From an uncultured delta proteobacterium (GTDB taxonomy: Bacteria > Desulfobacterota > Syntrophia > Syntrophales > UBA2185): a stretch of DNA of 64,000 nt. Below the pieces are notes generated by a model. That model was given only the letters and a program-made list of their open reading frames with translations, made no database searches and was not told where the DNA came from. Made by a program: the position numbers and the translations under genes. Below are positions 1-64,000 of this stretch, piece after piece (positions within the stretch are counted from its first letter, which is position 1; each line of letters begins with the position of its first letter). The stretch is from positions 476,438 to 540,437 of the forward strand of contig OY970063.1 of NCBI GenBank assembly GCA_963705275.1. The letters are read 5' to 3'.

Positions 1-257
1 CACAGGCAACGCGGGCTCTTGAAGAAGCCGGAGCCGTGGAGGTGTCCGTATGCTGCACCCACCCCGTACTTTCAGGACCTGCTATAGACAGAATTGAAAA
101 TTCAGGCCTCAAGGAGATCATCGTCACTGACACCATCCCCCTGCATGATAGGGCCAAGGCTTGTAAACGCATCAAGGTTCTTTCTGTCGCCGGGCTAATC
201 AGTGAAGCTGTTCGGCGCATCTATTACAACGATTCAGTACATTCGCTTTTTATATAG
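1..257 (+). CDS. prs: ribose-phosphate pyrophosphokinase, C-terminal part (5' end lies outside the window)
   Basis: The open frame runs from the window edge to the TAG at 255-257. The translation ...CCTHPVLSGPAIDRIENSGLKEIIVTDTIPL...KVLSVAGLISEAVRRIYYNDSV matches the conserved PRPP synthetase C-terminus. It has the usual prs-rplY-pth context. Confidence 0.85.
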   Translation, partial: QATRALEEAGAVEVSVCCTHPVLSGPAIDRIENSGLKEIIVTDTIPLHDRAKACKRIKVLSVAGLISEAVRRIYYNDSVHSLFI

Positions 258-266
258 GAGGAGTAG

Positions 267-899
267 ATGGAAATAAGTGAATTAAAAGCCAGTCTTCGCA
301 CGACTTCTGGAAAAGGGATTTCCCGAAGACTGAGGAAAAACGGGTTAACGCCGGCCGTATTTTACGGCCCCAAAGCTCAAGCTGTTCTGTTGACGGTGAA
401 TTCTTCTGACTTGATGAAGATACTAAAGGGCAAGGAGGAAAACATTTTCATAAACCTGCTGATAGCAAACGGCAGCACAATGGAAAAATTCACCCTCATT
501 AAGGAACTGCAGATAGATCCTCTCAGCGGAAAATTCCTGCACGTAGACTTCTGCGAAATTGACATGGAACACGCCATTACCGTTGACGTACCCATCCATT
601 TCAAAGGACAGGCCATAGGTATAGATAACGGGGGAGATCTACATCATATTAGAAGGGAAATAAAGGTCTCCTGCCTATTTACAGTGCTGCCTGAATTTGT
701 AGAGGTGGATGTAAGCGGTCTCGACATCGGCGATTCGATAAAGGTGCAAGACATAAAATTGCCTGAGGGTGTCAATGTCCTTGATCCTAACGATATGATC
801 ATAGCATCAGTTTCGGCACCGAGGGCTGTGGTGACAGCTGAGCCGGTTGTAGAGGAACAGGAAGCAGTAGAAACACCGGAAGAGGAAGAAGGATCCTAA
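267..899 (+). CDS. rplY: 50S ribosomal protein L25 / general stress protein Ctc
   Basis: AGGAGG lies 5 nt upstream of the ATG. The N-terminus ...RTTSGKGISRRLRKNGLTPAVFYG is the L25/Ctc signature. It has an acidic C-terminal tail and sits between prs and pth. Confidence 0.9.
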   Translation: MEISELKASLRTTSGKGISRRLRKNGLTPAVFYGPKAQAVLLTVNSSDLMKILKGKEENIFINLLIANGSTMEKFTLIKELQIDPLSGKFLHVDFCEIDMEHAITVDVPIHFKGQAIGIDNGGDLHHIRREIKVSCLFTVLPEFVEVDVSGLDIGDSIKVQDIKLPEGVNVLDPNDMIIASVSAPRAVVTAEPVVEEQEAVETPEEEEGS

Positions 900-1035
900 G
901 CAGTGAAGATCCCCGGCTGCGATGGGGACTTTGCAGGCAAAGACATTACTGTTGTTTCGCCCCGCTGATGGAGCGGCGTTTGCGGGATGCATTCCCGGTC
1001 AAGTGTAAGACTTCTACTCCACTAGAGGTGACTGT

Positions 1036-1638
1036 TTGAAGCTTATAATTGGGCTGGGAAATCCAGGTATCAAGTACCAGGCCACTAGGCATAATAGTGG
1101 CTTCTTGGCGATTGATGAAATCGCTGCCAACCATAATATCCCCGTAAATTTGAAAGGCTTTGAGGCTTTTTTTGGAAAAGGCAGAATCGGTGACATTCCG
1201 ATCCTGCTTTTCAAGCCTATGACCTTTATGAATATCAGCGGCTCTGCAGTCAAGAAGATCGTAGACTACTTCAATGTCGATCCAGCGGATATAATCGTCA
1301 TTCACGATGACATAGATATCCCTTTCAGGACAATCCGTTTGAAGGCTGGCGGAGGTCATGCCGGTCATAAAGGACTAATTTCCATCATAGACAGCCTCGT
1401 CAATCCAGATTTTATCAGGGTGAGAATTGGCATCGGAAAACCTTTTGATAGATCGATGGTTGAGAGATATGTTCTTGAACAGTTTGCCGAGGATGAAATG
1501 AAGTTGTTGCCCGAGATCATGAAAACCGCAAGTGATGCAGTGACAATGGTTGCTACGTCAGGGATTCAGGCAGCCATGAATCAGTACAATGAGAGACCCG
1601 CTAATCAATCGGACAACGAGGACGCTGTCTTGCATTGA
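1036..1638 (+). CDS. pth: peptidyl-tRNA hydrolase
   Basis: TTG start preceded by GAGGTG. MKLIIGLGNPGIKYQATRHNSGF is the canonical Pth N-terminus. The length is about 200 aa. Confidence 0.93.
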   Translation: MKLIIGLGNPGIKYQATRHNSGFLAIDEIAANHNIPVNLKGFEAFFGKGRIGDIPILLFKPMTFMNISGSAVKKIVDYFNVDPADIIVIHDDIDIPFRTIRLKAGGGHAGHKGLISIIDSLVNPDFIRVRIGIGKPFDRSMVERYVLEQFAEDEMKLLPEIMKTASDAVTMVATSGIQAAMNQYNERPANQSDNEDAVLH

Positions 1639-1713
1639 TCCTTCACGATACGATAAACTGCGATTACGGAATAAAACTCATACAAGAACAGTGGTCTAAT
1701 AAAGGAGAACAAT

Positions 1714-2808
1714 GTGGGTTTTAAGTGCGGCATTATCGGGCTTCCGAATGTTGGGAAGTCCACCATCTTCAACGCCTTGACCGCGGCGGGTGCCGAGGTC
1801 GCAAATTATCCCTTTTGTACCATTGATCCCAACGTAGGGATTGTGCAAGTCCCGGATGAGCGGCTGCACAAAATTGCTGATATCGTCAGACCTCCCAAAG
1901 TTATTCCTACCACCATTGAATTCCTTGACATCGCCGGCCTCGTCAAAGGCGCAAGCAAAGGTGAAGGTCTCGGAAACAAGTTTTTGGGACATATAAGAGA
2001 AGTCGATGCCCTTGCACACATTGTGCGATGCTTCGATCATCCCTCTGTCGCACATATCTATGGCGCTGTTGATCCTGAACGTGACGTAGATATAATCAAT
2101 ACGGAATTAATCATCGCCGATTTAGAGACGTTGGAGAACAGGATCGCAAAGATCGGAAGGCTCGCAAAGACTGGCGACAAGACAGTCCATAAAGAGTTAG
2201 ATACGTGTCATCGTATCAAGAATGTTCTGGCCACGGGAACCACTGCACGCGAAATGACTTTTCAGGAAGATGAGCGGATAACCGCGAGAGATCTTCACCT
2301 GCTCACAACAAAAGAAGTCCTGTATGTTTCTAATGTCAGCGAGGCCGCTCTCAAGGGAGTTACAGACTGCACAGAGAAAGTGGAATCGATCGCAAGAAAG
2401 GAAAACTCAAACGCAATCACTATCTGCGGGGATATGGAAGCGGAGATAGCAGAGCTTCCAAAGGACGAACAGCAAGCGTTTCTCAATGCTCTGGGCATTC
2501 AGGAATCGGGTCTTAGTAAGCTCATTCGTGAAGCATACAAACTCTTGGGTTTAATAACATTTTATACGACGGTCGGACCGGAGCTCCGGGCGTGGACGGT
2601 GCCGCAGGGATCAAAAGCGCCAGAAGCTGCCGGCAAGATACATAGTGATATGGAGAAGGGGTTTATAAAAGCAGATATTATACATTACAGCGATTTTATC
2701 AGAATGGGCAGCCTGTCTTCAGCAAAGGTGGCAGGGTCCATCAGAATCGAAGGACGTGATTACATAATAGCCGATGGCGATATTGCTTACTTCAGATTTA
2801 ATGTTTGA
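1714..2808 (+). CDS. ychF: redox-regulated ATPase YchF (Obg-family GTPase/ATPase)
   Basis: GTG start after AAAGGAG. P-loop GLPNVGKST is present, followed by the TGS-like C-terminus ...EGRDYIIADGDIAYFRFNV. The length is 364 aa and pth-ychF synteny is conserved. Confidence 0.95.
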   Translation: MGFKCGIIGLPNVGKSTIFNALTAAGAEVANYPFCTIDPNVGIVQVPDERLHKIADIVRPPKVIPTTIEFLDIAGLVKGASKGEGLGNKFLGHIREVDALAHIVRCFDHPSVAHIYGAVDPERDVDIINTELIIADLETLENRIAKIGRLAKTGDKTVHKELDTCHRIKNVLATGTTAREMTFQEDERITARDLHLLTTKEVLYVSNVSEAALKGVTDCTEKVESIARKENSNAITICGDMEAEIAELPKDEQQAFLNALGIQESGLSKLIREAYKLLGLITFYTTVGPELRAWTVPQGSKAPEAAGKIHSDMEKGFIKADIIHYSDFIRMGSLSSAKVAGSIRIEGRDYIIADGDIAYFRFNV

Positions 2809-3002
2809 AAGGAAGCAATGGCGTCTAAAAAAGGTCAACTATAGGAGCAAGGCAAACTGAAAGGGCGGATGAAGGTAAAATATCCGCTGGCGAATACCTG
2901 ACCTTTCATCACTCACATCTGCGGGGGATCGGCGGATGGCAAAGGAGGGAAGGGAAACCATCCACCGACTCAGAGTAAGAGAATTTTACGATACAAGCAG
3001 AG

Positions 3003-3239
3003 CTAATCTTCATCGGAAAAGAAATCAGGAAGGAAAAATGTTTTGCTTTGGTCTCTATCTTCTTCTCTCTTTACCGGCTCACTCGGGCCGAGCCCATCTG
3101 ATATATTCTCTTTAAACTTACTGTCTTCGTTGATGAAGAACTCATATTCTATGCCAAATTCACCAAGATCAGATCCCGAGCGCGAGACCTCGTCTTCCCG
3201 ATTTCTATCCTTTTCTTTGCGTTCTCCCTCCTTCTTCAT
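3003..3239 (-). CDS. hypothetical small hyper-charged protein (78 aa), putative sigma-54-dependent target
   Basis: This is the only ORF of 60 aa or more on the minus strand between ychF and the activator gene. It is about 130 nt downstream of a -24/-12 promoter. It has no clear SD and no homology I recognise, and it could instead be part of a non-coding transcript. Confidence 0.35.
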   Translation of the reverse strand: MKKEGERKEKDRNREDEVSRSGSDLGEFGIEYEFFINEDSKFKENISDGLGPSEPVKREEDRDQSKTFFLPDFFSDED

Positions 3240-3350
3240 CTAATATATATTAAGGATAATTGAATTTCATGAGACCTCTGAGATCTACCTTTCATCTTTG
3301 CTCTATCGGCTATTATTCCTAAAGGTCTCTTACGTTCTCGAGAGGTCTCT
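3185..3350. repeat. four copies of the 8-mer GAGACCTC / GAGGTCTC (two in each orientation, one of them 7/8)
   Basis: On the plus strand, gagacctc occurs at 3185-3192 and 3271-3278. gaggtctc occurs at 3342-3349 and aaggtctc at 3322-3329. Sites 3271-3279 and 3341-3349 form a perfect 9-bp inverted repeat. Confidence 0.7.
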
Positions 3351-3369
3351 TCGAGTTGAATTTAATATG

Positions 3370-3385
3370 TGCAATATCATTGCCA
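3370..3385 (-). promoter_or_regulatory. sigma-54 (-24/-12) promoter
   Basis: The minus strand reads TGGCAATGATATTGCA. GG and GC fall at exactly the canonical spacing of TGGCAC-N5-TTGCW. It points toward ORF 3239-3003 and lies directly downstream of a sigma-54 activator gene. Confidence 0.65.
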
Positions 3386-3556
3386 CTTTGATGCTGCCTT
3401 CATTCTGCAAATAAATTAAGTAGGAAAATTTCGAAAAATGAAAATATACTCTTCACAAATCAACGAGTTGTAAACCACCATCAGAAGCTTCCTCTTTTTG
3501 AGACAGCATGCTCTTTTAAAAAAATGACGTAAATGATGAATATCTTCCGGGATTAT

Positions 3557-3663
3557 TTGTGCGGCAATAGCACAATAGATTTGGCCCACAATGAGGTATT
3601 TTAAAGAAATCCGTCACTTCACCAAGTGTGCATAATGAGCACATATCGTGCCCTTATAGCACT
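3557..3663. promoter_or_regulatory. three candidate enhancer (UAS) sites, TGTGC-N7-GCACA inverted repeats
   Basis: The sites are TTGTGC-GGCAATA-GCACAA (3557-3575), TGTGC-ATAATGA-GCACA (3627-3643) and cGTGC-CCTTATA-GCACt (3647-3663). The last two have centres 20 bp apart. All lie 170-280 bp upstream of the -24/-12 element. Confidence 0.55.
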
Positions 3664-3672
3664 AATTCGTGA

Positions 3673-5808
3673 TCAATTGATGTGCTTATCAATCTTCTTT
3701 CGTTCTCTGATGAATTTGTAACGAGAAATGCTTAGATGCTTGGCCGCTGCAGTCTTGTTGCCGCCGCTTATTTCCAGAGCATTTTCGAGGATTCTTTCTT
3801 TAATGTCGCTCATAATTCTCTCTGTCACCACAGTGTAATCTATTTCCCCGGAGGAGAGTGCGGGAAGAAATTTTTCAATTTCAACTTTGAGATATTTGTA
3901 GCTCGGAACGGCCTTTATTTCGGCGGGAAGATCGTCAGGCGAAATGGATGTGCCAAGTTTCTGCAAGATCATGACCCTCTCAATTATATTTTTCAACTCC
4001 CTTACATTCCCTGGCCACGTATAAGCTTTCAAAATAAGTTCTGCTTCTTTACTGAACCCTCTTACCTTTTTCCCGAACTTCCTGTTAAATTCTTCTATAT
4101 AGTGCCTTGCCAGAAGAAGTATATCATCAGGTCTTTCACGGAGGGGCGGGATGACAATAGGAACAACCCTTATTCTGTAAAAAAGATCTTCGCGAAATGA
4201 CCCTTCACTTACCATCTTGGCAAGGTCCATATTTGTTGAAAAAATAAACCTTACGTCAACGGGTATATTTTCTGTTCCGCCGAGACGCCTCACATAACCG
4301 TTTTCCAGCATTCGCAAGAATTTTACCTGCAGCTGGATGCTCATATTTCCAACCTCATCCAGCAGCAATGTGCCTCCATTGGCATATTCCAGAAGACCAA
4401 TCTTCCTTTTTCGCGCATCCGTAAATGCTCCCGCTTCATATCCAAAAAGTTCACTTTCCAGCAATGTCCCCGGAATTGCAGCACAATTAACATCTACGAA
4501 GGGTTTGGAAGATCTGTTGCTCTGTCTGTGAATGGCGCGGGCAATTAATTCCTTGCCGGTACCACTTTCGCCCTGAATCAATATATTTGTATTATGTGAT
4601 GCGACTTCCTCAATTACATGGAAAATGCCGATCATCTTCTTTGATTTGCCGAGAATATTATGAAACCCCAAAAGGATATCTTCTCTCTCTTTTAATTTTT
4701 CGACTTCCGTCTTGAGGGATTCCGCTTCAAGCGACAGCATCGAATGCATAATTACATTGTCATATGAGGTAACAGCATTCTTAACGAGTATGTCCAGAAT
4801 ATTGATTTGATCCTGCGTATAGCTGCCTGATCGTTTTGCAAGATACAGCGCGCCTTTGAACTTGTCCTTTATATGAAGGGGAAATGCTAGTTCAGAATGG
4901 AACCCATCATAGACAGGGTGGGTCAACGAACCCTCGTCAGTTTCTCGTCGCACGACAATAGCATCAGTATCCATTACCTGACCTATGATGCTCTTGCCTA
5001 TTATCCCATCATAAGCCTTTCTGTCCTCAATAAACACCTTCCCACCATCAGTGACAAGACACCGATCCTTTTCGATGTCTAAGAAATATACGAGGACTCT
5101 ATCGGCGCCCGCAATTTCAAGCGCACTCTTATTGAGGATGTCGATTATCCGATTATCAAGGACGCGACTTGAATTTATCTCGGACACAGCCTCCTGAAGA
5201 ATCATCAACTGACGGATTTTCTCCGCATTCGTCGCAAAGAGCCTTGTATTGTGGATGACAATGCTCATCTGACTGGCAAATGTCAGAAAGAGGCTGATCT
5301 CTTCAGTGAAGAATTTCGTTTCCTCCTTGCACCACGCCGCGATTGTTCCTATGACGTCATCGCCTATCTTGAGGGGCACACACACGATAGAGCCCTTGCT
5401 AAGAATCTTTGTCAACATGCGATCAGTTTCCGTGATTCTCGGATCAGTTGCCGCGTCCGCGATGGCAATCACCTGGCCTGATTTTGCTACCTTTGTTGAT
5501 AGACAATCATGTTCGTAAATATTGAGGGCAACTGAGAATGCCCTTGCTGTCTCTTCGGGATTGTAATTCTTCACAACCTTGGTTTCCAGATACTGCTTCG
5601 TCTCATCAAAAAGTCTGATTATCCCCATGTCGAAACCCATGGTATCGACAACTTCATCCAGAATTCTGGCTAGTATTTCATCCACGTTGGAGGGAGCGGT
5701 AAGAAAGGTGCTTATCCTAAAAATACTTTGCAGCAACTTATCTTTGTCAAGCAAAGGAGTGCCGGATATTTCGATATGGAGATCCTCATCGCCATTTATT
5801 CTCGCCAT
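3673..5808 (-). CDS. sigma-54-dependent transcriptional activator (bEBP) with tandem N-terminal GAF-type sensor domains
   Basis: 711 aa. The AAA+ core carries Walker A GESGTGKE, the GAFTGA-type loop EAGAFTDA and ...RERPDDI. The C-terminal Fis-type HTH reads GGNKTAAAKHLSISRYKF. The ~380 aa N-terminal region looks like GAF. Confidence 0.9.
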   Translation of the reverse strand: MARINGDEDLHIEISGTPLLDKDKLLQSIFRISTFLTAPSNVDEILARILDEVVDTMGFDMGIIRLFDETKQYLETKVVKNYNPEETARAFSVALNIYEHDCLSTKVAKSGQVIAIADAATDPRITETDRMLTKILSKGSIVCVPLKIGDDVIGTIAAWCKEETKFFTEEISLFLTFASQMSIVIHNTRLFATNAEKIRQLMILQEAVSEINSSRVLDNRIIDILNKSALEIAGADRVLVYFLDIEKDRCLVTDGGKVFIEDRKAYDGIIGKSIIGQVMDTDAIVVRRETDEGSLTHPVYDGFHSELAFPLHIKDKFKGALYLAKRSGSYTQDQINILDILVKNAVTSYDNVIMHSMLSLEAESLKTEVEKLKEREDILLGFHNILGKSKKMIGIFHVIEEVASHNTNILIQGESGTGKELIARAIHRQSNRSSKPFVDVNCAAIPGTLLESELFGYEAGAFTDARKRKIGLLEYANGGTLLLDEVGNMSIQLQVKFLRMLENGYVRRLGGTENIPVDVRFIFSTNMDLAKMVSEGSFREDLFYRIRVVPIVIPPLRERPDDILLLARHYIEEFNRKFGKKVRGFSKEAELILKAYTWPGNVRELKNIIERVMILQKLGTSISPDDLPAEIKAVPSYKYLKVEIEKFLPALSSGEIDYTVVTERIMSDIKERILENALEISGGNKTAAAKHLSISRYKFIRERKKIDKHIN

Positions 5809-5835
5809 TGTTAAATCATTCCCTTTCCAAAATAA

Positions 5836-6348
5836 TTATGCCTCACGCAACATGATGCTGAGGGCTGTAGTAAGCTTCATGGTGTCCTCATCCGCTCTCC
5901 TCAATCTCGCACTCACAATCCTCCCTAGGTTCAACAGCATCCGGTAACCAAGTTCATAATCTTTTTCAGCAACCTTCAAAAAATCATCCTTCTTCATTTC
6001 GTACATAACGCAATCAGTGACTGCCTTTACGGAAGCGGTTCTTTTTTGTTCCTCAAGGAGGGCTATTTCCCCGACGACGGCGTGCTGTCCGCCATCCAAT
6101 CTCGTGAATACCTTATTTTTCCCTGAGTCTTCATTATCTGTGTCGTCTATAACAAGGTTCTTTGCGATCTCGACGGTGCCCTCCAAGATAATATACATGG
6201 TATCTCCGATATCGCCCTCTCTCATGATGATCTCATCGGCCGAAAAGGTAACTTTACGCAGGATATCCGTAATTCTTTGGATCTTTTCCGCAGTCAGGTT
6301 TCTAAAAAGAGCGATATCCCTCAATGCAGCAATGTCTTTATTCATCAA
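5836..6348 (-). CDS. stand-alone cyclic-nucleotide-binding (CAP/CNB) domain protein
   Basis: 170 aa. The phosphate-binding-cassette-like motif VGEIALLEEQKRTASVKA is present. The stop is 27 nt upstream of the bEBP start, which suggests an operon. Confidence 0.8.
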   Translation of the reverse strand: MMNKDIAALRDIALFRNLTAEKIQRITDILRKVTFSADEIIMREGDIGDTMYIILEGTVEIAKNLVIDDTDNEDSGKNKVFTRLDGGQHAVVGEIALLEEQKRTASVKAVTDCVMYEMKKDDFLKVAEKDYELGYRMLLNLGRIVSARLRRADEDTMKLTTALSIMLREA

Positions 6349-6448
6349 TTATCCCCCCAAAGTATAACCTCCGCATGTCTTGCAGTATCAGCCACCTTCC
6401 AAACAATGTCAGAACCTCTTATACGAGACGCATAAAGACTCTTGCTCG

Positions 6449-7624
6449 TCACCTAATCTTGCCGGCATTACCCTTCGAAAGTATCACGGCAAATTGCCCG
6501 TCTTTTATGACGTATCCGTCGTCAGGATTTAAGATAAACTGCATCTCTTCCCTCTTATAAAAGAAATCTTTTTTTGATTCCTTTATTTTATCCTTGATAA
6601 AGGTATCAATGACGGATGTATCGTCCGATAAAATATCTGCCAATTTCATTGCCTTCTTTTCCGTTAGGAGACCTATCAGGATAGCGTGCCTCTTTTCCCT
6701 GAAAAATACCGAGAGCTCTTTAAATGTATTACCTACAAGACTACGGGGAATTTCTGCTCTCCACAATTTGTTGGTGTCCCCCAGCGACAAGATGCTCGAA
6801 AATATCTTAGGGAGACCAGGGGAATTAATCGCACTTGCCAGGAGTGACCCCACATGTTCGCCCCTGACGACGACTTCATCAACATTTGCCCTTTTCAAGT
6901 GCTGCTTGTTTTCACCATCCAGGAGCTCGACAATCGTTTTAACATTGGGGGCTAAAGATTTTATAGCTAGAGCGGCAAGGGTTGTTCTTTCATCAATCCG
7001 CTCGTGCGGATGGCTTCCTGACGAGTCTGCCATTATCAGGGCAAAGGCAGCCTTGGTAATATTAGCTCTCGAAAGAACATCTTCGTGGACGTAATTGCCC
7101 CTGAGAAATCTAAGGTTGTATTTGTCATACTTGAGCTTGAGGGAATCGACATCGTCAACAGAAAGTTCGTTTATCAGGATGATAGGTGTATCTTCCATAG
7201 AACCATATGTCTTCAGCACCTGGAGGACTTCTTCTGTATGCTGATTCCAACCGCATATAACAATGTGGTTTTTCTCCTTGACAGTTTCCAAACCTTTTCC
7301 CTCCTTAATCTTCCGTTCGACAAATATGGAGGCGATAGTTGCCGTGAAGAGAGACATTAACCCCACGCCTGCAAAGATGAGCACTAAACCAACTGCTCTT
7401 CCACCCGCTGTTATCGGATATATGTCACCATAACCGACAGTACCCATAGTTACCACTGCCCACCAAACACCATCCCACAAAGAATGAATGGTAGATTCCT
7501 CCCCGGCACGTTCAAAATAATAGACGCTGGTTGCACTGATGAAGATAACACTTATGATGACGGTGGCAATTTGAACAAACTTCTCCCTGTACAATCTTTT
7601 CATTGATTTTAAGGCCATCGACAT
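6449..7624 (-). CDS. K+ channel with RCK/TrkA domains (MthK-like)
   Basis: Two TM helices flank a pore loop with the selectivity filter TVGYGD. A Rossmann-like RCK-N (IVICGWNQHTEEV...) and a TrkA-C-like end follow. Confidence 0.85.
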   Translation of the reverse strand: MSMALKSMKRLYREKFVQIATVIISVIFISATSVYYFERAGEESTIHSLWDGVWWAVVTMGTVGYGDIYPITAGGRAVGLVLIFAGVGLMSLFTATIASIFVERKIKEGKGLETVKEKNHIVICGWNQHTEEVLQVLKTYGSMEDTPIILINELSVDDVDSLKLKYDKYNLRFLRGNYVHEDVLSRANITKAAFALIMADSSGSHPHERIDERTTLAALAIKSLAPNVKTIVELLDGENKQHLKRANVDEVVVRGEHVGSLLASAINSPGLPKIFSSILSLGDTNKLWRAEIPRSLVGNTFKELSVFFREKRHAILIGLLTEKKAMKLADILSDDTSVIDTFIKDKIKESKKDFFYKREEMQFILNPDDGYVIKDGQFAVILSKGNAGKIR

Positions 7625-7708
7625 ATGCTGTCCCTATAATTAGGCTGCACTTAGGCAGCGTAACTTGCCCTTGGTCTGGGATATGCAATGATTACCGACA
7701 TGAATAAA

Positions 7709-9742
7709 TCAACGCGTGCCGTATTCAAAAAATCGCATGGAGAAAGTGGCCCTGCCTTGAGTCGCAGACCGCAGGTCTGTTGAATATCCAAACATTTCCT
7801 TCAGAGGTATTTTGCCCCTGATCTCACTTATAGTTCCCTTCGGCGTGATCGCTTGAATTTCCCCTCCTCTGGCATTTATGTCTCCTATAACCTCGCCCAT
7901 GAATTCCGCCGGCACGATGACATCTACCATCATGATCGGCTCAAGCAGTATAGGATCAGCCTGCAAACAACCATTTCTGACTGCAGATGATGCGGCAATC
8001 TTATAACCAAGCGTCGTAGATTCCCCTTCCCTGAAAGATCCTCCAGTTATCGTCACCTTGATATCCACAATGGGGTAACCACTGATTACACCGCTGAGTG
8101 TCGCTTCTTCAATGCCCTCGTGGATGGCAGGATAAAACTCTTCCGGTATTACGATTTCGCCTGTCTGTATAGCAATCTTATTTCCTTCTCCCCTGCTTCT
8201 GGGTTCAAGCAATAACCGAACATGACCAAAATGCTTTCTTTCGCCAAGTTCTTTTTCAAAGAGGCCTTCAGCCTCTATTTTCCTTTGAATAGTCTCCCGA
8301 TAGACGACCCTGGGCTTACCAACATTTACATGGGCGCCGAAATCTCTCTTTAACCTATCAGTGACAATTTCCAGATGAAGTTCTCCCATGCCTGAAATTA
8401 CGGTTTGAGCTGTCTCGTCATTATACTTCACTTCAATCGTAGGATCTTCTTCCATCAGCTTGCCCAGCGCGATGCTCAGTTTTTCCTGATCCGCCGGCGT
8501 CTTGGCCTCTATAGCCTGACTTATTACGGGTTTATAGAACTCAATAGGTTCGAGAAGAATCGGACGGGACTCATCGCAGATCGTATTTCCAGTCGTTGTA
8601 TCTTTGAGACCCAGAACAGCAACGATATCTCCGGCACCGCACCTGTTGATTCTTTCTCGCTTATTGGCATGCATCTTCAACAGCCGCGCAATCTTTTCTT
8701 TTCTTCCGATGCTGGCATTATACACTGCATCGCCCACTTTTAAACTGCCCGAATAAACTCTAAGATAGGTTAACTTCCTTCCTTCATCCTGTCTGATCTT
8801 GAATGCCAGGGCAGCGAGGGGCTCATCGTCGCTGCTGAGCCTCACTTCTTCCTTTTTCGTTACAGGATTGGAACCCTTGACCGGAGGGATGTCCTCCGGT
8901 GAGGGAAGAAAGTGAACTATAGAATCAAGTATGGGTTGAATGCCTCTATTTCTCAGGGCGGAACCGCACATAATAGGTACCGCCTTTAAAGAGATGGTTG
9001 CCTGTCTAATGGCTCTGATTATCTCTTTTTCCGAAATAACTGTTCCATCCAAATATTTCTCTGCAATATAGTCATCCATCTCGGCTAGTGATTCAATCAG
9101 TTTCTCACGAGACTCTTTGGCTTGCGGAAAATTGTCAGATGGAATATCTGACAATGAAAAAGATGACCCAAGCGTACTGTCGTCCCAGATAATTGCCTTC
9201 AGTCTGATCAGGTCTATGATGCCTCTAAAATTATCTTCCTCGCCCAGCGGTATCTGTATTGGTAGCGGTACTGAGTTAAACCTTTCGCCCATAGTCTTTA
9301 TTGTACCAAAATAATCGGCACCGACTCTGTCCATCTTATTGATAAAAGCTATTTTAGGTACACCATATTTATCGGCCTGATGCCAGACTGTTTCCGACTG
9401 CGGTTCGACGCCGCCAACTGCGCAAAAGACAACTAGTGCTCCGTCCAAAACTCTTAGGCAGCGTTCAACCTCCATCGTAAAATCTACGTGCCCGGGTGTA
9501 TCAATTATCTGGATGTCATGATTTTCCCAGGTACAGGCCGTAACCGCTGAGGTAATCGTTATGCCTCTCTCCTGCTCCTGGGGCATCCAGTCCATTGCAG
9601 CTTCGCCGTCATGGACCTCCCCCATCTTGTATAGTATTCCTGTATAGAAGAGTATTCTTTCGGTGACGGTGGTCTTACCGGCATCTATGTGGGCAACTAC
9701 ACCGATATTGCGTGTTCTTGAAAGCTTCTTTCTTGAGGCCAT
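7709..9742 (-). CDS. fusA: elongation factor G family GTPase (paralog outside the str operon)
   Basis: 677 aa. G motifs [17 protein letters not shown] and NKMD are present. Domains III-V are recognisable, ending ...[13 protein letters not shown]. Confidence 0.9.
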
Positions 9743-9777
9743 AGACTAACCTGAGCTGGGAACTCTTTGTGCGGGCA

Positions 9778-10401
9778 TCATCCTTCTTTTGCACCCGGCG
9801 CCAGCATGTCTTTATTCGTAGTGAAGGGCTGTCTCGTATCAACATGCCCTTTAATGGAATCCACTTCCTTCCCGTCTATCAGTAACTTCACCCTTTTAAT
9901 GCTGTTGATATTGCGCATAAGACTATTGGTCAGCGAATATATTGTCGCCATTTCGCTGGCACTGCCGCCCGGATGTTGCTTGATAAGATTCTTGTCAAAG
10001 CTGACATAGGCCGTGTGCTTTTCATCTATCCTGATATTGCCTAGAGCTACTCCCTCCGGGAAAGTGCTTACAAGCTTCGTCTTAGAGCCTTCAAGCAATG
10101 CCTTTACCAGTTCCCTGGCCTTGGCTTGATCATTTTCCTCCTTGGGAATGTATCTCTTTTCCGGAACTAAAAATCGTTCATTCGCATCTGAAAAATACAG
10201 AACGACCTCCTGTTTTTCCTTCTTTGCGACGCCGTCCTTGGTTGGCGGGAACACATATTCAAAAATGATTACAAAGAAAAGTATGAGACATGCTACAATG
10301 GTAGCAACAATCATAAAAAGGAAAGACTTTTTCATACGCTTCCTTTTCTTCTTTCCCTTTATCTCATCCGTTCTCCTCTTTCTCTTTGTGGCCATAGTCA
10401 A
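9778..10401 (-). CDS. GerMN domain-containing membrane-anchored protein
   Basis: A basic N-terminus plus one TM helix precedes ...VVLYFSDANERFLVPEKRYIP... and ...LLIDGKEVDSIKGHVD, typical of GerMN. The stop is 35 nt upstream of the EF-G start. Confidence 0.7.
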   Translation of the reverse strand: MTMATKRKRRTDEIKGKKKRKRMKKSFLFMIVATIVACLILFFVIIFEYVFPPTKDGVAKKEKQEVVLYFSDANERFLVPEKRYIPKEENDQAKARELVKALLEGSKTKLVSTFPEGVALGNIRIDEKHTAYVSFDKNLIKQHPGGSASEMATIYSLTNSLMRNINSIKRVKLLIDGKEVDSIKGHVDTRQPFTTNKDMLAPGAKEG

Positions 10402-10872
10402 TCGTTCTCCTCAGTTACTAAAAGCGGCGATAATGTAGGGTATTTTCACAATACTGTCAAGCAGATAACAGAGCCAACTCATCATTTGAACAGCAAAGAG
10501 AGGTTTAAGAAATGTAAACCTGAGTTCTATGATGTTTCCATTCTTTGTTCGAACCCAGACGGCTAAGAAACATTGCGTTTCCTAAGGCCTTGCCCACGGA
10601 ACAAACCTGTTCATCGATTAACGTCCTACTTACGCCGCAGAAATATTGAATCGGTAAGCATTCAGGAGGTGTAACACATGTTGCAATCTCATGATCTTTC
10701 CAGCATGGTCAGATGAGAATTGCGCGGTATGACATGATTCCACGTTGTCATCAGCCTTCAGTTAGCTCTCGGCTGGAAGCCCCATGCTGATTTCAACTAT
10801 GTTGTGGAAGGATTTGATCGCCCGTGTTTGCGCGGCGCTGCTTTATGAAGTGATTGATGAGAGACTTCATTT

Positions 10873-11457
10873 CTATTTATTATCACTGCTGCAACCATTC
10901 ACCCACCAATCGCTCTTATCTTTGAACCACCACTCGGAAGAATCCGTTTTGATAATGCTAAGGGCCAGCTTTCTTGCAGTATCGGTATGAAGTCGTCTTC
11001 TTGCAAATTCAATCCACTCGCCCGTGTACTTATTACCTAGATCACCGTATTCCTTCAACTGAAGAATCAAAGCAAGCTGGTCGGCATCGTGGGCAATAAG
11101 AGACTCCCTTGTCTTCTTCTCATTAAATTCGTCAATGACGGACTTTATTTCATCGCCGAAGAATACTGTCTGAGTCAGCTCTCTTATGGCTCTTTCTTCG
11201 TGCACAGTAACATACTTCTTATACATGTAGTTCATATCGCCGGTTCTTGCTTCGGGAAGATCATGGACAAGACATATCTTTAACACCTTCAATTCGTCCA
11301 GACCAGGTTCAAGTTTACTTAAAGCATAGCCAATAAATATCGTTCGCAGAATATGTTCAGCCACCGATTCGCAGCCGGAGCCCAGGAATCTAAAGCCTGT
11401 TCTGGGGGTTTTTTTTAACATGCCCACTTCAAATAAGAAATTCGCTATGCTGTCCAT
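10873..11457 (-). CDS. HD-domain phosphohydrolase (YfbR/COG1896-like 5'-nucleotidase family)
   Basis: Metal-ligand pattern ...ESVAEH..., ...LVHDLPEARTGD..., ...AHDADQL... The length is 194 aa. Confidence 0.8.
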   Translation of the reverse strand: MDSIANFLFEVGMLKKTPRTGFRFLGSGCESVAEHILRTIFIGYALSKLEPGLDELKVLKICLVHDLPEARTGDMNYMYKKYVTVHEERAIRELTQTVFFGDEIKSVIDEFNEKKTRESLIAHDADQLALILQLKEYGDLGNKYTGEWIEFARRRLHTDTARKLALSIIKTDSSEWWFKDKSDWWVNGCSSDNK

Positions 11458-11458
11458 A

Positions 11459-11677
11459 TTATTCCTTCTTCATCATCTTTATTCTGTTGTCCATCATATC
11501 GGATACTCTCTTTATCTGTGACTGAAGCGATGCAATACCGTCTGGTTTCATGGACAGTAATCTATCAATCTGCGATTTCCAGTACTCCAATACAGATATT
11601 TCGTTTTCTTTCAGTTTTCTATCAAACCTTGCCTGGAGCTCTTTGATAAATGCCGGATTATTCTCTAAATCAGCCAT
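11459..11677 (-). CDS. hypothetical 72-aa coiled-coil protein
   Basis: ATG start. The TAA stop is separated by 1 nt from the HD gene ATG. The composition is helical and charged. No family recognised. Confidence 0.45.
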   Translation of the reverse strand: MADLENNPAFIKELQARFDRKLKENEISVLEYWKSQIDRLLSMKPDGIASLQSQIKRVSDMMDNRIKMMKKE

Positions 11678-11946
11678 TTGCTATCCCCGTTTAGTGAATA
11701 TGGTCATTACATGACAGATATAATTTATTATATCATTAATGCTTGTTCTTGCAACTATTGATATTGAAAAAAGCCGAATTCTAATGTCCTTGAAGTTTGT
11801 AATCTTAATATTGAATGAACGTAATGATATTGAGATTTCACTTTGCACAATAGCTTAATTATGTTAATAACGCCCATACTTACCGAATCTTGCAAGCGCC
11901 GCCTTAATACTGTCAAGGTCGTTCAATATTTTAACGAGGTATATTT

Positions 11947-13605
11947 ATGGGTAATCTTCGCCCGAGATTATTCTATCTCATTCTTCTTTCTTCAGTCTTT
12001 GTCGCCATCACATCTATATATTCTTCTGCGGAGGAGGATACGGCCCATCTTTCATTTCAAAAAACAGCGACGCTACGTGCAAAGACACGTCCTTACGTAA
12101 TTAAGGAAGGGGAGTGGCTCTTAAGGATCATGAGAGCCGAAGCGGGAATAACATCACGCCGACTTAGCATACTAAAAAAACTGAATCCTGAAATAAAAGA
12201 TCTAAACAAGATTAGACCGGGCCAGGTTGTCATACTCCCGGAAATGGAACGCCCCGCTACGCCCGAAGGGGAGGACAGCTCCCCGACATTAAATTACTCG
12301 ATAAGAAAAGGCGATTCCATAAGCCGTATTGCCGTGCGTGAACTAAAGGTGAGATTCCCTGAGCTTAGAAAAGCTGTGGACGACATCAAACGGCTGAACC
12401 CGGATATCAAGAACTACGACATGATATATCCCGGACAAACCTTGCAACTGCCACGGAAAGGCATAGTCATTACTAAACAGGAAGCTCGGGCTTCGGAAGC
12501 AGAATCATCGCTTAAAGTCGTTAAGGATGATGCGAAAGACAAACCTGTCGTTCTGCCACAGGCTCATCTTGACGTTATAAGGGTCGTCATCAACAGAATG
12601 AATGGCTCCCTCATAACGCTGGGCAAATATTATATTCCCATTCCGCAGTTAGGAGAGGTGACTATTGACTGTTCCACAATACCTGTTGTTGAGATGGATG
12701 ATGGAAGTTCGATTTTCTTGGATTTTTCCAGCAGTATGCCGGATACCTTGAAGAATATGATCCAGTCCAACTGGAAAAACTATCGCTCCGTTGAGGCAGG
12801 CAATAGTGACGATACTGGTGAAATCATCCAGAAGATCGTCAATGCCTCAAATATATATACAATGACGAGAAGGACTACCCCATACGCAATAGGAAATAGT
12901 CCGACACTCCTGCTCTCCCTCGACTGGATAATAACAAAGAAAGCTCAGGATACCAAGCCATACCTGCAGGGACTGTCATTTGTTTCAGATGATTCCCGAC
13001 TATTGCCCAAACCCATGATCGAATATGCCGAAAGAAACGGCATGATGATTACAGAAATACTGGATGGACAGGGTATATTGAGCACATCAGATGAAAAGTA
13101 TGCCTCACCACGAATGTCAAAATTGAACGTCAGCACTAATATTGAACTGGCCAATTCCCTGCTTAACGAATTCGGATATCAGACAACCCGAGATGCTGGA
13201 GTCGCGATACTTGACGCCTCCACAAGCGGTTTTGATCTCTCCATAAAAACCGACCTCCTCGCAAAAATGGGGGATAGGCAAATAATAATCCTCTCAAAAA
13301 AAATCCCCCAACAGTTCATTGACAGTTTGAAAACCCGGGGCACGGAGACGGTAACTCTCGAGCGCGAAGATACGAAGAAGACGGTTATCGAGAAAGTCCT
13401 CATGGCTGCTAGTATTACCTTCTCCTTTGCCAGTTACTCATTCTCAGTCCCTGATAACACAGCTAAGCCGGCAGGCACCATCAGCTTCCCCGCCTTTAAG
13501 ATAACACGAGACAAAGGAGACTTTTATCTGATCGATTTCGATATGGATCACACCATATATGGACTGCTCAACAATAAATGGAAGGTGAATATCGTCACAT
13601 ATTGA
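11947..13605 (+). CDS. exported protein with two LysM repeats and a large uncharacterised C-terminal domain
   Basis: The N-terminus is signal-like (LFYLILLSSVFVAITSIYSSA). The LysM-like repeats are YVIKEGEWLLRI...IRPGQVVILP and YSIRKGDSISRI...IYPGQTLQLP. The ~350 aa C-terminus is unassigned. Confidence 0.8.
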   Translation: MGNLRPRLFYLILLSSVFVAITSIYSSAEEDTAHLSFQKTATLRAKTRPYVIKEGEWLLRIMRAEAGITSRRLSILKKLNPEIKDLNKIRPGQVVILPEMERPATPEGEDSSPTLNYSIRKGDSISRIAVRELKVRFPELRKAVDDIKRLNPDIKNYDMIYPGQTLQLPRKGIVITKQEARASEAESSLKVVKDDAKDKPVVLPQAHLDVIRVVINRMNGSLITLGKYYIPIPQLGEVTIDCSTIPVVEMDDGSSIFLDFSSSMPDTLKNMIQSNWKNYRSVEAGNSDDTGEIIQKIVNASNIYTMTRRTTPYAIGNSPTLLLSLDWIITKKAQDTKPYLQGLSFVSDDSRLLPKPMIEYAERNGMMITEILDGQGILSTSDEKYASPRMSKLNVSTNIELANSLLNEFGYQTTRDAGVAILDASTSGFDLSIKTDLLAKMGDRQIIILSKKIPQQFIDSLKTRGTETVTLEREDTKKTVIEKVLMAASITFSFASYSFSVPDNTAKPAGTISFPAFKITRDKGDFYLIDFDMDHTIYGLLNNKWKVNIVTY

Positions 13606-14582
13606 AAGTAAAGGCAATAGGTCTATTTTCAGGGGGGCTGGACAGCATCCTTGCAGCAAAGGTTGTGATGGCACAGGGTGTTGAGGTCATGGGGGTTACG
13701 TGCACGACCCCCTTTTTTAGTCCCGAAAAAGCTAGAGCTGCCGCGACAATGATGGGGCTTTCCCTTATCGAGGCGGATATTTCGGAAGAACACCTTGATA
13801 TGTTAAAGTCCCCAAAATACGGATACGGAAAGAATATGAATCCATGTATTGACTGTCACACCCTTATGCTTAAAACTGCCGGCAGGATCATGGAAGACAT
13901 GGAGGCTGACTTTATTTTTACGGGTGAGGTTCTGGGCCAGCGCCCCATGTCCCAAACCAGGCAGTCTCTTCATGTCGTTGCGAAGAATTCAGGATATCAG
14001 CAGTATATTTTGAGACCTTTGAGTGCGCTGCTTCTCCCTGAAACAAGACCGGAAATCGAAGGTAAGGTGGACCGTCAACGGCTCCTCGCCATCAAAGGAA
14101 AAGGGAGGAAGTCTCAGATTGAGATGGCAAAGCACTACGGCATTGACCACTACTCCACTCCCGCAGGGGGGTGCCTGCTCACGGATCCAATATTTTCCAG
14201 GAGATTAAGGGATCTCTTTCGGCATAGCATTGATTTCCACATAAGAGATATAGAACTTCTCAAATATGGCAGACACTTTCGAATAAATGAGTTTTCCAAA
14301 GCCATTGTGGGGCGGAACAGCCGTGAAAACGAGGCTCTCCAAAGATTGTCTGATGAGGAAGACATCGTTATTCATATCGCACAATTTCCCGGACCGACCA
14401 CAATCGTTCCTCATGGGGGCGACGAAATTACGATTTACACGGCAGCATCCCTTTGCGCCTTATACAGCGATGCTCCAAGAAATGAGGAAGTTACGGCCCT
14501 CTGCCGGAAAGGAAATTCCATAAGTTATATACGGCTAATGGCAGCACTTAGAGATGATATAGGGGGCTGGTTGATTCAATGA
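13578..14582 (+). CDS. PP-loop ATP pyrophosphatase (ThiI/MnmA-like sulfurtransferase family, no THUMP domain)
   Basis: PP-loop GLFSGGLDS is present, along with ...NPCIDCH... and ...STPAGGCLLTD. The start is ambiguous: ATG 13578 or the TTG at 13602, which overlaps the LysM gene stop (ATTGA). Confidence 0.75.
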   Translation: MEGEYRHILKVKAIGLFSGGLDSILAAKVVMAQGVEVMGVTCTTPFFSPEKARAAATMMGLSLIEADISEEHLDMLKSPKYGYGKNMNPCIDCHTLMLKTAGRIMEDMEADFIFTGEVLGQRPMSQTRQSLHVVAKNSGYQQYILRPLSALLLPETRPEIEGKVDRQRLLAIKGKGRKSQIEMAKHYGIDHYSTPAGGCLLTDPIFSRRLRDLFRHSIDFHIRDIELLKYGRHFRINEFSKAIVGRNSRENEALQRLSDEEDIVIHIAQFPGPTTIVPHGGDEITIYTAASLCALYSDAPRNEEVTALCRKGNSISYIRLMAALRDDIGGWLIQ

Positions 14583-14585
14583 AAA

Positions 14586-16106
14586 TCATGGCAGATGCTG
14601 AGGCCTCAGTAAATCATGGATTGTCTTTACGGGATTGAACGTCTCGATGGGCACTTCAACAAAAACGGTGATCCAGAAAGCCATTGAACCGTTCCATAAC
14701 CCTGGAAGTTCAAGCGCCTTAAGGTCCCTACCCTTTTCGGATTTCTGTGAAATAAAATAGGCGTTTCTATTGACAAAATCATGGAGATCAAATTCGCAAG
14801 ACTGGTAGTTGCGAATCCCACAGACAAGATCGACGGGATTGAAGTGCGTTGCCCGGGACCAGATTGCCCTCTGTTCTGCCGATCCTGAATCTATCTGTGA
14901 CTCCTCAATAATCTGAAGCGATTGCGTTTGATCTTCCTCGTTCACCCAGAATGGACCTCCGCCCGGCTCTCCTTGATTTCTCACCATACCGCATACCCGA
15001 ATGGGTCGGTTGAGTCTGTTGAAAACGAAAGCGCCTTTCTCCGAAAGAGACAAATCATCAAACCACGGCGGGATGACAAGATGAAGTCTTCTTTCACAGA
15101 ATAGCTTCAGCTCCTGCAGAGTCTTTTCGTCCAATTCTGCTTTATCCAAGTGCCTCAGATATCTGAATATATCGTTCTGAAGGGAGATGAGATAGCCGCC
15201 GAGAGCCTTCTTGTAAAATACGGTTACCGGCTTCAACCTGTCAGGTACTATATTGTCAATATTCTTTAGATAGATTATATCTCCATCAGTATGGTACACA
15301 TTATCCAGAAGAGCGCCATGGCCGGCCGGCCTAAAGACAAGCTCCCCCCACTGATCCCGAAACGGTCGATTGTCCAAATCCACGGCTATTGTATTTGTAG
15401 ACGATTTCTGCGTGGAGAGTGCAATATCAAAGATCACATTATAGCGCTTCTCATAATACCTTCTAATCACGGACAGGTAATCCGCCACATCATCATGATG
15501 CTCCTCCGAGAGAGTGAAATGGAGTCTACATATGCGGCAGGCATCTTTCGTATAGAGCGCCGCCTCTGCCAGATGCTCTTCAAGGGCGGTGCGGCTGCCA
15601 TCGGAATAAGAGTGAAATTTCAAGAGCGCTTTAGGTAGGTCGCCGTAATTCAATCCTTTAGATGTCAAGATGTAGGACAAGATATCCGCATGTCTTTGGA
15701 CTTCCAACATCTTTTCAAGTTCTTCGCCATCACGCAATACCACATCACGCAAATCACAATAAAATGCGAACCTTTTTAGTTCCCTGGCAAACTCTTCTCT
15801 GTGAATCGCATCCAGACTTCCCTTCTCCAGAAACACATACCAATCTCTGAACATGCGAGTGGCAGCCCCGGAGGCGGGTACAAACTTCAGCACCTTCCGG
15901 CCCATCTGGAGCTCTTCTTCATATAAAGCCGCCATTTTCGTGAGCTCGTCTTCCGAAAGAGTCACGATACCGTCATTAACGGTGCACGGCCTGTTGAGCT
16001 TGACTGGACAAAGACCTCTCTTGAAGAGGTCGATCTGCGCCAACACCTGGTCGCGAGTGAGGCCTTCTTTCTCAATTCGTCTTACATCCGCTTCTATAAA
16101 AATCAT
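14586..16106 (-). CDS. DUF4301-like protein with NDP-sugar pyrophosphorylase-like motifs
   Basis: 506 aa. The N-terminus ...EKEGLTRDQVLAQIDLFKRG... is followed by FVPASGAATRMF and FRPAGHGALLDN. These resemble the UDP-sugar pyrophosphorylase nucleotide-binding and catalytic loops. Confidence 0.6.
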   Translation of the reverse strand: MIFIEADVRRIEKEGLTRDQVLAQIDLFKRGLCPVKLNRPCTVNDGIVTLSEDELTKMAALYEEELQMGRKVLKFVPASGAATRMFRDWYVFLEKGSLDAIHREEFARELKRFAFYCDLRDVVLRDGEELEKMLEVQRHADILSYILTSKGLNYGDLPKALLKFHSYSDGSRTALEEHLAEAALYTKDACRICRLHFTLSEEHHDDVADYLSVIRRYYEKRYNVIFDIALSTQKSSTNTIAVDLDNRPFRDQWGELVFRPAGHGALLDNVYHTDGDIIYLKNIDNIVPDRLKPVTVFYKKALGGYLISLQNDIFRYLRHLDKAELDEKTLQELKLFCERRLHLVIPPWFDDLSLSEKGAFVFNRLNRPIRVCGMVRNQGEPGGGPFWVNEEDQTQSLQIIEESQIDSGSAEQRAIWSRATHFNPVDLVCGIRNYQSCEFDLHDFVNRNAYFISQKSEKGRDLKALELPGLWNGSMAFWITVFVEVPIETFNPVKTIHDLLRPQHLP

Positions 16107-16178
16107 ATTAATCCGTAATGCGCATTTCCTTCAATCAGGTCAGCTTGAACTGAACACTGGTAAAGTTCTTCCGCCACA

Positions 16179-16224
16179 TAAAAAAGGTGCCCCTTCCCTT
16201 CTGCCATCCCGCGAGAGCGCACCT
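16179..16224 (-). terminator. possible terminator after the CHASE2-FHA operon
   Basis: The minus strand reads AGGTGC...(28 nt)...GCACCT followed by TTTTTT. The loop is unusually large, so this call is weak. Confidence 0.3.
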
Positions 16225-16389
16225 TCGGTAACCATTAAAAATAAATGCCCTAAAATGATTCTAAGATACTATTTTTTCTTTATCTTTTTTACCGAGATCT
16301 TGCGTAGCCGGCTTCTTTCCCTCAATAACCTGGATATGTCTTTCTGCCTTCGCGTGGGTCTTTCTCTTGACATGGTTATTTGCTTTAGG

Positions 16390-17091
16390 TCATTCCTTTA
16401 TATAATACTGTACCTTTAATCCACCTGCTTCGACAATGTCACCATCTTTCAGATCGTATTTGTGATCAACCTTCTGGCCGTTTACTTTCAACGTTCTTCC
16501 TCCCGCAGGCGTGATAAAATATCCTTCCCTTCTTCTATTGACAAGGGCGGCCACCTTGGGGGCAAAAAAGCCTCTAAGATGAATACCGGCTCCGTCTTCC
16601 TTGCCGATAGTCGTCACTCTCTCTTTTAGAAGATAATCCCTTTTTCCCGTCGATCCTTCAATAACTATGAAACCTCCAAGGATCTCTGGCTTTTCCTTGT
16701 CCTGAGGGGCCAGTATTCTCTTCTGATCTTCCGCGGCAATTACGACGGTTTCGTCCATCGAATGCCCCTGTACGGCAAAACCCTTGGTTTCCGTTTCCCT
16801 TGCCTTTTCCACGATGACATCAAGTGTATGAACGCCTATTAAGACCACGTCTCCGTTATGCAATTCGCCTTTAGAAATTTTCTGGCCATTAATAAAGGTA
16901 CCGTTCAGGCTATTCGCATCCTCAATGAAGAGAGAACGTCCCTCCTTCTTGATGCGCGCGTGATACCCGGATACGGCTTGGTTATCGATAACAATATCAT
17001 TGTCCTTTTTTCTCCCGATAGTTATGACGTCCTGATCAAGCGGTATCTCCCTTATTATGGCTTCTTTAAATTTGAGCAAAATCTTCGCCAC
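16390..17091 (-). CDS. protein with two FHA domains
   Basis: The N-terminal FHA reads ITIGRKKDNDIVIDNQAVSGYHARI...NSLNGTFINGQKI. A second, more divergent FHA-like domain (TTIGKEDGAGIHL...LKVNGQKV) follows. The start lies 3 nt after the CHASE2 gene stop. Confidence 0.85.
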   Translation of the reverse strand: MAKILLKFKEAIIREIPLDQDVITIGRKKDNDIVIDNQAVSGYHARIKKEGRSLFIEDANSLNGTFINGQKISKGELHNGDVVLIGVHTLDVIVEKARETETKGFAVQGHSMDETVVIAAEDQKRILAPQDKEKPEILGGFIVIEGSTGKRDYLLKERVTTIGKEDGAGIHLRGFFAPKVAALVNRRREGYFITPAGGRTLKVNGQKVDHKYDLKDGDIVEAGGLKVQYYIKE

Positions 17092-17094
17092 GCA

Positions 17095-18690
17095 TTACCT
17101 CCTGAACCATTCCTTAAACTTTAATAGAAAAGAAATCCAGCTTTTATTCCTGACGTGTCCCACGATAACCGTTATGTTGTCCTTCCCGCCTTGTTCATTC
17201 GCCAGCTCCACCATGCTGTCACACACTGCCGCTGGATCTTTCGTTGACATGGCCAGAGGCAGCATATCGTCGTCGGAAACCATTGTCAAATCGAGCATGC
17301 CCTGTCCCTGGAAAGAAAGTCCAAGTATCTTATTCGTTTCGACACCATCAGCCTCGATGCGCTCTCTCGCCTCTTCTGTAAAAAAGTACCCCTTTGTAAC
17401 CACCAAAGTATAGCCGATCAGGATGAGGAGGGACGGATGAACAAGTTTTACCCAGTATCTGTAATTCATCAAAAGATACATCCCCGCTCCGATCCATGCC
17501 AAGAGAATGATCAACGATACAAGGGCGCTGATCCTAATCTTCAGCCTGGGTATAATCAATGCGAGAAACAAACCAAAGAAAACGATAACCCCTATTTCCA
17601 AGGGGAATGCCCAGGCCGGACGTACAATATAATTACCCGAGAGGATATTGTCGGCAACATTGGCAATGATACCCCAGGATGGAACATTTGGTCCAACAGG
17701 CGTAGCCTGTAGGGCGCCGAGGCCGATTGCGCTCTGCGTAATAATAACAATTCTATCTTTAAACGCCTCCGGAGGTGCCTTGTTGCTGGCCACATCATAG
17801 AAAGAGAAATAGGGAAAGCTCCTGCTGAAGCTTATGAGCATCTCACCTTTGTCAGATGTGACGATGCTGTTATTTCCAAAATTCACTCCGCCAGAGACAC
17901 TCACATCTCTTATATCGTAGTTCAAATATTTCAAGGACAGCTGAAGCCCGAATGACGGGTATGCCCGCCCTTCGTAATATACCACTAGAGGTTCACTCCT
18001 TACAGTTCCGTCAGCATCCGGAATAATATTGATATGCCCAAGAGCCAACGCTTTCATGGCAAAGTCAGGAATCGGCGGCACGATCTCTCTTGCCGATATG
18101 CTTACCTCCTGAGACGCTACGGGCACAGAATTCTGTTTCAGATAATCCGGAATTTCAGATACTTTGCTCCCCACAGGATTGCCCAGGATGAAGACCAGGG
18201 GCAATACAACTTTATTGCTCTCTCCGATGGCTGCACCCAGTATTGCGTCATTATCAAGTTTCTTTTCTGTCTCCTTCAGCCAGGAGTAGATGCTGTTAAC
18301 GTGGGCATCTTTCAGTACGCTGGCATTAGTCTCTATATTCTTGAGAATATCGCGCACCTCAGTCAGCCCTTGATTCATATCATTTTCAGAATAGATTACA
18401 TTTACTCCTATTACCTTTGCTTCACACTTGTTGAGAAATTCTACCATCCGTGCTATATAGCCACGGGGCCACGGCCATCTGCCCATATTGGCGATACTCT
18501 CATCATCCACTGCTACAATCACAATGGGGGCATTTGAAACCTGCTCCTTCAAGTTGCAAACTGCGTCGTAGACCTTGTATTCTAAGTATTTCGTAGGCAT
18601 CCATTCAAAGTAAAAAGCGGCGATCGTCAGGACTGTAAGAATTACCCCGATTATAATATCTGTAATCACTGATCCCATTAACTTGTTCAT
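17095..18690 (-). CDS. CHASE2 sensor membrane protein ending in a PP2C-phosphatase C-terminal remnant
   Basis: The CHASE2 signature VIVAVDDESIANMGRWPWPRGYIA is present, followed by 3-4 TM helices. The tail MVSDDDMLPLAMSTKDPAAVCDSMVELANEQGGKDNITVIVGHV equals the last motifs of PP2C. I prefer the start at ATG 18690 (GAGGG SD); the ORF extends to 18747. Confidence 0.8.
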   Translation of the reverse strand: MNKLMGSVITDIIIGVILTVLTIAAFYFEWMPTKYLEYKVYDAVCNLKEQVSNAPIVIVAVDDESIANMGRWPWPRGYIARMVEFLNKCEAKVIGVNVIYSENDMNQGLTEVRDILKNIETNASVLKDAHVNSIYSWLKETEKKLDNDAILGAAIGESNKVVLPLVFILGNPVGSKVSEIPDYLKQNSVPVASQEVSISAREIVPPIPDFAMKALALGHINIIPDADGTVRSEPLVVYYEGRAYPSFGLQLSLKYLNYDIRDVSVSGGVNFGNNSIVTSDKGEMLISFSRSFPYFSFYDVASNKAPPEAFKDRIVIITQSAIGLGALQATPVGPNVPSWGIIANVADNILSGNYIVRPAWAFPLEIGVIVFFGLFLALIIPRLKIRISALVSLIILLAWIGAGMYLLMNYRYWVKLVHPSLLILIGYTLVVTKGYFFTEEARERIEADGVETNKILGLSFQGQGMLDLTMVSDDDMLPLAMSTKDPAAVCDSMVELANEQGGKDNITVIVGHVRNKSWISFLLKFKEWFRR

Positions 18691-18743
18691 ATATTCCCTC
18701 GTTACTGACAGAAAAGATACGCCTAGCCGCTCACCCGTTGTTA

Positions 18744-18950
18744 TCACCTGACGCCAGTGCCCTTAGAATTCGGCACATAATATATCATATTTCTTACCAG
18801 AGTATCGGGCAAATCCCAGAAAGTATTTCCATAAATGAAAAATCTCTCATACTTAATCTTGCATATCACGAAGAGATCCCCCTCTGGGGTTTGAAACTTA
18901 TATGTTGTGTTGAGAACAACCTCGGCGTCAACAATAACCGCCGCGTCCAA
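18744..18950 (-). CDS. hypothetical small protein (about 68 aa, TTG start uncertain)
   Basis: An open frame sits in the 415-nt gap between the RND gene and the CHASE2 gene. The codon usage looks plausible. There is no SD, no ATG and no recognised family. Confidence 0.25.
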   Translation of the reverse strand: MDAAVIVDAEVVLNTTYKFQTPEGDLFVICKIKYERFFIYGNTFWDLPDTLVRNMIYYVPNSKGTGVR

Positions 18951-19105
18951 TATCAGTGTCTTGAACCGGCAGACCCGTCATTCCGTGATTATGCTTTGCT
19001 CTTCGCCATGTCAATTTCTGTAGAGACGCGCATGTCCCCTGAGAATGCTCTGGTAAGTAGGCAGTCCAAACTGCCGTACTTGGTTTTGGGAAATGGAAGA
19101 CTGGA

Positions 19106-22100
19106 TCAAGCTTCGCCACGAAAACGGCGCAAATATCTCCGCACCATCTTCTGGAATGAATCAAGATAGATATATATGACGGGAGAAATGTATAGGGTCA
19201 CAATCTGCGAAAATACGAGACCTCCGACGACCGCCATTCCCAGTGGTCGCCGCGATTCGGCGCCTGCGCCCAATCCGAGAGCAATGGGCAATGTTGCCAT
19301 GAGAGCCGACATGGTTGTCATCATGATCGGACGGAACCGAATGAGAGCACCCTGAAAGATTGCTTCCTCCGGCGTCTTGCCTTCCTTCCTTTCCGCATCC
19401 AAAGCAAAATCAATCATCATGATCGCATTCTTCTTGACAATACCTATCAGCATGATGACCCCCACCAGGGCGTACAGATTTAGATCAATGTGGAATATCA
19501 GCAGCGTCAGAAGCGCCCCGAGTCCCGCAGAAGGCAGTCCCGAAAGTATGGTAATGGGATGGATGTAGCTCTCGTAAAGAATGCCGAGCACGATGTATAT
19601 TACCAGGATGGCTACGAGGATCAGTATCCCCAGCCCCGCCATGGATGACTTGAAGGCCTGGGCTGTCCCCTGCAAACTGCCGGTTATCGTCGCGGGAAGC
19701 ACCTCCCTCGACGTCTTCTCCACCCCACCCACGGCATCGCCAAGCGATTTCCCGAGTGCCAGATTGAAGGAAACCGTCACAGCCGGCAACTGGCCGAGGT
19801 GATTAACGGTAAGGGGACCCACGGTTCGCTCCAAGGCCGCCACTGTGCTCAAGGGAACGAGGTTTCCGGAAGAGGATCGGATGTAAAGAAGGGAAAGCGC
19901 TGCGGGATCCATCTGGTACTCAGGCTCAAGTTCGATGATGACCCAGTACTGGTTTGTCGGCGCATAGATCGTCGAGACCTGGCGGGACGAGTATGCGCTT
20001 GAGAGGGCATCCTCGATCTGACCCGCGCTGATGCCCAGGGCTGAAGCTTTGTCCCTGTTTATCCTGACATATACCTGGGGGCTCTTTATCTGCAGGTCAC
20101 TCGTCACATCCAGAAAGCCCGGCAGCGCCCTCAGCTTTGCCTCCAGGACGGGGGCGTATTTGTAAAGCTCCCTGATGTCTGCGCTCTGGAGTGTATACTG
20201 GTATTGGCTCTTCGTCAGAAGCCCGCCGACATTTATGGGCGGCGGGTTTTGCATAAAGACCCTTATGCCCGGAACCGTGGCAAGCTTAGGTCTCATCTCC
20301 TGAATCACCTCATCCGCGCTTAACAAGCGTTCATTACGCGGTTTCAAGCGGATAAACATACGGCCTATGTTGGACGCTACCGTGCTGCCGACAGCACCCA
20401 CGCTTGACATGAAGCTACTGACGTTCGGGTCCTGTTGCACTATCTCGGCAAGCTTCTTTTGGTGCGCAACCAGCGATTGAAAGGATATATCCTCCGCTGC
20501 TTCCGTAAAGCAGAAAATTTGACCTGTGTCTTCACTGGGGAGAAATCCTTTTGGCGTGTAGAAATAGAGCCCGATAACAGCCACTAAGAATAAAATAGAA
20601 ACGAGCAGAGTCGTCCGCCTGTAATGTAAGGCCCACTTAAGGCTTATTTCATACGCACCGCGCATGCCTTCGAAGAACCGTTCGAAAATCTGGTAGAGAC
20701 GGCCATGCCTTACCTCCGCAGGAGGACGGAGAAAACGGCTGCAGAGCATAGGCGTCAATGTGAGTGATACAAATCCGGAGATGAGAACGGCGACAGAGAT
20801 AGTAACTGCAAACTCACGAAGCAGTCTTCCAACGATGCCTCCCATGAAGAGGACAGGAATAAAAACGGCAACGAGAGAAAGGGTCATGGAAAGTATGGTA
20901 AAGCTTATCTCGCGCGACCCTTTGAGGGCTGCCTCCATTACCCCTTCACCCTGCTCCATGTGTCGAACGATATTCTCCAGCATGACGATGGCGTCGTCGA
21001 CCACGAATCCAACGCACAGTGTAAGAGCCATCAGCGACAGGTTATCGAGGCTATAACCGCAAAGATACATTACAGCAAAGGTTCCTACGATTGACATCGG
21101 CAAGGCTAGGCTCGGGATGACTGTGGCGGAAAGGTTGCGGAGAAAGACAAAGATCACGATAATGACAAGACCCAGGGCTAAGAACAAGGTAAACTGAACG
21201 TCGTGAACCGAGTCTTTTATGGGCACGGATCGGTCAAAGAGGATATCGAGATTCACCGACGCCGGAAGGTCTGCACGGAAGCTCGGAAGAATGTTCTTAA
21301 TAGACTGCACGACCTCGATCGTATTGGTGCCCGGCTGGCGGAGTATGGCAAGTACAATGGCCCGGGTGCCGCTGTACCAAGCGGCGACCTTGTCGTTCTG
21401 GACGCTGTCGATGACATGTCCCAGTTCACCCAGCCTCACCGGCGACCCGCCGCGATATGCCACAATGAGCGGCCTGTAGGCCGCCGCATCATTTAGCTGG
21501 CCTGTGGCCTGTACTGTAAAGGCCTGGTGGGTTCCCCATAGGGTGCCTGTGGGAAGATTGACATTACCTGAGGCGATGGCACTTGCCACCTCATCAATAC
21601 CGATTCCTTTCGAAGCCAGAGCCTTAGGATCAAGACGGGCGCGTACGGCATACTTTTGCGCCCCATAGACCATCACTTCAGCCACGCCGCTGATCATGGA
21701 AATACGTTGTGCAAGAAGATTCTCCGCATATTCATCAACCGTCGAGAGGGGCAAAGTCGCCGTGCTCATGGCAAGGTAAAGTATCGGTTGATCGGCCGGG
21801 TTTACCTTCCGGAAGGTCGGCGGCGTCGGCATGTTTTGAGGGAGCTGGCTCGACGCCGTAGATATGGCGGTTTGGACGTCCTGCGCCGCCGCATCAATGC
21901 TCCTGCTCAGATTGAATTGCAGGGTAATCTTGGTGATGCCGATACCGTTCGTTGATGTCATGGAATCCAAACCGGCAATGGTCGAGAACTGCTTTTCAAG
22001 CGGTGTCGCAATGGCGGAAGCCATGGTTTCCGGGTTCGCTCCCGGTAGGTTGGCAGAAACAAGGATCGTAGGAAAGTCCACGTTGGGAAGATCGCTGACG

Positions 22101-22198
22101 GGGAGGGAACGGTAGGCAACTGCACCAAAGAGGAGTATCGCCGCCATGACGAGCGTTGTCATAATCGGACGGCGTATAAATATCTCTGAAAGATTCAT
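19106..22198 (-). CDS. RND efflux transporter, inner-membrane permease (AcrB/MdtC-like, HAE1)
   Basis: 1030 aa. The N-terminus MNLSEIFIRRPIMTTLVMAAILLFG is typical, and the 12-TM / two-large-loop architecture is evident. Confidence 0.95.
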   Translation of the reverse strand: MNLSEIFIRRPIMTTLVMAAILLFGAVAYRSLPVSDLPNVDFPTILVSANLPGANPETMASAIATPLEKQFSTIAGLDSMTSTNGIGITKITLQFNLSRSIDAAAQDVQTAISTASSQLPQNMPTPPTFRKVNPADQPILYLAMSTATLPLSTVDEYAENLLAQRISMISGVAEVMVYGAQKYAVRARLDPKALASKGIGIDEVASAIASGNVNLPTGTLWGTHQAFTVQATGQLNDAAAYRPLIVAYRGGSPVRLGELGHVIDSVQNDKVAAWYSGTRAIVLAILRQPGTNTIEVVQSIKNILPSFRADLPASVNLDILFDRSVPIKDSVHDVQFTLFLALGLVIIVIFVFLRNLSATVIPSLALPMSIVGTFAVMYLCGYSLDNLSLMALTLCVGFVVDDAIVMLENIVRHMEQGEGVMEAALKGSREISFTILSMTLSLVAVFIPVLFMGGIVGRLLREFAVTISVAVLISGFVSLTLTPMLCSRFLRPPAEVRHGRLYQIFERFFEGMRGAYEISLKWALHYRRTTLLVSILFLVAVIGLYFYTPKGFLPSEDTGQIFCFTEAAEDISFQSLVAHQKKLAEIVQQDPNVSSFMSSVGAVGSTVASNIGRMFIRLKPRNERLLSADEVIQEMRPKLATVPGIRVFMQNPPPINVGGLLTKSQYQYTLQSADIRELYKYAPVLEAKLRALPGFLDVTSDLQIKSPQVYVRINRDKASALGISAGQIEDALSSAYSSRQVSTIYAPTNQYWVIIELEPEYQMDPAALSLLYIRSSSGNLVPLSTVAALERTVGPLTVNHLGQLPAVTVSFNLALGKSLGDAVGGVEKTSREVLPATITGSLQGTAQAFKSSMAGLGILILVAILVIYIVLGILYESYIHPITILSGLPSAGLGALLTLLIFHIDLNLYALVGVIMLIGIVKKNAIMMIDFALDAERKEGKTPEEAIFQGALIRFRPIMMTTMSALMATLPIALGLGAGAESRRPLGMAVVGGLVFSQIVTLYISPVIYIYLDSFQKMVRRYLRRFRGEA

Positions 22199-22220
22199 AT
22201 AGGCCCTTCCCAGTATTTAA

Positions 22221-23339
22221 TCAAGGCGCCTCTTTAATCGTCACTTGAGTCCCCGGTATGATCCGCAACTGGCCATCCGTAACTACCTGCTCTCCCGCTT
22301 GGATCCCTTTCACTATGGCAGTTTCTCCGCCAATCGTGGCTCCTATGGTGACAGGTCTCATCTCCGCTGTGAGATCCGGCTTGACGACAAAGACATATTG
22401 TCCTGATTGACCTGTCTGGATGGCTTGTGCGGGAACTATTATTGCGTGGGGCTCCTTTCTTAGTGTCAGAACTACAGTTACGAACTGCCCGGGCCAAAGG
22501 CGCTTATCACTGTTGGCAAAAGTTCCCTTAAGGGTGATAGTCCCCGTTACTTTATTTACAGCATTGTCTATGAAGGTGAGTAACCCCTGCTCTGGGCGTT
22601 CATCTTTGGAGATAGCGGCTTGCACTCTGAGTTTTTCAATCGCCTGGTATTTCTTAACTGCCGGCAAATCATTTTCGTTGATGGTGAATGTGACATAGAT
22701 GGGCTGTATCTGGTTGATGACAACCACTTCCACGTCATTGGCCTTGACGATGTTTCCCTGATGCAGCTTTAGTGATCCCGTCCGCCCGCCAATAGGGGAA
22801 TGAACAGTACAGTACCGGACCTGGACGCGATTATTCTCAATAACGGCCTTATCGGCCTTCAATGTAGCTTCCAAGGCGGCTGCGTTTGTCCGGACCTGGT
22901 CATACTGTTGCCTCGTGACAAATTGTTCCTCTAAAAGGGCAGTATACCTCTCCAAGTCCAGCTTGGCGTTTTTTGCTTGAGCCTCATCCCTTGCCAGATT
23001 GGCCTCTGCCTGCTTTACCGCCTCCACATACGAACGGCAGTCTAGTTCGAAGAGAAGATACCCCTTCCCAACGTCCTGGCCTTCCTTGAAGTTGACCTTT
23101 ATTATCTCTCCTGTAATTTGTGTTTTCACCGATATGGTCTGATAAGGTTCGACATTACCGATTGCACTGATCTGCACGGGAATTGTCTTCTCCACTGCCG
23201 AAGCCACTATAACGGGCACGGGAGGGGGGGGCGGTTTTTCTTTTTTAGAGCAGCCATAAATTAGGCCGGCAGCGACATATAGGAGGATTAACCACCTTCC
23301 CAAGTTGACAACCAAACTTTTTGAAGAACCATCAGTCAT
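22221..23339 (-). CDS. RND efflux periplasmic adaptor (membrane fusion protein)
   Basis: Lipobox LIYGC is followed by a coiled-coil hairpin and beta-barrel regions typical of the HlyD/AcrA family. It lies 22 nt upstream of the RND gene. Confidence 0.9.
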   Translation of the reverse strand: MTDGSSKSLVVNLGRWLILLYVAAGLIYGCSKKEKPPPPPVPVIVASAVEKTIPVQISAIGNVEPYQTISVKTQITGEIIKVNFKEGQDVGKGYLLFELDCRSYVEAVKQAEANLARDEAQAKNAKLDLERYTALLEEQFVTRQQYDQVRTNAAALEATLKADKAVIENNRVQVRYCTVHSPIGGRTGSLKLHQGNIVKANDVEVVVINQIQPIYVTFTINENDLPAVKKYQAIEKLRVQAAISKDERPEQGLLTFIDNAVNKVTGTITLKGTFANSDKRLWPGQFVTVVLTLRKEPHAIIVPAQAIQTGQSGQYVFVVKPDLTAEMRPVTIGATIGGETAIVKGIQAGEQVVTDGQLRIIPGTQVTIKEAP

Positions 23340-23482
23340 ATTGTTTTTTCCTATCTTGCCTCATATTTATTATTCGCCGCCTTACCACATGTAATATAAG
23401 AATTGTCTTTCGCAGAGCCCCTGCGGCAATCTCTTCTTGATTTACATTGGCTGACAAATTCGCTAAACGAATTTATTGATTC

Positions 23483-24796
23483 TCACGACTGGTCACCCAT
23501 GACTGCTTTCAGAAGTGTTCCCGTTGCTTTTTTCATCTTTAAGATGGCAAGCTGATAATTATAAACTGCCTCTGCCAGATTCCTTTCTGCTGTGACGAGC
23601 AATGTATTCGCATCCATTACATCAAGGCTTTGTGCCAAGCCAAATTCAAACTGCTTGGAGACCGCATTGAAATTGTCCCTGGCATAGACAACCTGGTCTT
23701 CCAGATATTTGAGGGTCCCCTTTTGCGTTACAAGGTCGAGATATGCACCTGCCACCTCAATTCCCACAGACTTTTTAAAGTCTTCGTAGGCAAGCGCAGA
23801 TTGTCGCTCCCTTGCACGAGCCTCTCTGACATCCGCCCTTCTCAGGCCCCCCTCAAAAAAAGGGAAGTTCAATGACAGGAGCCCATAAGTGGTGTCTCTC
23901 ACCAGTGTCTGTGTTCCCGGCGACTGGTCGGCGGATGAGTAGACTCCGGACGCGGACAGCGTCGGCCAGAAAGCGCCCTTCGTATATTTGACCTGATCCT
24001 CCGCCATCTTCTTTTGTATCTCAAGACTCTTGAGATCTGCCCTCCCAGAGAAGGCCATCTCCCGGAAAGAAGATTCAGGAGTAACTTTCATGTCCTCCGG
24101 GGGCGCTTCTTTTAGTTGAAAATCTCCTTCGATACCTACAGTCCTTGCAAGAACGGCCTTTGCAAGTTCCAGCGCATTTACTGCCTTAATAGCATCAGAT
24201 TGAGCACCAGAAAGCTCCCCCTGAGCTCGCAGCAGGACTGTTTTTGTCACCTCCCCGACCTTCAGACGCTTTTCCGCGGCATTTCTATATTTGATAAGCC
24301 TCTCCAAATTCGACTCAGCGATGTCGAGTGCTTTTTTGGCCTTCATAACATCATAGTACGCAGATGCGATGCTCAATAAGTAACCTTCCCTAGTGGCATA
24401 AAGGTCATGCTGACTCTTTAAGATGTTCTCCCTTGAGATGCCGAGTGCCGTAAGTTCTCTTCCGCTCAACGACAAGGACTCATCAGCCCGCACGCCCCAG
24501 GAGGTTGCACTATCAGGCTGAAGAAGCGTGCCCGTATCATTATATTTCTCGGCGCTATATTTCGTGTAATTGCCAAACGCTGATAATTTGGGGAGCAACA
24601 ATGACATGGCCTTGTCTTTGCCTGTCTTAGCTATATTCAGGTCCTCTTCCGACAGCTTAATCCTCTCGGCGCGTTCAAGGGCGATATGATAGAGTTCCTC
24701 AAGAGAATATTCTTCAGCCTGCACGCAGACTGGCACTATCGCTACATTCACGGCCAGTAAAATACCGACCACTAAAGAAAGCCGCCAAACGTTCAT
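23483..24796 (-). CDS. TolC-family outer membrane efflux protein
   Basis: Two OEP repeats are present, with a signal-like start MNVWRLSLVVGILLAVNVA. ATG 24796 overlaps the tetR stop (ATGA). Confidence 0.85.
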   Translation of the reverse strand: MNVWRLSLVVGILLAVNVAIVPVCVQAEEYSLEELYHIALERAERIKLSEEDLNIAKTGKDKAMSLLLPKLSAFGNYTKYSAEKYNDTGTLLQPDSATSWGVRADESLSLSGRELTALGISRENILKSQHDLYATREGYLLSIASAYYDVMKAKKALDIAESNLERLIKYRNAAEKRLKVGEVTKTVLLRAQGELSGAQSDAIKAVNALELAKAVLARTVGIEGDFQLKEAPPEDMKVTPESSFREMAFSGRADLKSLEIQKKMAEDQVKYTKGAFWPTLSASGVYSSADQSPGTQTLVRDTTYGLLSLNFPFFEGGLRRADVREARARERQSALAYEDFKKSVGIEVAGAYLDLVTQKGTLKYLEDQVVYARDNFNAVSKQFEFGLAQSLDVMDANTLLVTAERNLAEAVYNYQLAILKMKKATGTLLKAVMGDQS

Positions 24797-25416
24797 TCCG
24801 TCAACTCCAGACCCACTCCTTTGAGAAATATATCCGAAACGCAACCCACCTTGTCACTCAAAGGGATATCCTGATTTGTAAGCATCCAATAATAAAAGAA
24901 TGACCGAATGATGCCCAAGAGCGTGTAGGCCATCATCCGCGGATCCCAACTCTTCAACGTTTTTGTCTCCGTCCCGAAGCGCATGATGCTTTCCACAAAT
25001 CCGACGTGGTTAAAGTAGTCAGCTATTATTTTATCCCTCAGAATCGTCCCCTTATCTGAGAGAGTTAATCCTTCGCCTCGTATAAGAAGGTCGCAGAAAT
25101 CGACGTTATTTTCTACGAAATGAAAATGTGCTTCCACTAATTTTTTGATTTTGTCGATCACTTTATCTTGTCTATTTACCGACTCTCTGATTTCAAGATA
25201 CATCCTGTCCAGTTTCTCGCTCACCATTACATTGTACAGATTCTCCTTGCCATCAAAGAACTGATACAGCGTGCCTGTGGCAAAACCGGATGCGCTGGCA
25301 ATCTCTGCCATCGTGGCATTATGAAATCCTTTTGCAGCAAATATCTTCTCTGCCTGACCAAGAATTTCAGTTCTTCGGACCTGAAATTCCATCTCTTTTC
25401 TTTTTGATTTTTCCAT
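24793..25416 (-). CDS. TetR/AcrR-family transcriptional regulator
   Basis: The N-terminal HTH reads ...ILGQAEKIFAAKGFHNATMAEIASASGFATGTLYQFF. An alternative TTG start lies at 25434. Confidence 0.85.
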   Translation of the reverse strand: MEKSKRKEMEFQVRRTEILGQAEKIFAAKGFHNATMAEIASASGFATGTLYQFFDGKENLYNVMVSEKLDRMYLEIRESVNRQDKVIDKIKKLVEAHFHFVENNVDFCDLLIRGEGLTLSDKGTILRDKIIADYFNHVGFVESIMRFGTETKTLKSWDPRMMAYTLLGIIRSFFYYWMLTNQDIPLSDKVGCVSDIFLKGVGLELTE

Positions 25417-25449
25417 TTTCGGGCCGATATTCAAATTATAGAATGACTG

Positions 25450-25483
25450 TTCATATTATGAATTGTCGCTCATAATGATATGA
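25450..25483. promoter_or_regulatory. nested palindromes in the tetR / znuA divergent intergenic region (candidate TetR operator or Zur/Fur-type box)
   Basis: The palindromes are TTCATA-T-TATGAA (25450-25462), ATTATGA-N8-TCATAAT (25455-25476) and TCATA-ATGA-TATGA (25470-25483). Confidence 0.4.
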
Positions 25484-25642
25484 ATTATCCGCCTTGTCAA
25501 GAAAAATCGTCCGCGCGCCGCAGCAGAAAATTGAAAGGGATTGTATTGTTGTGTTAAAAAAACTATGTTAGAAGAAACCGCTGATCACTGGACAAGGAAT
25601 TGTGAGAATATTGGATTTTCATAAAGCGCAAATTGGAGACAT

Positions 25643-26581
25643 ATGAAAAGGGCGTATTTACCCATTTTAGCAATTACGATCATTGCACTGACCCTTTTTC
25701 CATCCTGTCAAAGAAATGAAAAAGTGACGATAGATCACAAAAAACTCAGGGTGGTAACAACCCTATTCCCACTCTACGATTTTGCCAAACATATCGGGCG
25801 GGAAAAAGTTGAAGTAAACTTACTGCTCCCGCCGGGGGTTGAGTCTCATGCATTTGAACCGCGGCCGGCCGATATAAGACGCATCCAGGATTCGGATATT
25901 TTTCTTTTCACCAACAAAGCCATGGAACCATGGGTTGGAGGCCTCTTAAAGGGCATCGATATCAGAAGCCTCGCCATTGTCGACACAAGCAACGGCATCA
26001 CCCTGTTACAAAGAACGAGTGACCATGCCGATGCGGATGAAGCCGGTAGTCCTGATCCCCACATCTGGCTTGATTTTTCTAATGCGATAAAAATGGTGGA
26101 GACAATAGCCGCCGAATTTATTGCCAAAGATCCAGAAAACAAAGATTTCTATATGAAAAACTCTTATGAATACAAGAAAGGGCTTGAGGAACTCGACAAA
26201 AAGTATAAAAATACATTAGCGAATTGCAGAAACAGAGTAATCATCCATGCGGGGCACTTCGCTTTCGGTTACCTTACAAAAAAGTATGGCATTGAGTATG
26301 TGTCAGCGTATAAAGGTTTTTCTCCAGATGCAGAGCCAACACCTAAGAGACTTGTTGAAATTACCAAGAATGTAAGAAGGTACGGTGTCAAATACATATA
26401 TTATGAGGAACTTGTAGCTCCAAAGGTGGCAAACGTCATAGCCAAAGAAACGGGGTGTGGCTTGCTGATGCTTCATGGTGCCCACAATGTGACAAAGGAA
26501 GAAATGGAAGGCGGGGTTACATTTATTTCGCTGATGGAAAGAAATTTGGAAAATCTTAAGATGGGATTGCAATGCCAGTAG
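25643..26581 (+). CDS. znuA: metal (probably zinc) ABC transporter substrate-binding protein
   Basis: Lipoprotein-like N-terminus (LFPSC). It shows ZnuA/TroA family features and an acidic/His loop (SDHADADEAGSPDPHIW). It is followed by ATPase and permease genes. Confidence 0.75.
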   Translation: MKRAYLPILAITIIALTLFPSCQRNEKVTIDHKKLRVVTTLFPLYDFAKHIGREKVEVNLLLPPGVESHAFEPRPADIRRIQDSDIFLFTNKAMEPWVGGLLKGIDIRSLAIVDTSNGITLLQRTSDHADADEAGSPDPHIWLDFSNAIKMVETIAAEFIAKDPENKDFYMKNSYEYKKGLEELDKKYKNTLANCRNRVIIHAGHFAFGYLTKKYGIEYVSAYKGFSPDAEPTPKRLVEITKNVRRYGVKYIYYEELVAPKVANVIAKETGCGLLMLHGAHNVTKEEMEGGVTFISLMERNLENLKMGLQCQ

Positions 26582-27366
26582 ATGTGCTTACTGTGGAAGA
26601 TCTTTACTTTCGGTATAACTCGTCGGATGTCCTAAGTGGCATCTCATTTTCGATAAAAAAAGGCGATTATATCGGCCTTGTCGGACCCAACGGTTCGGGA
26701 AAAACAACCTTAATAAAAGTCATTCTCGGCCTGCTAAGTCCATATAGCGGCCGGGTTAAGATTTTCGGAGATGATGTTGCTGCATTTTCCCGATGGGATA
26801 GAATAGGGTATCTTCCGCAGCACATTGCCGCCTTAAATCCCCGTTTCCCCGCTACGGTCAGTGAGGTCGTCGCCATGGGTCTTCTTTCCAAAAAGCGATT
26901 CCCCAAGCACCTGAACAGATCTGACCATGCAAGAGTCGATAATGTCCTCGATCTCCTTGATATGAAGAGGCTCAAAAATGCTCCGGTAGGGGAACTTTCG
27001 GGAGGCCAGCAACAGCGGGTCCTCGTTGCCAGGGCTATCGTTAATGATCCTGAATTCCTCATTGTCGATGAACCAACAGATGCGTTAGACCCGGAAATGA
27101 GGGATCGGTTCTTCGAAATCATGCAGCGCCTGAATAAAGAGAAGCAAGTCGCCATTGTGATAGTCACACACGACACGGGAAATATCGGAAGATACACTTC
27201 AAAGCTCCTCTACGTTGATAAGAAGATCGTATTTTACGGCAGCTTCGGAGATTTTTGCGAATCCCGCGAGATTACCCAATTCTTTGGCGAGTTCGCACAG
27301 CACGTCATATGCCACAGACATGATCAGAACCTCGATTGCCCATCCGGTGACCATGGAACTGACTGA
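26572..27366 (+). CDS. znuC: metal ABC transporter ATP-binding protein
   Basis: Walker A GPNGSGKTT, signature LSGGQQQR and Walker B FLIVDEP are present. It overlaps the znuA end by 10 nt. Confidence 0.85.
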   Translation: MPVDVLTVEDLYFRYNSSDVLSGISFSIKKGDYIGLVGPNGSGKTTLIKVILGLLSPYSGRVKIFGDDVAAFSRWDRIGYLPQHIAALNPRFPATVSEVVAMGLLSKKRFPKHLNRSDHARVDNVLDLLDMKRLKNAPVGELSGGQQQRVLVARAIVNDPEFLIVDEPTDALDPEMRDRFFEIMQRLNKEKQVAIVIVTHDTGNIGRYTSKLLYVDKKIVFYGSFGDFCESREITQFFGEFAQHVICHRHDQNLDCPSGDHGTD

Positions 27367-28165
27367 ATTTTTTCGTTACGGGTTTCTTCAGCGGGCGCTA
27401 ATTGCAGGTTCGTTCATAGGGATCCTTTGCTCAACGCTGGGCGTTTTTTTGGTGCTGAGAAGATTCTCTCTTATAGGTGACGGCCTTGCCCATGCCACAT
27501 TCGGCAGTGTGGCACTGGCGCTGCTTCTAAAGATGTCGCCTCTATATGTATCGATACCTGTCGTCATGGTATGCTCCGTAGGCATTCTCAAGCTGACCGA
27601 AAGGGCCAGACTATATGGAGATGCCGCCATCGGTGTTGTCTCATCCCTGGGCATTGCAGGCGGGGTCATGTTGTCGAGTATTGCCGGCGGCTTTAATATA
27701 GATCTGTTCAGCTATCTATTCGGTAGCATCCTATCAATCAGCGAAACTGAAGTCTTCATTTCCATAGGACTATCCGTATTGGTTATCCTGATGATTGTTT
27801 TTTATTACAATGAGCTTTTGTCCATAACCTTTGATGAAGACTCGGCGAAGACCTCCGGCATAAATACCAAATCGATCAATACATTGTTTGTCCTTCTAAC
27901 GGCGGTGACAGTTGTCTTGTCGATGAAAGTCGTAGGCATCATGCTCATCTCCGCATTGCTTATATTCCCCGCAGTGACCGCACTCCAGATAGCGAGAAGC
28001 TTCAAGGCGGTAATGTTGACTGCCTCGTTATCAGCGATGGTTTCGGTGATCTCGGGAATTTTCCTCTCCTTCTTCTTCGATCTCCCAACAGGGGCAACGA
28101 TTGTTCTGATTAATTTCTTCTTTTTCCTCACGGGCCTTACTTACAAGAGAATCATCAGAGCGTGA
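27353..28165 (+). CDS. znuB: metal ABC transporter permease
   Basis: It is polytopic and has an ABC-3 family appearance. I chose the ATG at 27353 (MELTEFFRYGFLQRAL...), which overlaps the znuC end. The longer ORF from 27215 runs inside znuC. Confidence 0.85.
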   Translation: MELTEFFRYGFLQRALIAGSFIGILCSTLGVFLVLRRFSLIGDGLAHATFGSVALALLLKMSPLYVSIPVVMVCSVGILKLTERARLYGDAAIGVVSSLGIAGGVMLSSIAGGFNIDLFSYLFGSILSISETEVFISIGLSVLVILMIVFYYNELLSITFDEDSAKTSGINTKSINTLFVLLTAVTVVLSMKVVGIMLISALLIFPAVTALQIARSFKAVMLTASLSAMVSVISGIFLSFFFDLPTGATIVLINFFFFLTGLTYKRIIRA

Positions 28166-28224
28166 AAATAATGGAGTTGTGTGATGGCTAGAGTAAGAAT
28201 CCTTCTGCATAATCAAGATTTCAT

Positions 28225-28258
28225 CCTGCTGTCGGACATAACAGCAGGTCTGCTTTTT
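28225..28258 (+). terminator. rho-independent terminator after znuB
   Basis: CCTGCTGT-cggacata-ACAGCAGG is a perfect 8-bp stem. TCTGCTTTTT follows it, 60 nt after the stop. Confidence 0.75.
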
Positions 28259-28587
28259 GATCATGCCGCGCGGCCTGCCTGGCACTCCTAAAAATTGCGG
28301 ATTCGCGGCAGGTTTGACTTTATATCTTTTCAGTAGGTAAACAGCCCTGCTGGCAGCCGCATTCATGATATGTATGATGATCTATATCGCGTGGCTGGAT
28401 TCAAAAAATACGATGCGACTGACCTATTCATTTAATCTTGCCGACAGAACGACTTCTTTATCGCCTCGAATTGACATATTCTGACCTTGAAGGTGTAACT
28501 CCCCCAGGTTGGTCATTTTTTTCCCAGTCACTGCTTGCGCGGGCAGACCCTGTTGTGCTATGCTTTAGAAAAAAGGAGGATACCACT

Positions 28588-29181
28588 ATGGCTCTTCAAT
28601 TACCTGACCTGCCCTATGCGAAAGACGGACTTGCACCATACATCAGCGCTAACACGCTGGAGTTTCATCACGGAAAGCATCATAGGGCATATGTGGATAA
28701 CACGAACAAACTGATAGCAGGAACAGAGTTGGCTAATGAGTCTTTAGAAACTATTGTGAAAAAGAGTGTGGGCGATGCAGCCAAAAGCGGCCTCTTCAAT
28801 AACTCGGCGCAGGTCTGGAACCATTCCTTCTACTGGCAGTGCATGAAGCCAAAGGGAGGCGGCAAACCTACCGGAAAGGTCGCTGATAAGATCAATGAGG
28901 CTTGGGGAAGTTTTGATAAATTTGCAGATGAATTAAAGAACGCTGGAGTTACCCAGTTCGGCAGCGGGTGGGCCTGGCTGGTGGTGGACGGAGGCAAATT
29001 AAAAGTGATAAAAACCGCCAACGCCGATACACCGATTGCCCACGGCGTAAAACCCTTGCTCACCGTCGATGTTTGGGAACATGCATACTACCTTGATTAC
29101 CAGAACAGGAGGCCGGACTACCTGACGACCTTTATTGAAAAGCTGATCAACTGGGATTTCGTCGAGGCTAATCTGAGCTGA
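28588..29181 (+). CDS. sodB: Fe-type superoxide dismutase
   Basis: AGGAGG lies 8 nt upstream of the ATG. MALQLPDLPYAKDGLAPYISANTLEFHHGKHH and DVWEHAYYLDYQNRR are Fe/Mn-SOD signatures. The upstream part of the longer ORF looks non-coding. Confidence 0.9.
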   Translation: MALQLPDLPYAKDGLAPYISANTLEFHHGKHHRAYVDNTNKLIAGTELANESLETIVKKSVGDAAKSGLFNNSAQVWNHSFYWQCMKPKGGGKPTGKVADKINEAWGSFDKFADELKNAGVTQFGSGWAWLVVDGGKLKVIKTANADTPIAHGVKPLLTVDVWEHAYYLDYQNRRPDYLTTFIEKLINWDFVEANLS

Positions 29182-29213
29182 TTCACTGGAAAGACGGAAA
29201 AACAATAATTGCT

Positions 29214-29903
29214 GTGAGTATATCTTCCGATACGCCTCACCATAAAAATCATCGTCAACGCCTGAAGAAGAAATTTTCCGAATCAGGCGTTGCTGCGTTC
29301 CACGACTACGAGGTATTGGAACTCCTCTTATCGTATGCCATCCCTCGACAAGATGTCAAACCCCTGGCAAAGGAGCTCCTTAATAATTTCGGCTCTCTCA
29401 AGGGCATCATGGATGCGGGGAAAGACAGCCTTGAAAAGGTCAAGGGTGTTGGCGGTCATACGGCAATTCTGATAAAACTTATAAAGGAATTGGGAATCCT
29501 GTACCTCAAAGAGAAGGCAAGGGAAAAACCGCAAATAACATGTACGAGCGAGCTGCTCGACTACTGTAAGACCTACCTGGGCGGTCTTAAGGATGAGCGA
29601 TTTTGCGTCATATACCTGGATGCGCAGAACAGGCTGACAGATATTGAGACTATACAGGAAGGCATTGTGAACCAGGCTGTTGTCTATCCCAGAAAGGTCC
29701 TGGAAAACGCCCTGAAGCAAAAAGCGTCCGCCGTCATTCTCGTCCACAATCACCCATCGGGCAACGTTAAGCCCTCTGATGCGGACATTCGCTTGACGAA
29801 GACAATCCGGGAAACGGCGAGGATACTGGACATCATCGTCCATGATCACCTCATAATCGGCGAAAACAGATTTTTTAGCTTTCGTGAAGAGGGCTTGATA
29901 TAG
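29214..29903 (+). CDS. radC: RadC-family JAB-domain protein
   Basis: GTG start. An HhH-like region is followed by the JAMM motif HNHPSGNVKPSDAD. Confidence 0.9.
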   Translation: MSISSDTPHHKNHRQRLKKKFSESGVAAFHDYEVLELLLSYAIPRQDVKPLAKELLNNFGSLKGIMDAGKDSLEKVKGVGGHTAILIKLIKELGILYLKEKAREKPQITCTSELLDYCKTYLGGLKDERFCVIYLDAQNRLTDIETIQEGIVNQAVVYPRKVLENALKQKASAVILVHNHPSGNVKPSDADIRLTKTIRETARILDIIVHDHLIIGENRFFSFREEGLI

Positions 29904-29904
29904 A

Positions 29905-30738
29905 TCAGAACGGCACGGGCGTGAAGGTCATAACGAAGACCGTTATCGTGAGCCAGCCTATTACTTTCCTTTTTGTATCGAGAGGGATCCAGTCATAAAT
30001 AACCGGTGGGTGATTTATCCCCATGAAGAACAGGATACCTGCCCACACAAGCCAGCCGACCCATCCAGTGGCCCCCAGTATTACAAGAACGACGAGCACT
30101 GCCTTTGCTACAAGACGCTGTTTGTGGCCAATGACTGCATAGGCCACGTGCCCCCCGTCAAGCTGGCCCACCGGCAGCAGATTCAAAGAAGTGACTAGTA
30201 ATCCGATCCATCCGGAAAATCCTATGGGATGAAGAATAATATTGGCATTGTCCGGCAGGGAACCGTGAATTGCCCAGTTCATTATATAGAAAAGCATAGA
30301 TGAGCCCAGACTGAACCCCGTCTCAACTGTTTCATACTTGACCTCCGAGAGTGAGAGACCGACGAGCAGGACCGGAACTGTTACACATAATCCTGCAAGA
30401 GGTCCTGCGGCACCGACATCCAAGAGGATCCTGCGATCCATGATAGGCGATTTCATCTTGATGAACGCCCCAAAAGTGCCGACGAGCGAAGGCGCTGGTA
30501 TGAAATATGGAAGGGTCACATCGATATGGTGTTTCCTTGATATGAAATAGTGGCCGAACTCATGCGCGCCAAGGATCAACAGGAGTGTAAATGAAAACGG
30601 TATCCCTTTCCAGAGGAGCAACGGGTTTTCGATCGGGTTGATACCCTGCTGCAGCGTTCCAGCAACGAGAGTACAAAGAAGAGTCGCGAGAAAAAGAGCG
30701 ATATGAAGAACAGGCAATCTCCGCATAATTTCATGCAT
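29905..30738 (-). CDS. site-2 protease family (M50) membrane metalloprotease
   Basis: It is polytopic. HEFGHYF (HExxH) lies in a TM segment, and a later NLLPVGQLDGGH motif is present. Confidence 0.8.
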   Translation of the reverse strand: MHEIMRRLPVLHIALFLATLLCTLVAGTLQQGINPIENPLLLWKGIPFSFTLLLILGAHEFGHYFISRKHHIDVTLPYFIPAPSLVGTFGAFIKMKSPIMDRRILLDVGAAGPLAGLCVTVPVLLVGLSLSEVKYETVETGFSLGSSMLFYIMNWAIHGSLPDNANIILHPIGFSGWIGLLVTSLNLLPVGQLDGGHVAYAVIGHKQRLVAKAVLVVLVILGATGWVGWLVWAGILFFMGINHPPVIYDWIPLDTKRKVIGWLTITVFVMTFTPVPF

Positions 30739-30894
30739 ATATTAAATTAGGGCTGATTATTAAAGGTGACAACCTTCTCTAATAAGCCCCCCAAGCATAG
30801 GCCTTTGGCGACGAGTTCATCCGCAAAAGCCTTTCAGCCAGCAAGGAGGGGGGGCAGGCGACGCTCACACTCAGATAAATTAAGAAAGAGTGCT

Positions 30895-30921
30895 AAAAAA
30901 AGGGGTCATGAAATGACCCCT
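30895..30921 (-). terminator. rho-independent terminator after the IHF-like gene
   Basis: The minus strand reads AGGGGTCAT-TTC-ATGACCCCT (9-bp stem) followed by TTTTTT. It lies 64 nt after the stop. Confidence 0.8.
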
Positions 30922-30984
30922 CATTCAACCTGAATATTGATATGTAAATAATCGACAACGATTTATCTAAACGGTACGAATAAT

Positions 30985-31266
30985 CTACTTCTTCGCATCA
31001 ACTTTAGCTTTAAGTTCTTTACCCACTTTAAAAAAGGGCAGTTTCTTCGGGGATACCATTATATTCTTCCCCGTTTTTGGATTCCTGCCGGTATAGGCTG
31101 TATAATTTCTTACTACAAAACTACCGAAACCCCTAATCTCTATCCTGCCGCCTTTTTTCAGTTCGTCAGTAAAACCCTTGAAGACCAGATTAATTACATC
31201 AATTGCCTTTTTCTCCGTTAGGTTTTCTTTTGCACTTAAAGCCTCAATGAGTCCAGACTTGTTCAT
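30985..31266 (-). CDS. ihfB: integration host factor beta-like DNA-bending protein (HU/IHF family)
   Basis: MNKSGLIEAL...GGRIEIRGFGSFVVRNYTAYTGRNPKTGKNI... The RIEIRGFGSF motif is IHF-beta-like. The start was chosen at the ATG preceded by GGAGGAGG. Confidence 0.8.
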   Translation of the reverse strand: MNKSGLIEALSAKENLTEKKAIDVINLVFKGFTDELKKGGRIEIRGFGSFVVRNYTAYTGRNPKTGKNIMVSPKKLPFFKVGKELKAKVDAKK

Positions 31267-31446
31267 ACCTCCTCCTTCTGACAATTCATCTCACAGCAAT
31301 TCTTAGTAAACGTGCTGTCTGAATGGCTCATTTCAAAATAACATGATAATTTATCTGTAGATTTGCCGATCATTATTTATTTTCATTTCAATGTCAAGAC
31401 AAATTTTCTCGCCAAAATCAGAGTCTTTAAGCGGATCATATATCTA

Positions 31447-32160
31447 TCAGAATGACAATAAATGCTTGACTTCCTTCTTAGTCAGGTGCCTGAAAGTTCC
31501 CGTTTTCATATTGCCTAGGCTTATGTCGGCAATCGCCGTCCTGATGAGTCTGACGACGGGGTGGCCAAGCGACTCCAGTCCCCTGCGAATCAACCTGTTT
31601 CTTCCCTCAGCAATTGTCAGGACAAGCCAGCTGCTCTTTCTATTTATTCTCTCAATTTGCAGACTCTCTGGTTTGAAATTTCCATCGGGTAGCCTTATGC
31701 CTTCTGATAGTGCACGAACCTCGTTTTTCGTCAGATTCCCGTCAATCTTGACCATGTATGTCTTGGGAATCTTAAAACGGGGATGCTGCACTCTCTGTGA
31801 AAAATCACCGTCATTGGTCAAGAGCAAAAGGCCCTCAGAATTGTAGTCCAGCCTTCCAACAGGAAAAATCCTTTCCGATATGCCGGAGAGCAAGTCTGTA
31901 ACTACAGCCCGCCCCTCCGGATCATGAAGTGTCGTCACATACCCTCTGGGTTTATGGAGCATCAGGTATACTTTAGACATTTCCGGCAATATCAACTTGC
32001 CGTCAACCCGAATCTCATCTGCATTAATATCGGCCTTGGCGCCAAGCTGCCTTATGATGCCATCATTTACGGTCACCCTGCCCTCGAGAATCATCTGTTC
32101 GGCCACTCGCCTTGACGAGACTCCTGCGGCGGCTATAATCTTTTGAAGACGCTCTTGCAT
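31447..32160 (-). CDS. rluB: rRNA pseudouridine synthase (RsuA/RluB family)
   Basis: An S4 domain forms the N-terminus. The catalytic motif PVGRLDYNSEGLLLLTNDG is present. It follows scpB as in many genomes. Confidence 0.85.
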   Translation of the reverse strand: MQERLQKIIAAAGVSSRRVAEQMILEGRVTVNDGIIRQLGAKADINADEIRVDGKLILPEMSKVYLMLHKPRGYVTTLHDPEGRAVVTDLLSGISERIFPVGRLDYNSEGLLLLTNDGDFSQRVQHPRFKIPKTYMVKIDGNLTKNEVRALSEGIRLPDGNFKPESLQIERINRKSSWLVLTIAEGRNRLIRRGLESLGHPVVRLIRTAIADISLGNMKTGTFRHLTKKEVKHLLSF

Positions 32161-32238
32161 GCGATGCCTAAGAAATCCGAGAGCAGAATATAAATATGAT
32201 GAGGGTTTCGGATATCGGATTTCGATATTTTCTTGTTA

Positions 32239-32787
32239 TTAGGATTCCGTGTCCGGAGCTTCTACGCCGTCCTGCAAATCCTTCAACTCCTTCAGCGTCG
32301 GCAGTTCCGAGAGGTCTTTCAAGCTGAATATTTCAAGAAACTTCTTCGTTGTACCGTACATGATGGGTTTGCCCGGTACATCTTTCCGTCCCATGATCCT
32401 CACGAGCTTTTTCTCCAGCAATCCCTTCAAAGAGCTGCCGACATCTACACCGCGGATCCTGTCTATTTCCGACTTCACCACTGGCTGCTTATATGCGACT
32501 ACAGCGAGGGTCTCCATGGCGGCATTCGTCAGCATTGACTGTTTCGTCTTCATTAATTTGCCGATCCAGAAACTTAAATCTGACCTTGTCCTGAAGTGAA
32601 GGCCCCCGGCAACCTCCTGAAGAAGAAAGCCTCCCCGCCTTCCTTCATATTCACTAATCAGATCTTGCACCAGACGACCTATTTCACTTCTATCAACTTC
32701 ATTCAGAACTTCTCTAATCTTGTCTATAGTGATTGGAGATTCCGACGTGAAGATGATAGCCTCTATTATCGCCTTTGTCTCTTCCAT
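32239..32787 (-). CDS. scpB: segregation and condensation protein B
   Basis: MEETKAIIEAIIFTSESPITIDKI... is the typical ScpB start and tandem winged-helix layout. An upstream in-frame TTG at 32814 is an alternative start. Confidence 0.85.
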   Translation of the reverse strand: MEETKAIIEAIIFTSESPITIDKIREVLNEVDRSEIGRLVQDLISEYEGRRGGFLLQEVAGGLHFRTRSDLSFWIGKLMKTKQSMLTNAAMETLAVVAYKQPVVKSEIDRIRGVDVGSSLKGLLEKKLVRIMGRKDVPGKPIMYGTTKKFLEIFSLKDLSELPTLKELKDLQDGVEAPDTES

Positions 32788-32948
32788 CTTCAATAACCTC
32801 AAAAAAGCGGTCAACAGTCTTTACGCGGAGAGCTTCATGAAAAAGCACCAAAAGCATGCATAGCGTAAATCGATACATCTTACTGCATCTGCGGATGAAG
32901 CGCACCTAAGCTCCCTGCGCGGGCATAGCAACATTTCCCAAATCACAT

Positions 32949-33677
32949 CTATGATTCCGCGGCAAGAACCACTCTGATCACGCCAAAGGAACCGGCCTGA
33001 TAGACCTTGATCATTCTCAATTTCATAAGTTCCAAAATAGCGAGGAACGTATACAGGATCATTCTCTTGTCTCCTGAATCGCGCAGCAATTCAACAAATG
33101 TAAGATTCTTCTTCTCCCCAAGTTGCACCATAATCTCGTTTATCCTGTCAGTGAGAGAGAGCTTTTCAACGTCAATCTCCATGAATTCCGGCTCCTTCAT
33201 GGAAGAGATGATTCTGTAAAAAGCTTCTACCAGTTCAAAGACGCTGATTTCAGCATCTATCTCATCTTCGCCTCGTGCCGCACCCCCGTTCTCAGCGGAG
33301 TGCCCTCGCTTAAAAATATCCCTTTCCAAAAGAGGCCTCTGATCCAGCTGCGCCGCCGCTTCTTTGAAGACCTGATAGTCGAGCAATTGCTTAACTAGCT
33401 CTGCGCGGGGATCCGGTTCGTCTTCCGTCTCTCCCGCCTCACCCTCCTCAACTGGAAGAAGCATTTTTGATTTTATATGTATGAGTGTCGATGCAAGAAG
33501 CAGATAGTCCCCGGCTATATCCAGGTTGAGATACTTCATCATTTCGATGTGCTGAAGATACTGTTCCGTAATGAGAGCAATAGGGATATCATAAATATCG
33601 ATCTCATTCTTCTTGATCAGATAGAGTAGCAGATCCAGCGGCCCTTCAAATATATCGAGTTTGACCTCGTATTCCAT
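32949..33677 (-). CDS. scpA: segregation and condensation protein A (kleisin)
   Basis: VKLDIFEGPLDLLLYLIKKNEIDIYDIPIALIT is the ScpA signature N-terminus. Confidence 0.88.
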   Translation of the reverse strand: MEYEVKLDIFEGPLDLLLYLIKKNEIDIYDIPIALITEQYLQHIEMMKYLNLDIAGDYLLLASTLIHIKSKMLLPVEEGEAGETEDEPDPRAELVKQLLDYQVFKEAAAQLDQRPLLERDIFKRGHSAENGGAARGEDEIDAEISVFELVEAFYRIISSMKEPEFMEIDVEKLSLTDRINEIMVQLGEKKNLTFVELLRDSGDKRMILYTFLAILELMKLRMIKVYQAGSFGVIRVVLAAES

Positions 33678-33822
33678 AATAACACCCTTACAAATTATTG
33701 ACAGTCACACAATTTGAAAATAGCGCCGTCCCTTATTCTCAGAATACTGGCATCTGCAAATCTTCAGTGCATAGAGCCCGCCCTTGTGAAGGAGACGGCA
33801 GCCCGCTGGGTAGAGGGGATTG

Positions 33823-34812
33823 TCAGATCTTTATCGCTTCTCTGACCTCTTCCATAGTAACAGAGGCTTCTCTTGCTGCCTTGACGTTCCCATCCTCGAA
33901 AACGTTCCTGACTTCATCGAGATGCTGTCGAAAATAGTCTTGACGTTCGTGAATCGGCCGTAACCCTTCTGCTATCCTGTCAGCAAGACGCCTCTTGCAT
34001 TCCGTACAGCCGATGCCTGCCTTCTTACATTCCAGTGATACTTCCTTCACAAACTCGGCCGGCGAATAGATCTGATGAAAAGTGAAAACATTACAAAGTT
34101 CTGGCCTGCCTGGATCCTTCTTTCTCATGCGCTGAGGATCGGTAAACATGGCTTCAATTTTCGCCCTCAATTCATCTCCCCGGTCACTAATGTAGATGGC
34201 GTTATTGTAAGACTTGCTCATTTTTCTCCCGTCAATGCCCAGGAGTTTAGGAACCTCTGTCAGGAGCGGCACCGGACTGGGAAAGATTTCTCTGTAGAGA
34301 AAATTGAAGCGCCGGGCAATCTCCCTGGTAAGTTCCACATGGGGAAGCTGGTCCACACCAACAGGCACCCCATAAGCCTTGTACATGATAATATCCGCTG
34401 CTTGTAGCACCGGATAACCCAGGAATCCGAAGGTGGACAGGTCTTTTCCCGATAGCTCCTCTTTCATTTCCTTATAAGTAGGATTTCTTTCCAGCCAGGG
34501 CAGGGGGGTTATCATAGAAAGGATTACGAAAAGTTCAGCATGCTCTTTTATGCAGGACTGGATAAACAGGGTGCTCTTTGCAGGATCCAAACCTACACTG
34601 AGCCAGTCGATGCTCATGTTAAGTATATATTCTCTAATCTTATCCGTATTGTTGTATTCACTGGTCAGGGCGTGCCAGTCGGCAATAAAATAAAAACAGT
34701 CATAATCTCCGCTGTTCTGGAGCTCTATCCAGTTCCTGAGTGCCCCGTGAAGATTTCCCAGATGCAGGTTGCCCGTGGGCCGCATGCCGCTCAATATTCT
34801 CTTCTTTGCCAA
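33823..34812 (-). CDS. trpS: tryptophan--tRNA ligase
   Basis: The class I HIGH-type motif (TGNLHLGNLHG) and KMSKS are present. The length is 329 aa. Confidence 0.95.
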   Translation of the reverse strand: MAKKRILSGMRPTGNLHLGNLHGALRNWIELQNSGDYDCFYFIADWHALTSEYNNTDKIREYILNMSIDWLSVGLDPAKSTLFIQSCIKEHAELFVILSMITPLPWLERNPTYKEMKEELSGKDLSTFGFLGYPVLQAADIIMYKAYGVPVGVDQLPHVELTREIARRFNFLYREIFPSPVPLLTEVPKLLGIDGRKMSKSYNNAIYISDRGDELRAKIEAMFTDPQRMRKKDPGRPELCNVFTFHQIYSPAEFVKEVSLECKKAGIGCTECKRRLADRIAEGLRPIHERQDYFRQHLDEVRNVFEDGNVKAAREASVTMEEVREAIKI

Positions 34813-35058
34813 TTTATGCCCCTCAGTTTAGCTGCTTAAGGATAGACTTTGAAATATTTGAACTTCGCTCCATTCTCGGCGCACCAGTTTTCGCATTTGC
34901 ACTATGCACGGGACTTCAAAGTGTTTATTCTTGTCGAAGCCGTTTGTAACAAAAAGAAAAGTTTCTGTCAATGTGCCATGATACCCCAAATGCATTGAAG
35001 CCCCCGATATCAAAAAAACGGAGGCCTCAATTGCAAAATGTCCCTGTAGTATGGTCTT

Positions 35059-35331
35059 CTATTTTACTTTACCTGCTAGTTCCTTCCCTGCCTTGAACTT
35101 AACAACTTTCTTAGCCGGTATCTTTATGGTTTTCCCAGTCTGAGGATTTCTTCCCTCTCTTGCCTTTCTTTTCACAACAGAAAAGGTGCCAAATCCGACG
35201 AGACCCAATTTCCCGCTCTTTCTCAGCTCTTTGGTTACTGCCCCTACATAAGACTCTAATGCCTTCGCCGCCGCCGCTTTGGTGATGCCTGCCGCTCCCG
35301 CCATTACCGCAATTAGTTCTGCCTTCGTCAT
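35059..35331 (-). CDS. hup: HU-family DNA-binding protein
   Basis: 90 aa. MTKAELIAVMA...[41 protein letters not shown]. Confidence 0.9.
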   Translation of the reverse strand: MTKAELIAVMAGAAGITKAAAAKALESYVGAVTKELRKSGKLGLVGFGTFSVVKRKAREGRNPQTGKTIKIPAKKVVKFKAGKELAGKVK

Positions 35332-35741
35332 TGTCTAAAATCTCCCTTCCAGTAAGATATCTTTACTAAAATAAAATAATTTTCTTCCGGCCGCGCAACT
35401 CCCCATGAGGCGCCACTGATTGGTGCCTCTCATACGTGAAGCTCAAACAGCGTTGATCGCTAACACAAAAGGCAGCAACAATCAAGGAATTTTCGTCTGT
35501 AATAAGAATATTCCCCTCGCAAACACGTGCATACCGCGGGTTCGGGAGGCAATACTTCATGAATCCGTGCGGAATCTTGGTTTGAGAAGGTCAGCTTTCA
35601 TGCTGCAGCCCGGACGTACCAAAATAGGTATGGTATGGACGGATCGGGGTGGATGCTCGTGATATGCTGTTTTCTGGACTGACTATCATCCCGCTCAGAA
35701 CCCGCTGTTTCACCAGGAACGGCGACCAACTTCGGGCTATT

Positions 35742-36977
35742 TCATTTATCGATATCGATGACAGTTGTGATATCTGCCCTCCCCTCTTTCTTCTTCACCA
35801 GGAAATAGAGCTCCCCTGTTTCCTTAAGGCTGCCCGCCAGCATCTCCGCCCCGCCGCCGGTCCCACAAAACAGATCAACCCGTCCCGGTCCTTTGATAAC
35901 ACCTCCCGTGTCCTGATTGAGAACGAAGCGGGAGAAGGTCTCCCACGATTTGATATTTCCGTCTTTTTCAAAGACAGGCTTCCGCAGCCTGATGAAAGCA
36001 AGAGCGCCTCTCGGGAATAAATCAAGGTCTGTCGCGATTGACCTGCCCGAGGTAAGTGTAAGACCAAGGGCGCCTATGGGGCCGTTTTCGACGATGCGAA
36101 AAAATACATAGCTCTCGTTGTAGTTGAAAATATCCGAGAGCTCTTCGGGATGCTCCCTCAAGTATTTCTTTATAGACTGATGCGTCATCTCACTCTTGGA
36201 GAGCTTGCCTTTATCCAGAAGGTATCGTGCCATTCTATTCGGTCGGCCATTCTTCTGGGCATAACTGACCTGCATGGACCGCCCATCCGTTAATGTTATT
36301 TCTCCCGACCCCTGGATATGCATAAAAAATAAGTCAATGGGATCATTCACCCAGATAAGCTCAAGGTTTCTTCCCTTGAGAACTCCAGATTCTTCAATAT
36401 CGGCCCTATTAAAATAAGGGACCAACTCGCCGCTCTTCAATCTACCTATAATTTTTTCATTCTTGTATTTCTCGCTGAATTTGCCCAAATTGGCAACGAC
36501 GATGTCATCGGGGGTCTTGTAAATCGGATACCTGTATTCATCTGTCCTTTCCAGTGAACCTTTCAAGACAGACTCGAAATATCCCGTGAAAAGCACTCTC
36601 CCCTGATTGTCAAGTCCAGCGGCTCTGTACAAGTCAAATGTATTCAGTATTTTTTCCCGTTTGACTTCGTCCGAATCAGAACCGTTCAGGATTTTTCGAA
36701 AAGCTAGAAGTGACTCTCTTAATTCCCTGCCTGTAATATGGCCATCGCCAATCACGTACATATTATTCCCGGCACTTCTTTCATAGTACTCGATACTTCT
36801 TTCAATCGCCGTGCCCAGTGAATCACCATCCAGATCATCTGCTAAGGGAGGGACTTTATCAGGAGGAATCAATACGAGGGCGGGTGGAATCTTCTCTTGA
36901 GGTCTTCCAATTCCAGCCGCGCAGCCGGCTGCAAAGAAAATAACCAGGAGAAGGCAGAAAATACGAAAGGGTCTCAT
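35742..36977 (-). CDS. mltA: membrane-bound lytic murein transglycosylase A-like lipoprotein
   Basis: The lipoprotein start MRPFRIFCLLLVIFFAAGC is at ATG 36977. The MltA domain is followed by a 3D domain (...SGRSIATDLDLFPRGALAFI...GGVIKGPGRVDLFCG). The longer ORF to 37085 overlaps the upstream gene. Confidence 0.85.
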   Translation of the reverse strand: MRPFRIFCLLLVIFFAAGCAAGIGRPQEKIPPALVLIPPDKVPPLADDLDGDSLGTAIERSIEYYERSAGNNMYVIGDGHITGRELRESLLAFRKILNGSDSDEVKREKILNTFDLYRAAGLDNQGRVLFTGYFESVLKGSLERTDEYRYPIYKTPDDIVVANLGKFSEKYKNEKIIGRLKSGELVPYFNRADIEESGVLKGRNLELIWVNDPIDLFFMHIQGSGEITLTDGRSMQVSYAQKNGRPNRMARYLLDKGKLSKSEMTHQSIKKYLREHPEELSDIFNYNESYVFFRIVENGPIGALGLTLTSGRSIATDLDLFPRGALAFIRLRKPVFEKDGNIKSWETFSRFVLNQDTGGVIKGPGRVDLFCGTGGGAEMLAGSLKETGELYFLVKKKEGRADITTVIDIDK

Positions 36978-36984
36978 GTGCACC

Positions 36985-37443
36985 TTAAAGTTCAGTGACC
37001 ATCGCCACTTCATCGCAGTAGTCCGGATACTTCGAACATCGGAAGCAGTCCGACCAGATCTTCTCGGAGAGGGTCGACCGATCAACCTCTTTAAATCCGA
37101 GACGCTTAAAATAATCCGGCCTGTTTGTAAGCGTAAACATCCTGTAAAAACCCAGGGTAATGGCCTCGGAAATGCATCCCTCTACGAGTTTTTTCGCTAT
37201 TCCCTGCCCTCTATATTTTTCTTCCACATATAGAGAGCGGATCTCCGCCAGATTTTCCCATATTATATTCATTGCGCAGATGCCTGCTACGGCCTTCTCC
37301 TTTTCGTCAAAATAAATGAGGAAATCCCTGAGGCTGCCGTAGATATCCATAAGGGAGCGGGGGAGTATTTCCCCCTTCCCCGATGACAGATTGATCATCC
37401 TGTGGATCGTCTTTACATCACCGACGCGGGCCTTCCTCAGCAT
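36985..37443 (-). CDS. GNAT-family N-acetyltransferase (short ArgA-like)
   Basis: 152 aa. The acetyl-CoA motif is YVEEKYRGQGIAKKLVE. Confidence 0.75.
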   Translation of the reverse strand: MLRKARVGDVKTIHRMINLSSGKGEILPRSLMDIYGSLRDFLIYFDEKEKAVAGICAMNIIWENLAEIRSLYVEEKYRGQGIAKKLVEGCISEAITLGFYRMFTLTNRPDYFKRLGFKEVDRSTLSEKIWSDCFRCSKYPDYCDEVAMVTEL

Positions 37444-37454
37444 ATTTCATCCTT

Positions 37455-39137
37455 TCACCTGCGGCAGAGTTCCAGCATCTCCCGGGCATGTTCCCTGGTC
37501 TTCTTTGTGAGCTCTGTACCGCCGAGCATTCTCGCAATTTCGTCCAGCCTGTCCTTTTCGGAAAGGACATCAATGGAGGCGATTGTCCTTTCACCGGAGA
37601 CGGTTTTTACGACACGGTAATGCGTGTCGCCGAAGCAGGCAATCTGCGGAAGATGTGTTATGCACAGGATCTGATGATGCTTCGCTACATCCTTGAGCTT
37701 CTTGCCCAGACCCTCCGCCGTCGCCCCGCCAATGCCGCTGTCTACCTCATCAAAAATGATCGTTCCCACCGAACCGGTATTTGCCAGGACATTTTTTAAA
37801 GCGAGCATAATGCGCGACAGCTCCCCGCCGGAGGCAATACGGTTCAGCGGTTTTAAGGACTCTCCCACATTAGTGGCAAGAAAGAACTCAACTTCATCGA
37901 TCCCTCTGGGATTAAATAAGCCTGATCCCCGATTACCCTCCTGCGTCTTAAAGACGACCTCAAATACAGCATTCTCCATTTTCAGAGAATGTATCTCCCA
38001 TTCTATTGCCTTTTTCAGAACTGATGCAGTATCTCTCCGCCTCTTGGACAGGTCGCGTGCCTTCTCAAGCAGTTTCGGACTAAGCGCTTCAAGCTCTTTC
38101 GACATCTTCTCAATCTCATCGTCAACAGACTCGATCGCCTTCAATTCTTCCCCGATTTGCAGCCTCCTCTGTAATACCTCTTCCAAAGTGCGACCATACT
38201 TTCGTTTCAGCATGCCTAGAAGCTCCAGGCGATCATCAATAGTCTCAAGTCTCGCTGGATCATAAGAAAGGTTCTTCATGTAGTCCCTGAGCGCTAAGGC
38301 AACCTCTTCAAGCTGATAATATATGTTATCCAAATCCACATCAGACAGTCTCAACCCCGTATCAATCTTCTTGATCTCCCTTATGCTCGCGATTGCGCCA
38401 CGAAGTTCTCCGAGGACGGAACCAGCTCTTCCGTAAAGTATGTCATGGGCGGCGGCGGCGTATTCCATCAATCTCTGCACATTGTTTAGAACCTTCTTTT
38501 CCTCGAGGAGGGCAGCATCTTCTCCAGGGCGTATCCCCGCGTCGTCAATCTCCTTGAATTGAAACCGGAGAAGATCTTCCCGCTCGCCTCTGGTCTTTTT
38601 GACAGACAAATGCTCCCCGATTTTTTCCTTTAAAGAAAGATATTGCCCATACATATCCGCATATTCGAGCCTGATCGGAAGAAGATCGCCGAATTCATCC
38701 AGAATATAGATGTGGTTATCTGCATTCAGAATTACCTGATGCTCGTGCTGGCCGCAGATGTTGATTAGAGCTTCACTGATGGCTGAAAGCATGCCTAAGG
38801 TGGCCAACTGCCCGTCGATATACACGCGATTCTTTCCTGTACGCGAAACGATCCTCTTGAGGATCAGTTCCTTCCCCACATGGAAGCCCATTTGTCGTAT
38901 TCTCTTCTTCAGCTCATCTTTTTCACCAATGTCGAAGAGAGCCTCAACCGTCGCCGATTCTTCGAAGGATCTGATCATATCGGCTGATGCCCGCTCCCCG
39001 AGAAGGAGGCTTACTGCCCCGATGATAATAGATTTCCCGGCCCCTGTCTCCCCGGTAATCACATTGAGACCGTCGGTAAAAGAGACCTTCATCTCATCAA
39101 TAATGGCAAAATTTCTGATGCTAAGTTCTGTTAACAT
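37455..39137 (-). CDS. recN: DNA repair protein RecN
   Basis: MLTELSIRNFAIIDE...ITGETGAGKSIIIGA (Walker A). A long coiled coil is followed by the C-terminal ...ASGGELSRIMLALK...IIFDEVDSGIGG. Confidence 0.95.
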   Translation of the reverse strand: MLTELSIRNFAIIDEMKVSFTDGLNVITGETGAGKSIIIGAVSLLLGERASADMIRSFEESATVEALFDIGEKDELKKRIRQMGFHVGKELILKRIVSRTGKNRVYIDGQLATLGMLSAISEALINICGQHEHQVILNADNHIYILDEFGDLLPIRLEYADMYGQYLSLKEKIGEHLSVKKTRGEREDLLRFQFKEIDDAGIRPGEDAALLEEKKVLNNVQRLMEYAAAAHDILYGRAGSVLGELRGAIASIREIKKIDTGLRLSDVDLDNIYYQLEEVALALRDYMKNLSYDPARLETIDDRLELLGMLKRKYGRTLEEVLQRRLQIGEELKAIESVDDEIEKMSKELEALSPKLLEKARDLSKRRRDTASVLKKAIEWEIHSLKMENAVFEVVFKTQEGNRGSGLFNPRGIDEVEFFLATNVGESLKPLNRIASGGELSRIMLALKNVLANTGSVGTIIFDEVDSGIGGATAEGLGKKLKDVAKHHQILCITHLPQIACFGDTHYRVVKTVSGERTIASIDVLSEKDRLDEIARMLGGTELTKKTREHAREMLELCRR

Positions 39138-39138
39138 A

Positions 39139-40020
39139 TTACAGATTATTTGTTCCCGTGGGCGATCCGCCCCATCCCAGCTTCGTTCGCAGGATCTCCA
39201 TATAGTCCCTGTGAGGTGACGACACGAGATTAGTCACATACGGGGACTTCTTAATAAGTACGCTATCGCCCGACTGCATGGTATGCGAAACCTGTCCATC
39301 GAGGGTCACAGTCGCACCCTCACCCTTCGTCCACATGATTACCTTTATCTCAACGTCATTGGGAATAATGATCGGACGATTCGTTAGTGTAAAGGGACAT
39401 ATCGGATTTATGATGAAGGAATCCTGCTCAGGAAAGACTATGGGGCCTCCAGCAGAGAGGGAATATGCGGTGGAGCCTGTAGGCGTGGAGATGATTATAC
39501 CATCGGCCCTAAAGGTGGTTAGATACCTGTTATTTACCGTCGTTTCCAGATTTAGGATGCGTGAAAGATTCCCGCGCGTAATCACCACGTCATTTAAGAT
39601 GCTCTGCTCCCTGATCGTTTCCCCACCAAGATACAGCGCAATATCCAGCATCATCCTCTTTTCAGTCTGGTAATCACCTTTGACAATCAATTCCAGAGCG
39701 TTCGTCATCTCGCTCAGATTGACCTCAGTCAGATATCCGAACTCTCCGAGATTAATGCCGACGATCGGTATGTCATACTCACTGACAAAACGTACAGTCC
39801 TGAGGATCGTTCCGTCACCGCCCAAAACAACCAAAAGATCGACCTGCGATGCCAGCTTTCTCCTATCCAGACCCTCACCCGCGCCTATCTTCCGCGCAAT
39901 TCCCTCTTCTAAATAGACCTCGATCCGCTTCTCGATGGCCCAGTCTCTGAGCCGAACAGCACACTCACTCGATTGCCCTTTTTCGATGTTTGCAATGATA
40001 CCGATCTTTTTAATGCTCAT
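39139..40020 (-). CDS. nadK: NAD+ kinase
   Basis: The GGDGT motif (VLGGDGTIL) and ...STPTGSTAYSLSAGGPI are present. I chose the ATG at 40020 (MSIKKIGIIAN). The stop abuts the recN start. Confidence 0.9.
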   Translation of the reverse strand: MSIKKIGIIANIEKGQSSECAVRLRDWAIEKRIEVYLEEGIARKIGAGEGLDRRKLASQVDLLVVLGGDGTILRTVRFVSEYDIPIVGINLGEFGYLTEVNLSEMTNALELIVKGDYQTEKRMMLDIALYLGGETIREQSILNDVVITRGNLSRILNLETTVNNRYLTTFRADGIIISTPTGSTAYSLSAGGPIVFPEQDSFIINPICPFTLTNRPIIIPNDVEIKVIMWTKGEGATVTLDGQVSHTMQSGDSVLIKKSPYVTNLVSSPHRDYMEILRTKLGWGGSPTGTNNL

Positions 40021-40620
40021 GGAAATCCCTTGGTTACAATTCTTGGATTTTTCTAGCACAAAAAAATTTGGTTGTCTATGTGCAGATTCCAAAGTGGTGC
40101 TGTTCGGGAGATCTTGTGCATCTGCGTGGCTCGGGCAGAGCAACACTGCACCTCTCCGTATAAGTGGGAAATGCCCTCTCTTGGTTGAGAGAGGATGACA
40201 GGATTTAATTTACATATTTTGACTCCTGTTGAACAAAAACTTTTCTATGCCTATATCGTGGGGAAAAATGCGTGAGATTAACTATTTCAACTAAGCTATT
40301 GATTATACTAGCTATTAATTAATACTGCAAATTTTGCTCTTAGTTAAGAATCGATGTTTTTCAGATACTTACTGAAATAATTAACAGCTGTATCAACAAG
40401 TCTATCCACATCCGAGATCACATCTTCATCTATAGAAAACTAATAGCCGGAGGGATTAGAACATGCATGATGCGCTGTATGGAAGGGCAGCGGAAATCCG
40501 GGAATCTTGACCCCTAAAGCTCATCATTTTGATTTACGGGTAGGATCAATCAATCTCAAAGACTCAATGTTCCGTTAAACAGAAGGTTGGTCAGGTCTAT
40601 GGCCTCCTCAAGTCTCCCAA

Positions 40621-40986
40621 TTATCTCTGCTTATCGGATGACCCGTCATTCTCAGGACTTTTTTCCACAGCCGGAGATTGCAGTTCCCTGCTCGGGGCTT
40701 TGGCCCGCATCCGCTCCCCGCTGAACCCCCCTATGGGTCTCGTAAAGGTATAATTGAAGGGTTCTGCGACAAGCGTCTGTGCCGTAGCACCGACGCTCTG
40801 GCTTGGGATCGAAAAAGGCAATGACACGATAAAGACTGCGGTGCCAACCACCGTTGCCACGAGACTCACCGGTCTAACGAGCAGAATATCCACAGTGGTC
40901 TCAAAGGCCCGGTCATTCGCGAAAGCGGGCACCGAGGCCATGATAATACAGATAGCAATAAGTATCGTTACTGTTAGTTTCTTCAT
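40621..40986 (-). CDS. hypothetical small exported/membrane protein
   Basis: GGAGGTAC precedes ATG 40986. It has a signal-like N-terminus MKKLTVTILIAICIIMASVPAFA and a second hydrophobic stretch. No family recognised. Confidence 0.5.
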   Translation of the reverse strand: MKKLTVTILIAICIIMASVPAFANDRAFETTVDILLVRPVSLVATVVGTAVFIVSLPFSIPSQSVGATAQTLVAEPFNYTFTRPIGGFSGERMRAKAPSRELQSPAVEKSPENDGSSDKQR

Positions 40987-41436
40987 GGAAGTACCTCCAT
41001 AATCTCCTAAAGTGCTCGTGATCCCCATTTATGAAACTTTCCGGAATTGTTATTAGCCAAAAAGCATGCCGTTCTTATTGCGATTGGGGTCTCTACTTAT
41101 TTTGTATAAATTCTATCAGAGCTATCGATAAAATGCAATGCCGATTACCCTGCTTCACGCCGTCGAAATTTCTTAACTTTACATAAGAAAAAGACTAAAG
41201 GGAAATATTAGACGTATTCCTTCGAGAACATTTCGTTATCCGCCAAAGGACTGGAATGATTTTTTTGTATTGCAGTTTATATCACTGCCACTTATATTGT
41301 TTTTGCCATGTATCGTCAGAGGTGGGAAATTAGGTCGAGTCCGGCTCAATTTATTGAGTCCCTCCTGGGCTGCTAATTTAAGCGCTTTTTCAATTTAAAA
41401 TGTGAGACACTATTCCTGAATCGGTATGTTTCATAG

Positions 41437-41784
41437 ATGGAACTTATAGGCATAAAATACTGCGGTGGCTGCAACCCTCTTATCGATCGCCAGGGGTTGG
41501 TTCGAGAGATAGAAAAATTGCTCCGCCCCGGTTCACCGCTCGTGATGGAAATAACGACTTCTCTATGTGAAATAGGGATACTGGTATGCGGATGCCCGAT
41601 CGCCTGTGCCGACAGGCCCGATGTCCGGGGAATTTTTAAGCATCGGATTCGCGTGGGTGGACCAACAGTAGATCTGGACTCTGTCGAGGAGGATAAGATG
41701 GCATCTGTCATCGTCGAAAAGATCAAGCCTGTTGCAGTCGAAGAGATAGGGCGAGGATGTGGCCGTTCCATATATTTTACATGA
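41437..41784 (+). CDS. CGGC-domain-like cysteine-rich protein
   Basis: 115 aa. IKYCGGCNP is followed by a further Cys cluster (CGCPIAC). This resembles the Pfam CGGC domain, recalled from memory only. Confidence 0.5.
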   Translation: MELIGIKYCGGCNPLIDRQGLVREIEKLLRPGSPLVMEITTSLCEIGILVCGCPIACADRPDVRGIFKHRIRVGGPTVDLDSVEEDKMASVIVEKIKPVAVEEIGRGCGRSIYFT

Positions 41785-41820
41785 AATAATTAGCTGCCTC
41801 TTCCTGAAGGCATATATGAA

Positions 41821-42714
41821 ATGACGTCGTCATTTAATTCTGTAGATAATCGAACCGAAAAGTCGGCAAGCCGGCCTATGGATAAGGCTCTCGTTGTCGA
41901 GGGAGGCGCGCTGCGAGGGGTCTTCTCAACGGGGATCCTGGATGTCTTTCTTGAGGCGCGATTCAATCCTTTTGATTTCTATGTCGGCGTTTCCTCGGGT
42001 GCGTCAAATATTGCAGCTTATCTCGCCGAAATGATCGGTCGCAACAAGAGAATATATACCGACTATTCGCTGCGGCCTGAGTTCATCGATATAATCAGGT
42101 TCATCCGTGGCGGTCATCTTATGGATCTCGACTGGCTCTGGAACACCACCATACGGGAAATGCGGCTCGACCTGCAGAGGATCTATGCAAAACGGAAACC
42201 TTTCATAGTGGTCCTTACAGATGTGCAAACTGGTAAGGCCCTATATAAGCGGACCAGCGCTCACGACCTCGAGCATGTTCTTAAAGCTTCCAGCGCCATG
42301 CCTCTTTTCTACCGGTCTTCCCCAAATATCGATGAACGTCCGATGACGGATGGTGGGGTGGCGGATGCCCTCCCTGTAAGCAAGGCCATACGTTTGGGGG
42401 CTCGCCGGATCATGGTAATTCGTTCCCGCAATCGAGAATATGTGAAACGCCGCGACCCGTTTGATTGCCTCATACGCTGGCGCATGCGGCGTTACCCCTC
42501 ACTTCAACAGGCTATGTTTGAGCGCGTTTCGCGTTACAATGAATCGGTGAAGCTGATTCATAAACCGCCGGAAGGCGTAACCATCATTGAAATCTGTCCG
42601 CCGGAAAAATTCCGCGTATCGCGGCTCAGCCAAAATCGTCCCATTCTGGAGGAAGGCTATAATCAGGGCCGTGCCCTGGCATCACATGCAATCGCACGCT
42701 GGGAAGGCAGATGA
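41821..42714 (+). CDS. patatin-like phospholipase
   Basis: The oxyanion motif GGALRG, the nucleophile elbow GVSSG (GxSxG) and the catalytic DGG (TDGGVAD) are present. Confidence 0.85.
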   Translation: MTSSFNSVDNRTEKSASRPMDKALVVEGGALRGVFSTGILDVFLEARFNPFDFYVGVSSGASNIAAYLAEMIGRNKRIYTDYSLRPEFIDIIRFIRGGHLMDLDWLWNTTIREMRLDLQRIYAKRKPFIVVLTDVQTGKALYKRTSAHDLEHVLKASSAMPLFYRSSPNIDERPMTDGGVADALPVSKAIRLGARRIMVIRSRNREYVKRRDPFDCLIRWRMRRYPSLQQAMFERVSRYNESVKLIHKPPEGVTIIEICPPEKFRVSRLSQNRPILEEGYNQGRALASHAIARWEGR

Positions 42715-42851
42715 ACATTAGTCTCTCTCCAAATATTATCGTCGTTATGACCGGTCAGAATTTGCCGCATTATTGATTCGCATCAGCACGGGGATGGCCT
42801 CAGGGAACTGAAGTCCTTTTTCAAGGGAGCGCTACTCGCGATGGAGCCCAC

Positions 42852-43235
42852 ATGTTTTACAGGATAGCAGCCGACATGGTGATCTTCATCCATTTCCTGT
42901 GGATAGCCTTTGTCATATTGGGCTTTCCGGTATTACTCTACCTGAATTTTTCCAGATGGAGGGTATTTCATTTACTCGCTTTGATCGCCATGATCGTCAT
43001 GCAATTGACTGAGACTATCTGTCCCCTGACCTACCTTGAAACTTATCTCAAATCTAAAGGTGCATCGAGTCGCGTATACCCCGGCCAGTTCACCATAGAT
43101 ACAATTGAAAAACTGATCTATGTTGAGGATTTGACCCTTGAAAAAATTACACACGCGACAATCATATTTCTTGCTTTGGTCTTGCTCTCATTTTGGTTGA
43201 AGCCTGTCACCTTCAAGAGGCAAACAAGGGGTTAG
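42852..43235 (+). CDS. DUF2784-like small membrane protein
   Basis: 127 aa with 3-4 TM segments. IFIHFLWIAFVILG and the ...CPLTYLE... motif are present. Confidence 0.55.
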   Translation: MFYRIAADMVIFIHFLWIAFVILGFPVLLYLNFSRWRVFHLLALIAMIVMQLTETICPLTYLETYLKSKGASSRVYPGQFTIDTIEKLIYVEDLTLEKITHATIIFLALVLLSFWLKPVTFKRQTRG

Positions 43236-43389
43236 ACATTGAATTATCGCCCTATTTCTGATATGGGCGTGCATGTTATACTAATTCAATTGCATTTTCC
43301 TGCTTTCCTCCTTTCGCCGGGATAGGATTGAGACGAACAGGCATAAATATTTGGGACAGGCTTAGATCTGTGCCGCCATTTATCGCGTT

Positions 43390-44721
43390 ATGAATGAAGA
43401 ACCGACACTCAGAGTGGGCATCCTGCAGGGCTACAGTGAAGTACTAGGAAGGCTAAACGGCCCATTTCTTATCAATGATGCCCTCAGTCTAAGCGGGACG
43501 TTCAGGGCCTATGAACGAGAAGGCCGCATCCTCCTTGCCGATGCTGCGGGACATGAGATAATCCATGAGAAAGAAGTTCGGTGCACCCCCGTCGATGATT
43601 CAACCTTCACCCTCCTCGATGTGATGATCGGTGTGAATTTCCACTGGCAGAGAAAACAGGAACAAACTTTCCGCGGAGAACTGAGGCTCATCCTAGACGA
43701 AAGCGACAAGCTCGTTGCCGTCAATAGAATTCCTTTGGAAGATTATTTATCAAGTGTCGTTTCCTCAGAAATGAATGCTGAAGCGGGGTTGGAATTCCTC
43801 AAGGCCCATGCAATTGCGTCACGTAGCTGGCTTGTGTCCATGCTCGGAATGGCAGGCAAGGCAGTGCACGGAGGAAATGCATCGGCCGGTCCAGACCGGC
43901 AAACTAAAGAGCACATCAGGTATTACCAGAGGGTTGACCACACGCTTTTTGACGTCTGTGCGGACGATCATTGCCAGCGGTATCAGGGCATCAGCCGGCC
44001 AATGTCTGATAACGCCCGGCAGGCAGTTGAGAGAACACGCGGCCTGTTTCTCGTCTACAACAATGAGATCTGCGATGCCCGTTATCATAAAGCCTGCGGC
44101 GGTCTGACGGACAATTTCGCAAATACTTGGGATGGTGTCACCGTCCCATATCTCACGTCCGTCCCGGACTCTGCTGTCCCGTATGATCCGATCCGCACGG
44201 AGGCCGAAGCCAGGAAATGGATTCTGGGAGATCCGGGGGCATATTGCAATACTGAAGACCCCAATGTCCTGCGCAGGATTCTCCCCTCCTTCGATCATGA
44301 AACGGCGGATTTTTTCCGCTGGAAGGTGGCGTATACACGCACAGAACTGGAGGATATCGTCCGGGAAAAATCGGGGGTGGATTTCGGCAATCTCCTCTCT
44401 CTCACTCCGGTTGAACGCGGCCCCTCCGGCCGCATAGTGAGGCTGCAAATCGCAGGATCGAAAAGAACTCTGACCATAGGCAAGGAGCTCGAGATCCGTC
44501 GCTGGCTCTCACGCAGTCATCTTTACAGCAGCGCATTTGTCGTTTGTGCGGAGAATGATAAGTCCGGCCTTCCAGTCCGCTTTATCCTGCATGGCGCCGG
44601 ATGGGGACACGGCGTAGGCTTATGCCAGATAGGGGCAGCCGTAATGGCCATAAAAGGCTTTACGTCAGAATCTATTTTGAAACACTACTATAGTGGTGCG
44701 GAGCTTCAGAAGCTTTACTGA
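43390..44721 (+). CDS. SpoIID/LytB-domain protein lacking any N-terminal signal or anchor
   Basis: ...EDYLSSVVSSEMNAEAGLEFLKAHAIASRSW... and ...GHGVGLCQIGA... are SpoIID/LytB hallmarks. The N-terminus MNEEPTLRVGILQG is hydrophilic. Confidence 0.8.
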   Translation: MNEEPTLRVGILQGYSEVLGRLNGPFLINDALSLSGTFRAYEREGRILLADAAGHEIIHEKEVRCTPVDDSTFTLLDVMIGVNFHWQRKQEQTFRGELRLILDESDKLVAVNRIPLEDYLSSVVSSEMNAEAGLEFLKAHAIASRSWLVSMLGMAGKAVHGGNASAGPDRQTKEHIRYYQRVDHTLFDVCADDHCQRYQGISRPMSDNARQAVERTRGLFLVYNNEICDARYHKACGGLTDNFANTWDGVTVPYLTSVPDSAVPYDPIRTEAEARKWILGDPGAYCNTEDPNVLRRILPSFDHETADFFRWKVAYTRTELEDIVREKSGVDFGNLLSLTPVERGPSGRIVRLQIAGSKRTLTIGKELEIRRWLSRSHLYSSAFVVCAENDKSGLPVRFILHGAGWGHGVGLCQIGAAVMAIKGFTSESILKHYYSGAELQKLY

Positions 44722-44730
44722 AGAAAGGCT

Positions 44731-45453
44731 ATGCGAAAATCACCTATCAGAACTTCTTTCATTCTCGGCGCCGGGCTGGGAACGCGCCTGCGCCCTCTGA
44801 CCGATAACTGCCCGAAACCGCTCCTGCCCGCAGGCGGACGCCCGATGATCACTCATGCAATGGATCATCTTATATCTGCGGGTATAGAACGCTTCATCGT
44901 CAATACCCATTATTTTGCAGAGGCATACCATAAGGCATTCCCGGATCGGCAATGGCGGGGGATTCCAATAATCTTCCGGTATGAACCTGTGCTTCTGGAT
45001 ACAGCGGGGGGCATAAAGAACATAGAAGATCTCCTTGACGGCGACGAAAGGATCCTCGTTTACAATGGCGACACCTTTACGGACCTGCCGCTTACTCATC
45101 TCATCAATGCACACTACGCGATGCGGAAGGAAGTCACCCTGGCTCTGAGAAGCAGTGGTTCTCCTTTGAACGTCAATCTGAACGCACGGGGCGATATATG
45201 TGACCTGCGGCATACACTGGGCGACCGCGGTGTTAAGAGCTGTTTATTTACGGGCATCTATATCGTGGAAAAAGCCTTTCTCCGACGCCTCACAGAGGGC
45301 CGCAAAGAATCGATTGTCCCTGTCCTTGTCGCCATGATCAGGGAAGAACCTGGATCGGTGGCGGGGATAATAATCGATGAAGGTCGCTGGTATGATATCG
45401 GATCTGTGGCGGAATATGAGAGGATAAATTCATTGCTCGCAGGATCGAGGTAA
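44731..45453 (+). CDS. murU: sugar-1-phosphate nucleotidyltransferase, MurU-like
   Basis: ILGAGLGTRLRPLTDNCPKPLL is a nucleotidyltransferase signature. The length is 240 aa and it is adjacent to an AmgK-like kinase. Confidence 0.65.
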   Translation: MRKSPIRTSFILGAGLGTRLRPLTDNCPKPLLPAGGRPMITHAMDHLISAGIERFIVNTHYFAEAYHKAFPDRQWRGIPIIFRYEPVLLDTAGGIKNIEDLLDGDERILVYNGDTFTDLPLTHLINAHYAMRKEVTLALRSSGSPLNVNLNARGDICDLRHTLGDRGVKSCLFTGIYIVEKAFLRRLTEGRKESIVPVLVAMIREEPGSVAGIIIDEGRWYDIGSVAEYERINSLLAGSR

Positions 45454-45593
45454 GAGCGGCCCTTCATTACAAGACCCTTTTGCAGGCCGAGGACTTAACT
45501 TTATACCCGCTGAGATTTCCTTTCGTCAAGCGGGTGTCAGCAACGGAGACCAATTTGGAGGAATGATATCGTAAGGTATCTTAGAAAAGGCCG

Positions 45594-46682
45594 ATGCATC
45601 AAGATGATAAAATGCTCCACTTCGTACGCAAGGCACTGCGGCTTGGGAGATCAGATACCCTGACCATCATGCCTATGGCCAAACGTGGATCAAGCCGGGC
45701 CTTTCAACGAATCAAATATGAAGATCATGGCTCCGTCATTCTTATGTGCTATGACCACGTGCGCAGAGAGAACAACTACTACGCTGCCATTGCCGACTTC
45801 CTCCTGCAGATCCATATCCCCGTCCCGCGCATTCTGGCGCACGACCATCTGATGGGCTTCATCGTCATGGAGGACCTGGGAGATAGAGACCTGTGGTCCT
45901 ATAAGGATGATCCGTGGACAAGAAGGAGTGCATATTACCGCGCGACCCTCTCCATTGCACAGAGACTCCATACCTTTCCCGTCGAAGATTTCCCTTTTGA
46001 TAAAGTCCCTCTGATGGAAGGATTCAGCCTCGACCTTTACCGATGGGAGCGAAATTACTTCATGGACAATTTTGTTCACGCCGTCTGTGGCATCAAACTC
46101 AATCCACGGGAAACAAGAGATTTAGAGGACGAATTGAACGGCTTGTCGGGGCGGCTTGAGGATGCAAAACCCAGCCTTGTGCATAGAGATCTTCAATCGC
46201 AGAATGTGATGATATGCAAGGACCAGCCGGTATTCATAGACTTTCAAGGCATGCGGGTCGGCAATTTTTTTTATGACCTGGGGTCACTGCTCTATGATCC
46301 CTATGTCTCCCTGACGGAGGATGAACGGATGGAGCTGCTCTTTCATTACTACAAACTTCCGGCTTGCGACGGCACAGACACTTTACAAAATGATATATCT
46401 TCGGGCGATAAAGTCGCCAAAGTTAAGCAGGTGAATGCTGATATGCGACAAACGGACTGGACGGTATTTCAGGATAGATTTAGGGACGCGTCGGCACAGC
46501 GCCTCATGCAGGCGCTCGGCGCTTATGGTTTCCTGGGACTGAAGAGTGGTCTTTCAGAATTTCTCACACATATCCCCAAAGGCATTACAAATCTTGCTGA
46601 CAGCGCTGCGCGCGCAAAACAGCTGCCATTGCTTAACGATCTGGCGCTGAAATGTCAGCAGTCTCTCGGACGCAAATCATGA
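45594..46682 (+). CDS. amgK: anomeric sugar kinase of the APH/choline-kinase fold, AmgK-like
   Basis: The Brenner/catalytic motif LVHRDLQSQNVMI and the FIDFQGMRVGNFFYDLGSLLYD motif are present. It is paired with a MurU-like gene. Confidence 0.65.
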   Translation: MHQDDKMLHFVRKALRLGRSDTLTIMPMAKRGSSRAFQRIKYEDHGSVILMCYDHVRRENNYYAAIADFLLQIHIPVPRILAHDHLMGFIVMEDLGDRDLWSYKDDPWTRRSAYYRATLSIAQRLHTFPVEDFPFDKVPLMEGFSLDLYRWERNYFMDNFVHAVCGIKLNPRETRDLEDELNGLSGRLEDAKPSLVHRDLQSQNVMICKDQPVFIDFQGMRVGNFFYDLGSLLYDPYVSLTEDERMELLFHYYKLPACDGTDTLQNDISSGDKVAKVKQVNADMRQTDWTVFQDRFRDASAQRLMQALGAYGFLGLKSGLSEFLTHIPKGITNLADSAARAKQLPLLNDLALKCQQSLGRKS

Positions 46683-46836
46683 GAATGCCATGGACAATCT
46701 TCCCGCGCAGACAGGCGTCCTGATACGGATTGTCTGCTCGCGGGACCGTTTTGAATTCTTTGCCGTTGACATCTAATTGCAATCGTTCTATAAAAAAAGA
46801 GAGAGAACCTCTCGGCAGCACAGGGTAAATCACTAT

Positions 46837-48051
46837 ATGACAACTGAATTGACATATGTAGTTATCACACCATACAGCCTCCTCAAGTCGAGGACCGGCA
46901 ATATCATAGCACGGCTCATGTCTCTCTCCGGCTGCGACCTGGTCGGTATCCGCATGATGCGGCCGTCGGATACGTTTGTAAATGAATATATACGGCGTGT
47001 GAAAAGTTTGAACATCCCCAAGGTGGGCAAGGCGCTCGTCGATTATATCGACCAGAATCTTCGGCCTGAAAATATCTTGAAACAGCAGAATCGCTGTTTG
47101 TTTCTTCTCTTCGAGGGCGCGGACGCTGTCGCGAGAATCTACGACGTTGTCGGTAAACTAACCACTGTGACGGAATCAGAGGCCAATCGCGGAACAATTC
47201 GCGGAACCTACAGCGACTATATCACCACCCCTGACGGAGCTGTCCGGTACTTCGAGCCGGCAGTCCTGTTGCCCACGAACCTTGAATATGCAAAGAACAA
47301 TCTGGAATTTTTCGCAAAGTTTGGATTCAGCGATTCCGGCATCTACGAAGAATGTTCCGAAGGAGAAACAACACTGGTCATCCTGAAGCCCGACAATTTC
47401 TTCAAGCATTCTGTCCGCCCGGGAAATATGATCGACATGTTTTCCAAGACGGGTCTCCGGATTGTCGGCGCCCGGATGATACGTATGAGCGCCGCCCAGG
47501 GCGAGGAGTTCTATGGATTCCTTCGCGACGTTTTCAAGAAGAAGCTGAGGCCACAGATCGTGGCCCATCTTAAACAGGGAATGGAGGGCCTCTTCAATTT
47601 CCAGATAACAGATGACGAATTCAATGCCATGGCTGAAGTCATTAGCGAAAAAAATGCCCTGTACGAATTTTCACAGATCGTAAAATACATGACCGGCCTC
47701 GACCCGAAAGATGTACCGCCGGCAGACCGAGACAAACCCGGGAAACACCTCGCGCTGGCGCTTCTTTACCGCGGCCTTAACGCAGTTGAAATAATACGTG
47801 AACGCCTGGGCGTAACCGATCCCGCAATCGCCGCAGAAGGAACTATCCGTTCCGATTTCGGCCAGAACATTGTGCAGAATGCGGCACATGCATCCGACTC
47901 CGTCGAAAATGCCGTCCGTGAAAGAAAAATCATCGGTCTCTATGACGATGCAGGCGACGACTGCAAGAGAATAATCGAAGACTGGCTGAAGGATGATCGT
48001 GGCAGTTCAATGCCCTTGAAGGAAACAGCGAGAATTCAAAAACAATTTTAA
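46837..48051 (+). CDS. tandem nucleoside-diphosphate-kinase-like protein (degenerate NDK plus catalytic NDK)
   Basis: The second half has TLVILKPDNF..., ...GTIRSDFGQNIVQNAAHASDSVENAVRE (the NxxH.SDS active-site His) and an insertion. The first half is NDK-like (YVVITPYSL..., RGTIRGTYSD) but lacks the His. Start taken at ATG 46837. Confidence 0.7.
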   Translation: MTTELTYVVITPYSLLKSRTGNIIARLMSLSGCDLVGIRMMRPSDTFVNEYIRRVKSLNIPKVGKALVDYIDQNLRPENILKQQNRCLFLLFEGADAVARIYDVVGKLTTVTESEANRGTIRGTYSDYITTPDGAVRYFEPAVLLPTNLEYAKNNLEFFAKFGFSDSGIYEECSEGETTLVILKPDNFFKHSVRPGNMIDMFSKTGLRIVGARMIRMSAAQGEEFYGFLRDVFKKKLRPQIVAHLKQGMEGLFNFQITDDEFNAMAEVISEKNALYEFSQIVKYMTGLDPKDVPPADRDKPGKHLALALLYRGLNAVEIIRERLGVTDPAIAAEGTIRSDFGQNIVQNAAHASDSVENAVRERKIIGLYDDAGDDCKRIIEDWLKDDRGSSMPLKETARIQKQF

Positions 48052-48155
48052 TGAAGGATTGCTTCTCAAGTATCGTGAGCTTTCAGAAGCGACTTAGCTG
48101 AACTCCGGCATGAACTGCCAGTTGCCCCGAAGGGTCTCATGTTGTAATCCTGCCT

Positions 48156-48790
48156 TTAGAAGACCGATGAACTCATTCGCGGGAAATGTAGCGAGCCCCC
48201 AATGCTTTCCAGATGGGCCGTATAAACCTGGCAATCCAAAAACTTAAATTTGAGTCCCTTCAATTTGTAGACCAGATCGATCAACGCCGCCTTTGATGCG
48301 TTGCTCATAAGCGAAAACATAGACTCGCCGAAAAAGCATCGCCCCAGCGATACACCGTAGATGCCGCCGACAAGTTTTTCCTCATGCCAGGCCTCTGCTG
48401 AATGGGCATTCCAAGATCGTGCAGTGTGCACAGTACGCCTCAAGCATGTCATCCGTAATCCAAGTGCCATTCTGTTCTCCTCCGCAATTTCTGACAAGAT
48501 AGAACGACTTCACGAAATTTATGATCGTACGTAATCCGAAAGATCCCTTGCCGTAATACCTTCTTCATGCTTCGGGAGACTCTGAGTTCTTCCAGAAATA
48601 ATACGAATCGCGGGTTGGGAGACCACCAGATGATGGGATCGCCTTCTGAATACCATGGGAAAATGCCCTGGCGGTAAGCCGTCGAGAAGCCTACCGGGCG
48701 AAAGGTCACCACCGATGGCAAGGATACCATTTCCCGATGTCAGCTGCACGGGAGGAAATTTATTTCGTCACCCAGTCGAAAAATCGGCAT
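48156..48790 (-). pseudogene. aat: leucyl/phenylalanyl-tRNA--protein transferase, multiply frameshifted
   Basis: Aat blocks are recovered only by hopping frames: MPIFRLGDEINF / GNGILAIGGDLSP / AYRQGIFPWYSEGDPIIWWSPNPR / [14 protein letters not shown] / LHDLG / [30 protein letters not shown]. Confidence 0.8.
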
Positions 48791-48907
48791 GAGATATTTA
48801 GTGCCAGACTCCCATAGCCCGATGGGCACTGTGAGGCGTTAAGTCATAACTCTGAGGTTTTGAAAAAGAGAATCTGCGCCCGTCGCAAGTGCTAAGTGAC
48901 CTAGGAT

Positions 48908-51183
48908 CTACTCTTCGAGAACCCGCACAGTGACATCATCACCTTCAATGTCCGCAAGAGCAGTGCCGCCTTCTTGCAGCTTCCCGAAAAGCACCTCATC
49001 CACAAAGAATCGTTTTATCTTGTCCTGGATCAGACGGGCAATCTCTCTTGCCCCGAATTCCTGGGAATAGCCTTTACGGGCAAGCCATTCATAACACCGG
49101 TCTGTAACCTTGAGGGTTACATTCTTTCTCCTGCAACTGAACGGAGAATTCACCGATCGCCTTTTTTACGATCATGAGCACTACTTCATGGGTAAGGCCG
49201 TTAAAGTTGACAACCCCATCAAGACGGTTTCTGAATTCAGGCGAAAAGATCCGCTCCACCGCCGTGAATACGGCGTCCCTGATTGACATTCTTGGCCTCA
49301 AATCCGATAATCTGCCTGCCGATCTCCCGCGCACCGGCATTCGATGTCATGAGTATGACTACGTTACGGAAATCTGCCTTCTTTCCGTTGTTGTCCGTCA
49401 GCGTCGCGTAGTCCATCACCTGGAGCAGATGTGTTGAAAATATCGGCATGAGCCTTCTCGATTTCATCAAGGAGCAAGACGGAATGGGGATTCTTTCTGA
49501 TAGCCTCGGTGAGCAGTCCACCTTCTTCGTAACCCACATAGCCCGGCGGCGCCCCCACAAACTTTGCAACGGTGTGCTTTTCCTGATATTCACTCATATC
49601 ATAGCGGTGCAGAGGCACTCCGAGAGTAGTGCAAGCTGTCGCGCAAGTTCGGTCTTTGCCCACACCCGTCGGGCCCACAAACAAGAGGGAGGCAACGGGT
49701 TTGTGAGGTTCACGGAAGCCCTACGCGTGAGCGCTTGATGGCATCCACTACCAGCTCAATCGCTTGATCCTGTCCGAAAATCTTACTCTTGAGGCTTGTC
49801 TCCAGATCCTTCAGCTTGTCCAAGCTCGGATGACGAAACGCTCTTTTCCGGTATTCTGGCTATCTTTGCATCAACCGCTTCGATATTATGAAGATCGACT
49901 ATCTTTTCTACGCCCTCATCGGCATCCTTCATATTAGCCAGAGCGCCGGCTTCATCGATTACATCGATTGCCTTGTCCGGAAGCCTTCGGTCATTGATAT
50001 ATTTGTCAGGATAATTCCGCGGCGCCCGAATGGCCTCTTCGGTATATGACACACGATGATATTCTTCGTATTTGCTTCTTGATACCCTGCAAGTATCTTC
50101 ACTGTATCATCTGTTGTCGGCTCCGATACCTCAATCTTTCTGGAACCTGCGGGAAAGAGCTCCATCCTTCTCAAAATATTTGCGGTATTCGTCGTATGTG
50201 GTGGAGCCGATGCACCGGAGCTTGCCTGAAGCAAGTGCGGGTTTCAGAATATTGGACGCATCCAGCGAACCGCCTGACACAGCCCCGGCGCCGACTATAT
50301 TATGAATCTCGTCGATGAACAGGATTACCTTTTCCTGTCTCTGAAGTTCAGCGATTACGCGTTTCATGCGCTCTTCAAAATCACCCCGAAATCTGGTGCC
50401 GGCAATGATCGCTCCCATATCCAGGGCGTATATCTTCGAATCCTTCAGTCGTTTCGGAACCTTCCCGTCAGCAATGAGCTGCGCCAGCCCTTCGGTTATG
50501 GCCGTTTTCCCAACCCCGGGCTCTCCGACATGGACAGGGTTATTCTTGAATCTTCGGCACAGGACCTGGATAGTCCTCTCAAGAATATCCTCCCGCCCTA
50601 TAAGGGGATCGATCTCTCCTGCTTTCGCCTTGGCAGTCAGTTCTGTCGTGAATGATTTCAGTATCTTGTTTTGCTCAGAATCCTTTTCTTTGGACTCTTG
50701 TTCAGGCTCACTTTCCTCTCGCTTCCTGCCCCGCTTTTGTACTTCCGTAGTTTCGGGAATAACAGAGACGCCGTGAGAGATATAATTGAGCAGGGAAAGT
50801 CGTGTGATGCCTTCTTTCTTGAGGAAAAATGAGGCATAGGACCCCTTTTCATCAAGAATTGAAACTAGAACATCTCCCAGTTCAACAATATCCTTCTGCG
50901 CAGAGGTGGTATGCCATACCGCTCTCTCCAGAACATTTTGAAAACCCAATGACTGGACGGATTGAGCCCCCTCCACAACCGGATTGCCCTCGCGGAGATG
51001 CTTTGCCAACACTCTTTTTAAATGTTCGGGATCGCCGCCGCATCTTTGGATGATGTCAGATCCGTCATCAAAGAAAAGCGCGGCATAGAGAAGGTGCTCA
51101 GGCGTTACGAACTCATGAGACCGCGTATTGGCCTCGGCATATGCGGCCATGATGATTTGATTCAGACTTTCACTTATCTTCAT
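48908..51183 (-). pseudogene. clpA: ATP-dependent Clp protease ATP-binding subunit ClpA; N-terminal ~349 codons in frame, remainder multiply frameshifted
   Basis: It is in frame from ATG 51183 to about 50137 (N-domain, Walker A GEPGVGKT, ...RRFQK). After that, ClpA blocks are scattered over all three frames: [15 protein letters not shown]; [17 protein letters not shown]; KYINDRRLPDKAIDVIDEAGA; IFGQDQAIELVVDAIKRSR; [11 protein letters not shown]; [12 protein letters not shown]...[10 protein letters not shown]; [23 protein letters not shown]; [12 protein letters not shown]; EFGAREIARLIQ. The total length of 2276 nt is about that of a full-length ClpA. Confidence 0.85.
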
Positions 51184-51200
51184 TGTATTCCCCCTGTCGA

Positions 51201-51524
51201 TCAGGCCTCTTCCAATGAGCACTTCAGGGGAAATTCTTTCAGCTTCGCCATCCTATGGACCTGCGCTGCTTTCGTGGCGGCAATATCATAGGTATACACA
51301 CCACATGCCCCGGCCCCTTTCTTATGGACGTCGAGCATTATTTTGGTGGCTTCCGCCGCTGGCTTATGGAACACAAGTATCAGAACTTCGACGACAAATT
51401 CCATTGTCGTATAATGATCATTATGAAGTATGACCCGATACATCTTCGGTTCTTGGAGGACCGTATCGGGATCTAACTTGACATCTCTGTCATCCATTGA
51501 ATCAGGATCACGATATTTCGACAT
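51201..51524 (-). CDS. clpS: ATP-dependent Clp protease adaptor ClpS
   Basis: [21 protein letters not shown]... is the ClpS core. ATG 51524 is preceded by GAGGG. The stop is 17 nt upstream of the clpA start. Confidence 0.9.
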
Positions 51525-52103
51525 ATATCCCTCAAACTGCACATCAGTAGTTTGCCTTCTAGTAAATCTACAACACTAATATAGAACACAGGAGGCTGAC
51601 TGTCAATGTCGTTATTGGGCTCCTGGAAACGCTGTAAACTTGGATAATTAGATATTCAGACAATCTCATGCCTTTTTTTGCGATGACAGGGATGCCCCCT
51701 TTTCATGATATCAGGGTGGTTTCCGTCTATCCGATAATTTTGTATTATATGATAGCCCCCCTATCTGCAAAGCTTCGGATTTTGCGAACTCGCCGCGACA
51801 TAGGGCAAGACCACCAATCTGCCAGATAGGTACTTGAGGGAGATATATTTTGCCTTTGTATCCGTTAATTTCTATGCTAAAAAATCTGAGCCGTTAAATA
51901 TGCTCAACAAATTGAATCCTTCGGTTCTTTTGCTGCAGTGTCCGTACTTGCAACAAGAAACGATGCAGGATATATTTCAGCTATCTAAGATTAGAGCGGC
52001 TTTGCAACTGGTTTGCGAAATAACAAATTAAGCTTAATTGCCCAATCACAGGACAGCATGCATAGCTCGTGTAAAGATAGAATAGGTCTTTAGGGGGTAC
52101 CCG

Positions 52104-53585
52104 ATGAACAAATTGACCGTCGCTCTGCCGTTCAGCTTGCACTCCGGTTTTGAAAAGACGCTCCGACTCTTCCTTCAATCACAGCTGATTGACGAAGTGT
52201 TTATACTCCATGAGGGCGCCTTCAAGCCGCCATGGCCGAAGTGCAAAGTTATAAGAGCATCATCCCTTTCCTCCGGCAGGGTATTGAACAACCTCATAAA
52301 AAGAGTCAGAACGGATTTTCTCATGATGATCGTGGAACCCGAGGAAATGGAGATTCCGCCCGGCACGCTCGACCGTCTTATTGAAGTGGCGGAAAAAACG
52401 GATTCTGGCATGATCTATTCCGACTACCTGGTAAAGGAACAGGGCGACCTTGTTGAACATCCCGTCAATGACTATCAACTGGGAAGCATCCGTGACGAAT
52501 TTGATTTCGGATACTTGATCATGTTCTCTGTATCTGCAATCAGACGTGCATTAAGAAAATACGGCCCCGTACCTGACGTCGTTCATGCAGGATTGTATGA
52601 CCTGCGCTTGAAGGTTTCTGTCGACCAAAGTCTTTTCCATATTCAGGAATTCCTCTACACGAAGAAAGGATCAGACACCGACGCGGACAAAGACAGATCG
52701 AAGCGTGAAAACCATTTTAATTATGTCGATCCGCGTAACCAGGCCGTGCAAAAAGAATTGGAAATGGTTGCAACAGAGCATTTAAAAAATATCGGCGCCT
52801 TCTTGGAACCGCGCTTTAAAAATATGCCTCAACCTCGCTATGATTTCCCCGTTGAGGCAAGTATCATAATTCCCGTCCGCAACCGGGTGGGGACAATTAC
52901 AGATGCGGTGCATAGTGCTTTGACGCAGGAGACTAACTTTCCGTGCAACGTAATTGTTGTGGACAATCATTCCACTGATGGAACCACGCCCCTCCTTACT
53001 GAACTTGCCGGGAGTAATCCTGCTGTGAAGCATGTCATTCCGTCGCGATCTGATCTAACTATCGGCGGTTGCTGGAACGAAGCAATCTTCTCAGAATTCT
53101 GCGGCCGCTATGCCGTACAATTGGACTCGGACGATGTTTATAAGAGCCCCGCGACATTGCAGATGATCATCGACGTTATGAGAAGCGGAGACTTTGCCAT
53201 GGTCATCGGTTCTTATACACTCGTCAATGAAGCGCTGCAGGAGATTCCGCCCGGCATAATCAACCATAAGGAATGGACGGATGACAACGGACGCAACAAT
53301 GCACTGCGCGTAAACGGACTGGGCGCGCCGCGCGCCTTTGATACTGCTCTTCTTCGCAGCTTCCGCTTTCTCAATGTGGGTTACGGAGAAGACTATGCTA
53401 TGGCCCTCCGATTATCGAGAGAATATCGAGTAGGCAGAATTTATGAGAGCCTCTATCTATGCCGGCGGTGGGCAGGCAATACGGACGCTCGCATCTCCAT
53501 TGAGAAGAGTAACCGCCATGATGCGTTTAAAGACAAAATTCGAACTATCGAAATCATGGCTCGTCAGAAGCTGACGGCGAAATGA
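52104..53585 (+). CDS. family 2 glycosyltransferase with an extra N-terminal GT-A-like domain
   Basis: 493 aa. The C-terminal half has IIIPVRNR...NVIVVDNHSTDGT and the DxD-type QLDSDD. The N-terminal ~240 aa is unassigned. GGGGG/SD-like sequence lies upstream. Confidence 0.85.
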   Translation: MNKLTVALPFSLHSGFEKTLRLFLQSQLIDEVFILHEGAFKPPWPKCKVIRASSLSSGRVLNNLIKRVRTDFLMMIVEPEEMEIPPGTLDRLIEVAEKTDSGMIYSDYLVKEQGDLVEHPVNDYQLGSIRDEFDFGYLIMFSVSAIRRALRKYGPVPDVVHAGLYDLRLKVSVDQSLFHIQEFLYTKKGSDTDADKDRSKRENHFNYVDPRNQAVQKELEMVATEHLKNIGAFLEPRFKNMPQPRYDFPVEASIIIPVRNRVGTITDAVHSALTQETNFPCNVIVVDNHSTDGTTPLLTELAGSNPAVKHVIPSRSDLTIGGCWNEAIFSEFCGRYAVQLDSDDVYKSPATLQMIIDVMRSGDFAMVIGSYTLVNEALQEIPPGIINHKEWTDDNGRNNALRVNGLGAPRAFDTALLRSFRFLNVGYGEDYAMALRLSREYRVGRIYESLYLCRRWAGNTDARISIEKSNRHDAFKDKIRTIEIMARQKLTAK

Positions 53586-54592
53586 GGACGAACATGGATC
53601 CCCTCTTGCAGGAAAGAATATCGGCCTCATTTGACGGGAAAGCGCTTGGGCCGTCTCTGTCAGCGCTTTGCCGCAATCTCCTCCAGGAGCAAAAAACCTC
53701 ATGGCGTGATCTTTGTCTGGGATATGAAGCTCTCCGAAGCGTACGGGTAAAGGAACTCCGTTGCAACGGCTTTTCCGTGAGGCTCCATCATAATCCCGCA
53801 AGAATCAAGAGCACTACTGCCCCGGTTGATCAGAAATCCATCGATAAGAGACCTTGTTTTCTCTGTCTCGAAAATCTCCCTGAACCGCAGCGTGGCATCT
53901 TGTATAGGGAGGATTTTATCGTTCTCTGCAATCCCTTTCCCATCTGTCCGGAGCACTATACAATTGCGCACATCGCTCATGGTCCGCAGTCGTTTGAAGG
54001 AATGGTTTCCACATTTCTAAAAATGACAAAGGACTTCAGCCCGGATTTCAATGTGTTTTACAACGGCCCGGAAAGCGGCGCATCCGCACCGGACCACCTG
54101 CACTTTCAGGCGACTCCTCGGGGAATACTGCCGATTGAGAAAGAAATCGTGGATAGGGCAAGACTGGCATTAGTCAAATGTATTCATGCCATTCCTCTTT
54201 TCAGAGCAAAAAATGTGGGGAGGGAAGTTATTATTGTGGAAGGAGAAGATTCCGCTGCAATCGGCGATGCCTTGACAAGCATCGTCTCGGCCATGAAGAG
54301 TGTCCTATCGTCACCGGCAGAACCGCAGATGAATCTGCTCGGCTCATATGAGAAAAACACATGGCGAATCCTAATATTCCCGCGCCGGAGGCATCGCCCC
54401 TCTGTCTACTTTTTGCCGGGCAACGAAAGGATTTTGATCTCGCCGGGACTGGTAGAGATGGGAGGTATCATCGTAACGCCCATAGGAAAAGATTTTGACA
54501 TGGTCGACGAGGAACTGATTAGGAAAATTTACGCGGAAGTCTCAGTCGGCGAAGAAACCATTCAAAAAATACTGGAAGTCCTATCCCTTTGA
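53582..54592 (+). CDS. HIT-superfamily (GalT branch, HxHxQ) nucleotidyl phosphorylase/transferase-like protein, DUF4922-like
   Basis: YNGPESGASAPDHLHFQ matches the NxG..SGAS..HxHxQ signature of Ap4A phosphorylase / GDP-L-galactose phosphorylase-type enzymes. The ATG overlaps the GT2 stop (ATGA). Confidence 0.6.
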   Translation: MRTNMDPLLQERISASFDGKALGPSLSALCRNLLQEQKTSWRDLCLGYEALRSVRVKELRCNGFSVRLHHNPARIKSTTAPVDQKSIDKRPCFLCLENLPEPQRGILYREDFIVLCNPFPICPEHYTIAHIAHGPQSFEGMVSTFLKMTKDFSPDFNVFYNGPESGASAPDHLHFQATPRGILPIEKEIVDRARLALVKCIHAIPLFRAKNVGREVIIVEGEDSAAIGDALTSIVSAMKSVLSSPAEPQMNLLGSYEKNTWRILIFPRRRHRPSVYFLPGNERILISPGLVEMGGIIVTPIGKDFDMVDEELIRKIYAEVSVGEETIQKILEVLSL

Positions 54593-55149
54593 CACTTATG
54601 AACTTGACCGCCATTGTTGACAGCAGGATGACATTTGAGCAGGCCATTGCCGGCACAAGGGCACCCCGCGAGATAATTGGCAAATTATGCCTGGTCGAAG
54701 TGCGCTACCGGGCATTCGACGGCCGATTACACCAGGGACAACTCATCGTTCACCAAGAGGTGAAAACGGACATTATGGAAATTTTTAGCCTGCTTGAGCA
54801 GAGCGCGTTTCCCGTTCATCAGGTTATACCGATCGTGAAGTACGACTGGTCTGATGACCTGTCGATGGCAGACAATAATACATCTGCCTTCAATTACCGA
54901 TTGGTTCTGGGCACCGATAGGTTATCAAACCATGCATTTGGAAAGGCTGTGGATATCAACCCTTATTTGAACCCTGTGATAGATGAGGACGGCCGGATTG
55001 ACCCTCCAGGTGCCAGCTATATTCCCGAGAGGGCAGGAACATTTGGCGATTCACACCCTGTCGTGCAAGAATTCCTGAATCGGGGATGGCGCTGGGGAGG
55101 GCATTTCAGGCCGAAGATAGACTACCACCATTTTGATAAGCCGGCATAG
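54589..55149 (+). CDS. M15-family (LAS) zinc peptidase, VanY/D-Ala-D-Ala carboxypeptidase-like, no signal peptide
   Basis: SNHAFGKAVDINP (SxHxxGxAxD) and the C-terminal DYHHFD are present. The TTG start overlaps the previous stop (TTGA). An in-frame ATG alternative lies at 54598. Confidence 0.75.
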   Translation: MTLMNLTAIVDSRMTFEQAIAGTRAPREIIGKLCLVEVRYRAFDGRLHQGQLIVHQEVKTDIMEIFSLLEQSAFPVHQVIPIVKYDWSDDLSMADNNTSAFNYRLVLGTDRLSNHAFGKAVDINPYLNPVIDEDGRIDPPGASYIPERAGTFGDSHPVVQEFLNRGWRWGGHFRPKIDYHHFDKPA

Positions 55150-55921
55150 CGCGCCCAACCATGATTCCCGCCATCACATTTCTTGTCGAAAGGTACTTAC
55201 TCAGTGTGACGTCGGAGATAACAACTCTTTTCTCCGCTTCCGATGCATGCAGGAGATGAATCCTGCTTCCCAAGCGGACGGCAAGACCGACGTGCATGAC
55301 GTCCAATCCCTTTATGTCCGTAGTAATCGCAATCAAATCCCCATTCTCGGCCATGTCTTCGAACTTTCCTAACGCAGCTTTCGGAATATGATGCAGTATT
55401 CTCCTGGACAGGCGCCTTTCAATGCCCATCATTTCCCGATAAGGTTTCTCCAAGTTCAAGACGGGATATTCTTCCCGATGCCCTGTCATAAAATTAAAAT
55501 TCTTCCGGAATGGTTCCCCACCGGACCTGCAGGTGACATTCTTTAATATCCTTTTTTGCTCGTTGTCATAGAGCCAGTCGGAAAAATAATGGAGACGCGA
55601 GGAATATCCCTTCGTTATGCCGTGGCGGTAACGAATCTTTTTGAGCCGCGCGGCATAGCCCCTGAAATGGGCTTTGCCCCTTCCTATCATCCCTGCCAGG
55701 GCGATAACATTTTCCGCAAAGGTGAAGCAGTCAAATTCTCTTAGATTTATGACGAGGGCCTCCTTCCCCCGCCTTTCAAGCGTGTTGCTCGCGTATGGAA
55801 AACCCAGAAAATACTTTCCCACGCCCAGCATCACCTCGCCGATCGATCTCGCTCCTTCGTCCTTACAAAGGGATCTCACAAGACCATCATAAATGACGCG
55901 ATCTTCAGGCTGATAAATCAC
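55106..55921 (-). CDS. DUF1460-like (N-acetylmuramoyl-L-alanine amidase-like) protein
   Basis: 271 aa. ...GKYFLGFPYASNTLE...LVINLREFDCFTFAENVIAL... is recalled as the DUF1460 pattern. It has no signal peptide, and its start overlaps the upstream gene stop. Confidence 0.55.
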   Translation of the reverse strand: MIYQPEDRVIYDGLVRSLCKDEGARSIGEVMLGVGKYFLGFPYASNTLERRGKEALVINLREFDCFTFAENVIALAGMIGRGKAHFRGYAARLKKIRYRHGITKGYSSRLHYFSDWLYDNEQKRILKNVTCRSGGEPFRKNFNFMTGHREEYPVLNLEKPYREMMGIERRLSRRILHHIPKAALGKFEDMAENGDLIAITTDIKGLDVMHVGLAVRLGSRIHLLHASEAEKRVVISDVTLSKYLSTRNVMAGIMVGRAMPAYQNGGSLSSA

Positions 55922-56769
55922 AATTGGACCTCTGCGCCATCGAACCCTATCGACGCAGCGGAGCCGTCTTCGGGAATCACCAATGACACGAACTTCTTTT
56001 CATCGTATGCAGAACCCGGGTTGATTGATATTAAGGATCCTTTTCTCACAACCTTCTGGTCGTGCGTGTGTCCACATATATGGTATCTGACCTTTGGATG
56101 ATTAAGAAGCATCTCTCCGAGTCTATCGCTTCCCATAAAGGCGTTACAGAAAGTCCACCCGGGAAACGCTTCTCTCATAGTCAGCATTTCGATGAAGCCG
56201 ATATGATGGGTAACGGCGATTATATGTTCTACCTCGGCTTCCAGTCTCTCTATATCCCTCTCCAGCTTTTGGTTAAGTTCACTGGTGTAATCCATATCCG
56301 ATTTGCCAAGGCGCACGAAATGGACATCATTCCAGATAATGTGTCCTCCGAATATTTTCTTTTCATGCGACGATCGCGGAGGCATCTCTCCCGGAGAGAA
56401 GGAATAATCATACCACAGGCAATTGCCCGCAAAACCTATACCGCCGACAATTACGGGCTTCTCATCGAGGAGCATGAATCCGCAGTCCACGATTCTTGAT
56501 TTCAAGATTTCAAGATGACTGGGCGTATCACCTTCGTTGCTCCAGTAGTCATGGTTTCCAAAAACCTTGAGCCTGATGGGCGCCACTTCACTGAAAAGGT
56601 TCAAACATTCTTCCAATCTTGAAGAACCGAGGCCCACCGTGTCACCCGCCAATACAAGCACGTCAGGTTGCTCTCTCTCCAGTCTTCTTATAAAATTCAG
56701 CAATTTATCACGCTCTGCCGCGTTTCTTATCAGGTCGTAATGGATGTCACCGGTTGCTGTAATTTTCAT
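55918..56769 (-). CDS. calcineurin-like metallophosphoesterase
   Basis: The motifs GDIHYD, LAGD, GNHD and GHTH occur in the canonical order. The length is 283 aa. Confidence 0.8.
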   Translation of the reverse strand: MKITATGDIHYDLIRNAAERDKLLNFIRRLEREQPDVLVLAGDTVGLGSSRLEECLNLFSEVAPIRLKVFGNHDYWSNEGDTPSHLEILKSRIVDCGFMLLDEKPVIVGGIGFAGNCLWYDYSFSPGEMPPRSSHEKKIFGGHIIWNDVHFVRLGKSDMDYTSELNQKLERDIERLEAEVEHIIAVTHHIGFIEMLTMREAFPGWTFCNAFMGSDRLGEMLLNHPKVRYHICGHTHDQKVVRKGSLISINPGSAYDEKKFVSLVIPEDGSAASIGFDGAEVQL

Positions 56770-57069
56770 GGTTCTCTAAAAAATGGCTCACTTGAAAGTC
56801 ATTCTGTGATTTGTCTCCGGAAGATAACACAACTCACTGTGAAATTGAATCTTAATCTACTTCTCCAAGATGCTTTATCCCAGGGAAGCCCGATCCAGAC
56901 AAGAGAGTTGGTATATATCATTGATTTTTGCGTTGTTATGCGTTAGTAATTTAAATCCTTTCGGGCGGGGGAAAATAGTGAGGGAGCGTGGGCTGAAGGT
57001 TCTTTCGTTGTCAGACGAGAGGACTAAGCTCTACCAGGATATACATTTGATGAGCACGAAGAGAGGTAA

Positions 57070-57255
57070 ATGAAGATTTTTCTGACCGGTGGAGCACCGG
57101 CTGTATCGGAAGCTCAATCGTACCTGCCCTTGGCAAAGGGTCATGACACAATTCTATTCGACAATCTATCGACTGGTCACAACTGGGCCGTCTTTTACGG
57201 TACGCTGAAAGTGCAACACCTTGAAGACAGCTCTTACCTTGAGAGTGGGAATTAA
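57070..57255 (+). pseudogene. 5' stub of an NAD-dependent epimerase/dehydratase (GalE-like), frameshifted and truncated
   Basis: MKIFLTGG is in frame 0. TGCIGSSIVPALGKG (the GxxGxxG Rossmann motif) appears only in the +2 frame. KGHDTILFDNLSTGH returns to frame 0. The ORF stops after 61 codons, 5 nt before the next gene. GAGAGG SD is retained. Confidence 0.6.
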
Positions 57256-57260
57256 AGCTC

Positions 57261-57866
57261 ATGTCTTCAAAAAACTATAAGCTGATATGCTTTTCTATTC
57301 TCTTAGTGCTGGGTACTTTTTTTGTCGTACTCTATTATGGCCCCCGATATCTTGCTTACGCTGATAAACCTCTGAATTCAGATGCCGTAGTACTCTTTGT
57401 GGGGCCCGACAACAAGGCCCGGCAGGAAGACGCAAATCGTCTGATGCATGAAGGTTATGCCCGATATCTTTTCATCCCCGCGTATGGAAGAATCACGGAG
57501 GCCTCATCTTTGTCATCTACGGCAGGGACAAAGAAAGCAAACCCAGAACTAATTATTACCGGCCTCAAACCCAAGCCCTATTTTGAAAATACACATGTTG
57601 AGGTACTCGAGGCAAAACGAATGATGGAGCAGTACGGATTGAAGTCTGCAATCTTTGTTAGTTCATCCATTCACATGCGGCGCATAAAGATCATCACGGA
57701 CAGAGTCTTTCATGAAGAACCCGCGAGAATCGTCTTTGTGCCCATTCGAGCCGAACCTGCGCCTCAGGATTTTTTCGAACTGACGCTGTCCGATTATAAG
57801 CGCATGGGGAAAGAGTATGTCAAAATCATCTGGTTTTTGATGTACTCCTCGTTCCGGTCAACCTGA
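57261..57866 (+). CDS. DUF218/YdcF(ElyC)-like membrane-anchored protein
   Basis: An N-terminal TM (LICFSILLVLGTFFVVLYY) is followed by ...DAVVLFVG... and ...FVSSSIHMRRI..., resembling DUF218. Confidence 0.5.
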   Translation: MSSKNYKLICFSILLVLGTFFVVLYYGPRYLAYADKPLNSDAVVLFVGPDNKARQEDANRLMHEGYARYLFIPAYGRITEASSLSSTAGTKKANPELIITGLKPKPYFENTHVEVLEAKRMMEQYGLKSAIFVSSSIHMRRIKIITDRVFHEEPARIVFVPIRAEPAPQDFFELTLSDYKRMGKEYVKIIWFLMYSSFRST

Positions 57867-57875
57867 CATAACTTA

Positions 57876-58961
57876 CTATTTTAGAATGGCATTCCTGATG
57901 GCATCACCCATTTCATGGGTTTTGTTAACCCCGCCCATATCAGCGGTCTTTATCTTTCCCAGGGTCAGGGTTTTCACTACTGCCCTCTGTATATCCAGGG
58001 CTGCCCGTTCTTCTCCCAGATGATCCAGCATCATTCGAATTGATTCAATCGCTGCAATAGGATTGACTATCGCCTTTCCTGCATATTTCGGGGCTGAGCC
58101 GTGAATAGGTTCAAACATGGATGGAAATATCTTTTCCGGATTGATGTTTCCGCCTGCCGCGAACCCCATCCCTCCCTGAAGCATGGCCCCGAGGTCGGTA
58201 ATGATGTCACCAAAGAGATTGGAGGCAACGATCACGTCGAAGCATTCGGGGTTCTTAACAAACCACATGGTCAAGGCATCAACCAATGCCATGTCAGTCT
58301 TTACGTCCGGGTATTCCGCTGCCACTTTCTTGTACACTGAATCCCAAAAAACCATGGAATAGTTGAGCGCATTTGACTTCGTGCAGTTAGTCACCATGCC
58401 GACGGGGACCTTATCACCGAACTTTTTCCGCCTTCGGGCAAGTTCAAAGGCATAGCGAATTGCCCTCTCACACCCCTTCTGGGTGAAGATGCCCGTCTGA
58501 ATGGCAAATGCATCGGGAGTGCCCAGCTTGAAAAACCCCCCTGCTGCAGAATACTCTCCTTCCGTATTCTCCCGGATTACCACCATATCAACGGTCTCAG
58601 GTGTGGCAGTTTTTACAGGTGATTCAACCCCGAAATAAAGTTTGATAGGCCGCAGATTTATGTATTGATCAAAACCTTTTCGAATTGCAAGAAGCAGAGT
58701 GAGCGATATATGGTCAGGTACCTTATTGGCATCGCCTATGCAGCCCAGAAATATTGCATCAAATTCCTGCAATATCTCGAGTGCATTTCCCGGCATCATC
58801 GTTCCCCTCTTCAAATAATAGTCGCACCCCCAGTCAAAATTCTCCATCTTAACGACGAAGCCATATTTATCAGCAACTGTCTGCAGAGTCTTGGCGGCTT
58901 CTGATGCCACTTCAGTCCCAACCCCATCCCCCGGGATGATTGCAACTCTATAGGATGACAT
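57876..58961 (-). CDS. tartrate dehydrogenase/decarboxylase (D-malate dehydrogenase family, isocitrate/isopropylmalate DH fold)
   Basis: [18 protein letters not shown]..., ...[21 protein letters not shown]... and ...[12 protein letters not shown]... are present. It closely resembles tartrate dehydrogenase as I recall it. Start taken at ATG 58961. Confidence 0.8.
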
Positions 58962-59028
58962 ACGCTTCCTTTCAAATTTCAAATCCCTTTACGCTGCCTT
59001 GAAATACTTTATATCTTTCCCGTCAATA

Positions 59029-60447
59029 TCACGGATAGACAGCGAGCAGATATGGAGTGCCAACCGCTAAGAGCACGGCAAGAAAGATCAGTCCGAAAAT
59101 GAGTCCCAGTATCCAGAAATCTTTGCGGTTGACGTAAGCACTCCCAAAATAGACCGGACCGGGACCGGTGGCATAAGGAGATATCACGCCCATTATCCCC
59201 AAGCTATAACAGAGAAGGAGGGCAAAAACTTTGACGGGAATCCCCGGCACAAGTGCACCTGCGGCCAGCATGACAGGCAGCACCGCCGTTACGTGCGCGG
59301 TGATGCTCGCAAACATGTAATGAACTACAAAAAATATTGCTACGAGGCTGACCATGATGACTATGGGCGACATCCCCGTCAGGAGTACTGACGCGCTCTT
59401 GGCGAACCAGGTCACAAACCCCACTCTGTTAAGGCCGTCTGCCATCGCCACAAGCGTGGCAAACCAGACAAGCACATTCCAGGCGGCTTTGTTGCTTAGG
59501 ATATCATCCCACGCCACAATTCCTGTAATCACCATCAAAGATATGACCACTCCTGCGACAGTCGTGGCATCCACAATCTTTCCTCCAAATATCCACAGAG
59601 TCAGGGCGAGAATGGCCAAGAGAGCCATCACCAGTTCCTTGCGGGTGAACTTGCCCATCTTGACAAGTTCCTGCTTTGCCCAGGCTTGAACCTCTCCGCT
59701 CGATTTAATTTCCGGGGGATAAATCTTGTAAATGAGGTACGGCAGAACAGAAAAGAGGATAATGCCAACAGGCAGGAATCCGGTAAACCATTCCGTCCAG
59801 GAAATGCTTATTTTCGCCGTCTTGTTAACCAACTCGAGGGCCAGCAGATTCGGGGCCAAAGATGTGATGAACATAGAACTGGTCACACAGGTAGTCGCAA
59901 ATGCGGTCCACATAATATAGGCTCCGATCTTGCGAGTCGTCTCACCCGGAGCGGAGCCGTAAAGGCCTGGGATGTTGCGGATGACGGGGAAGATCGTGCC
60001 GGCGCTGCGGGCTGTATTTGACGGGGTAAAGGGGGCAATAATCAGGTCAGAAAAGGCTATCGCATACCCTAAACCCAATGTCCTCTTGCCTAAGAATTCG
60101 ACGAGTACCAAGGCAATACGCTTCCCAAGCCCTGTCTTCTCATAGCCCAGTGCGAACATGAATGCCCCGAATATGAGCCAGACCGTCGTATTGGAAAAAC
60201 CGGACAATGCCCACCTGATTGAATCAGAGGGCTTCGGCCCCGCAAGGCCCAGAACCGCGACCAGAAAAACACCTATGAATCCTATGGCGGCAGCCGGAAT
60301 AGGTTCCAGAATCAGAGCGAGAATAACAGCAGCGAAGATGGCAAAATAATACCAGGCAGTGAGCGTCAGCCCCTGCGGCGCCGGGAGCAATGCGATGATG
60401 ATTCCCAAGAGCACCGGCAGGGTAGATTTCCAGATGAAAGACTTCAT
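59029..60447 (-). CDS. DASS-family anion/dicarboxylate transporter (TtdT / 2-oxoglutarate-malate translocator-like)
   Basis: 472 aa and polytopic. The ...PFTPSNTARSAGTIFPV... and ...SPYATGPGPVYFGS... hairpin motifs are typical of DASS. Confidence 0.8.
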   Translation of the reverse strand: MKSFIWKSTLPVLLGIIIALLPAPQGLTLTAWYYFAIFAAVILALILEPIPAAAIGFIGVFLVAVLGLAGPKPSDSIRWALSGFSNTTVWLIFGAFMFALGYEKTGLGKRIALVLVEFLGKRTLGLGYAIAFSDLIIAPFTPSNTARSAGTIFPVIRNIPGLYGSAPGETTRKIGAYIMWTAFATTCVTSSMFITSLAPNLLALELVNKTAKISISWTEWFTGFLPVGIILFSVLPYLIYKIYPPEIKSSGEVQAWAKQELVKMGKFTRKELVMALLAILALTLWIFGGKIVDATTVAGVVISLMVITGIVAWDDILSNKAAWNVLVWFATLVAMADGLNRVGFVTWFAKSASVLLTGMSPIVIMVSLVAIFFVVHYMFASITAHVTAVLPVMLAAGALVPGIPVKVFALLLCYSLGIMGVISPYATGPGPVYFGSAYVNRKDFWILGLIFGLIFLAVLLAVGTPYLLAVYP

Positions 60448-60606
60448 TTTAGCCTCCTTGTGTTCCTGACTTCTAAGGATGGATAGAATTCACCGACAAT
60501 AAGGCGCCACGAAACCTTCCGACGTATTTCTTTGTTTCCGATTACCGCAATCTTTCAATTGCCGGTAATTTTATAACAATGGGAACCGCAATTCAAGAGG
60601 GTCTTT

Positions 60607-60999
60607 TCAGCTTCGTTCGACGAACTCCACGATATTTCCGTCAGGGTCTTTAACCATGGCAATGCGCATGCCCGGCCGAATCTCCTTTTCCGGCAACGTA
60701 AATTCTATACCCTTATTCTTGAGTAGAGAACAAACTTGGGCGATATTCTTTATGACGAAAGTTACGTAGCGATATCCCAATTGATTTTCCAGGCCGACGA
60801 CTCCTCTGGAAGGAGGGGTCTTCGGATCGATCAATTTGAAGTCACTGGTGCCGAATCTCAGCCGATGCATAGTGCCAAACCATACCGGCGTGATTCCCAC
60901 AAACTCCAATCCCAGAATATCCTGATAAAAATTGAGGCTGGCCTTGATGTCACTGACTACTATACCGAGATCCAACGAATCTTTCGCAGGCATTAGCAT
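60607..60999 (-). CDS. VOC/glyoxalase-family protein
   Basis: 130 aa. LDLGIVVSDIKASLNFYQDILGL... and ...DPDGNIVEFVE are typical VOC ends. Confidence 0.75.
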   Translation of the reverse strand: MLMPAKDSLDLGIVVSDIKASLNFYQDILGLEFVGITPVWFGTMHRLRFGTSDFKLIDPKTPPSRGVVGLENQLGYRYVTFVIKNIAQVCSLLKNKGIEFTLPEKEIRPGMRIAMVKDPDGNIVEFVERS

Positions 61000-61146
61000 T
61001 CTTTCGTACCCCTTTCAAACATGCTACGGCGACGTTAGGATGAGCTAAACATAGTACCTCTACCACATTTCGACTCTTTCGACTTTGCCTCTCAACCGGA
61101 GTCTTTTTTTCAGACAAGAACAATACAGTTCCGCCATAAACAAGAA

Positions 61147-61170
61147 AGGGTGGGGAACAGCTCCCACCCT
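61147..61170 (-). terminator. rho-independent terminator after hup (61228)
   Basis: The minus strand reads AGGGTGGG-AGCTGTTC-CCCACCCT followed by TTCTTGTTTAT. It lies 58 nt after the stop. Confidence 0.7.
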
Positions 61171-61227
61171 CTCATGTCTTATCATCTATAACTATATACT
61201 TGCAGCTTTTCTTATCATGACTGAAAA

Positions 61228-61497
61228 TCATTTGACGGCATCTTTCAATGCCTTGCCCGCCGTAAACTTGGGGACCTTTTTGGCGGCAATCTTGATCGGT
61301 TTGCCGGTCTGAGGATTTCTTCCTGTTCTGGCAGCTCGCTTAGAAACGGAGAAAGTACCGAAACCAACGAGAGTAACCTTGCCTCCCTTCTTCAATCCTT
61401 TCTTGATTGCATCAAGGACCGCATTCACCACACTGGCAGCCTCCGCCTTGCTGCAGGTAGTTTTTGCAACTACATTGACGAGATCTTCCTTATTCAT
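61228..61497 (-). CDS. hup: HU-family DNA-binding protein (second HU copy)
   Basis: 89 aa. [11 protein letters not shown]...[49 protein letters not shown] is present. Confidence 0.9.
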
Positions 61498-61844
61498 GCT
61501 TCATCCTCCCTTTTTTAATATTGTAAACCCGCCGTGGGCGACAACATCGATCCGTCAGGATCGATAAGACCTTTTGTGCTGTATATATAAATTTTGAGCG
61601 CGAAAAAAGCAACAATAAATCTTATTTATTTTAAATATTTTTTTGAACCCTGCAAAGCGATCGTCACGGTCGGCGGATTATGCCAGGAAGAGCAGTCATC
61701 AGCCTCTCTCCCTGTATGCTTCGCCTCTTCCATTTATCGCCTCAAACGGTTCAGATGCCAGCCGCATCCGCTCCCTGATCGCCCAGGGACAGTATATTGA
61801 TGGCCTCTGCCTTCCCTAAGTCTATACACCCAGCAGTTGCGACA

Positions 61845-62405
61845 CTATTTTTTCAGCTTGGTGATTTTCGCGCCTTCTATGGTTGCGCCGGCCATGATCC
61901 CTTTCTGACCGAACACAAACCCGACAATAGGTTGATTGATCTTGGTCGTGTCTACGGAACCCTCGGCGCCGACATTGACTAGAGTCACCGTGCCATCCAC
62001 ACCAGCTTGCCAGTTGTCGCTGTTGCGGAATTTCTTCAAGGCAGCTTCATCTATGAATATGAGAATAATGTCTTTTCGCTGGGCGCCTATCTGAAGGCCG
62101 AAAGAAGCTGCAACTATATTGTAGTAATCAACGGTTTTCCCGTCTATCCTCAAGGCGCCTTCGCCATATTCACCGCCGATGATAAAACCGGCCTGCACCA
62201 CATTAGGGATGATAAGAACGCCCTTCGCGGCTTTAAGATACTCCTGAGCACCGTTCACTTCCCTTCCAAAGCGATCGAGAGCCACATCAACGCTAACATC
62301 GATCTCCTTGGCTGTGGCAGCAAGAGCTGAATCGATCGTAAGAAAACCCACCGCAAAGAACATAAGAATGGAAAACACGATATTGACCGTCATTCTCATT
62401 TTCAT
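61845..62405 (-). CDS. exported SYLF/Ysc84 (DUF500) lipid-binding-domain protein
   Basis: AAAGGAGG precedes ATG 62405. A signal-like N-terminus is followed by ...GGEYGEGAL..., ...SFGLQIGAQ... and ...GVDGTV... repeats, as in the SYLF domain. Confidence 0.6.
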   Translation of the reverse strand: MKMRMTVNIVFSILMFFAVGFLTIDSALAATAKEIDVSVDVALDRFGREVNGAQEYLKAAKGVLIIPNVVQAGFIIGGEYGEGALRIDGKTVDYYNIVAASFGLQIGAQRKDIILIFIDEAALKKFRNSDNWQAGVDGTVTLVNVGAEGSVDTTKINQPIVGFVFGQKGIMAGATIEGAKITKLKK

Positions 62406-62684
62406 TCTTCTTCCTCCTTTCCGTAGTTTTACAGAGTGGATCCGTCCATGTATTTTTTGTACCGAATAAATTTTATTCCTCTTATGGCTGTTTTGCAATT
62501 CATAAAAGACTGATTTACATGTTCTAAATGCCGTAATACCTGCTCAGGGAAAAGCACTTTTTAAGATGAACTGGTAGAGATGCGAGGAAGAATGGCAGCG
62601 TGGAACTTTAGCTTGAAATTTGGTGCGTATAATGTCAGTAGATCGAAAATCTCTTTAGCTCGCTCCTTCTTCAGGATCAGAAAA

Positions 62685-63908
62685 ATGAAATCTTTGGCAA
62701 TGGGCAATGAAAAAAAAATTGTCCTATTTACCTTTACATCGCACTTCCTGTTTCATTTTTACGAACTGGCCTTCCCCGCATTGGCGATCCCTCTCGTCCT
62801 CTCACTGAACATGAACCTTGAAGATGTCTTGAAGCTCGGTTTCCCCATGTACCTCGGCTTCGGCCTCTTCTCCCTGCCATGGGGCCTTTTTGCCGACCGT
62901 TTCGGCAACCGGATCGCTCTCATCATCTGCTTCTTCGGAACCAGCATAGGCTCAATTATGACAGTCCTGGCAACATCTCCGACGCAAATAATGCTATCCC
63001 TGGCTGTGATCGGCATCTTTGCGGGTATTTGTCATCCCGCAGGCATGGGTCTCATCTCCTTAGGCGTAAAGAACCGTGGGATGGCCTTGGGGATCAACGC
63101 CATTGCCGGGAGTATCGGACTTACGGCAGCTCCTTTTCTCGCCGGGTTGCTGAACTGGTTTGCGGGATGGAAGGCCGCGTATCTCGCCGCTGCCGTATTT
63201 GCACTCTTCTGGGGTATTACAATGTTGTTTGCCCGGATCGACGAAACCCCGCTCGTCCATGCGCACGAAAGGGACGCGACTTTCAAGAAAGGCCATGGGT
63301 CTTACCTGCCGTCTCTCATCCTTTTTTTCGCAATCGTGACCCTGGGAGGCCTCGCCTATCGAATAAACATCGTAGTCCTGCCCGCCTACCTCGAATGGAA
63401 GGCATCCTTCCTTTCCGACCTGCTCCATTTCCAGGCCCCGGCGGCGATCACGATGGCGGCCGGCATACTGACGTCTGTTATCTATATTGTCGGGATCGGC
63501 GGTCAGCTATTCGGCGGGAAAATAGCAGACCGCTTTGAACTGCGCCGGCTCTACCTTTTATTCAACATCATCAGCCTTCCCTTTGTCATCATGATGGCAT
63601 ATGGGACAGAGCAGTTCCTTTTCTTTGCCTCTGCTGTTTACGTCTTTTTTGCGTTAGGCATCCAGCCCATTGAAAACAGCCTCATCGCCAAATTTACACC
63701 CCAACGGTGGCGTAGCACCGGCTATGGTTTAGCGTCCGTCTTAATTTTCGGAGTCGGTTCCCTCTCGATCTATCTGGTCGGCTGGGTCAAGGATACATGG
63801 AATCTCGGTTTCGTCTATGCCTTCTCCGGCATCATGATCATCATGATTATAGCGGGTATCGTGCTACTCCTGCGGATGACGCGGGATGTATCTTTTAAGA
63901 ACTTTTGA
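62685..63908 (+). CDS. MFS transporter
   Basis: It has about 12 TM segments. The MFS loop motif GLFADRFGNR is present. The start is uncertain (ATG 62685 or 62700; the ORF is open from 62580). Confidence 0.8.
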   Translation: MKSLAMGNEKKIVLFTFTSHFLFHFYELAFPALAIPLVLSLNMNLEDVLKLGFPMYLGFGLFSLPWGLFADRFGNRIALIICFFGTSIGSIMTVLATSPTQIMLSLAVIGIFAGICHPAGMGLISLGVKNRGMALGINAIAGSIGLTAAPFLAGLLNWFAGWKAAYLAAAVFALFWGITMLFARIDETPLVHAHERDATFKKGHGSYLPSLILFFAIVTLGGLAYRINIVVLPAYLEWKASFLSDLLHFQAPAAITMAAGILTSVIYIVGIGGQLFGGKIADRFELRRLYLLFNIISLPFVIMMAYGTEQFLFFASAVYVFFALGIQPIENSLIAKFTPQRWRSTGYGLASVLIFGVGSLSIYLVGWVKDTWNLGFVYAFSGIMIIMIIAGIVLLLRMTRDVSFKNF

Positions 63909-64000
63909 CCATTGGAGGCTACCTACCGGGATATCCCGCCAACCGTAGTGTCAGCTTCTTGATGCAATTTCTATCTTTCTGTGTTACGTTTCCGGGCAAA

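Follow-up and report, generated by a model that had tools for sequence, protein, structure and literature searches.

The intergenic region downstream of a GAF-GAF bEBP gene in the 64,000-nucleotide stretch of DNA that we analyzed (the window) carries a conserved cassette in which a sigma-54 promoter with cognate enhancer sites likely drives a transcript made up of a small ORF and a small RNA (sRNA). We infer from sequence comparison that this transcript is about 530 nt long, running on the minus strand from about position 3358 to about 2827 toward ychF, and that it consists of three conserved modules, a 5′ hairpin, a 78-amino-acid ORF, and a 3′ sRNA. An earlier, sequence-only reading of the region had described the promoter and its enhancer sites and had left the regulated product of the promoter unidentified; the ORF-sRNA transcript is what the present analysis adds.

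The promoter, TGGCAATGATATTGCA, is present on the minus strand at 3385-3370, where it had been reported, with the −24 GG and the −12 GC at the canonical spacing and a predicted transcription start near 3358. It departs from the consensus TGGCAC-N5-TTGCW once, with C changed to A at position 6. TGGCA-N6-TTGCW was found once in the 64-kb window, and this lone match is not significant, since 0.37 are expected and at least one occurred in 32 of 100 shuffles. A single match of this kind in 64 kb is therefore not unexpected, and the motifs described here could be chance matches in AT-rich intergenic DNA, with no sigma-54 transcription at the locus. The positions of the enhancer sites and the conservation of the whole arrangement, described below, speak strongly against this view. 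A second promoter match, GGGCACGATATGTGCT, lies directly past the stop codon of the activator gene; we rejected it because it shows no conservation and overlaps two of the enhancer sites (UAS sites 1 and 2).

Three inverted repeats lie between the activator gene and the promoter. They had been placed 170-280 bp upstream of the promoter, and we measured 172-278 bp from the −24 element. The promoter-distal one, site 1 (3647-3663; CGTGC-CCTTATA-GCACT), is imperfect and does not have the full TGTGC-N7-GCACA form ascribed to all three, holding the GTGC-N7-GCAC core only; most orthologous loci have an equivalent site at the same 20-bp distance from site 2. The other two do have that form: site 2 (3627-3643; TGTGC-ATAATGA-GCACA), whose half-sites are fully conserved in a 17-sequence alignment, and site 3 (3558-3574), which reads TTGTGC-GGCAATA-GCACAA with its flanks at 3557-3575. 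Sites 1 and 2 form a pair with centers 20 bp apart (3655 and 3635), as the sequence-only reading had it, but the pair is promoter-distal, nearest the activator gene, and not proximal as it was called there. The center of site 3 is 69 bp from that of site 2, and the three centers fall at about −208 (site 3), −277 (site 2), and −297 (site 1) from the predicted start. The last repeat does end 10 nt after the stop of the activator ORF (3673-5808, minus strand). bEBPs bind paired inverted repeats 80-300 bp upstream of −24/−12 promoters and often regulate adjacent genes; the repeats found here are multiple, lie within this distance range, and are helix phased.

To compare the region across genomes, we searched a genome collection with the activator and obtained 76 loci, about 57 of them holding orthologues and the remainder holding unrelated sigma-54 activators. 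The orthologues, at 56-95% protein identity, belonged to Syntrophales or Syntrophaceae MAGs. A promoter was found in 51 loci. In most of them TGGCA-N6-TTGC[AT] stood 250-300 nt past the activator stop, and the UAS layout was likewise fixed in most, with two sites spaced by 20 bp and the third closer to the promoter by about 69 bp. The palindrome consensus over the orthologous loci was TGTGCG-N5-CGCACA. When 17 intergenic regions were aligned with MAFFT, the six GTGC/GCAC half-sites and the TGGCA and TTGC of the promoter were the sole fully conserved columns, the rest having drifted.

GTGC-N7-GCAC occurred three times in the 64-kb window, each time inside the same 105-bp stretch (0.58 expected; three or more in 2 of 100 shuffles), so that the three palindromes of the window all cluster at this locus. 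All elements keep their position in most genomes examined while their flanks drift. Because of these conservation data, we regard an origin of the motifs by chance as effectively refuted and give it next to no weight. The conservation of the promoter together with the three-site layout is, on comparative grounds, the decisive evidence and confirms that the observed arrangement is real.

The sequence AATCAACGAGTTG, on the plus strand at 3458-3470 between the UAS and the promoter, matches the IHF consensus (WATCAR-N4-TTR) and may be an IHF site. Its position is constant throughout the window's clade, and of 51 loci, 19 have a match to the consensus in the 150 bp that precede the promoter, compared with 2.6% of shuffled regions.

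The activator gene (3673-5808, minus strand) encodes a protein of 711 amino acids. The GAF-GAF-AAA+ architecture read from the letters was borne out by Pfam, which gave two GAF domains, Sigma54_activat (PF00158; E 7.7e-68), an AAA lid, and a C-terminal Fis-type HTH (HTH_8; 24.7 bits against a cutoff of 22). The Walker A motif is at residue 413. The sigma-54 contact loop is GAFTDA (residues 460-465), is conserved in the orthologues, and is one of the loop variants that a study of the Desulfovibrio vulgaris regulome (PMC4641369) lists as compatible with activation. No NCBIfam equivalog cutoff was reached by the activator, the best being NifA (TIGR01817) with 378 bits against 528.85, and we therefore assign it to an uncharacterized subfamily.

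That this protein controls the promoter had been proposed from adjacency, and the comparison favors the proposal in three ways: the cassette co-occurs with the orthologues, the domain set of a bEBP is complete, and the HTH is conserved alongside the sites. The recognition region of the HTH was conserved in 46 activator orthologues, in step with the UAS sites. The sites, the promoter, and the HTH being conserved together, the standard comparative-genomics argument assigns the UAS to the adjacent bEBP, and we consider this GAF-GAF protein the likely activator of the promoter.

Another bEBP, encoded elsewhere, might instead bind the UAS, with the neighboring gene being syntenic without a regulatory role or sharing the sites with a paralogue. 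Four GC-rich contigs (L089, L105, L146, and L193) have the UAS, the promoter, and the sRNA and no gene for a sigma-54 AAA+ protein in 10-12 kb, and two loci have the activator without the cassette, as this explanation would allow. Against these stand the 49 of 53 informative loci (those with enough downstream sequence) in which the cassette, with its anti-SD hairpin, lies beside the orthologous activator and on the same strand, and the 19 loci with non-orthologous sigma-54 activators (L058-L076), none of which has the hairpin. The conservation of the HTH runs parallel to that of the sites, and the activator is the sole bEBP encoded in the 64-kb window. Control by a different bEBP is thus quite improbable, and the adjacent protein remains our preferred activator.

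On the preferred reading, the bEBP would sense a small-molecule signal through its GAF domains and oligomerize on the three TGTGC-N7-GCACA sites, that is, on the pair two helical turns apart and on the remaining one, which is nearer the promoter by 69 bp. Bending of the DNA, probably aided by the IHF-like site at 3458-3470, would let it contact a sigma-54 holoenzyme sitting at TGGCA-N6-TTGCA (3385-3370), and ATP hydrolysis would then open the promoter. Within the 64-kb window we found no ORF with an RpoN box. Sigma-54 was assumed for the host genome from the taxon and from the presence of the bEBP, which implies it.

The promoter faces ychF (1714-2808, plus strand), which runs convergently, and the transcription unit can therefore be at most about 550 nt long. 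The first module of the predicted transcript is a leader hairpin (3271-3349, minus strand) with a basal stem, GAGACCUC/GAGGUCUC, and an inner stem, ACCUUU/AAAGGU. It folds at −23.6 kcal/mol with a z score of −1.66. Among 37 distinct homologues the basal stem was nearly invariant, with compensatory changes at two pairs; support for the structure is limited to this stem, the inner stems aligning poorly. In one locus (L019) the leader hairpin has a U-run terminator of its own, and in another (L017) nothing else follows the promoter.

The second module is the 78-amino-acid ORF (3003-3239, minus strand). Its product is highly charged, with an EYEFF motif in the middle and an invariant C-terminal FFL motif (TFFLPDFF). 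The ORF was found in 32 loci (alignment A2) with its frame conserved, and dN/dS was mostly 0.1-0.4 over pairs with dS up to about 3, which indicates purifying selection and hence a real protein. The exact 78-residue product has no database record, and its close homologues are annotated as hypothetical proteins. Searches of Pfam and NCBIfam with the ORF gave no match. A profile search of 5.8 billion proteins returned 72 matching clusters, none of which carried a functional name or a Pfam domain; their taxon labels, where given, were mostly of Syntrophales or Deltaproteobacteria MAGs. The ORF has no Shine-Dalgarno (SD) sequence: none of the 32 loci had an SD core upstream of it, compared with 12-19 of the 47 longer ORFs in the window.

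The third module is the sRNA. Its stem-loop 1 (SL1; 2928-2969, minus strand) has a 13-bp stem, 10 bp of which are conserved in the family, and the loop UUUCCCUUCCCUCCUUUG. Family members have a stem of 10-13 bp (CGGUGGRUGG/CCAYCCACCG) and a loop in which CCCUCC is invariably present; its typical form, UUCCCUCCUUU, is complementary to AAAGGAGGGAA. In the remainder of the sRNA (2827-2927, minus strand), a C-run (AUCCCCC) is followed by a second, variable hairpin and then by a U-run (2832-2827) that lies just short of the stop of convergent ychF (2808). The SL1 loop and the C-run that follows it resemble, by sequence, the 16S anti-Shine-Dalgarno (anti-SD) sequence. In the family alignment (A1, analyzed with RNAalifold), SL1 and the C-run are followed by a variable, covarying second hairpin and then by a terminator hairpin with a U-run, the terminator hairpin being a second copy of the CCCUCCUUU hairpin in many clades. 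This second anti-SD hairpin/terminator of other clades is degenerate in that of the window, leaving one anti-SD hairpin and no clean terminator, and the 3′ end of the sRNA is probably the U-run at 2832-2827.

Covariation supports this structure. The sRNA of the window folds with a z score of −3.5. Pairing in SL1 was kept in 99.8% of cells in 41 distinct sequences, compared with 26-62% in slid controls; compensatory changes were seen at 5 of its 10 pairs (33 cells), and none of 500 shuffles reached the observed covariation score. For the second hairpin (SL2), all nine predicted pairs were kept via a two-sided change in at least one sequence. Compensatory pairs thus exceed both the shuffled and the slid controls, as is characteristic of a structured sRNA.

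We built a covariance model of SL1 from the 41 distinct sequences. In the window it gave one true match (2919-2970, minus strand; 64 bits, E 7.6e-13). In the orthologous loci it gave 69 matches in 49 loci, all of them on the activator strand and downstream of the activator gene, and in the 19 loci with non-orthologous activators it gave none. A scan of window positions 1-12000 and six related loci against Rfam 15, at E up to 1, returned nothing relevant. Outside the window's clade, most loci have an RNA that ends in a hairpin and a U-run on the activator strand. The position of the U-runs, after the hairpins on this strand, identifies the C/U-rich reading as the one that is transcribed. We also considered the hairpin as an SD-containing element of the ychF strand and rejected this, since the U-runs and all model matches are on the activator strand and ychF is not always adjacent.

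The 3′ hairpins could also be terminators, attenuators, or stabilizers of the small-ORF mRNA, the small protein then being the sole regulated product. SL1 in the window does lie 34 nt past the ORF stop and lacks a separate promoter, and in many loci the last hairpin with its U-run serves as a terminator. A terminator, however, does not need a loop such as CCCUCC, which is invariant while the stem covaries. The hairpin also occurs without the ORF. It is right behind the promoter in the ORF-less loci L015, L024, L029-L032, L035, and L038 (in these and in L053 and L056, which also lack the ORF, the promoter and the sRNA are 50-90 nt apart), it occurs by itself in L086, and it is intact where the ORF is broken (L002 and L004). 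Hairpins that serve the mRNA are for these reasons unlikely to be the whole explanation, and we continue to favor an sRNA.

The cassette extends beyond the loci found with the activator. A hairpin-only scan of metagenome contigs found the RNA in at least 120 contigs, most of which, where enough upstream sequence was available, had the same promoter and UAS spacing; among the matches listed, contigs reaching far enough upstream also showed the orthologous activator. Several loci depart from the usual arrangement. In L001, whose activator is 95% identical, a clean deletion starts within UAS site 1 and reaches the 3′ part of the sRNA, and in L025 the activator is kept and the cassette is absent. 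The activator may have other targets, because both loci retain it without the cassette. Taken with the GC-rich contigs that have the cassette and no activator, they make the adjacency of activator and cassette usual and not obligatory. In L086, EF-G is followed by the sRNA and then by convergent ychF, with neither the activator nor a recognizable sigma-54 promoter. The ORF is broken in L002 by a change of ATG to ATT and in L004 by a premature stop, and the RNA is intact in both. The sRNA is, by this comparison, the most persistently conserved module of the cassette, since it is kept across these exceptional loci (those with the cassette and no activator, L086, and the two with a broken ORF).

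The anti-SD-like loop suggests how the sRNA might act. It would pair with the Shine-Dalgarno regions of target mRNAs and so reduce their translation; we hold this masking of SD sequences, which we infer from the sequence of the loop, to be a tenable idea that falls somewhat short of probable. Pairing of the SL1 loop with the translation initiation regions of the 57 ORFs in the window was unremarkable. The best hit was the cNMP-binding gene (−17 kcal/mol, about 2 standard deviations from the mean), which we judged uninformative. Pairing of the loop with the first codons of the ORF (AAGGAGG) was rejected as a general mechanism; it had z scores of −2.3 to −4.1 in the window's clade and was absent in distant clades.

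More speculatively, the locus might represent a widespread riboregulatory module of Syntrophales and related anaerobes, in which a GAF-GAF activator drives a tripartite transcript and a signal thereby switches translation between an SD-dependent and an SD-independent mode. A 3′ sRNA mimicking the 16S anti-SD would broadly dampen SD-dependent translation, and the co-transcribed ORF, SD-less in all 32 loci, would escape repression. Such a switch would operate in slow-growing syntrophs, at a locus that lies amid translation genes. We regard this extension as possible and rather doubtful.

The architecture of the locus is of a known kind, both as a sigma-54-dependent sRNA beside an activator gene and, as in CcsR, as a small ORF with anti-SD sRNAs. 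The qrr1 gene of Vibrio adjoins luxO, and there too a bEBP (LuxO) and sigma-54 drive small regulatory RNAs; LuxO, however, is a response regulator, the Qrr RNAs are Hfq dependent and have a different seed, and the RNA of the window had no Rfam match. NrsZ of Pseudomonas aeruginosa consists of repeated stem-loop modules. As cited in PMC9731577, Wenner 2014 describes NrsZ as an RpoN-dependent sRNA encoded just past the activator genes ntrBC. By that cited account, NrsZ shares with our locus a sigma-54-dependent sRNA directly after the activator gene and differs in its activator, its signal (nitrogen), and its RNA sequence. In D. vulgaris, the bEBP genes DVU0653 and DVU0679 are followed by noncoding RNAs (ncRNAs) (Rajeev 2011; Kazakov 2015, PMC4641369). 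This is the same deltaproteobacterial order of sigma-54 activator gene, UAS, −24/−12 promoter, and ncRNA product, but those activators are two-component response regulators, whereas that of the window is a one-component GAF-GAF protein, and no small ORF was reported there. The likeness is one of arrangement.

In Rhodobacter and other Alphaproteobacteria, the small ORF CcaF1 (71 amino acids) is co-transcribed with 3′ anti-SD-loop sRNAs, the CcsR or "cuckoo" RNAs (PMC8034643 and PMC4615179). Both systems join a small ORF (71 amino acids there and 78 in the window) to 3′ sRNAs with C/U-rich anti-Shine-Dalgarno loops, and many loci related to the window have two such hairpins per RNA, as CcsR does. 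The loop is CCCUCCUUU in our family and CCUCCUCCC in CcsR, however; the CcsR ORF belongs to the DUF1127 family, whereas ours has no Pfam domain; and the promoter there is RpoHI/HII dependent, whereas that of the Syntrophales locus is predicted to depend on sigma-54 and a bEBP. We found no match to any Rfam family at E up to 1, no CCUCCUCCC loop, and no DUF1127 neighbor, and the resemblance to CcsR is one of analogy, not homology. Differences in loop motif, protein, promoter type, and taxon place the locus outside both of these families, despite its resemblance to both the sRNA-beside-activator and the CcsR arrangements.

The family of sRNA and small protein itself appears to be undescribed. 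In the literature that we searched on Syntrophus, Deltaproteobacteria, or sigma-54-dependent sRNAs, neither the RNA of the window nor any Syntrophales sRNA was described. The RNA, in at least 120 metagenome contigs, and the small protein, in 72 clusters, are conserved families missing from Rfam and Pfam. For an uncharacterized bEBP subfamily, this supplies a candidate binding motif (three sites of TGTGCG-N5-CGCACA) together with a promoter and a regulated product, which is what placing it in a regulon needs. Syntrophales, which are mostly uncultured and genetically hard to manipulate, are key syntrophic degraders of fatty acids and aromatics in peat, sediments, and digesters. Should the anti-SD loop act as proposed, the locus would parallel the translational control exerted by CcsR, RsaE/RoxS, and AbcR, wired in this case to sigma-54 and a GAF sensor.

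Two observations bear on the setting of the locus and on the signal. The GAF region of the activator shows only weak similarity to GAFs that bind cyclic nucleotides (those of PDE5 and CyaB2) and to Nlh1 of Aquifex. Among the upstream genes, those for the K+ channel and for cNMP binding were considered as a clue to the signal and rejected, being an optional insertion that is missing from many orthologous loci. The core synteny runs from an EF-G paralogue through the activator and the cassette to convergent ychF and pth, and the locus is surrounded by translation genes, which encode the EF-G paralogue, YchF, Pth, and L25.

The small open reading frame (ORF) of the cassette lacked an upstream Shine-Dalgarno (SD) core at all 32 loci (0 of 32). 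In the clade of the window, codons 2 to 5 of this ORF read AAGGAGG(G) and are complementary to the loop of the sRNA, UUCCCUCCUU (window 3222-3239 against 2935-2955, both on the minus strand). The predicted duplex between these codons and the loop had an energy of −14 to −27 kcal/mol within this clade, with z scores of −2.3 to −4.1, and the complementarity was absent from codons 2 to 5 in distant clades. Pairing between the ORF start and the sRNA loop could provide feedback, either in cis or in trans. The exact complement of the loop core, AAGGAGGG, occurred at 10 sites in the 64 kb of the window, against 2.8 expected, and none of 100 shuffled sequences reached 10. These sites, among them 16940-16947, 44284-44291 and 52990-52997 (all on the minus strand), are presumably strong SD sequences.

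The 5′ leader hairpin lies at 3271-3349 on the minus strand, and its basal stem, GAGACCUC/GAGGUCUC, was nearly invariant among 37 distinct homologues. Within ~125 nt downstream of the sigma-54 promoter, the related locus L019 carried a leader hairpin with its own U-run terminator, and at a second locus, L017, the hairpin was the sole element remaining behind the promoter. Because of these two arrangements, the leader hairpin may be an independent small RNA, or else a processing or stability element.

Part or all of the cassette was missing from three loci that were found with the activator. The activator of L001 was 95% identical, yet the stretch of ~110 nt that follows its stop codon (from 6134) showed a clean deletion of ~690 bp, which extended from the interior of upstream activating sequence (UAS) site 1 to the 3′ part of the sRNA. 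L017 had kept the promoter and leader and had lost the ORF and the sRNA (from ~125 nt after the promoter), and in L025 the ~420 nt directly downstream of the activator gene contained no cassette. Given these gaps, the activator may have further targets, or the three loci may represent recent losses. The transcription unit also seems able to take up additional cargo. In L044 (6500-7600), a 175-aa ORF, which by eye looks like a universal-stress-type protein, was inserted between the promoter and a small FFLSD-motif ORF, with the sRNA hairpins following.

Four GC-rich metagenome contigs found through the sRNA hairpin alone (L089, L105, L146 and L193) carried the UAS, the sigma-54 promoter and the sRNA, with no sigma-54 activator gene within 10 to 12 kb. 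L086 (8298-12070) had the sRNA between the gene for EF-G and a convergent ychF, with neither an activator gene nor a recognizable sigma-54 promoter.

Translation-related genes surround the locus in the window (36-2808 and 5836-9742). On one side are an L25/Ctc-like ORF (267-899), pth (1036-1638) and ychF (1714-2808), and on the other is a gene for an EF-G paralogue (7709-9742). Two genes separate the latter from the activator gene, one (5836-6348) for a cNMP-binding protein and the other (6449-7624) for a K+ channel with an RCK domain. This pair is an optional insertion, missing in many orthologous loci.

Follow-up and report, generated by a model that had tools for sequence, protein, structure and literature searches.

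A gene set around a leaderless SpoIID-like protein points to an undescribed cytoplasmic route of cell-wall sugar re-use

The ORF list of the window, the 64-kb stretch of DNA that was analysed, contains four intact open reading frames between positions 43390 and 48051, all on the plus strand. They encode a SpoIID/LytB-fold protein, a sugar-1-phosphate nucleotidyltransferase, a sugar kinase and a tandem NDK protein. Between the genes lie 9, 140 and 154 nt, the last figure being counted from the ATG of the NDK gene at 46837, and the same-strand cluster given in a preliminary description of this DNA was thereby borne out. An alternative TTG start of the NDK gene at 46777 is possible but would be located inside a promoter-like element, and the orthologues have a size of 404–405 aa. 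Full-length homologues of all four proteins are numerous and the gene order is repeated in other genomes, indicating that the cluster did not arise by chance.

The first gene (43390–44721, plus strand) encodes a leaderless SpoIID/LytB-fold protein of 443 aa. The protein was matched by the domain model PF08486 (82.2 bits; cut-off 23) and by TIGR02669 (170.8 bits; curated cut-off 83.3), but it did not reach TIGR02870, the equivalog model for stage II sporulation protein D (128.7 vs 234.75 bits). An N-terminal beta-rich domain (residues 1–105) is followed by the catalytic domain, which carries an insert of about 50 aa. Top Foldseek PDB matches of the AF2 model (pLDDT 82.9) were SpoIID 5i1t (E 8e-15, TM 0.76) and 4rwr. 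Five residues, E127, H184, C190, H194 and C195, are invariant among 60 homologues and align with the catalytic E101 and the zinc ligands H134, C140, H145 and C146 of SpoIID from Clostridioides difficile (PMC6221140), which argues for catalysis by the SpoIID-like protein.

The preliminary description had also stated that this protein lacks a hydrophobic segment, and this was confirmed. As each frame in the ORF list is opened by the first start codon that follows a stop, a longer N-terminus is impossible. The N-terminal pattern M..EEP.I.VGI is conserved in the 60 homologues, and no hydrophobic segment occurs within their first 70 residues (maximum 19-residue Kyte-Doolittle mean of 1.34, compared to 2.5–2.6 for the MltA, DUF2784 and DUF218 proteins of the same window). 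Neither a signal peptide nor a membrane anchor was seen in the protein or in the 60 homologues checked. Judged from these sequences, a cytoplasmic location of the SpoIID-like protein is very likely. The protein has the fold, the catalytic Glu and the C. difficile-type zinc site in common with SpoIID of Bacillus and Clostridioides, but differs in being devoid of an anchor or signal peptide and in possessing the additional N-terminal domain and the insert. Unlike sporulation SpoIID, the family is represented in Gram-negative lineages that do not sporulate, where its gene context is cytoplasmic.

The second gene (44731–45453, plus strand) encodes a short single-domain sugar-1-phosphate nucleotidyltransferase of 240 aa that is MurU/GMPP-like (PF00483, NTP_transferase), and the third (45594–46682, plus strand) an AmgK-like APH-fold sugar kinase of 362 aa (PF01636). 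AmgK and MurU form a peptidoglycan-recycling bypass in Pseudomonas putida and P. aeruginosa and also in Tannerella forsythia, and the two gene products had been equated with this pair. AmgK and MurU are indeed the best NCBIfam matches of the kinase (NF045759) and the transferase (NF045761), but with 69.2 and 126.3 bits both are far under the equivalog cut-offs of 550 and 250, so that this identity is not established. For the kinase, AmgK as the closest family stands by a wide margin, the next non-AmgK family scoring 23 bits; a second AmgK model, NF045698, gave 32.7 bits against a cut-off of 500, and the only PDB sequence match was 3csv. The transferase scored 118.4 bits with the mannose-1-phosphate guanylyltransferase model and matched GDP-mannose pyrophosphorylase 7whr (68 bits) and MurU 4y7t (67 bits) in the PDB. 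With the family profile, UGPase 8x7s (89 bits) and the GMPP structures 7d72 (87.5 bits) and 7whr (86 bits) outrank the MurU structures 4y7t (70 bits) and 8hhd (62 bits). In its architecture the transferase is a minimal single-domain protein without C-terminal beta-helix that aligns end-to-end with 4y7t (231 aa) and 8hhd (239 aa), MurU having a size of about 230 aa. By sequence comparison, MurU is no nearer to the transferase than GDP-mannose pyrophosphorylases or UGPase are.

A search for homologues of the SpoIID-like protein gave at least 582 matching stretches; of these, the best 80 were kept as species-level loci, and partner genes were counted within 7 kb. According to record titles, these best 80 loci come from Syntrophales and other 'Deltaproteobacteria' as well as from Ignavibacteria and Bacteroidota. 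At least one partner occurs near the SpoIID-like gene in 67 of the best 80 loci, and nearly all partners are encoded on the same strand as the latter. The most frequent was an AmpG-type permease (51/80), followed by the pair of a GT2-family glycosyltransferase and a DUF4922 protein (45/80); all three were present in 32 of these loci, while the transferase and the kinase were linked to the SpoIID-like gene in 14. Two loci (L015 and L085) represent complete six-gene operons with all genes on one strand. Sequence comparison of the MFS proteins encoded next to SpoIID-like genes gave AmpG (TIGR00901) as the best family, with E values of 1e-48 to 1e-53. In sister loci, the gene for this AmpG-family muropeptide permease is positioned between the SpoIID-like gene and the transferase/kinase pair, an arrangement that fits a role in the salvage of peptidoglycan fragments. 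A GT4 glycosyltransferase occurs as partner in Ignavibacteria. An AmpG-type gene is absent from the 64-kb window, and the layout of the window is repeated in two relatives (L081 and L084). The GT2 and DUF4922 genes, which are located in the window, and the AmpG-type permease gene are commoner partners that had been passed over in the earlier reading.

The proposed functional tie between the SpoIID-like gene and the transferase/kinase pair gained support from the gene order in the 14 loci, the gap of only 9 nt between the first two genes, and the fusion of transferase and kinase in two loci (L008 and the contig of P0199). Like AmgK and MurU, an APH-fold kinase is paired, and sometimes fused, with a short single-domain sugar-1-phosphate nucleotidyltransferase, and in sister loci this pair is linked to an AmpG-type permease. 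The pair in the window differs from the AmgK-MurU bypass by its scores, by the transferase being equally close to GMPP and UGPase, and by its order, as the kinase gene always follows the transferase gene in related loci. In addition, the bypass comprises no cytoplasmic SpoIID-fold enzyme, GT2 or DUF4922 protein, whereas the pair in the window is embedded with all three.

Several partners are also joined covalently. About 11 Prevotella-type loci (record titles) encode a GT2::DUF4922::SpoIID-like fusion of 1,234–1,306 aa (about 1,280 aa), and no TM segment was found in these fusion proteins. Further fusions were GT2::DUF4922, DUF4922::SpoIID-like, NTase::kinase and GNAT::DUF4922. To our knowledge, all characterised SpoIID/LytB proteins are extracytoplasmic, and the SpoIID-like protein might accordingly act outside the membrane after non-classical export or, alternatively, be a non-catalytic muropeptide-binding or regulatory protein; its N-terminal beta-rich domain can be counted in favour of this reading. 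We regard this as quite improbable, since none of the 60 homologues checked has a signal or anchor, the catalytic Glu and zinc ligands are invariant, and the fusions connect the protein to GT2 and HIT-fold domains, which have nucleotide substrates, in proteins that lack TM segments.

The fourth gene of the cluster (46837–48051, plus strand) encodes a tandem pseudo-NDK::NDK protein of 404 aa with three stretches matched by PF00334 (106.9 bits); the whole protein did not reach the cut-off of NF001908 (109 vs 155 bits). Domain 2 retains the K, Y, R and N residues and the catalytic His (NAAHASDS), while in domain 1 the K is replaced by T and the His motif is missing. It had been suggested that all four genes form one pathway in which the NDK protein serves the MurU-like enzyme by local UTP regeneration. 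Consistent with this, the four-gene order and strand are kept in six relatives (L002, L081, L082, L083, L084 and the contig of P0199), and NTP or NDP is a substrate or product of each of the transferase, the GT2 and the DUF4922 protein. However, these six are close Syntrophales relatives in which the unrelated flanks aat-clpA-clpS and nadK-recN-MltA are equally syntenic, indicating that the adjacency of the NDK gene reflects general synteny. None of about 13 more distant loci carrying the transferase/kinase pair contains an NDK gene; of the postulated four-gene linkage, the part comprising the SpoIID-like, transferase and kinase genes holds in 14 of the best 80 loci, but the NDK gene joins them in the close relatives only. 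The NDK gene is also preceded by a sigma-70-like promoter element of its own, read from the sequence (TTGACA-17 nt-TATAAA, 46766–46794, plus strand). TTGACA does not vary among five relatives, which also keep a TATA-type -10 element; the rest of the spacer shows only 36% mean column identity. The distance between the kinase and NDK genes increases to 475 nt in L082. Finally, the tandem NDK family is 74–100% identical across Syntrophales, which resembles a housekeeping gene and exceeds the conservation of the salvage genes. A pathway that includes the NDK protein is therefore very doubtful, and from these comparisons the gene is probably a bystander neighbour that is transcribed separately.

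The GT2 and DUF4922 genes form a pair at 52104–54592, 4 kb downstream of the cluster and 7.4 kb beyond the point where the SpoIID-like gene ends; an inverted aat-clpA-clpS block and the NDK gene separate the first three genes of the cluster from this block. The GT2-family glycosyltransferase (52104–53585, plus strand; 493 aa; PF00535) has a GT-A domain at residues 253–395 with a DSD motif, and its N-terminal 250 aa are outside any assigned domain. Full-length orthologues of the GT2 protein (400–650 bits) adjoin the SpoIID-like gene in 46 of the best 80 loci, and in the Prevotella-type loci the two form a fusion. The DUF4922 gene (53582–54592, plus strand) shares 4 nt with the GT2 gene and encodes a protein of 336 aa (PF16269, 179 bits) with the motif DHLHFQ; H172 and H174 are invariant. 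Its orthologues are matched by PF26216 (GDPGP1_C), and the top Foldseek matches of its AF2 model (pLDDT 91) were the yeast Ap4A phosphorylase Apa2 (E 7e-12), DUF4931 and GalT. On the basis of this model, the DUF4922 protein is predicted to be a HIT-fold nucleotidyl transferase or phosphorylase of the GalT/Apa2 branch. The fold and the HxHxQ motif are common to the GalT/Apa2/GDP-sugar phosphorylase branch of the HIT superfamily, but no sequence match to any solved member of the branch was detectable and, as a further difference, other genomes encode DUF4922 in fusions with GT2, SpoIID-like or GNAT domains.

Two genes for candidate peptide-removing enzymes follow. A leaderless Peptidase_M15_4 protein (54589–55149, plus strand; 186 aa; PF13539) is a candidate stem-peptide peptidase; its gene has a 4-nt overlap with the DUF4922 gene and the same position in L084, and in L008 an M15_4 gene is located directly 5' of the SpoIID-like gene. 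On the minus strand (55106–55921), a leaderless AmiA-like putative MurNAc-L-Ala amidase of 271 aa is encoded (PF07313, 159 bits), again at a position conserved in L084. No hydrophobic segment was found in either the peptidase or the amidase.

By analogy, the closest known case is the operon of T. forsythia in which gtf-gtf-lytB-ampG are co-transcribed with murTKQ (PMC5388701). This operon (Tanf_08345-08385) encodes a xanthan lyase, two Gtf proteins, LytB, AmpG, NamZ1, MurT, MurK and MurQ, and the gtf-gtf-lytB-ampG order parallels the order GT2-DUF4922-SpoIID-like-AmpG of many Bacteroidota loci. Judged from this gene order, TfLytB would belong to the leaderless SpoIID-like family. Import of GlcNAc-(anh)MurNAc by the T. 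forsythia AmpG was demonstrated experimentally, and AnmK is not encoded in this species (PMC7670621). As of a 2021 preprint, the most recent T. forsythia paper that was found, neither LytB nor the gtf genes had been characterised, and TfLytB was termed a 'putative lytic transglycosylase' with its location unstated (10.1101/2021.12.02.470905). In contrast to the T. forsythia operon, the window contains no AmpG, its genes are split into two blocks, and the kinase/transferase pair is directly attached. Recycling of the E. coli type (AmpG, NagZ, AmpD, LdcA, AnmK, MurQ) likewise proceeds by AmpG-dependent import followed by cytoplasmic peptide removal and sugar processing, but the module described here is devoid of NagZ, AmpD, AnmK and MurQ, the corresponding steps being held by other folds (AmiA-like, M15_4, SpoIID-like, GT2 and DUF4922).

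Taken together, the SpoIID-like gene set, which is found in at least three phyla, suggests that cell-wall sugars are re-used by a cytoplasmic route not described so far. For the window, the balance tips slightly towards 43390–46682 encoding three cytoplasmic enzymes that act as one functional unit in the salvage of a peptidoglycan-derived sugar. This unit would represent a split, permease-less and lineage-specific version of a widely conserved six-gene module consisting of the SpoIID-like protein, the AmpG-type permease, the sugar-1-phosphate nucleotidyltransferase, the anomeric-type APH kinase, the GT2 and the DUF4922 protein. Starting from the gene content, conservation, fusions, catalytic motifs and missing export signals that were observed, we infer the following substrates and reactions. 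GlcNAc-(anhydro)MurNAc, with or without peptides, would be imported by an AmpG-type permease encoded elsewhere in the genome, and the peptide would be removed by the amidase and the peptidase. The SpoIID-fold enzyme may then act in the cytoplasm on the MurNAc glycosidic or 1,6-anhydro bond to yield a reducing amino sugar; this reaction is conjectured because an imported disaccharide offers a lytic transglycosylase no obvious bond to cut. The APH-fold kinase would phosphorylate C1 of the reducing amino sugar, and the transferase would convert the sugar-1-phosphate to an NDP-sugar (UDP-MurNAc or UDP-GlcNAc) for wall synthesis. The GT2 and the GalT/Apa2-fold DUF4922 protein might handle the partner sugar or nucleotidyl/phosphate exchange.

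The GT2, and the GT4 in Ignavibacteria, could equally have a biosynthetic role. The module might serve a purpose other than peptidoglycan salvage, with the pair activating another sugar (e.g. a hexose or heptose), GT2 and GT4 building or editing some other glycan or glycoconjugate, and the MFS protein moving this product or a precursor. Both glycosyltransferases are conserved partners, the transferase profile is closest to GDP-mannose and UDP-glucose pyrophosphorylases, and the T. forsythia operon is said to encode protein glycosylation enzymes as well (PMC5388701). On the other hand, the best family of the MFS partner is AmpG, which in T. forsythia is a muropeptide importer by experiment (PMC7670621). 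AmgK is the closest family of the kinase, and genes for an M15_4 peptidase and an AmiA-like amidase are located nearby. Moreover, we know of no SpoIID fold with an intact active site that acts on anything but peptidoglycan glycan. A different glycan as the target is therefore unlikely, and peptidoglycan salvage is preferred.

Membership in the proposed salvage system is uncertain for two further genes. A small DUF2784 membrane protein (42852–43235, plus strand; 127 aa; PF10861) with a hydrophobic segment is encoded immediately 5' of the SpoIID-like gene, both in the window and in the AmpG-less loci L001, L002, L081, L082 and L083. A calcineurin-like metallophosphoesterase (55918–56769, minus strand; 283 aa; PF00149), which scores below the cut-off of TIGR03729 (92 bits), is encoded next to the amidase gene in the window and in L084 as well.

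What the finding probably reveals, as we see it, is a cytoplasmic module for the salvage of peptidoglycan fragments that is widespread and has not been characterised; the window, part of a 2.9-Mb contig, carries a split version devoid of a permease. One half lies in a cluster of four + strand ORFs, which the ORF list placed exactly where the preliminary description had put them. They encode a SpoIID/LytB-domain protein (43390-44721, 443 aa; PF08486; TIGR02669 with 171 bits, cut-off 83), an NTP_transferase protein (44731-45453, 240 aa; PF00483), an APH-fold kinase (45594-46682, 362 aa; PF01636), and a nucleoside diphosphate kinase (NDK; 46837-48051, 404 aa; PF00334 in three matched stretches), with intergenic gaps of 9, 140, and 154 nt. 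All four genes are full length, whereas the neighbouring genes aat and clpA are frameshifted. Among the matches listed, Syntrophales MAGs are the closest named relatives. A scan of 41.3-48.6 kb revealed no + strand terminator between the cluster genes, and terminator and promoter counts in this region were at chance level; scanning the whole window yielded no Rfam family. The spacer between transferase and kinase genes (45454-45593) measures 140 nt in the window; the closest relatives have 125 and 220 nt, and other loci 0-13 nt, unless the genes overlap or are fused. Within the spacer, which is partly kept in the related locus L002, lies a 7-bp inverted repeat (ACCCGCT...AGCGGGT) that is not followed by a T-run.

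The SpoIID-like protein had been described as lacking a hydrophobic segment at its N-terminus, and Kyte-Doolittle analysis of the window protein and 60 homologues bore this out. None of the 60 homologues displayed a hydrophobic stretch within the first 70 residues, and their maximal 19-residue mean was 1.34, compared to 2.5-2.6 for the MltA, DUF2784, and DUF218 proteins of the window. An annotation or frameshift artefact at the start was ruled out: homologues of similar length (about 443 aa) share the N-terminus, and no start codon lies between that of the ORF and the preceding in-frame stop, so that upstream extension is impossible. The AlphaFold model of the protein (pLDDT 82.9) matched only SpoIID crystal structures in the PDB, namely 5i1t (TM 0.76) and 4rwr. 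In C. difficile SpoIID, the catalytic glutamate E101 and the Zn ligands H134, C140, H145, and C146 have all been tested experimentally (PMC6221140). The corresponding residues E127, H184, C190, H194, and C195 are invariant in 60 family members; the active site is intact. The sporulation-specific SpoIID equivalog model was failed (129 vs 235 bits). Judged by sequence and model, the protein seems to be catalytically active, but in an unexpected compartment, the cytoplasm. To our knowledge, the SpoIID fold has so far been regarded as strictly extracytoplasmic; if confirmed, the present assignment would place it in the cytoplasm.

Related loci were collected from one genome per species. Of more than 580 matching stretches, the 80 best loci were used (numbered with the prefix L; L081-L085 are further loci). 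According to the record titles, these 80 belong to Syntrophales, Smithella, and other 'Deltaproteobacteria', to Ignavibacteria, and to Bacteroidota including Bacteroides, Prevotella, and Prolixibacteraceae. Their ORFs were searched with the proteins of the window, and any hit within 7 kb was counted as a partner. At least one partner occurred in 67 of the 80 loci. An AmpG-like MFS gene was present in 51, GT2 together with DUF4922 in 45, and all three in 32, while the transferase/APH kinase pair was found in 14 loci, all of the delta type, and the tandem NDK in a single one. The best family for the MFS neighbours was the AmpG muropeptide permease TIGR00901 (164-181 bits, E down to 1e-53), with scores below the 350-bit cut-off yet far above those of every other family. 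Complete same-strand operons of six genes (SpoIID-like, AmpG-like, transferase, kinase, GT2, DUF4922) occur in L015 and L085. The earlier proposal that a cytoplasmic SpoIID-fold enzyme and an NDK extend an AmgK/MurU pathway is partly supported: it was right in linking the SpoIID-like gene to the transferase/kinase pair (14/80 loci, fusions of the pair) and is probably wrong with regard to NDK.

The conserved leaderless enzymes are often fused. In 11 Prevotella-type loci, GT2, DUF4922, and the SpoIID-like domain form single ORFs of 1,234-1,306 aa with no TM segment (L021, L031, L045, L055, L062, L063, L064, L068, L072, L078, and L080, at about 4400-8330 in each). A cytoplasmic site of action for the SpoIID-like domain is argued most strongly by this fusion to domains acting on nucleotides. 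Partial fusions were observed in L053, L054, L058, L059, and L066; GT2 and DUF4922 are fused in four loci, DUF4922 and the SpoIID-like domain in L053, and transferase and kinase in L008 and in the contig of the further record P0199. DUF4922 is also joined to a GNAT acetyltransferase, both in L085 (8001-9494) and in the records P0321 and P0337. This arrangement is reminiscent of the acetyltransferase/uridylyltransferase pairing in GlmU and, by analogy, hints at N-acetyl-hexosamine-1-P as the substrate. In the Parabacteroides locus L052 (4916-9798), genes for an OPT oligopeptide transporter and a sodium:solute symporter flank the SpoIID-like gene in place of AmpG. Eight loci are of the Ignavibacteria type (L026, L033, L040, L046, L050, L056, L067, L073) and lack an AmpG gene within 7 kb. 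In most of them, a gene encoding 375 aa, annotated in L073 (~8349-9476) as GT4 glycosyltransferase, lies directly 3' of the SpoIID-like gene, with GT2-DUF4922 located about 1.7 kb beyond. Extra flanking genes of L013, L052, L073, and L010 revealed no additional conserved partner.

The system in the window is larger than the four genes of the preliminary description, as GT2, DUF4922, M15_4, and AmiA-like genes are also present. The genes encoding GT2 (52104-53585, 493 aa), DUF4922 (53582-54592, 336 aa; motif DHLHFQ), and a leaderless Peptidase_M15_4 (54589-55149) overlap by 4 nt at both junctions and run convergent with those for a leaderless AmiA-like amidase (55106-55921, - strand) and a metallophosphoesterase (55918-56769, - strand). 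L081 and L084 share the overall layout of the window. The module is thus present here in split form, its halves separated by the NDK gene and an inverted aat-clpA-clpS block. Searching all ORFs of the 64-kb window by phmmer with four AmpG-like neighbour proteins yielded no AmpG-type gene, and the MFS gene at 62580-63908 does not belong to this type. In the window and in L001, L002, L081, L082, and L083, all of which lack AmpG, a gene for a small DUF2784 membrane protein (42852-43235 in the window) lies directly 5' of the SpoIID-like gene; DUF2784 may be a substitute membrane partner in these loci. The GalT/Apa2 branch of the HIT proteins comprises enzymes that transfer nucleotidyl groups to phosphate or to a sugar phosphate. 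The DUF4922 protein had no sequence match in the PDB, and its model (pLDDT 91) adopts the fold of yeast Ap4A phosphorylase Apa2 (E 7e-12), DUF4931, and galactose-1-P uridylyltransferase, which places it among these enzymes as far as the predicted structure goes. No NCBIfam model covered the DUF4922, M15_4, AmiA-like, or DUF2784 proteins. Further envelope or peptidoglycan genes of the window encode MltA with a hydrophobic N-terminus (35742-37085, - strand), a 'Germane' domain protein (9778-10401, - strand), and a LysM protein (11947-13605, + strand).

The kinase and the transferase had been described as AmgK-like and MurU-like. AmgK was indeed the best NCBIfam family for the kinase (69 bits; next non-AmgK family 23), as was MurU for the transferase (126 bits; mycobacterial Man-1-P guanylyltransferase 118). 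However, both scores were below the respective cut-offs of 550 and 250, and a profile of nine members of the transferase family scored higher against UGPase and GMPP (86-89 bits) than against MurU (70 and 62 bits). In the PDB, the transferase matched MurU 4y7t (67 bits) and GDP-Man pyrophosphorylase (68 bits) about equally, and the sole sequence match of the kinase was the unannotated APH 3csv. One paper on MurU gives no MurNAc-specific residue determinants (PMC12346966). An amino-sugar role is supported by the context, that is, the AmpG neighbour, the SpoIID fold, the peptidase/amidase genes, and the short MurU-like architecture. A salvage pair of anomeric kinase plus nucleotidyltransferase is well supported, while the assignment as AmgK and MurU is uncertain, with about an even chance that the pair is isofunctional with them.

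Most knowledge of peptidoglycan recycling comes from E. coli, with NagZ, AmpD, AnmK, and MurQ, and from Pseudomonas, with AmgK and MurU. Among described loci, the operon Tanf_08345-08385 of Tannerella forsythia comes nearest; it comprises xanthan lyase, gtf, gtf, lytB, ampG, namZ1, murT, murK, and murQ, is co-transcribed, and is controlled by GppX (PMC5388701). It resembles the Bacteroidota order GT2-DUF4922-SpoIID-like-AmpG, a match based on gene order. Through its AmpG protein, this MurNAc auxotroph takes up both GlcNAc-MurNAc and GlcNAc-anhMurNAc. Growth on GlcNAc-anhMurNAc takes place without a predicted AnmK ortholog; how the anhydro sugar is used was posed as an explicit question, the onward route being left for exploration (PMC7670621). 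A 2021 preprint still called T. forsythia LytB a 'putative lytic transglycosylase' and gave the functions of the gtf genes as 'unknown' (10.1101/2021.12.02.470905). We found no characterisation of a cytoplasmic SpoIID/LytB, a bacterial DUF4922, or an AnmK-independent opener of anhMurNAc in the full-text literature, and none of Bacteroides homologues of the module proteins; PMC10756304 and PMC13041923 concern other subjects.

In the proposed working of the module, the AmiA-like amidase and the M15_4 peptidase would strip the peptide off imported GlcNAc-(anh)MurNAc(-peptide), and the SpoIID-fold enzyme would act on the MurNAc glycosidic or 1,6-anhydro bond. The freed reducing sugar would be phosphorylated at C1 and converted to a UDP-sugar, and GT2 and DUF4922 might serve partner-sugar recovery or nucleotide exchange. 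In the most attractive specific version, which is nevertheless rather unlikely, the SpoIID-fold enzyme would need no ATP to open or transfer the 1,6-anhydro bond in anhydromuropeptide sugars brought in by AmpG, and would be an alternative to AnmK (plus MupP). It would run the lytic transglycosylase reaction in reverse, opening anhMurNAc in AnmK's place. Within the same conserved six-gene operon, GT2 and DUF4922 would use nucleotidyl or phosphorolytic chemistry to recover the partner sugar, and the AmgK-like/NTase pair would form the UDP-sugar. If true, this would account for AnmK-less bacteria such as T. forsythia living on GlcNAc-anhMurNAc. The main caveat is chemical, as the imported disaccharide offers a lytic transglycosylase no bond to cut; GT2, moreover, could be a sign of biosynthesis instead of salvage. 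With homologues in hundreds of species, the locus provides conserved cytoplasmic candidates (SpoIID fold, GT2, DUF4922, M15_4, AmiA-like) for imported-muropeptide processing in Bacteroidota, Ignavibacteria, and syntrophic 'Deltaproteobacteria'. Confirmation would give DUF4922 a function and add a third type of wall-sugar salvage, with implications for Bacteroidota of the gut and mouth and for muropeptide signal release toward the host.

NDK had been proposed to belong to the pathway. The four-gene order does recur in L002, L081, L082, L083, L084, and the contig of P0199, but these relatives equally keep aat-clpA-clpS downstream and nadK-recN(-MltA) upstream, and NDK is missing from the more distant loci that carry the transferase/kinase pair. 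The gene is preceded by a promoter-like element of its own (TTGACA-17 nt-TATAAA, 46766-46794), the -35 hexamer of which is invariant in five relatives, compared to a mean column identity of 36% in the rest of the spacer. The NDK family is also more conserved (74-100% identity across Syntrophales) than the SpoIID-like homologues listed (56-84% to the window protein). On these grounds we rejected NDK as a pathway member; the gene is probably a bystander. The protein is an unusual bacterial tandem form, in which a degenerate N-terminal domain (Lys to Thr, no His motif) is followed by a complete domain with an insert of about 50 residues. Downstream, aat (Leu/Phe-tRNA protein transferase) and clpA (48100-51222, - strand) are broken up, the former into two reading frames and the latter into three, reflecting either indel errors of long-read assembly or real pseudogenes. 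The orthologues in L081 and L084 are intact (Aat, 230 or 206 aa; ClpA, 772 or 759 aa), as is clpS (51201-51542) in the window.

Follow-up and report, generated by a model that had tools for sequence, protein, structure and literature searches.

Introduction

In the bacterial Leu/N-degron pathway, leucyl/phenylalanyl-tRNA–protein transferase (Aat) puts Leu or Phe on an N-terminal Lys or Arg, the degron is bound by the adaptor ClpS, and the substrate is unfolded by ClpA into ClpP. A known counterpart of the locus studied here is that of E. coli (clpS-clpA … aat). We analysed a 64,000-nt stretch of DNA, here called the window, from contig OY970063.1 of an uncultured member of the Syntrophales (GCA_963705275.1). 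As in E. coli, the window carries clpS, clpA and aat as one co-oriented cluster. It differs in that aat stands directly after clpA, and after repair of the sequence nothing about the arrangement is unusual. As written in the record, clpA and aat are broken by many frameshifts within a patch of about 2 kb.

Frame changes inside genes are familiar from programmed frameshifting and transcriptional slippage, of which prfB and dnaX are examples. That type relies on a single, defined slippery site supported by stimulatory elements, whereas the patch has 20 sites that shift in both directions, share no motif and include one in a spacer. Programmed frameshifting was rejected as an explanation, as there is no single conserved slippery site and the orthologues are read in one frame.

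Frameshifts also occur in decaying genes. Natural bacterial pseudogenes are deletion-biased, with insertion:deletion ratios between 0.07 (Geobacter) and 0.9 (Wolbachia), and their deletions are longer on average than their insertions (Kuo and Ochman, 2009; PMC2817411). In curated Burkholderia pseudogenes the ratio is 0.76 and the mean deletion is ~19 nt; about one third of the deletions are 1 nt long, and about half of the insertions are direct repeats (Danneels et al., 2018; PMC6054270). False frameshifted pseudogenes, in turn, are documented to arise from indel errors in long-read and hybrid assemblies (PMC12007338, citing Watson and Warr), and long-read gap patching raises local indel counts (PMC4671558). 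The errors that usually persist in Nanopore or HiFi consensus after polishing are centred on homopolymers (PMC12007338).

Judging from the sequence and its comparison with relatives, we consider the damage most probably (at about 0.88) a local consensus error patch of a long-read type, lying over an intact clpS–clpA–aat operon, with no loss of the N-degron pathway.

Materials and Methods

The region from 47.9 to 51.3 kb of the window was aligned at the DNA level to nine relatives (L001, L002, L003, L082, L083, L085, L087, L088 and L089; 84–88% nucleotide identity). Reading frames were also followed at the protein level by a k-mer frame trace, which is independent of the DNA alignment and replaced tblastn, which merged frames. 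For repair, insertions private to the window were deleted and private deletions were filled. Values of dN/dS were obtained by the Nei–Gojobori method against the relatives, after removal of the indels.

Results

Layout of the locus

The features used in this work are as follows, in coordinates of the window:

46777–48051, forward strand: gene for an NDK-domain protein of 404–424 aa; convergent neighbour, clean, lower bound of the patch
48094–48790, reverse strand: aat (leucyl/phenylalanyl-tRNA–protein transferase), 697 nt; seven indels giving eight frame segments
48791–48907, reverse strand: clpA–aat spacer, with one private 1-nt deletion at 48864
48908–51183, reverse strand: clpA as written, 2276 nt; 755 codons in the indel-free reconstruction
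50131–51183, reverse strand: clean part of clpA, 348 codons; N-domain and most of AAA+ D1, with Pfam Clp_N and AAA matches
51201–51524, reverse strand: clpS, adaptor gene (start at 51524 or 51542), intact and immediately 5' of clpA; Pfam ClpS (E = 2e-35) and NCBIfam ClpS models
48177–50140, no strand: indel patch with 20 private small indels, from the alignment to nine relatives, the frame trace and the clean flanks
57070–57255, forward strand: galE pseudogene remnant outside the patch, used as an internal control, from comparison with relatives L001–L004

The clpA gene starts at 51183 (MKISE…) and is interrupted by a premature stop at 50131, which is made by the first insertion (RRFQK-D-stop). 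An earlier note on this DNA had put the start of the damage in the middle of clpA at this same motif, and the alignment agrees, with the first indel at 50140 and 348 clean codons before it. Past 50131, ClpA and Aat sequence is detectable just as short pieces that switch between frames; the aat fragments match Pfam Leu_Phe_trans. As written, therefore, the record holds no single uninterrupted ClpA ORF: 12 frame-breaking indels lie between 50140 and 49127, and residues 1–348 alone share one frame. The length previously given for clpA (2276 nt) was right, and that for aat (635 nt) was not, as the gene measures 697 nt by our boundaries.

Number, position and spectrum of the indels

Alignment to the nine Syntrophales relatives gave 20 indels private to the window, running from 50140 to 48177 at about one per 98 nt. 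Twelve are in clpA (50140, 50089, 50074, 50024, 50008, 49824, 49718, 49658, 49628, 49428, 49282 and 49127), one is in the spacer (48864) and seven are in aat (48760, 48683, 48477, 48432, 48409, 48203 and 48177, that at 48432 being 2 nt). The k-mer frame trace was concordant, with nine visible switches in clpA and seven in aat; the lower number in clpA arises because two close indel pairs merge in the trace. An exact count against close relatives had been proposed in the earlier note, and the two methods together put it at 20 events. Its description of a sharp-edged patch of ~2 kb with about one frameshift per ~100 nt and clean flanks was accurate, its 12 frame changes in clpA were exact, and its "at least 5" in aat became seven. 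One detail did not survive. A deletion in a C run near aat (TTCCCTCCC read as ttcctccc) does not exist, since the relatives also read TTTCCTCCC; the base actually missing there is a T a few nucleotides upstream, at 48760.

The clpA gene, the spacer and aat all carry the same density of indels. That density is blind to coding status, as a private deletion lies inside the spacer as well. Insertions outnumber deletions 15 to 5 (ratio 3.0; one insertion is of 2 nt), for a net gain of 11 nt. All but one of the 20 events are of a single nucleotide, none is a multiple of three or long, and the majority show no association with a repeat. Against the most permissive natural insertion:deletion ratio, 15:5 has P ≤ 0.011, and the deletion bias and broad size range of classical neutral-decay pseudogenes are absent from the patch. 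Such a spectrum resembles single bases inserted and deleted almost at random, with miscalls few or absent, and is unlike replication slippage or end-joining. GC and homopolymer content of the patch did not differ from the flanks.

The finer texture of the indels bears on the stage at which they may have entered the record. Their spacing within the patch is roughly random, the inserted bases are near-uniform (C6, G4, T3, A3), and 3–4 of the 15 insertions copy an adjacent base, compared with ~6.6 expected if random. These three properties would suit a corruption after assembly, such as a consensus made chimeric when haplotypes or contigs were merged in error, or a data-handling edit, in place of poor raw-read accuracy. 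By sequence alone such a corruption looks the same as the long-read-type error patch that we prefer, and its practical consequence is equal; a merging of haplotypes should, however, also give clusters of substitutions, and none were seen. We give it only a slight chance.

Edges and flanks of the patch

The patch begins at codon 349 of clpA, spans the spacer and stops inside aat, ~85 nt short of the aat stop. At the indel rate of the patch, the lack of any indel in the clean 1043 nt of clpA has P = 2e-5, and the lack of any in the NDK-like gene (1275 nt) has P = 2e-6. The N-terminal part of clpA, clpS and the convergent neighbour, all of which had been called clean in the earlier note, indeed carry no frame-breaking indels against the relatives. 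Across the ~22 kb that could be compared with relatives, no further frame-breaking indel was found. Outside the patch, indels against the relatives in 44–56 kb and 60–64 kb are multiples of three, intergenic or at a gene junction only, those in 60–64 kb being all intergenic or 5' of the real start codon. Adjacent or overlapping ORF pairs in the window included no other frameshifted gene, as the suspicious pairs proved to be separate complete genes, and ORFs in the remainder of the window are uninterrupted. Searches of the window for tRNAs and Rfam families gave no matches. An indel density that ignores coding status and gene borders, together with sharp edges against clean flanks, is what characterises an indel-error patch.

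Identity to each relative is continuous over both edges of the patch. A chimeric fill from another strain or species was excluded on this basis. No meaningful repeat was found at the edges, and a deletion, recombination or misassembly brought about by repeats was accordingly dropped. The contigs of some relatives end close to the start of the patch, that of L170 at the position matching 50130 of the window and another three within ~40 nt. This clustering was not counted as evidence, because the 23 contig ends inside clpA decay smoothly and the sample is biased by selection.

The same edges can be set against a real, one-off event in the cell, in which a ~2-kb tract was resynthesised by an insertion-prone process that added non-templated single bases with almost no substitutions, so that all indels arose at once. 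It could have taken the form of error-prone repair synthesis, or the tract could have recombined with a cDNA or DNA intermediate that had been copied badly. Such an event would account for an abrupt boundary on either side, for indels spread evenly through the tract, for the absence of neutral substitutions beside them and for a similarity to relatives that does not change at the edges. Yet the patch edges are free of mobile elements, reverse transcriptases, repeats and features associated with breaks, and an allele inactivating two conserved genes must still be the population consensus. Nor is any bacterial polymerase or repair pathway known to give ~1% non-templated single-base insertions with essentially no substitutions. 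A resynthesis of this kind thus seems to us highly improbable, to the same degree as a corruption after assembly.

Repaired genes and their relatives

Repair yielded a ClpA of 755 aa and an Aat of 230 aa, with zero internal stops in about 985 codons. The repaired ClpA scored 1084 bits against the NCBIfam TIGR02639 equivalog (cut-off 993) over model positions 2–731 of 734, and the repaired Aat, which has seven indels as written, scored 203.9 bits against the TIGR00667 equivalog (cut-off 143.55), so that both belong to their families. The Walker A (GPTGVGKT) and Walker B (LLLDEIEKA) motifs of D2 are readable in the repaired ClpA, which aligned without gaps to ~30 database relatives at identities of up to 96.7%. 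In other words, the indels are the sole lesion, and their removal restores conserved full-length genes, as in an indel-error patch.

All nine close relatives have an intact clpA (759–772 codons) and an intact aat (230–255 codons), and aat lies directly 3' of clpA in 9/9. The closest relatives are MAGs and metagenome contigs from peat and fen, with 84–88% nucleotide identity at the locus. The best match in the genome contig collection was at 97% amino acid and 84–86% nucleotide identity, and that in the metagenome contig collection was at 88% nucleotide identity. The repaired ClpA was searched against 5.8 billion proteins and the clusters were expanded; the best match had 96.7% amino acid identity, and the complete ClpA proteins among the best matches were all full length. 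Exact look-ups of two HU proteins had relatives at 82–94% nucleotide identity among the matches listed. Each of the two also counted one contig longer than 1 Mb; should this be where the window comes from, a long-read metagenome assembly would be the probable source, and it is in such assemblies that errors of this kind arise (PMC12007338). A sequence of the same species was not found in the genome contigs, the metagenome contigs or the 5.8-billion-protein set, and exact look-ups of six window proteins were without match; the nearest DNA has 88% identity at the clpA–aat locus and 92–94% elsewhere.

Selection on the substitutions

Once the indels were removed, the substitutions in the patch could be compared with those in the clean part of clpA and with those between intact relatives. 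Between the window and its relatives, dN/dS was 0.026 in the clean N-terminal part of clpA. In the C-terminal part, which lies in the patch, it was 0.051–0.055 for the window versus relatives and 0.074–0.091 between intact relatives; in aat the corresponding values were 0.15–0.16 and 0.12–0.19. Private substitutions amount to 2.6% in the patch and fall 68% of the time on third positions. Their distribution over codon positions 1/2/3 is 9/7/34, compared with 4/2/17 in the clean clpA N-terminal part (Fisher p = 0.78), in line with the little substitution decay remarked on in the earlier note. At positions 1 and 2 together, the private rate is 1.2% in the patch vs. 0.9% in the clean part (p = 0.51). 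The substitutions in the patch therefore show undiminished purifying selection with no sign of relaxation in the window lineage, as both dN/dS and the codon-position distribution match those of the clean N-terminal part or the intact relatives. The raised dN/dS and lost third-position bias of classical neutral-decay pseudogenes are absent, as is their accumulation of nonsense codons, the repaired ORFs having no in-frame stop.

The galE remnant as an internal control

A genuine decayed pseudogene lies ~7 kb from the patch in the same window and has the classical signature that the patch lacks. Relatives L001–L004 carry galE at this position, and a full ORF of 327 aa was read in L001. In the window, the first ~57 codons are kept, with indels of +2 nt and −2 nt, and are followed by a ~820-nt deletion of the remainder. 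Of 170 nt in the remnant, 16 (9.4%) are private substitutions; they fall 10/4/2 on the codon positions with no third-position bias, and this distribution differs from that of the patch (Fisher p = 1e-4). In terms of substitutions per indel event, galE stands at ~16 to 3, whereas in the patch 20 indels stand against an excess of roughly 0–15 substitutions. The galE remnant fits the class of classical neutral-decay pseudogenes.

This contrast weighs on a genuine and very recent pseudogenisation, in which the D2 of ClpA and Aat, and hence the ClpS/ClpA/Aat N-degron pathway, would have been lost by ordinary decay. The indels are present in the sequence as given and break both genes, the two genes share one pathway, and the real galE pseudogene demonstrates that gene decay does occur in the lineage. 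Against this, 20 neutral indels should bring many neutral substitutions, as the ~16 per three events in galE illustrate, and the patch has no measurable excess at positions 1 and 2, no nonsense codons and an unchanged dN/dS. The published bacterial spectra (PMC2817411, PMC6054270) are contradicted as well, in that insertions prevail, the events are uniformly of 1 nt but for one and a repeat context is missing. Furthermore, the patch starts in mid-gene and crosses the spacer at equal density, and it leaves clpS and the first 348 codons of clpA untouched. Ordinary decay is consequently very unlikely in our view, if somewhat less so than the resynthesis or post-assembly corruption described above.

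Discussion

The 20 indels exist in the record; none is shared with the relatives, none lies beyond the patch, and together they constitute the sole defect of both genes. Their evolutionary signatures point to an origin in sequencing or assembly, and it is from these signatures that we infer both that origin and its route. The earlier note had preferred a quality or assembly patch over pseudogenisation, and this preference is supported by the restored ORFs, dN/dS, the codon-position bias, the indel spectrum and the contrast with galE.

Under the reading of a local consensus error patch, a stretch of ~2 kb would have a consensus accuracy far below that of its flanks. The segment may have been backed by one or very few long reads, or it may be the branch of a minor-haplotype bubble, a gap filled with long-read sequence or a stretch missed by polishing. 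The host would then have an ordinary intact clpS–clpA–aat operon.

With the false frameshifted pseudogenes of long-read and hybrid assemblies, the patch shares small indels as the sole defect, the removal of which restores conserved genes, and an error density unrelated to gene borders or coding status (PMC12007338, PMC4671558). It is unlike the usual errors of long-read assemblies in that these are scattered, while here they are packed into one sharp 2-kb block at ~1%. With classical neutral-decay pseudogenes, it shares the presence of several frameshifts in genes whose counterparts in relatives are intact (PMC2817411, PMC6054270). Unlike them, it has no substitution excess, no relaxation of dN/dS, no nonsense codon and no long or 3n deletions, and its insertions exceed its deletions.

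Two observations speak against an artefact. No repeat is present at the edges that would mark these exact 2 kb. In addition, the usual errors of long-read consensus are associated with homopolymers, and those of the patch are mostly non-homopolymer insertions, which is atypical of Nanopore or HiFi consensus after polishing; single-molecule sequence, either raw or of low depth, would be the better fit. The error profile of PacBio CLR is dominated by insertions, and we take the spectrum of the patch to resemble low-depth single-molecule sequence of this type especially.

Taken at face value, the record would be annotated with two pseudogenes, and a loss of the N-degron pathway would be attributed to a peatland lineage of Syntrophales. 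Were the indels real, they would have come from a mutational process without precedent, and if a one-off event were true, it would have instantly inactivated the ClpA/Aat N-degron pathway in a free-living syntroph. The analysis also offers a read-free way to separate an error patch from real decay, namely dN/dS after indel removal together with the codon positions of private substitutions; the insertion:deletion spectrum and comparison with a genuine pseudogene on the same contig extend this diagnostic further. The main value of the finding lies in caution and in a correction of the annotation: the patch is most probably no genuine feature of the organism, and beneath it lie an ordinary ClpA gene and an ordinary Aat gene whose arrangement is conserved.

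Flanks of the patch

The convergent gene on the lower-coordinate side of the frameshifted clpA–aat patch and the intergenic region beyond clpS were compared with related Syntrophales contigs.

46777-48051, + strand: gene for a long protein with three stretches matching the nucleoside-diphosphate-kinase domain
51543-52103: divergent, AT-rich intergenic region of 560 nt between clpS and a GT2 glycosyltransferase gene

The product of the first gene is of unusual length (404–424 aa) and shows a mosaic pattern of similarity across the relatives. Between 47.07 and 47.47 kb, identity was 93–96% to contig L003 and just 77–88% to contig L001, a mosaic which suggests recombination between related lineages. 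The intergenic region, with a GC content of ~42%, presumably holds the promoters of both clpS and the glycosyltransferase gene. Its identity to the relatives was only 70–75%, with numerous small natural indels.

Several relatives have contigs that end close to the start of the patch. A 3.1-kb contig of a related MAG (L170, JBTECH010000381.1) terminates at ClpA residue 351, corresponding to ~50130 in the window and at most 10 nt from the first patch indel, and contigs L094, L090 and L124 end 5–13 residues beyond that point. These ends could reflect a break point in the assembly graph directly past the conserved RRFQ motif. Their clustering was considered as a signal and was not significant, since the 23 contig ends lying inside clpA had a smooth and selection-biased distribution.

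Other genes of the window

Three small genes of the HU/IHF family (Bac_DNA_binding-like) were found in the 64-kb window, each embedded in a longer non-coding stretch, along with a group of genes forming a possible signalling cluster.

30985-31284, − strand: small HU/IHF-family gene
35059-35331, − strand: small HU/IHF-family gene
61228-61497, − strand: small HU/IHF-family gene
14586-18747, − strand: DUF4301, FHA-domain and CHASE2-domain sensor genes

The DUF4301 protein is complete (506 aa, 676 bits), and its gene adjoins those for the FHA-domain protein and the CHASE2-domain sensor.

Loss of galE

57070-57255, + strand: remnant of galE (UDP-glucose 4-epimerase), with a deletion junction at 57240-57252

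The galE remnant is a genuine pseudogene. About 57 N-terminal codons are left, carrying one indel of +2 nt (‘CA’ after GGAG), one of −2 nt and 9.4% private substitutions without codon-position bias. The rest of the gene is gone through a deletion of ~820 nt relative to the related contigs L001–L004; a full galE ORF of 327 aa was read in L001. In another relative, L083 (Ga0209777_10000420), the corresponding position spans ~43 nt (205-248 of that contig) vs. ~267 nt in the window (56985-57251), and galE seems to be wholly absent there. The loss of galE thus appears polymorphic within the clade, and may be further advanced in L083.

Follow-up and report, generated by a model that had tools for sequence, protein, structure and literature searches.

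Comparison of 87 loci, nearly all of them from MAGs, showed that the conserved unit in the window (the whole 64,000-nt stretch of DNA analysed) is a pair of genes, encoding a GT2 glycosyltransferase and a DUF4922 protein, and not the five-gene module proposed in the first-pass annotation, whose members stay together in the nearest relatives only. This invariant core has a recurrent third partner, a lytic-transglycosylase homologue of SpoIID/LytB type without signal peptide, and the accessories around it are variable: an AmpG-like importer, kinases of AmgK/MurU- or NagK-like type, a GH3 of NagZ type and enzymes that remove peptides, the last being an AmiA-like amidase and an M15 peptidase in the window. 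The best reading, to which we assign a probability of roughly 0.5, is cytoplasmic salvage of peptidoglycan fragments, in which the core exchanges amino sugars among glycoside, UDP-sugar and sugar-1-phosphate; the chances are about even that the window locus shows the form taken in Syntrophales by a widespread and uncharacterised system. The earlier interpretation as a whole was borne out in part.

The plus strand carries the genes for the tandem GT-A GT2 glycosyltransferase (52104–53585, 493 aa), the DUF4922 HxHxQ nucleotidyltransferase-phosphorylase of GDPGP1-VTC2 type (53582–54592) and an accessory cytoplasmic LAS/M15_4 zinc peptidase (54589–55149); the minus strand carries those for an accessory AmiA-like (DUF1460) NlpC/P60-type MurNAc-L-Ala amidase without signal peptide (55106–55921) and a metallophosphoesterase (55918–56769), a lineage-specific add-on. 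All five ORFs and the motifs previously quoted for them were present in the translations, namely VVDNHSTDGT and LDSDD in GT2, GPESGASAPDHLHFQ (the HxHxQ motif) in DUF4922, SNHAFGKAVD and DYHHFD in M15, and GDIHYD, GNHD and GHTH in the metallophosphoesterase. The Pfam search matched 5 of 5 to the families expected (Glycos_transf_2, DUF4922, Peptidase_M15_4, AmiA-like/DUF1460 and Metallophos), and none of the five reached an NCBIfam equivalog threshold. The operons converge with overlapping 3′ ends as described, the overlap being 44 nt (55106–55149), and convergent overlaps of 8–44 nt were also seen in four close relatives (L002, L003, L004 and L005). As for the start/stop overlaps claimed, ATGA at 53582–53585 and TTGA at 54589–54592 exist, but the minus-strand ATGA at 55918–55921 was wrong: this junction (55921–55918), where the metallophosphoesterase gene overlaps the AmiA-like start, reads GTGA, and the AmiA-like start codon is GTG, as in the closest homologues. 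The DUF4922 ORF from 53582 has 336 aa; because GAGGA at 53584–53588 precedes an ATG at 53594 and most close homologues have 332 aa, the latter is more likely the start, which would leave an 8-nt gap after the GT2 gene instead of an overlap. M15 could equally well start from the ATG at 54598. Tight gene packing is usual for operons, and compact genomes often have start/stop overlaps; the weight of the case is carried by the comparative data, not by the overlaps.

By Kyte-Doolittle hydropathy, a crude test and not SignalP, on which the location call is based, none of the five products had a hydrophobic stretch of the signal peptide or TM kind, in agreement with the cytoplasmic location claimed before; the top 19-residue mean was 1.61, in an internal segment of DUF4922. 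The same test detected no signal-peptide-like segment in the SpoIID-like protein of the window or in the SpoIID-, AmiA- and M15-like homologues of other loci.

GT2 was encoded upstream of DUF4922 in 82 of the 87 loci, that is, in every testable one, the other 5 being truncated there, and this adjacency was kept across Thermodesulfobacteriota, Ignavibacteriota, Bacteroidota and KSB1; one GT2 of the same family had no adjacent DUF4922. Recurrent co-operonic partners were the SpoIID/LytB-like protein without signal peptide, an AmpG-like permease, either AmgK/MurU-like genes or a kinase of NagK-like type, and a NagZ-type GH3, as exemplified by the operons SpoIID-MFS-NTP_transferase-APH-GT2-GNAT::DUF4922, NTP_transferase::APH-GT2-DUF4922-M15 and NagK-like-GT2-GNAT-DUF4922-SpoIID-AmpG-like-GH3::beta-lactamase. 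A GNAT partner was present in 28 loci, three fusion forms were found (GT2::DUF4922, GNAT::DUF4922 and DUF4922::SpoIID), and in about 11 loci GT2-DUF4922 stood alone among unrelated neighbours.

Full-length homologues of GT2 with 57–96% identity occur across phyla. Its C-terminal half is the catalytic GT2 domain with DSDD (Pfam Glycos_transf_2 at residues 253–395, E 4e-18), and the N-terminal half, with no Pfam match, contains a GT-A-like domain of about 245 aa without conserved DxD. The best PDB fold matches of the whole model were two-GT-A enzymes, the chondroitin polymerase K4CP, the heparosan synthase PmHS2 and LH3, with TM-scores of only about 0.3 owing to a different arrangement of the domains; residues 369–408 and 444–464 are modelled with low confidence. 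This group was also the closest sequence match to the catalytic domain (E 1.4e-8), but unlike its members the window GT2 keeps DxD in the C-terminal domain only.

The DUF4922 protein matched its Pfam family with an E of 6.5e-53, and in the homologue alignment the HLHFQ histidines and CFLC were invariant and the Gln nearly so. Its model (pLDDT 84.5) was closest in the PDB to the yeast Ap4A phosphorylase Apa2 (E 3e-10, TM about 0.58) and next to GalT of E. coli and human (E 1e-5), although sequence identity to these is 12–17% and the sequence profile barely detected Apa2 (E 0.054); the predicted fold is that of GDP-hexose phosphorylases, Ap4A phosphorylases and GalT. The eukaryotic proteins VTC2 (GDP-L-galactose phosphorylase) and GDPGP1 (GDP-D-glucose phosphorylase) have the same Pfam domain as well as the HxHxQ motif, and PF26216 GDPGP1_C is also present in homologues of the window protein. 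The window protein differs in belonging to a bacterial branch that always has a GT2 partner and in having a CxxC motif, which may resemble the GalT zinc site. In PMC7041677, DUF4922 is given as the domain present in the GDP-glucose phosphorylase GDPGP1 and in VTC2, its counterpart in plants.

The third partner was overlooked in the first-pass annotation. Its gene (43390–44721, plus strand; Pfam SpoIID, TIGR02669) is followed on the same strand by genes for a MurU-like sugar-1-phosphate nucleotidylyltransferase (44731–45453, Pfam NTP_transferase) and an AmgK-like APH-family sugar kinase (45594–46682, Pfam APH); in the compared loci the SpoIID-like gene either adjoins DUF4922 or sits with MurU/AmgK-like genes. 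The alignment of the protein to the SpoIID structures 4rwr and 5i1t covers both the SEM glutamate region and GHGVG, and it has its domain in common with the lytic transglycosylase SpoIID of Bacillus and Clostridioides, which is specific for peptide-free glycan. Unlike the latter, the window subfamily can be fused behind DUF4922 and has a soluble N-terminus without signal peptide or TM, 'M..EPxIxVGI', which is conserved in about 40 loci and has no hydrophobic segment; cytoplasmic action would be unusual within the SpoIID family. Of the 87 loci, 26 had a MurU-like and 30 an AmgK-like gene no more than 8 kb from DUF4922, the MurU-like gene being fused to the kinase in some cases. The proposed functional link to AmgK/MurU genes gained support, since in other lineages these are directly co-operonic with GT2-DUF4922. 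Their identity was upheld only in that MurU and AmgK are the best NCBIfam matches; the scores of 126 bits (cut-off 250) and 69 bits (cut-off 550) are far under the equivalog cut-offs and therefore do not fix the sugar.

The M15 gene, present in 20 of the 87 loci, was always directly 3′ of DUF4922 on the same strand, and the AmiA-like gene, present in 25, was always convergent to it. M15 (Peptidase_M15_4, E 1e-16) has invariant H115, D122, H180 and H181, and its only PDB relative was the L-Ala-D-Glu peptidase Ply500, a weak match. The amidase (Pfam AmiA-like, E 1e-46) matches AmiA of Bacteroides uniformis (DUF1460; PDB 4h4j, 4q5k), with an E of 1.6e-42 to 4h4j, and the alignment includes its catalytic Cys and His motifs. 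The earlier assignment to an amidase-like fold was outdated, as the family is now characterised as an amidase acting on GlcNAc-anhMurNAc-peptide (PMC4600125). Periplasmic action has been proposed for the related AmiA domain of B. thetaiotaomicron BT1087, whereas the window protein and the homologues syntenic with it lack a signal peptide and would therefore act like AmpD. The metallophosphoesterase (Metallophos, E 2e-15; TIGR03729, 92 bits with the cut-off at 148) occurred in only 4 of the 87 loci and probably lies outside the conserved system.

The following scheme can be inferred from the fold, the fusions and the gene context. The AmiA-like amidase would remove the stem peptide of imported (anhydro)muropeptides and M15 would trim the peptide; the peptide-free GlcNAc-(anh)MurNAc would then be processed via group transfer and not hydrolysis. 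GT2 could swap HexNAc between disaccharide and UDP, the reverse direction yielding UDP-GlcNAc directly, and DUF4922 could interconvert UDP-HexNAc and HexNAc-1-phosphate, via phosphorolysis or UMP transfer to MurNAc-1-P. The SpoIID-like protein may act at C1 of MurNAc, where it would either open or relay the 1,6-anhydro bond and thereby supply MurNAc for the AmgK/MurU-like pair; the net result would be conversion of recycled disaccharide into UDP-GlcNAc and UDP-MurNAc at little ATP cost. Against this scheme counts that a Leloir glycosyltransferase acting on an ordinary beta-1,4 glycoside runs uphill in the reverse direction and would need pulling; in addition, the NagZ-type GH3 of some operons would render GlcNAc-MurNAc cleavage by GT2 partly redundant, and the GNAT partner has no obvious role here except where N-deacetylated sugars or GlcN-1-P take part. 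The loci with the pair alone among unrelated neighbours and the GT2 lacking an adjacent DUF4922 also count against it.

The same general purpose, the return of cell-wall amino sugars to UDP-MurNAc, is served by the AnmK-MupP-AmgK-MurU route of Pseudomonas, in which an APH-type kinase likewise adjoins a nucleotidylyltransferase; however, the window proteins are far under the equivalog cut-offs of AmgK and MurU, and literature searches found no GT2, DUF4922 or cytoplasmic SpoIID-like protein in any version of that route. A precedent for the combination of an APH-type HexNAc 1-kinase with a GalT-fold enzyme moving UMP onto HexNAc-1-phosphate exists in the bifidobacterial GNB/LNB pathway, with the anomeric kinase NahK and a GalT-type uridylyltransferase; the enzymes of that pathway are not homologous to those of the window at family level and are not known to have a GT2 or SpoIID partner.

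It seems unlikely that the system is biosynthetic, with GT2 building a glycan of the cytoplasm or envelope, or a glycoconjugate, from a nucleotide sugar that derives from salvaged amino sugars and is supplied by the kinase and then nucleotidyl transfer by the MurU-like protein or DUF4922, and the SpoIID-like protein processing the product. Such a role would suit the intact DSDD catalytic domain of GT2 and its fold resemblance to the polymerising tandem GT-A enzymes K4CP and PmHS2, the NDP-amino-sugar GNATs PseH and WecD among the weak matches of the associated GNAT, a PMT_2 membrane glycosyltransferase in one locus, and the term 'glycosylation-related' first given to the Tannerella forsythia operon in the literature. 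However, flippase, polymerase, polyprenyl-phosphate transferase and export genes are all missing from the loci, the conserved partners are all genes of peptidoglycan import or degradation, the lack of a conserved DxD in the N-terminal domain of GT2 speaks against a two-site co-polymerase, and fusions to a phosphorylase-type enzyme and a lytic-transglycosylase homologue suit turnover more than export.

Editing or repair, near the earlier idea, appears still less probable; here DUF4922 would destroy wrong NDP-sugars made by a promiscuous AmgK/MurU-like pair, and GT2 would be a separate consumer of the right product. DUF4922 does co-occur with AmgK/MurU-like genes and has a GDPGP1-family domain, and in animals GDPGP1 has the same quality-control role towards GDP-glucose, which accumulates upon its loss (PMC7041677). 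Repair enzymes are, however, seldom fused to enzymes acting downstream of the pool that they guard, as DUF4922 is to GT2, GNAT or SpoIID, and GT2 accompanies DUF4922 in virtually all loci, even where AmgK/MurU is not nearby. That five unrelated housekeeping genes were packed by chance is very improbable: the metallophosphoesterase and the exact five-gene order are confined to close relatives and start/stop overlaps are frequent in compact genomes, but the adjacency of the pair over several phyla, the three kinds of fusion protein and the fixed positions and orientations of M15 and AmiA-like in 20 and 25 loci largely refute chance packing for the core pair; for the metallophosphoesterase it stands.

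The module had been regarded as undescribed. The literature search found the function of the pair nowhere, and no placement of it in a characterised pathway, but its core lies within the studied ampG/murTKQ operon of T. forsythia, an oral pathogen. The contig, recovered via the published RT-PCR primers for Tanf_08345-08385, has the gene order GT2, DUF4922, SpoIID, AmpG-like MFS, NamZ, MurT, the core genes and their order being shared from GT2 to the AmpG-like MFS; identities to the window proteins were 45% (GT2), 37% (DUF4922) and 49% (SpoIID/LytB-like without signal peptide). The published genes of this co-transcribed operon for MurNAc and muropeptide salvage (PMC5388701) are 'xanthan lyase', gtf, gtf, lytB, ampG, namZ1, murT, murK and murQ, both gtf products being termed 'glycosyltransferases' of unknown function, of which the first is this GT2 and the second a DUF4922 HxHxQ enzyme. 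Three uncharacterised cytoplasmic enzymes adjoin ampG, and three steps are unfilled in this organism. In the window, by contrast, the SpoIID-like gene lies 7 kb upstream beside the MurU/AmgK-like genes, none of ampG, namZ and murTKQ is near the locus, and M15, AmiA-like and the metallophosphoesterase are additional. T. forsythia is reported to use GlcNAc-anhMurNAc without AnmK (PMC7670621) and to lack glmS and glmU (PMC5790795); the GT2-DUF4922 system may fill these gaps left by AnmK, GlmS and GlmU.

Translation of the region revealed five open reading frames at exactly the positions assigned in the first-pass annotation, a GT2 glycosyltransferase gene (52104–53585, + strand), a DUF4922 gene (53582–54592, +), an M15 peptidase gene (54589–55149, +), an AmiA-like gene (55106–55921, −) and a metallophosphoesterase gene (55918–56769, −), and all of the motifs quoted there were found in the translations. 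As had been described, the two gene groups are convergent with overlapping 3′ ends; the overlap is 44 nt (55106–55149), and 3′-end overlaps of 8–44 nt were repeated in four close relatives (loci L002, L003, L004 and L005). The minus-strand junction (55921–55918), however, reads GTGA instead of the ATGA previously noted, the GTG start of the AmiA-like gene being common to its nearest homologues. In view of a GAGGA at 53584–53588 and the 332 aa length of most close homologues, ATG 53594 is the more probable start of the DUF4922 gene; for the M15 gene, both TTG 54589 and ATG 54598 are possible starts. Compared with shuffled sequences, promoter-like matches were only modestly enriched (about 2 sd) and terminator-like sites not at all. 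A hydropathy scan, cruder than SignalP, agreed with the earlier claim in finding no signal-peptide-like or TM-like segment in the five proteins, and the syntenic homologues of the AmiA-like and M15 proteins had no leaders either.

The DUF4922 protein, of the GalT branch of the HIT superfamily, matched Pfam PF16269 at 179 bits (cut-off, 23.6; E = 6.5e-53), with H172 and H174 of its HxHxQ motif invariant and Q176 nearly invariant in 13 diverse homologues. Its model (pLDDT 84.5) had a two-lobed GalT/Apa2-type fold, for which the best Foldseek match was the yeast Ap4A phosphorylase Apa2 (E = 3e-10, TM about 0.58), with GalT enzymes next (E = 1e-5). By sequence, no close solved structure was found, Apa2 being the best natural match (E = 0.054) and the others designed proteins. 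The DUF4922 domain is that of GDPGP1, a eukaryotic GDP-glucose phosphorylase, and of VTC2, the counterpart of GDPGP1 in plants (PMC7041677). GDPGP1_C (PF26216) was not reported in the window protein by local Pfam even at E ≤ 1, and it is precomputed for close homologues of this protein. The enzyme may be either a phosphorylase or a transferase, the sequence fitting both alike. A family search against 1.84 billion representatives gave 1642 clusters at E ≤ 1e-3 and 675 at E ≤ 1e-30, which puts this DUF4922 branch by itself at about 1,600 clusters of proteins (50% identity).

The GT2 protein matched PF00535 (Glycos_transf_2; inverting GT-A enzymes) at 66.3 bits (cut-off, 23.3) over residues 253–395, and its model (pLDDT 74) had two GT-A-like domains, the best structure matches being the two-GT-A enzymes K4CP, LH3 and PmHS2. 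Among 20 homologues, D341, S342, D343 and D344 of the catalytic-domain DxD were invariant, and the N-terminal GT-A-like domain, which matched no Pfam family, had no conserved acidic motif at the DxD-equivalent place. Among NCBIfam equivalogs, the highest score was 39 bits, where 400 would be required. Membership of a characterised EPS, LPS or teichuronic pathway was rejected, as all NCBIfam GT2 matches were at 15–39 bits against cut-offs of 180–600.

The M15 protein, of the LAS zinc peptidases, matched PF13539 (Peptidase_M15_4) at 61.6 bits (cut-off, 25), with no NCBIfam match, and its zinc ligands (H-x6-D and the C-terminal His; H115, D122, H180 and H181) were invariant in 11 syntenic homologues. 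It may cut a D-Ala-D-Ala or L-Ala-D-Glu bond or act as an LD-carboxypeptidase; against solved structures, its only match was a weak one, by profile, to the L-Ala-D-Glu peptidase Ply500 (E = 0.021 over 33 residues), with none as a single sequence. The AmiA-like protein matched PF07313 (formerly DUF1460; MurNAc-L-Ala amidases) at 159.5 bits and was aligned to Bacteroides uniformis AmiA (4h4j; E = 1.6e-42) with the EFDC, MHVG and LLHAS motifs paired; the CHH catalytic triad of the family has been described (PMC10318531), and PMC4600125 cites Xu et al. (2014) for the activity of AmiA on GlcNAc-anhMurNAc-peptide. The metallophosphoesterase, of the calcineurin-like family, matched PF00149 at 58 bits, carried the GDxHxD, GNHD and GHTH motifs, and scored 92 against TIGR03729 (cut-off, 148). 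Beyond it lies the gene of a DUF218 protein (57261–57866, +) whose N-terminal segment is strongly hydrophobic; L002 and L003 have this gene in the same position. As proposed earlier, the canonical recycling enzymes AmpD, LdcA, NagZ, AnmK and MupP were all missing among the five proteins and the ten neighbours scanned.

Upstream of the five genes lie a SpoIID-like gene (43390–44721), an NTP_transferase gene (44731–45453) and an APH kinase gene (45594–46682). The SpoIID-like protein scored 170.8 bits against TIGR02669 (cut-off, 83.3); in alignments to 4rwr and 5i1t, its VVSSEMNA paired with VVASEMNA and VLAGEMSS, the region of the SEM glutamate, and its GHGVG paired with GHGVG. Judged by hydropathy only, no hydrophobic N-terminal segment that could serve as a signal peptide or membrane anchor was seen in the window protein, in about 40 homologues or in the Tannerella forsythia copy, and an N-terminus of the form M..EPxIxVGI was conserved across about 40 loci. 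For the SpoIID family, a homologue of lytic transglycosylases located in the cytoplasm is unusual. Some 15 kb upstream (35742–37085, −) there is a gene for an ordinary MltA-type lytic transglycosylase (MltA and 3D domains), so anhydromuropeptides have a conventional source in the periplasm of this organism.

For the NTP_transferase, the best NCBIfam match was MurU (126 and 83 bits with two models, cut-offs 250 and 370, respectively), near which stood the mannose-1-P guanylyltransferase model at 118 bits; for the APH kinase, it was AmgK (69 and 33 bits, cut-offs 550 and 500, respectively). Since these equivalog cut-offs were far from reached, the genes are termed MurU-like and AmgK-like. Directly after the latter, at 46777–48051 (+), a 424-aa protein is encoded in which the nucleoside-diphosphate-kinase profile, usually of about 135–141 positions, was matched in three stretches; this position was kept in three close relatives (L002, L005 and L008) and not elsewhere, and the protein could regenerate UTP from UDP to supply the adjoining nucleotidyltransferase. 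It was also noticed that clpA (48881–51222, −) is broken, a full-length ClpA homologue aligning in frames −2, −3 and −1 and the longest intact ORF covering the first 363 aa only, and that clpS (51201–51542) is intact. The several frameshifts indicate a clpA pseudogene or local sequencing errors; within the same 3 kb, the adjoining gene (48097–48790, −) is frameshifted as well, its homologue aligning in two frames.

To compare neighbourhoods, one genome per species was scanned, the best 80 loci were kept of 582 DUF4922 relatives, and the window proteins were searched by tblastn against these and loci added later. Genes within 8 kb of DUF4922 were counted in 87 loci, nearly all from MAGs, with genes in the compared loci called by a simple ORF script. 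GT2 was found upstream of DUF4922 in 82 loci, the remaining five being cut at that point. The other genes were SpoIID-like (33 loci, downstream of DUF4922 or, together with MurU/AmgK, upstream of it), AmgK-like (30), GNAT (28, between GT2 and DUF4922), MurU-like (26), AmiA-like (25, always convergent), M15 (20, always directly downstream on the same strand), AmpG-like MFS (19), NagK-like BadF kinase (12), transglutaminase-core (9) and GH3::beta-lactamase (5; "::" denotes a fusion in a single protein). The metallophosphoesterase was present in just 4 of the 87, and the five genes, which had been proposed as one module, are a lineage-specific set. The observations of the first-pass annotation stood with small corrections and its interpretation in part, though not as regards the five-gene unit. 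What stays constant is the GT2-DUF4922 pair, repeatedly accompanied by genes of peptidoglycan import and breakdown.

Pfam-annotated contigs showed the operon forms SpoIID-MFS-NTP_transferase-APH-GT2-GNAT::DUF4922 and NTP_transferase::APH-GT2-DUF4922-M15. In Ignavibacteriota/Bacteroidota the form was BadF kinase-GT2-GNAT-DUF4922-SpoIID-MFS-GH3::beta-lactamase, in which the best NCBIfam matches were AmpG for the MFS protein, NagK for the kinase, and NagZ and PBP4B for the GH3::beta-lactamase. About 11 loci had GT2-DUF4922 without other module genes. The sole exception to the pairing among those seen was Bacteroidota locus L085 (6610–10113), where GT2 (protein P0194) is followed by a GH2 glycosidase, with no DUF4922. 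No GNAT, NagK-like, AmpG-like, GH3 or transglutaminase-like gene was detected in the window (tblastn, E ≤ 1e-3).

The small GNAT genes between GT2 and DUF4922 were located, for example, at 11475–11993 in L086, 9486–9992 in L088 and 9479–9988 in L089; together with DUF4922 they resemble GlmU in pairing an acetyltransferase with a nucleotidyltransferase activity, although the folds are unrelated. The transglutaminase-core protein, of cysteine-peptidase fold, occurred in L082/L084 (about 4200–5250), L049, L054, L055, L062, L065 and L079 and may be another peptide-processing accessory. In the Bacteroidota operon of L088, a gene for a 129-aa protein (9095–9484) lies between GT2 and GNAT; PF27154 (ORF11_beta) is precomputed for it, and a local Pfam scan gave no significant match. 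Judged by the names of its homologues, the source organism belongs to Syntrophales. On L006, a 1509-bp contig assigned to 'Candidatus Sumerlaeota' by binning, fragments of DUF4922, M15 and AmiA-like share 74–84% identity with those of the window, and the contig looks like a mis-binned Syntrophales one.

Several Smithella-type MAGs encode GT2::DUF4922 as single ORFs of about 800 aa, and GNAT::DUF4922, GT2::DUF4922 and DUF4922::SpoIID proteins were present among the best 150 of the 1642 clusters, the GNAT domain being fused to the DUF4922 N-terminus in proteins P0113 and P0358. By Rosetta-stone logic, such fusions place GT2, DUF4922 and the SpoIID-like protein at successive steps within a single compartment. 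That the genes lie together by chance is excluded for the core pair and is possible for the metallophosphoesterase.

In T. forsythia, the operon Tanf_08345–08385, published as 'xanthan lyase', gtf, gtf, lytB, ampG, namZ1, murT, murK and murQ, is co-transcribed and serves MurNAc salvage (PMC5388701); the two gtf genes beside ampG are of unknown function according to the T. forsythia literature. The organism imports GlcNAc-anhMurNAc and GlcNAc-MurNAc via AmpG and grows on both, has no predicted AnmK (PMC7670621), and lacks glmS, glmU, murA and murB (PMC5790795). A protein search with a Chitinophagaceae DUF4922 had no Tannerella among the 120 matches listed, and the published RT-PCR primers were therefore used instead, metagenome contigs being searched for exact DNA matches to one of them, a 19-mer. 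Seven or eight of the published primers are present without mismatch in each of L100 and L102. Eleven further contigs matched the 19-mer; four (L090, L093, L097 and L101) also encode this GT2, and the remaining seven have no module proteins and look like chance matches. The gene order in L102 is Golvesin_C protein, GT2 (488 aa, 45% identity to the window protein), DUF4922 (311 aa, 37%), SpoIID-like (438 aa, 49%), AmpG-like MFS, NamZ and MurT. The same genes in the same order on primer-bearing DNA (L100 and L102) identify Tanf_08350, Tanf_08355 and Tanf_08360 as the orthologues of the core, and it follows from the order in L102 that the second 'glycosyltransferase' of the literature is the DUF4922 enzyme. 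The core encoded in the window is thus shared with the co-transcribed MurNAc-salvage operon of T. forsythia.

These results establish GT2, DUF4922 and the SpoIID-like protein as a conserved unit, cytoplasmic as judged by hydropathy, embedded in peptidoglycan-fragment salvage operons. We consider it probable, at roughly 0.6–0.7, that the pair acts on peptidoglycan-derived amino sugars in salvage. A biosynthetic role of the GT2 system in making a glycoconjugate would agree with the GT2 fold and the wording of the older literature, but it is unlikely given that export genes are lacking and that the fusions are to degradative-type enzymes. Even less probable is a pure NDP-sugar repair role for DUF4922: GDPGP1 offers a precedent, whereas obligatory pairing and fusion with GT2 would not be expected of a repair enzyme.

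Within the salvage reading, the three core proteins might form an ATP-sparing glycosyl relay, a scheme in which every unfilled step receives one of the uncharacterised enzymes. The AmiA-like amidase would remove the peptide and the M15 peptidase would trim, after which the sugars would be processed by group transfer, imported GlcNAc-anhMurNAc thus being dismantled without hydrolysis. GT2 would exchange HexNAc between disaccharide and UDP, yielding UDP-GlcNAc when run in reverse with UDP; DUF4922 would shuttle UMP or phosphate between HexNAc-1-P and UDP-HexNAc; and the SpoIID-like protein would act at C1 of MurNAc, opening or relaying the 1,6-anhydro bond and feeding the AmgK/MurU-like pair. 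Together they would stand in for NagZ, AnmK/MupP and GlmS/GlmU. We regard this relay, proposed from context, fold and fusions, as doubtful: NagZ would be redundant in some operons, and GNAT has no obvious place in it. Reversal of glycosyltransferases also faces unfavourable equilibria.

The locus is a variant of peptidoglycan recycling, a process well mapped in proteobacteria with acknowledged holes elsewhere, and it ties directly to a question in T. forsythia biology. What is new is that one T. forsythia 'glycosyltransferase' gene encodes a GDP-hexose-phosphorylase-type enzyme, and that GT2, DUF4922 and a SpoIID homologue devoid of a signal peptide form a unit conserved, and sometimes fused, in at least four phyla. 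A vague gap in recycling is thereby narrowed to three named candidate enzymes with defined substrates to try. The group-transfer scheme, if true, would mean that amino sugars are salvaged by a new biochemical logic; it would also be a rare case of a Leloir glycosyltransferase put to physiological use in reverse, and would give the lytic-transglycosylase fold a role in the cytoplasm. It would explain how T. forsythia lives without NagZ, AnmK/MupP and GlmS/GlmU genes and would account for the frequent occurrence of the system in syntrophs and other energy-limited anaerobes, and the pathway is a possible drug target in an oral pathogen dependent on cell-wall scavenging.
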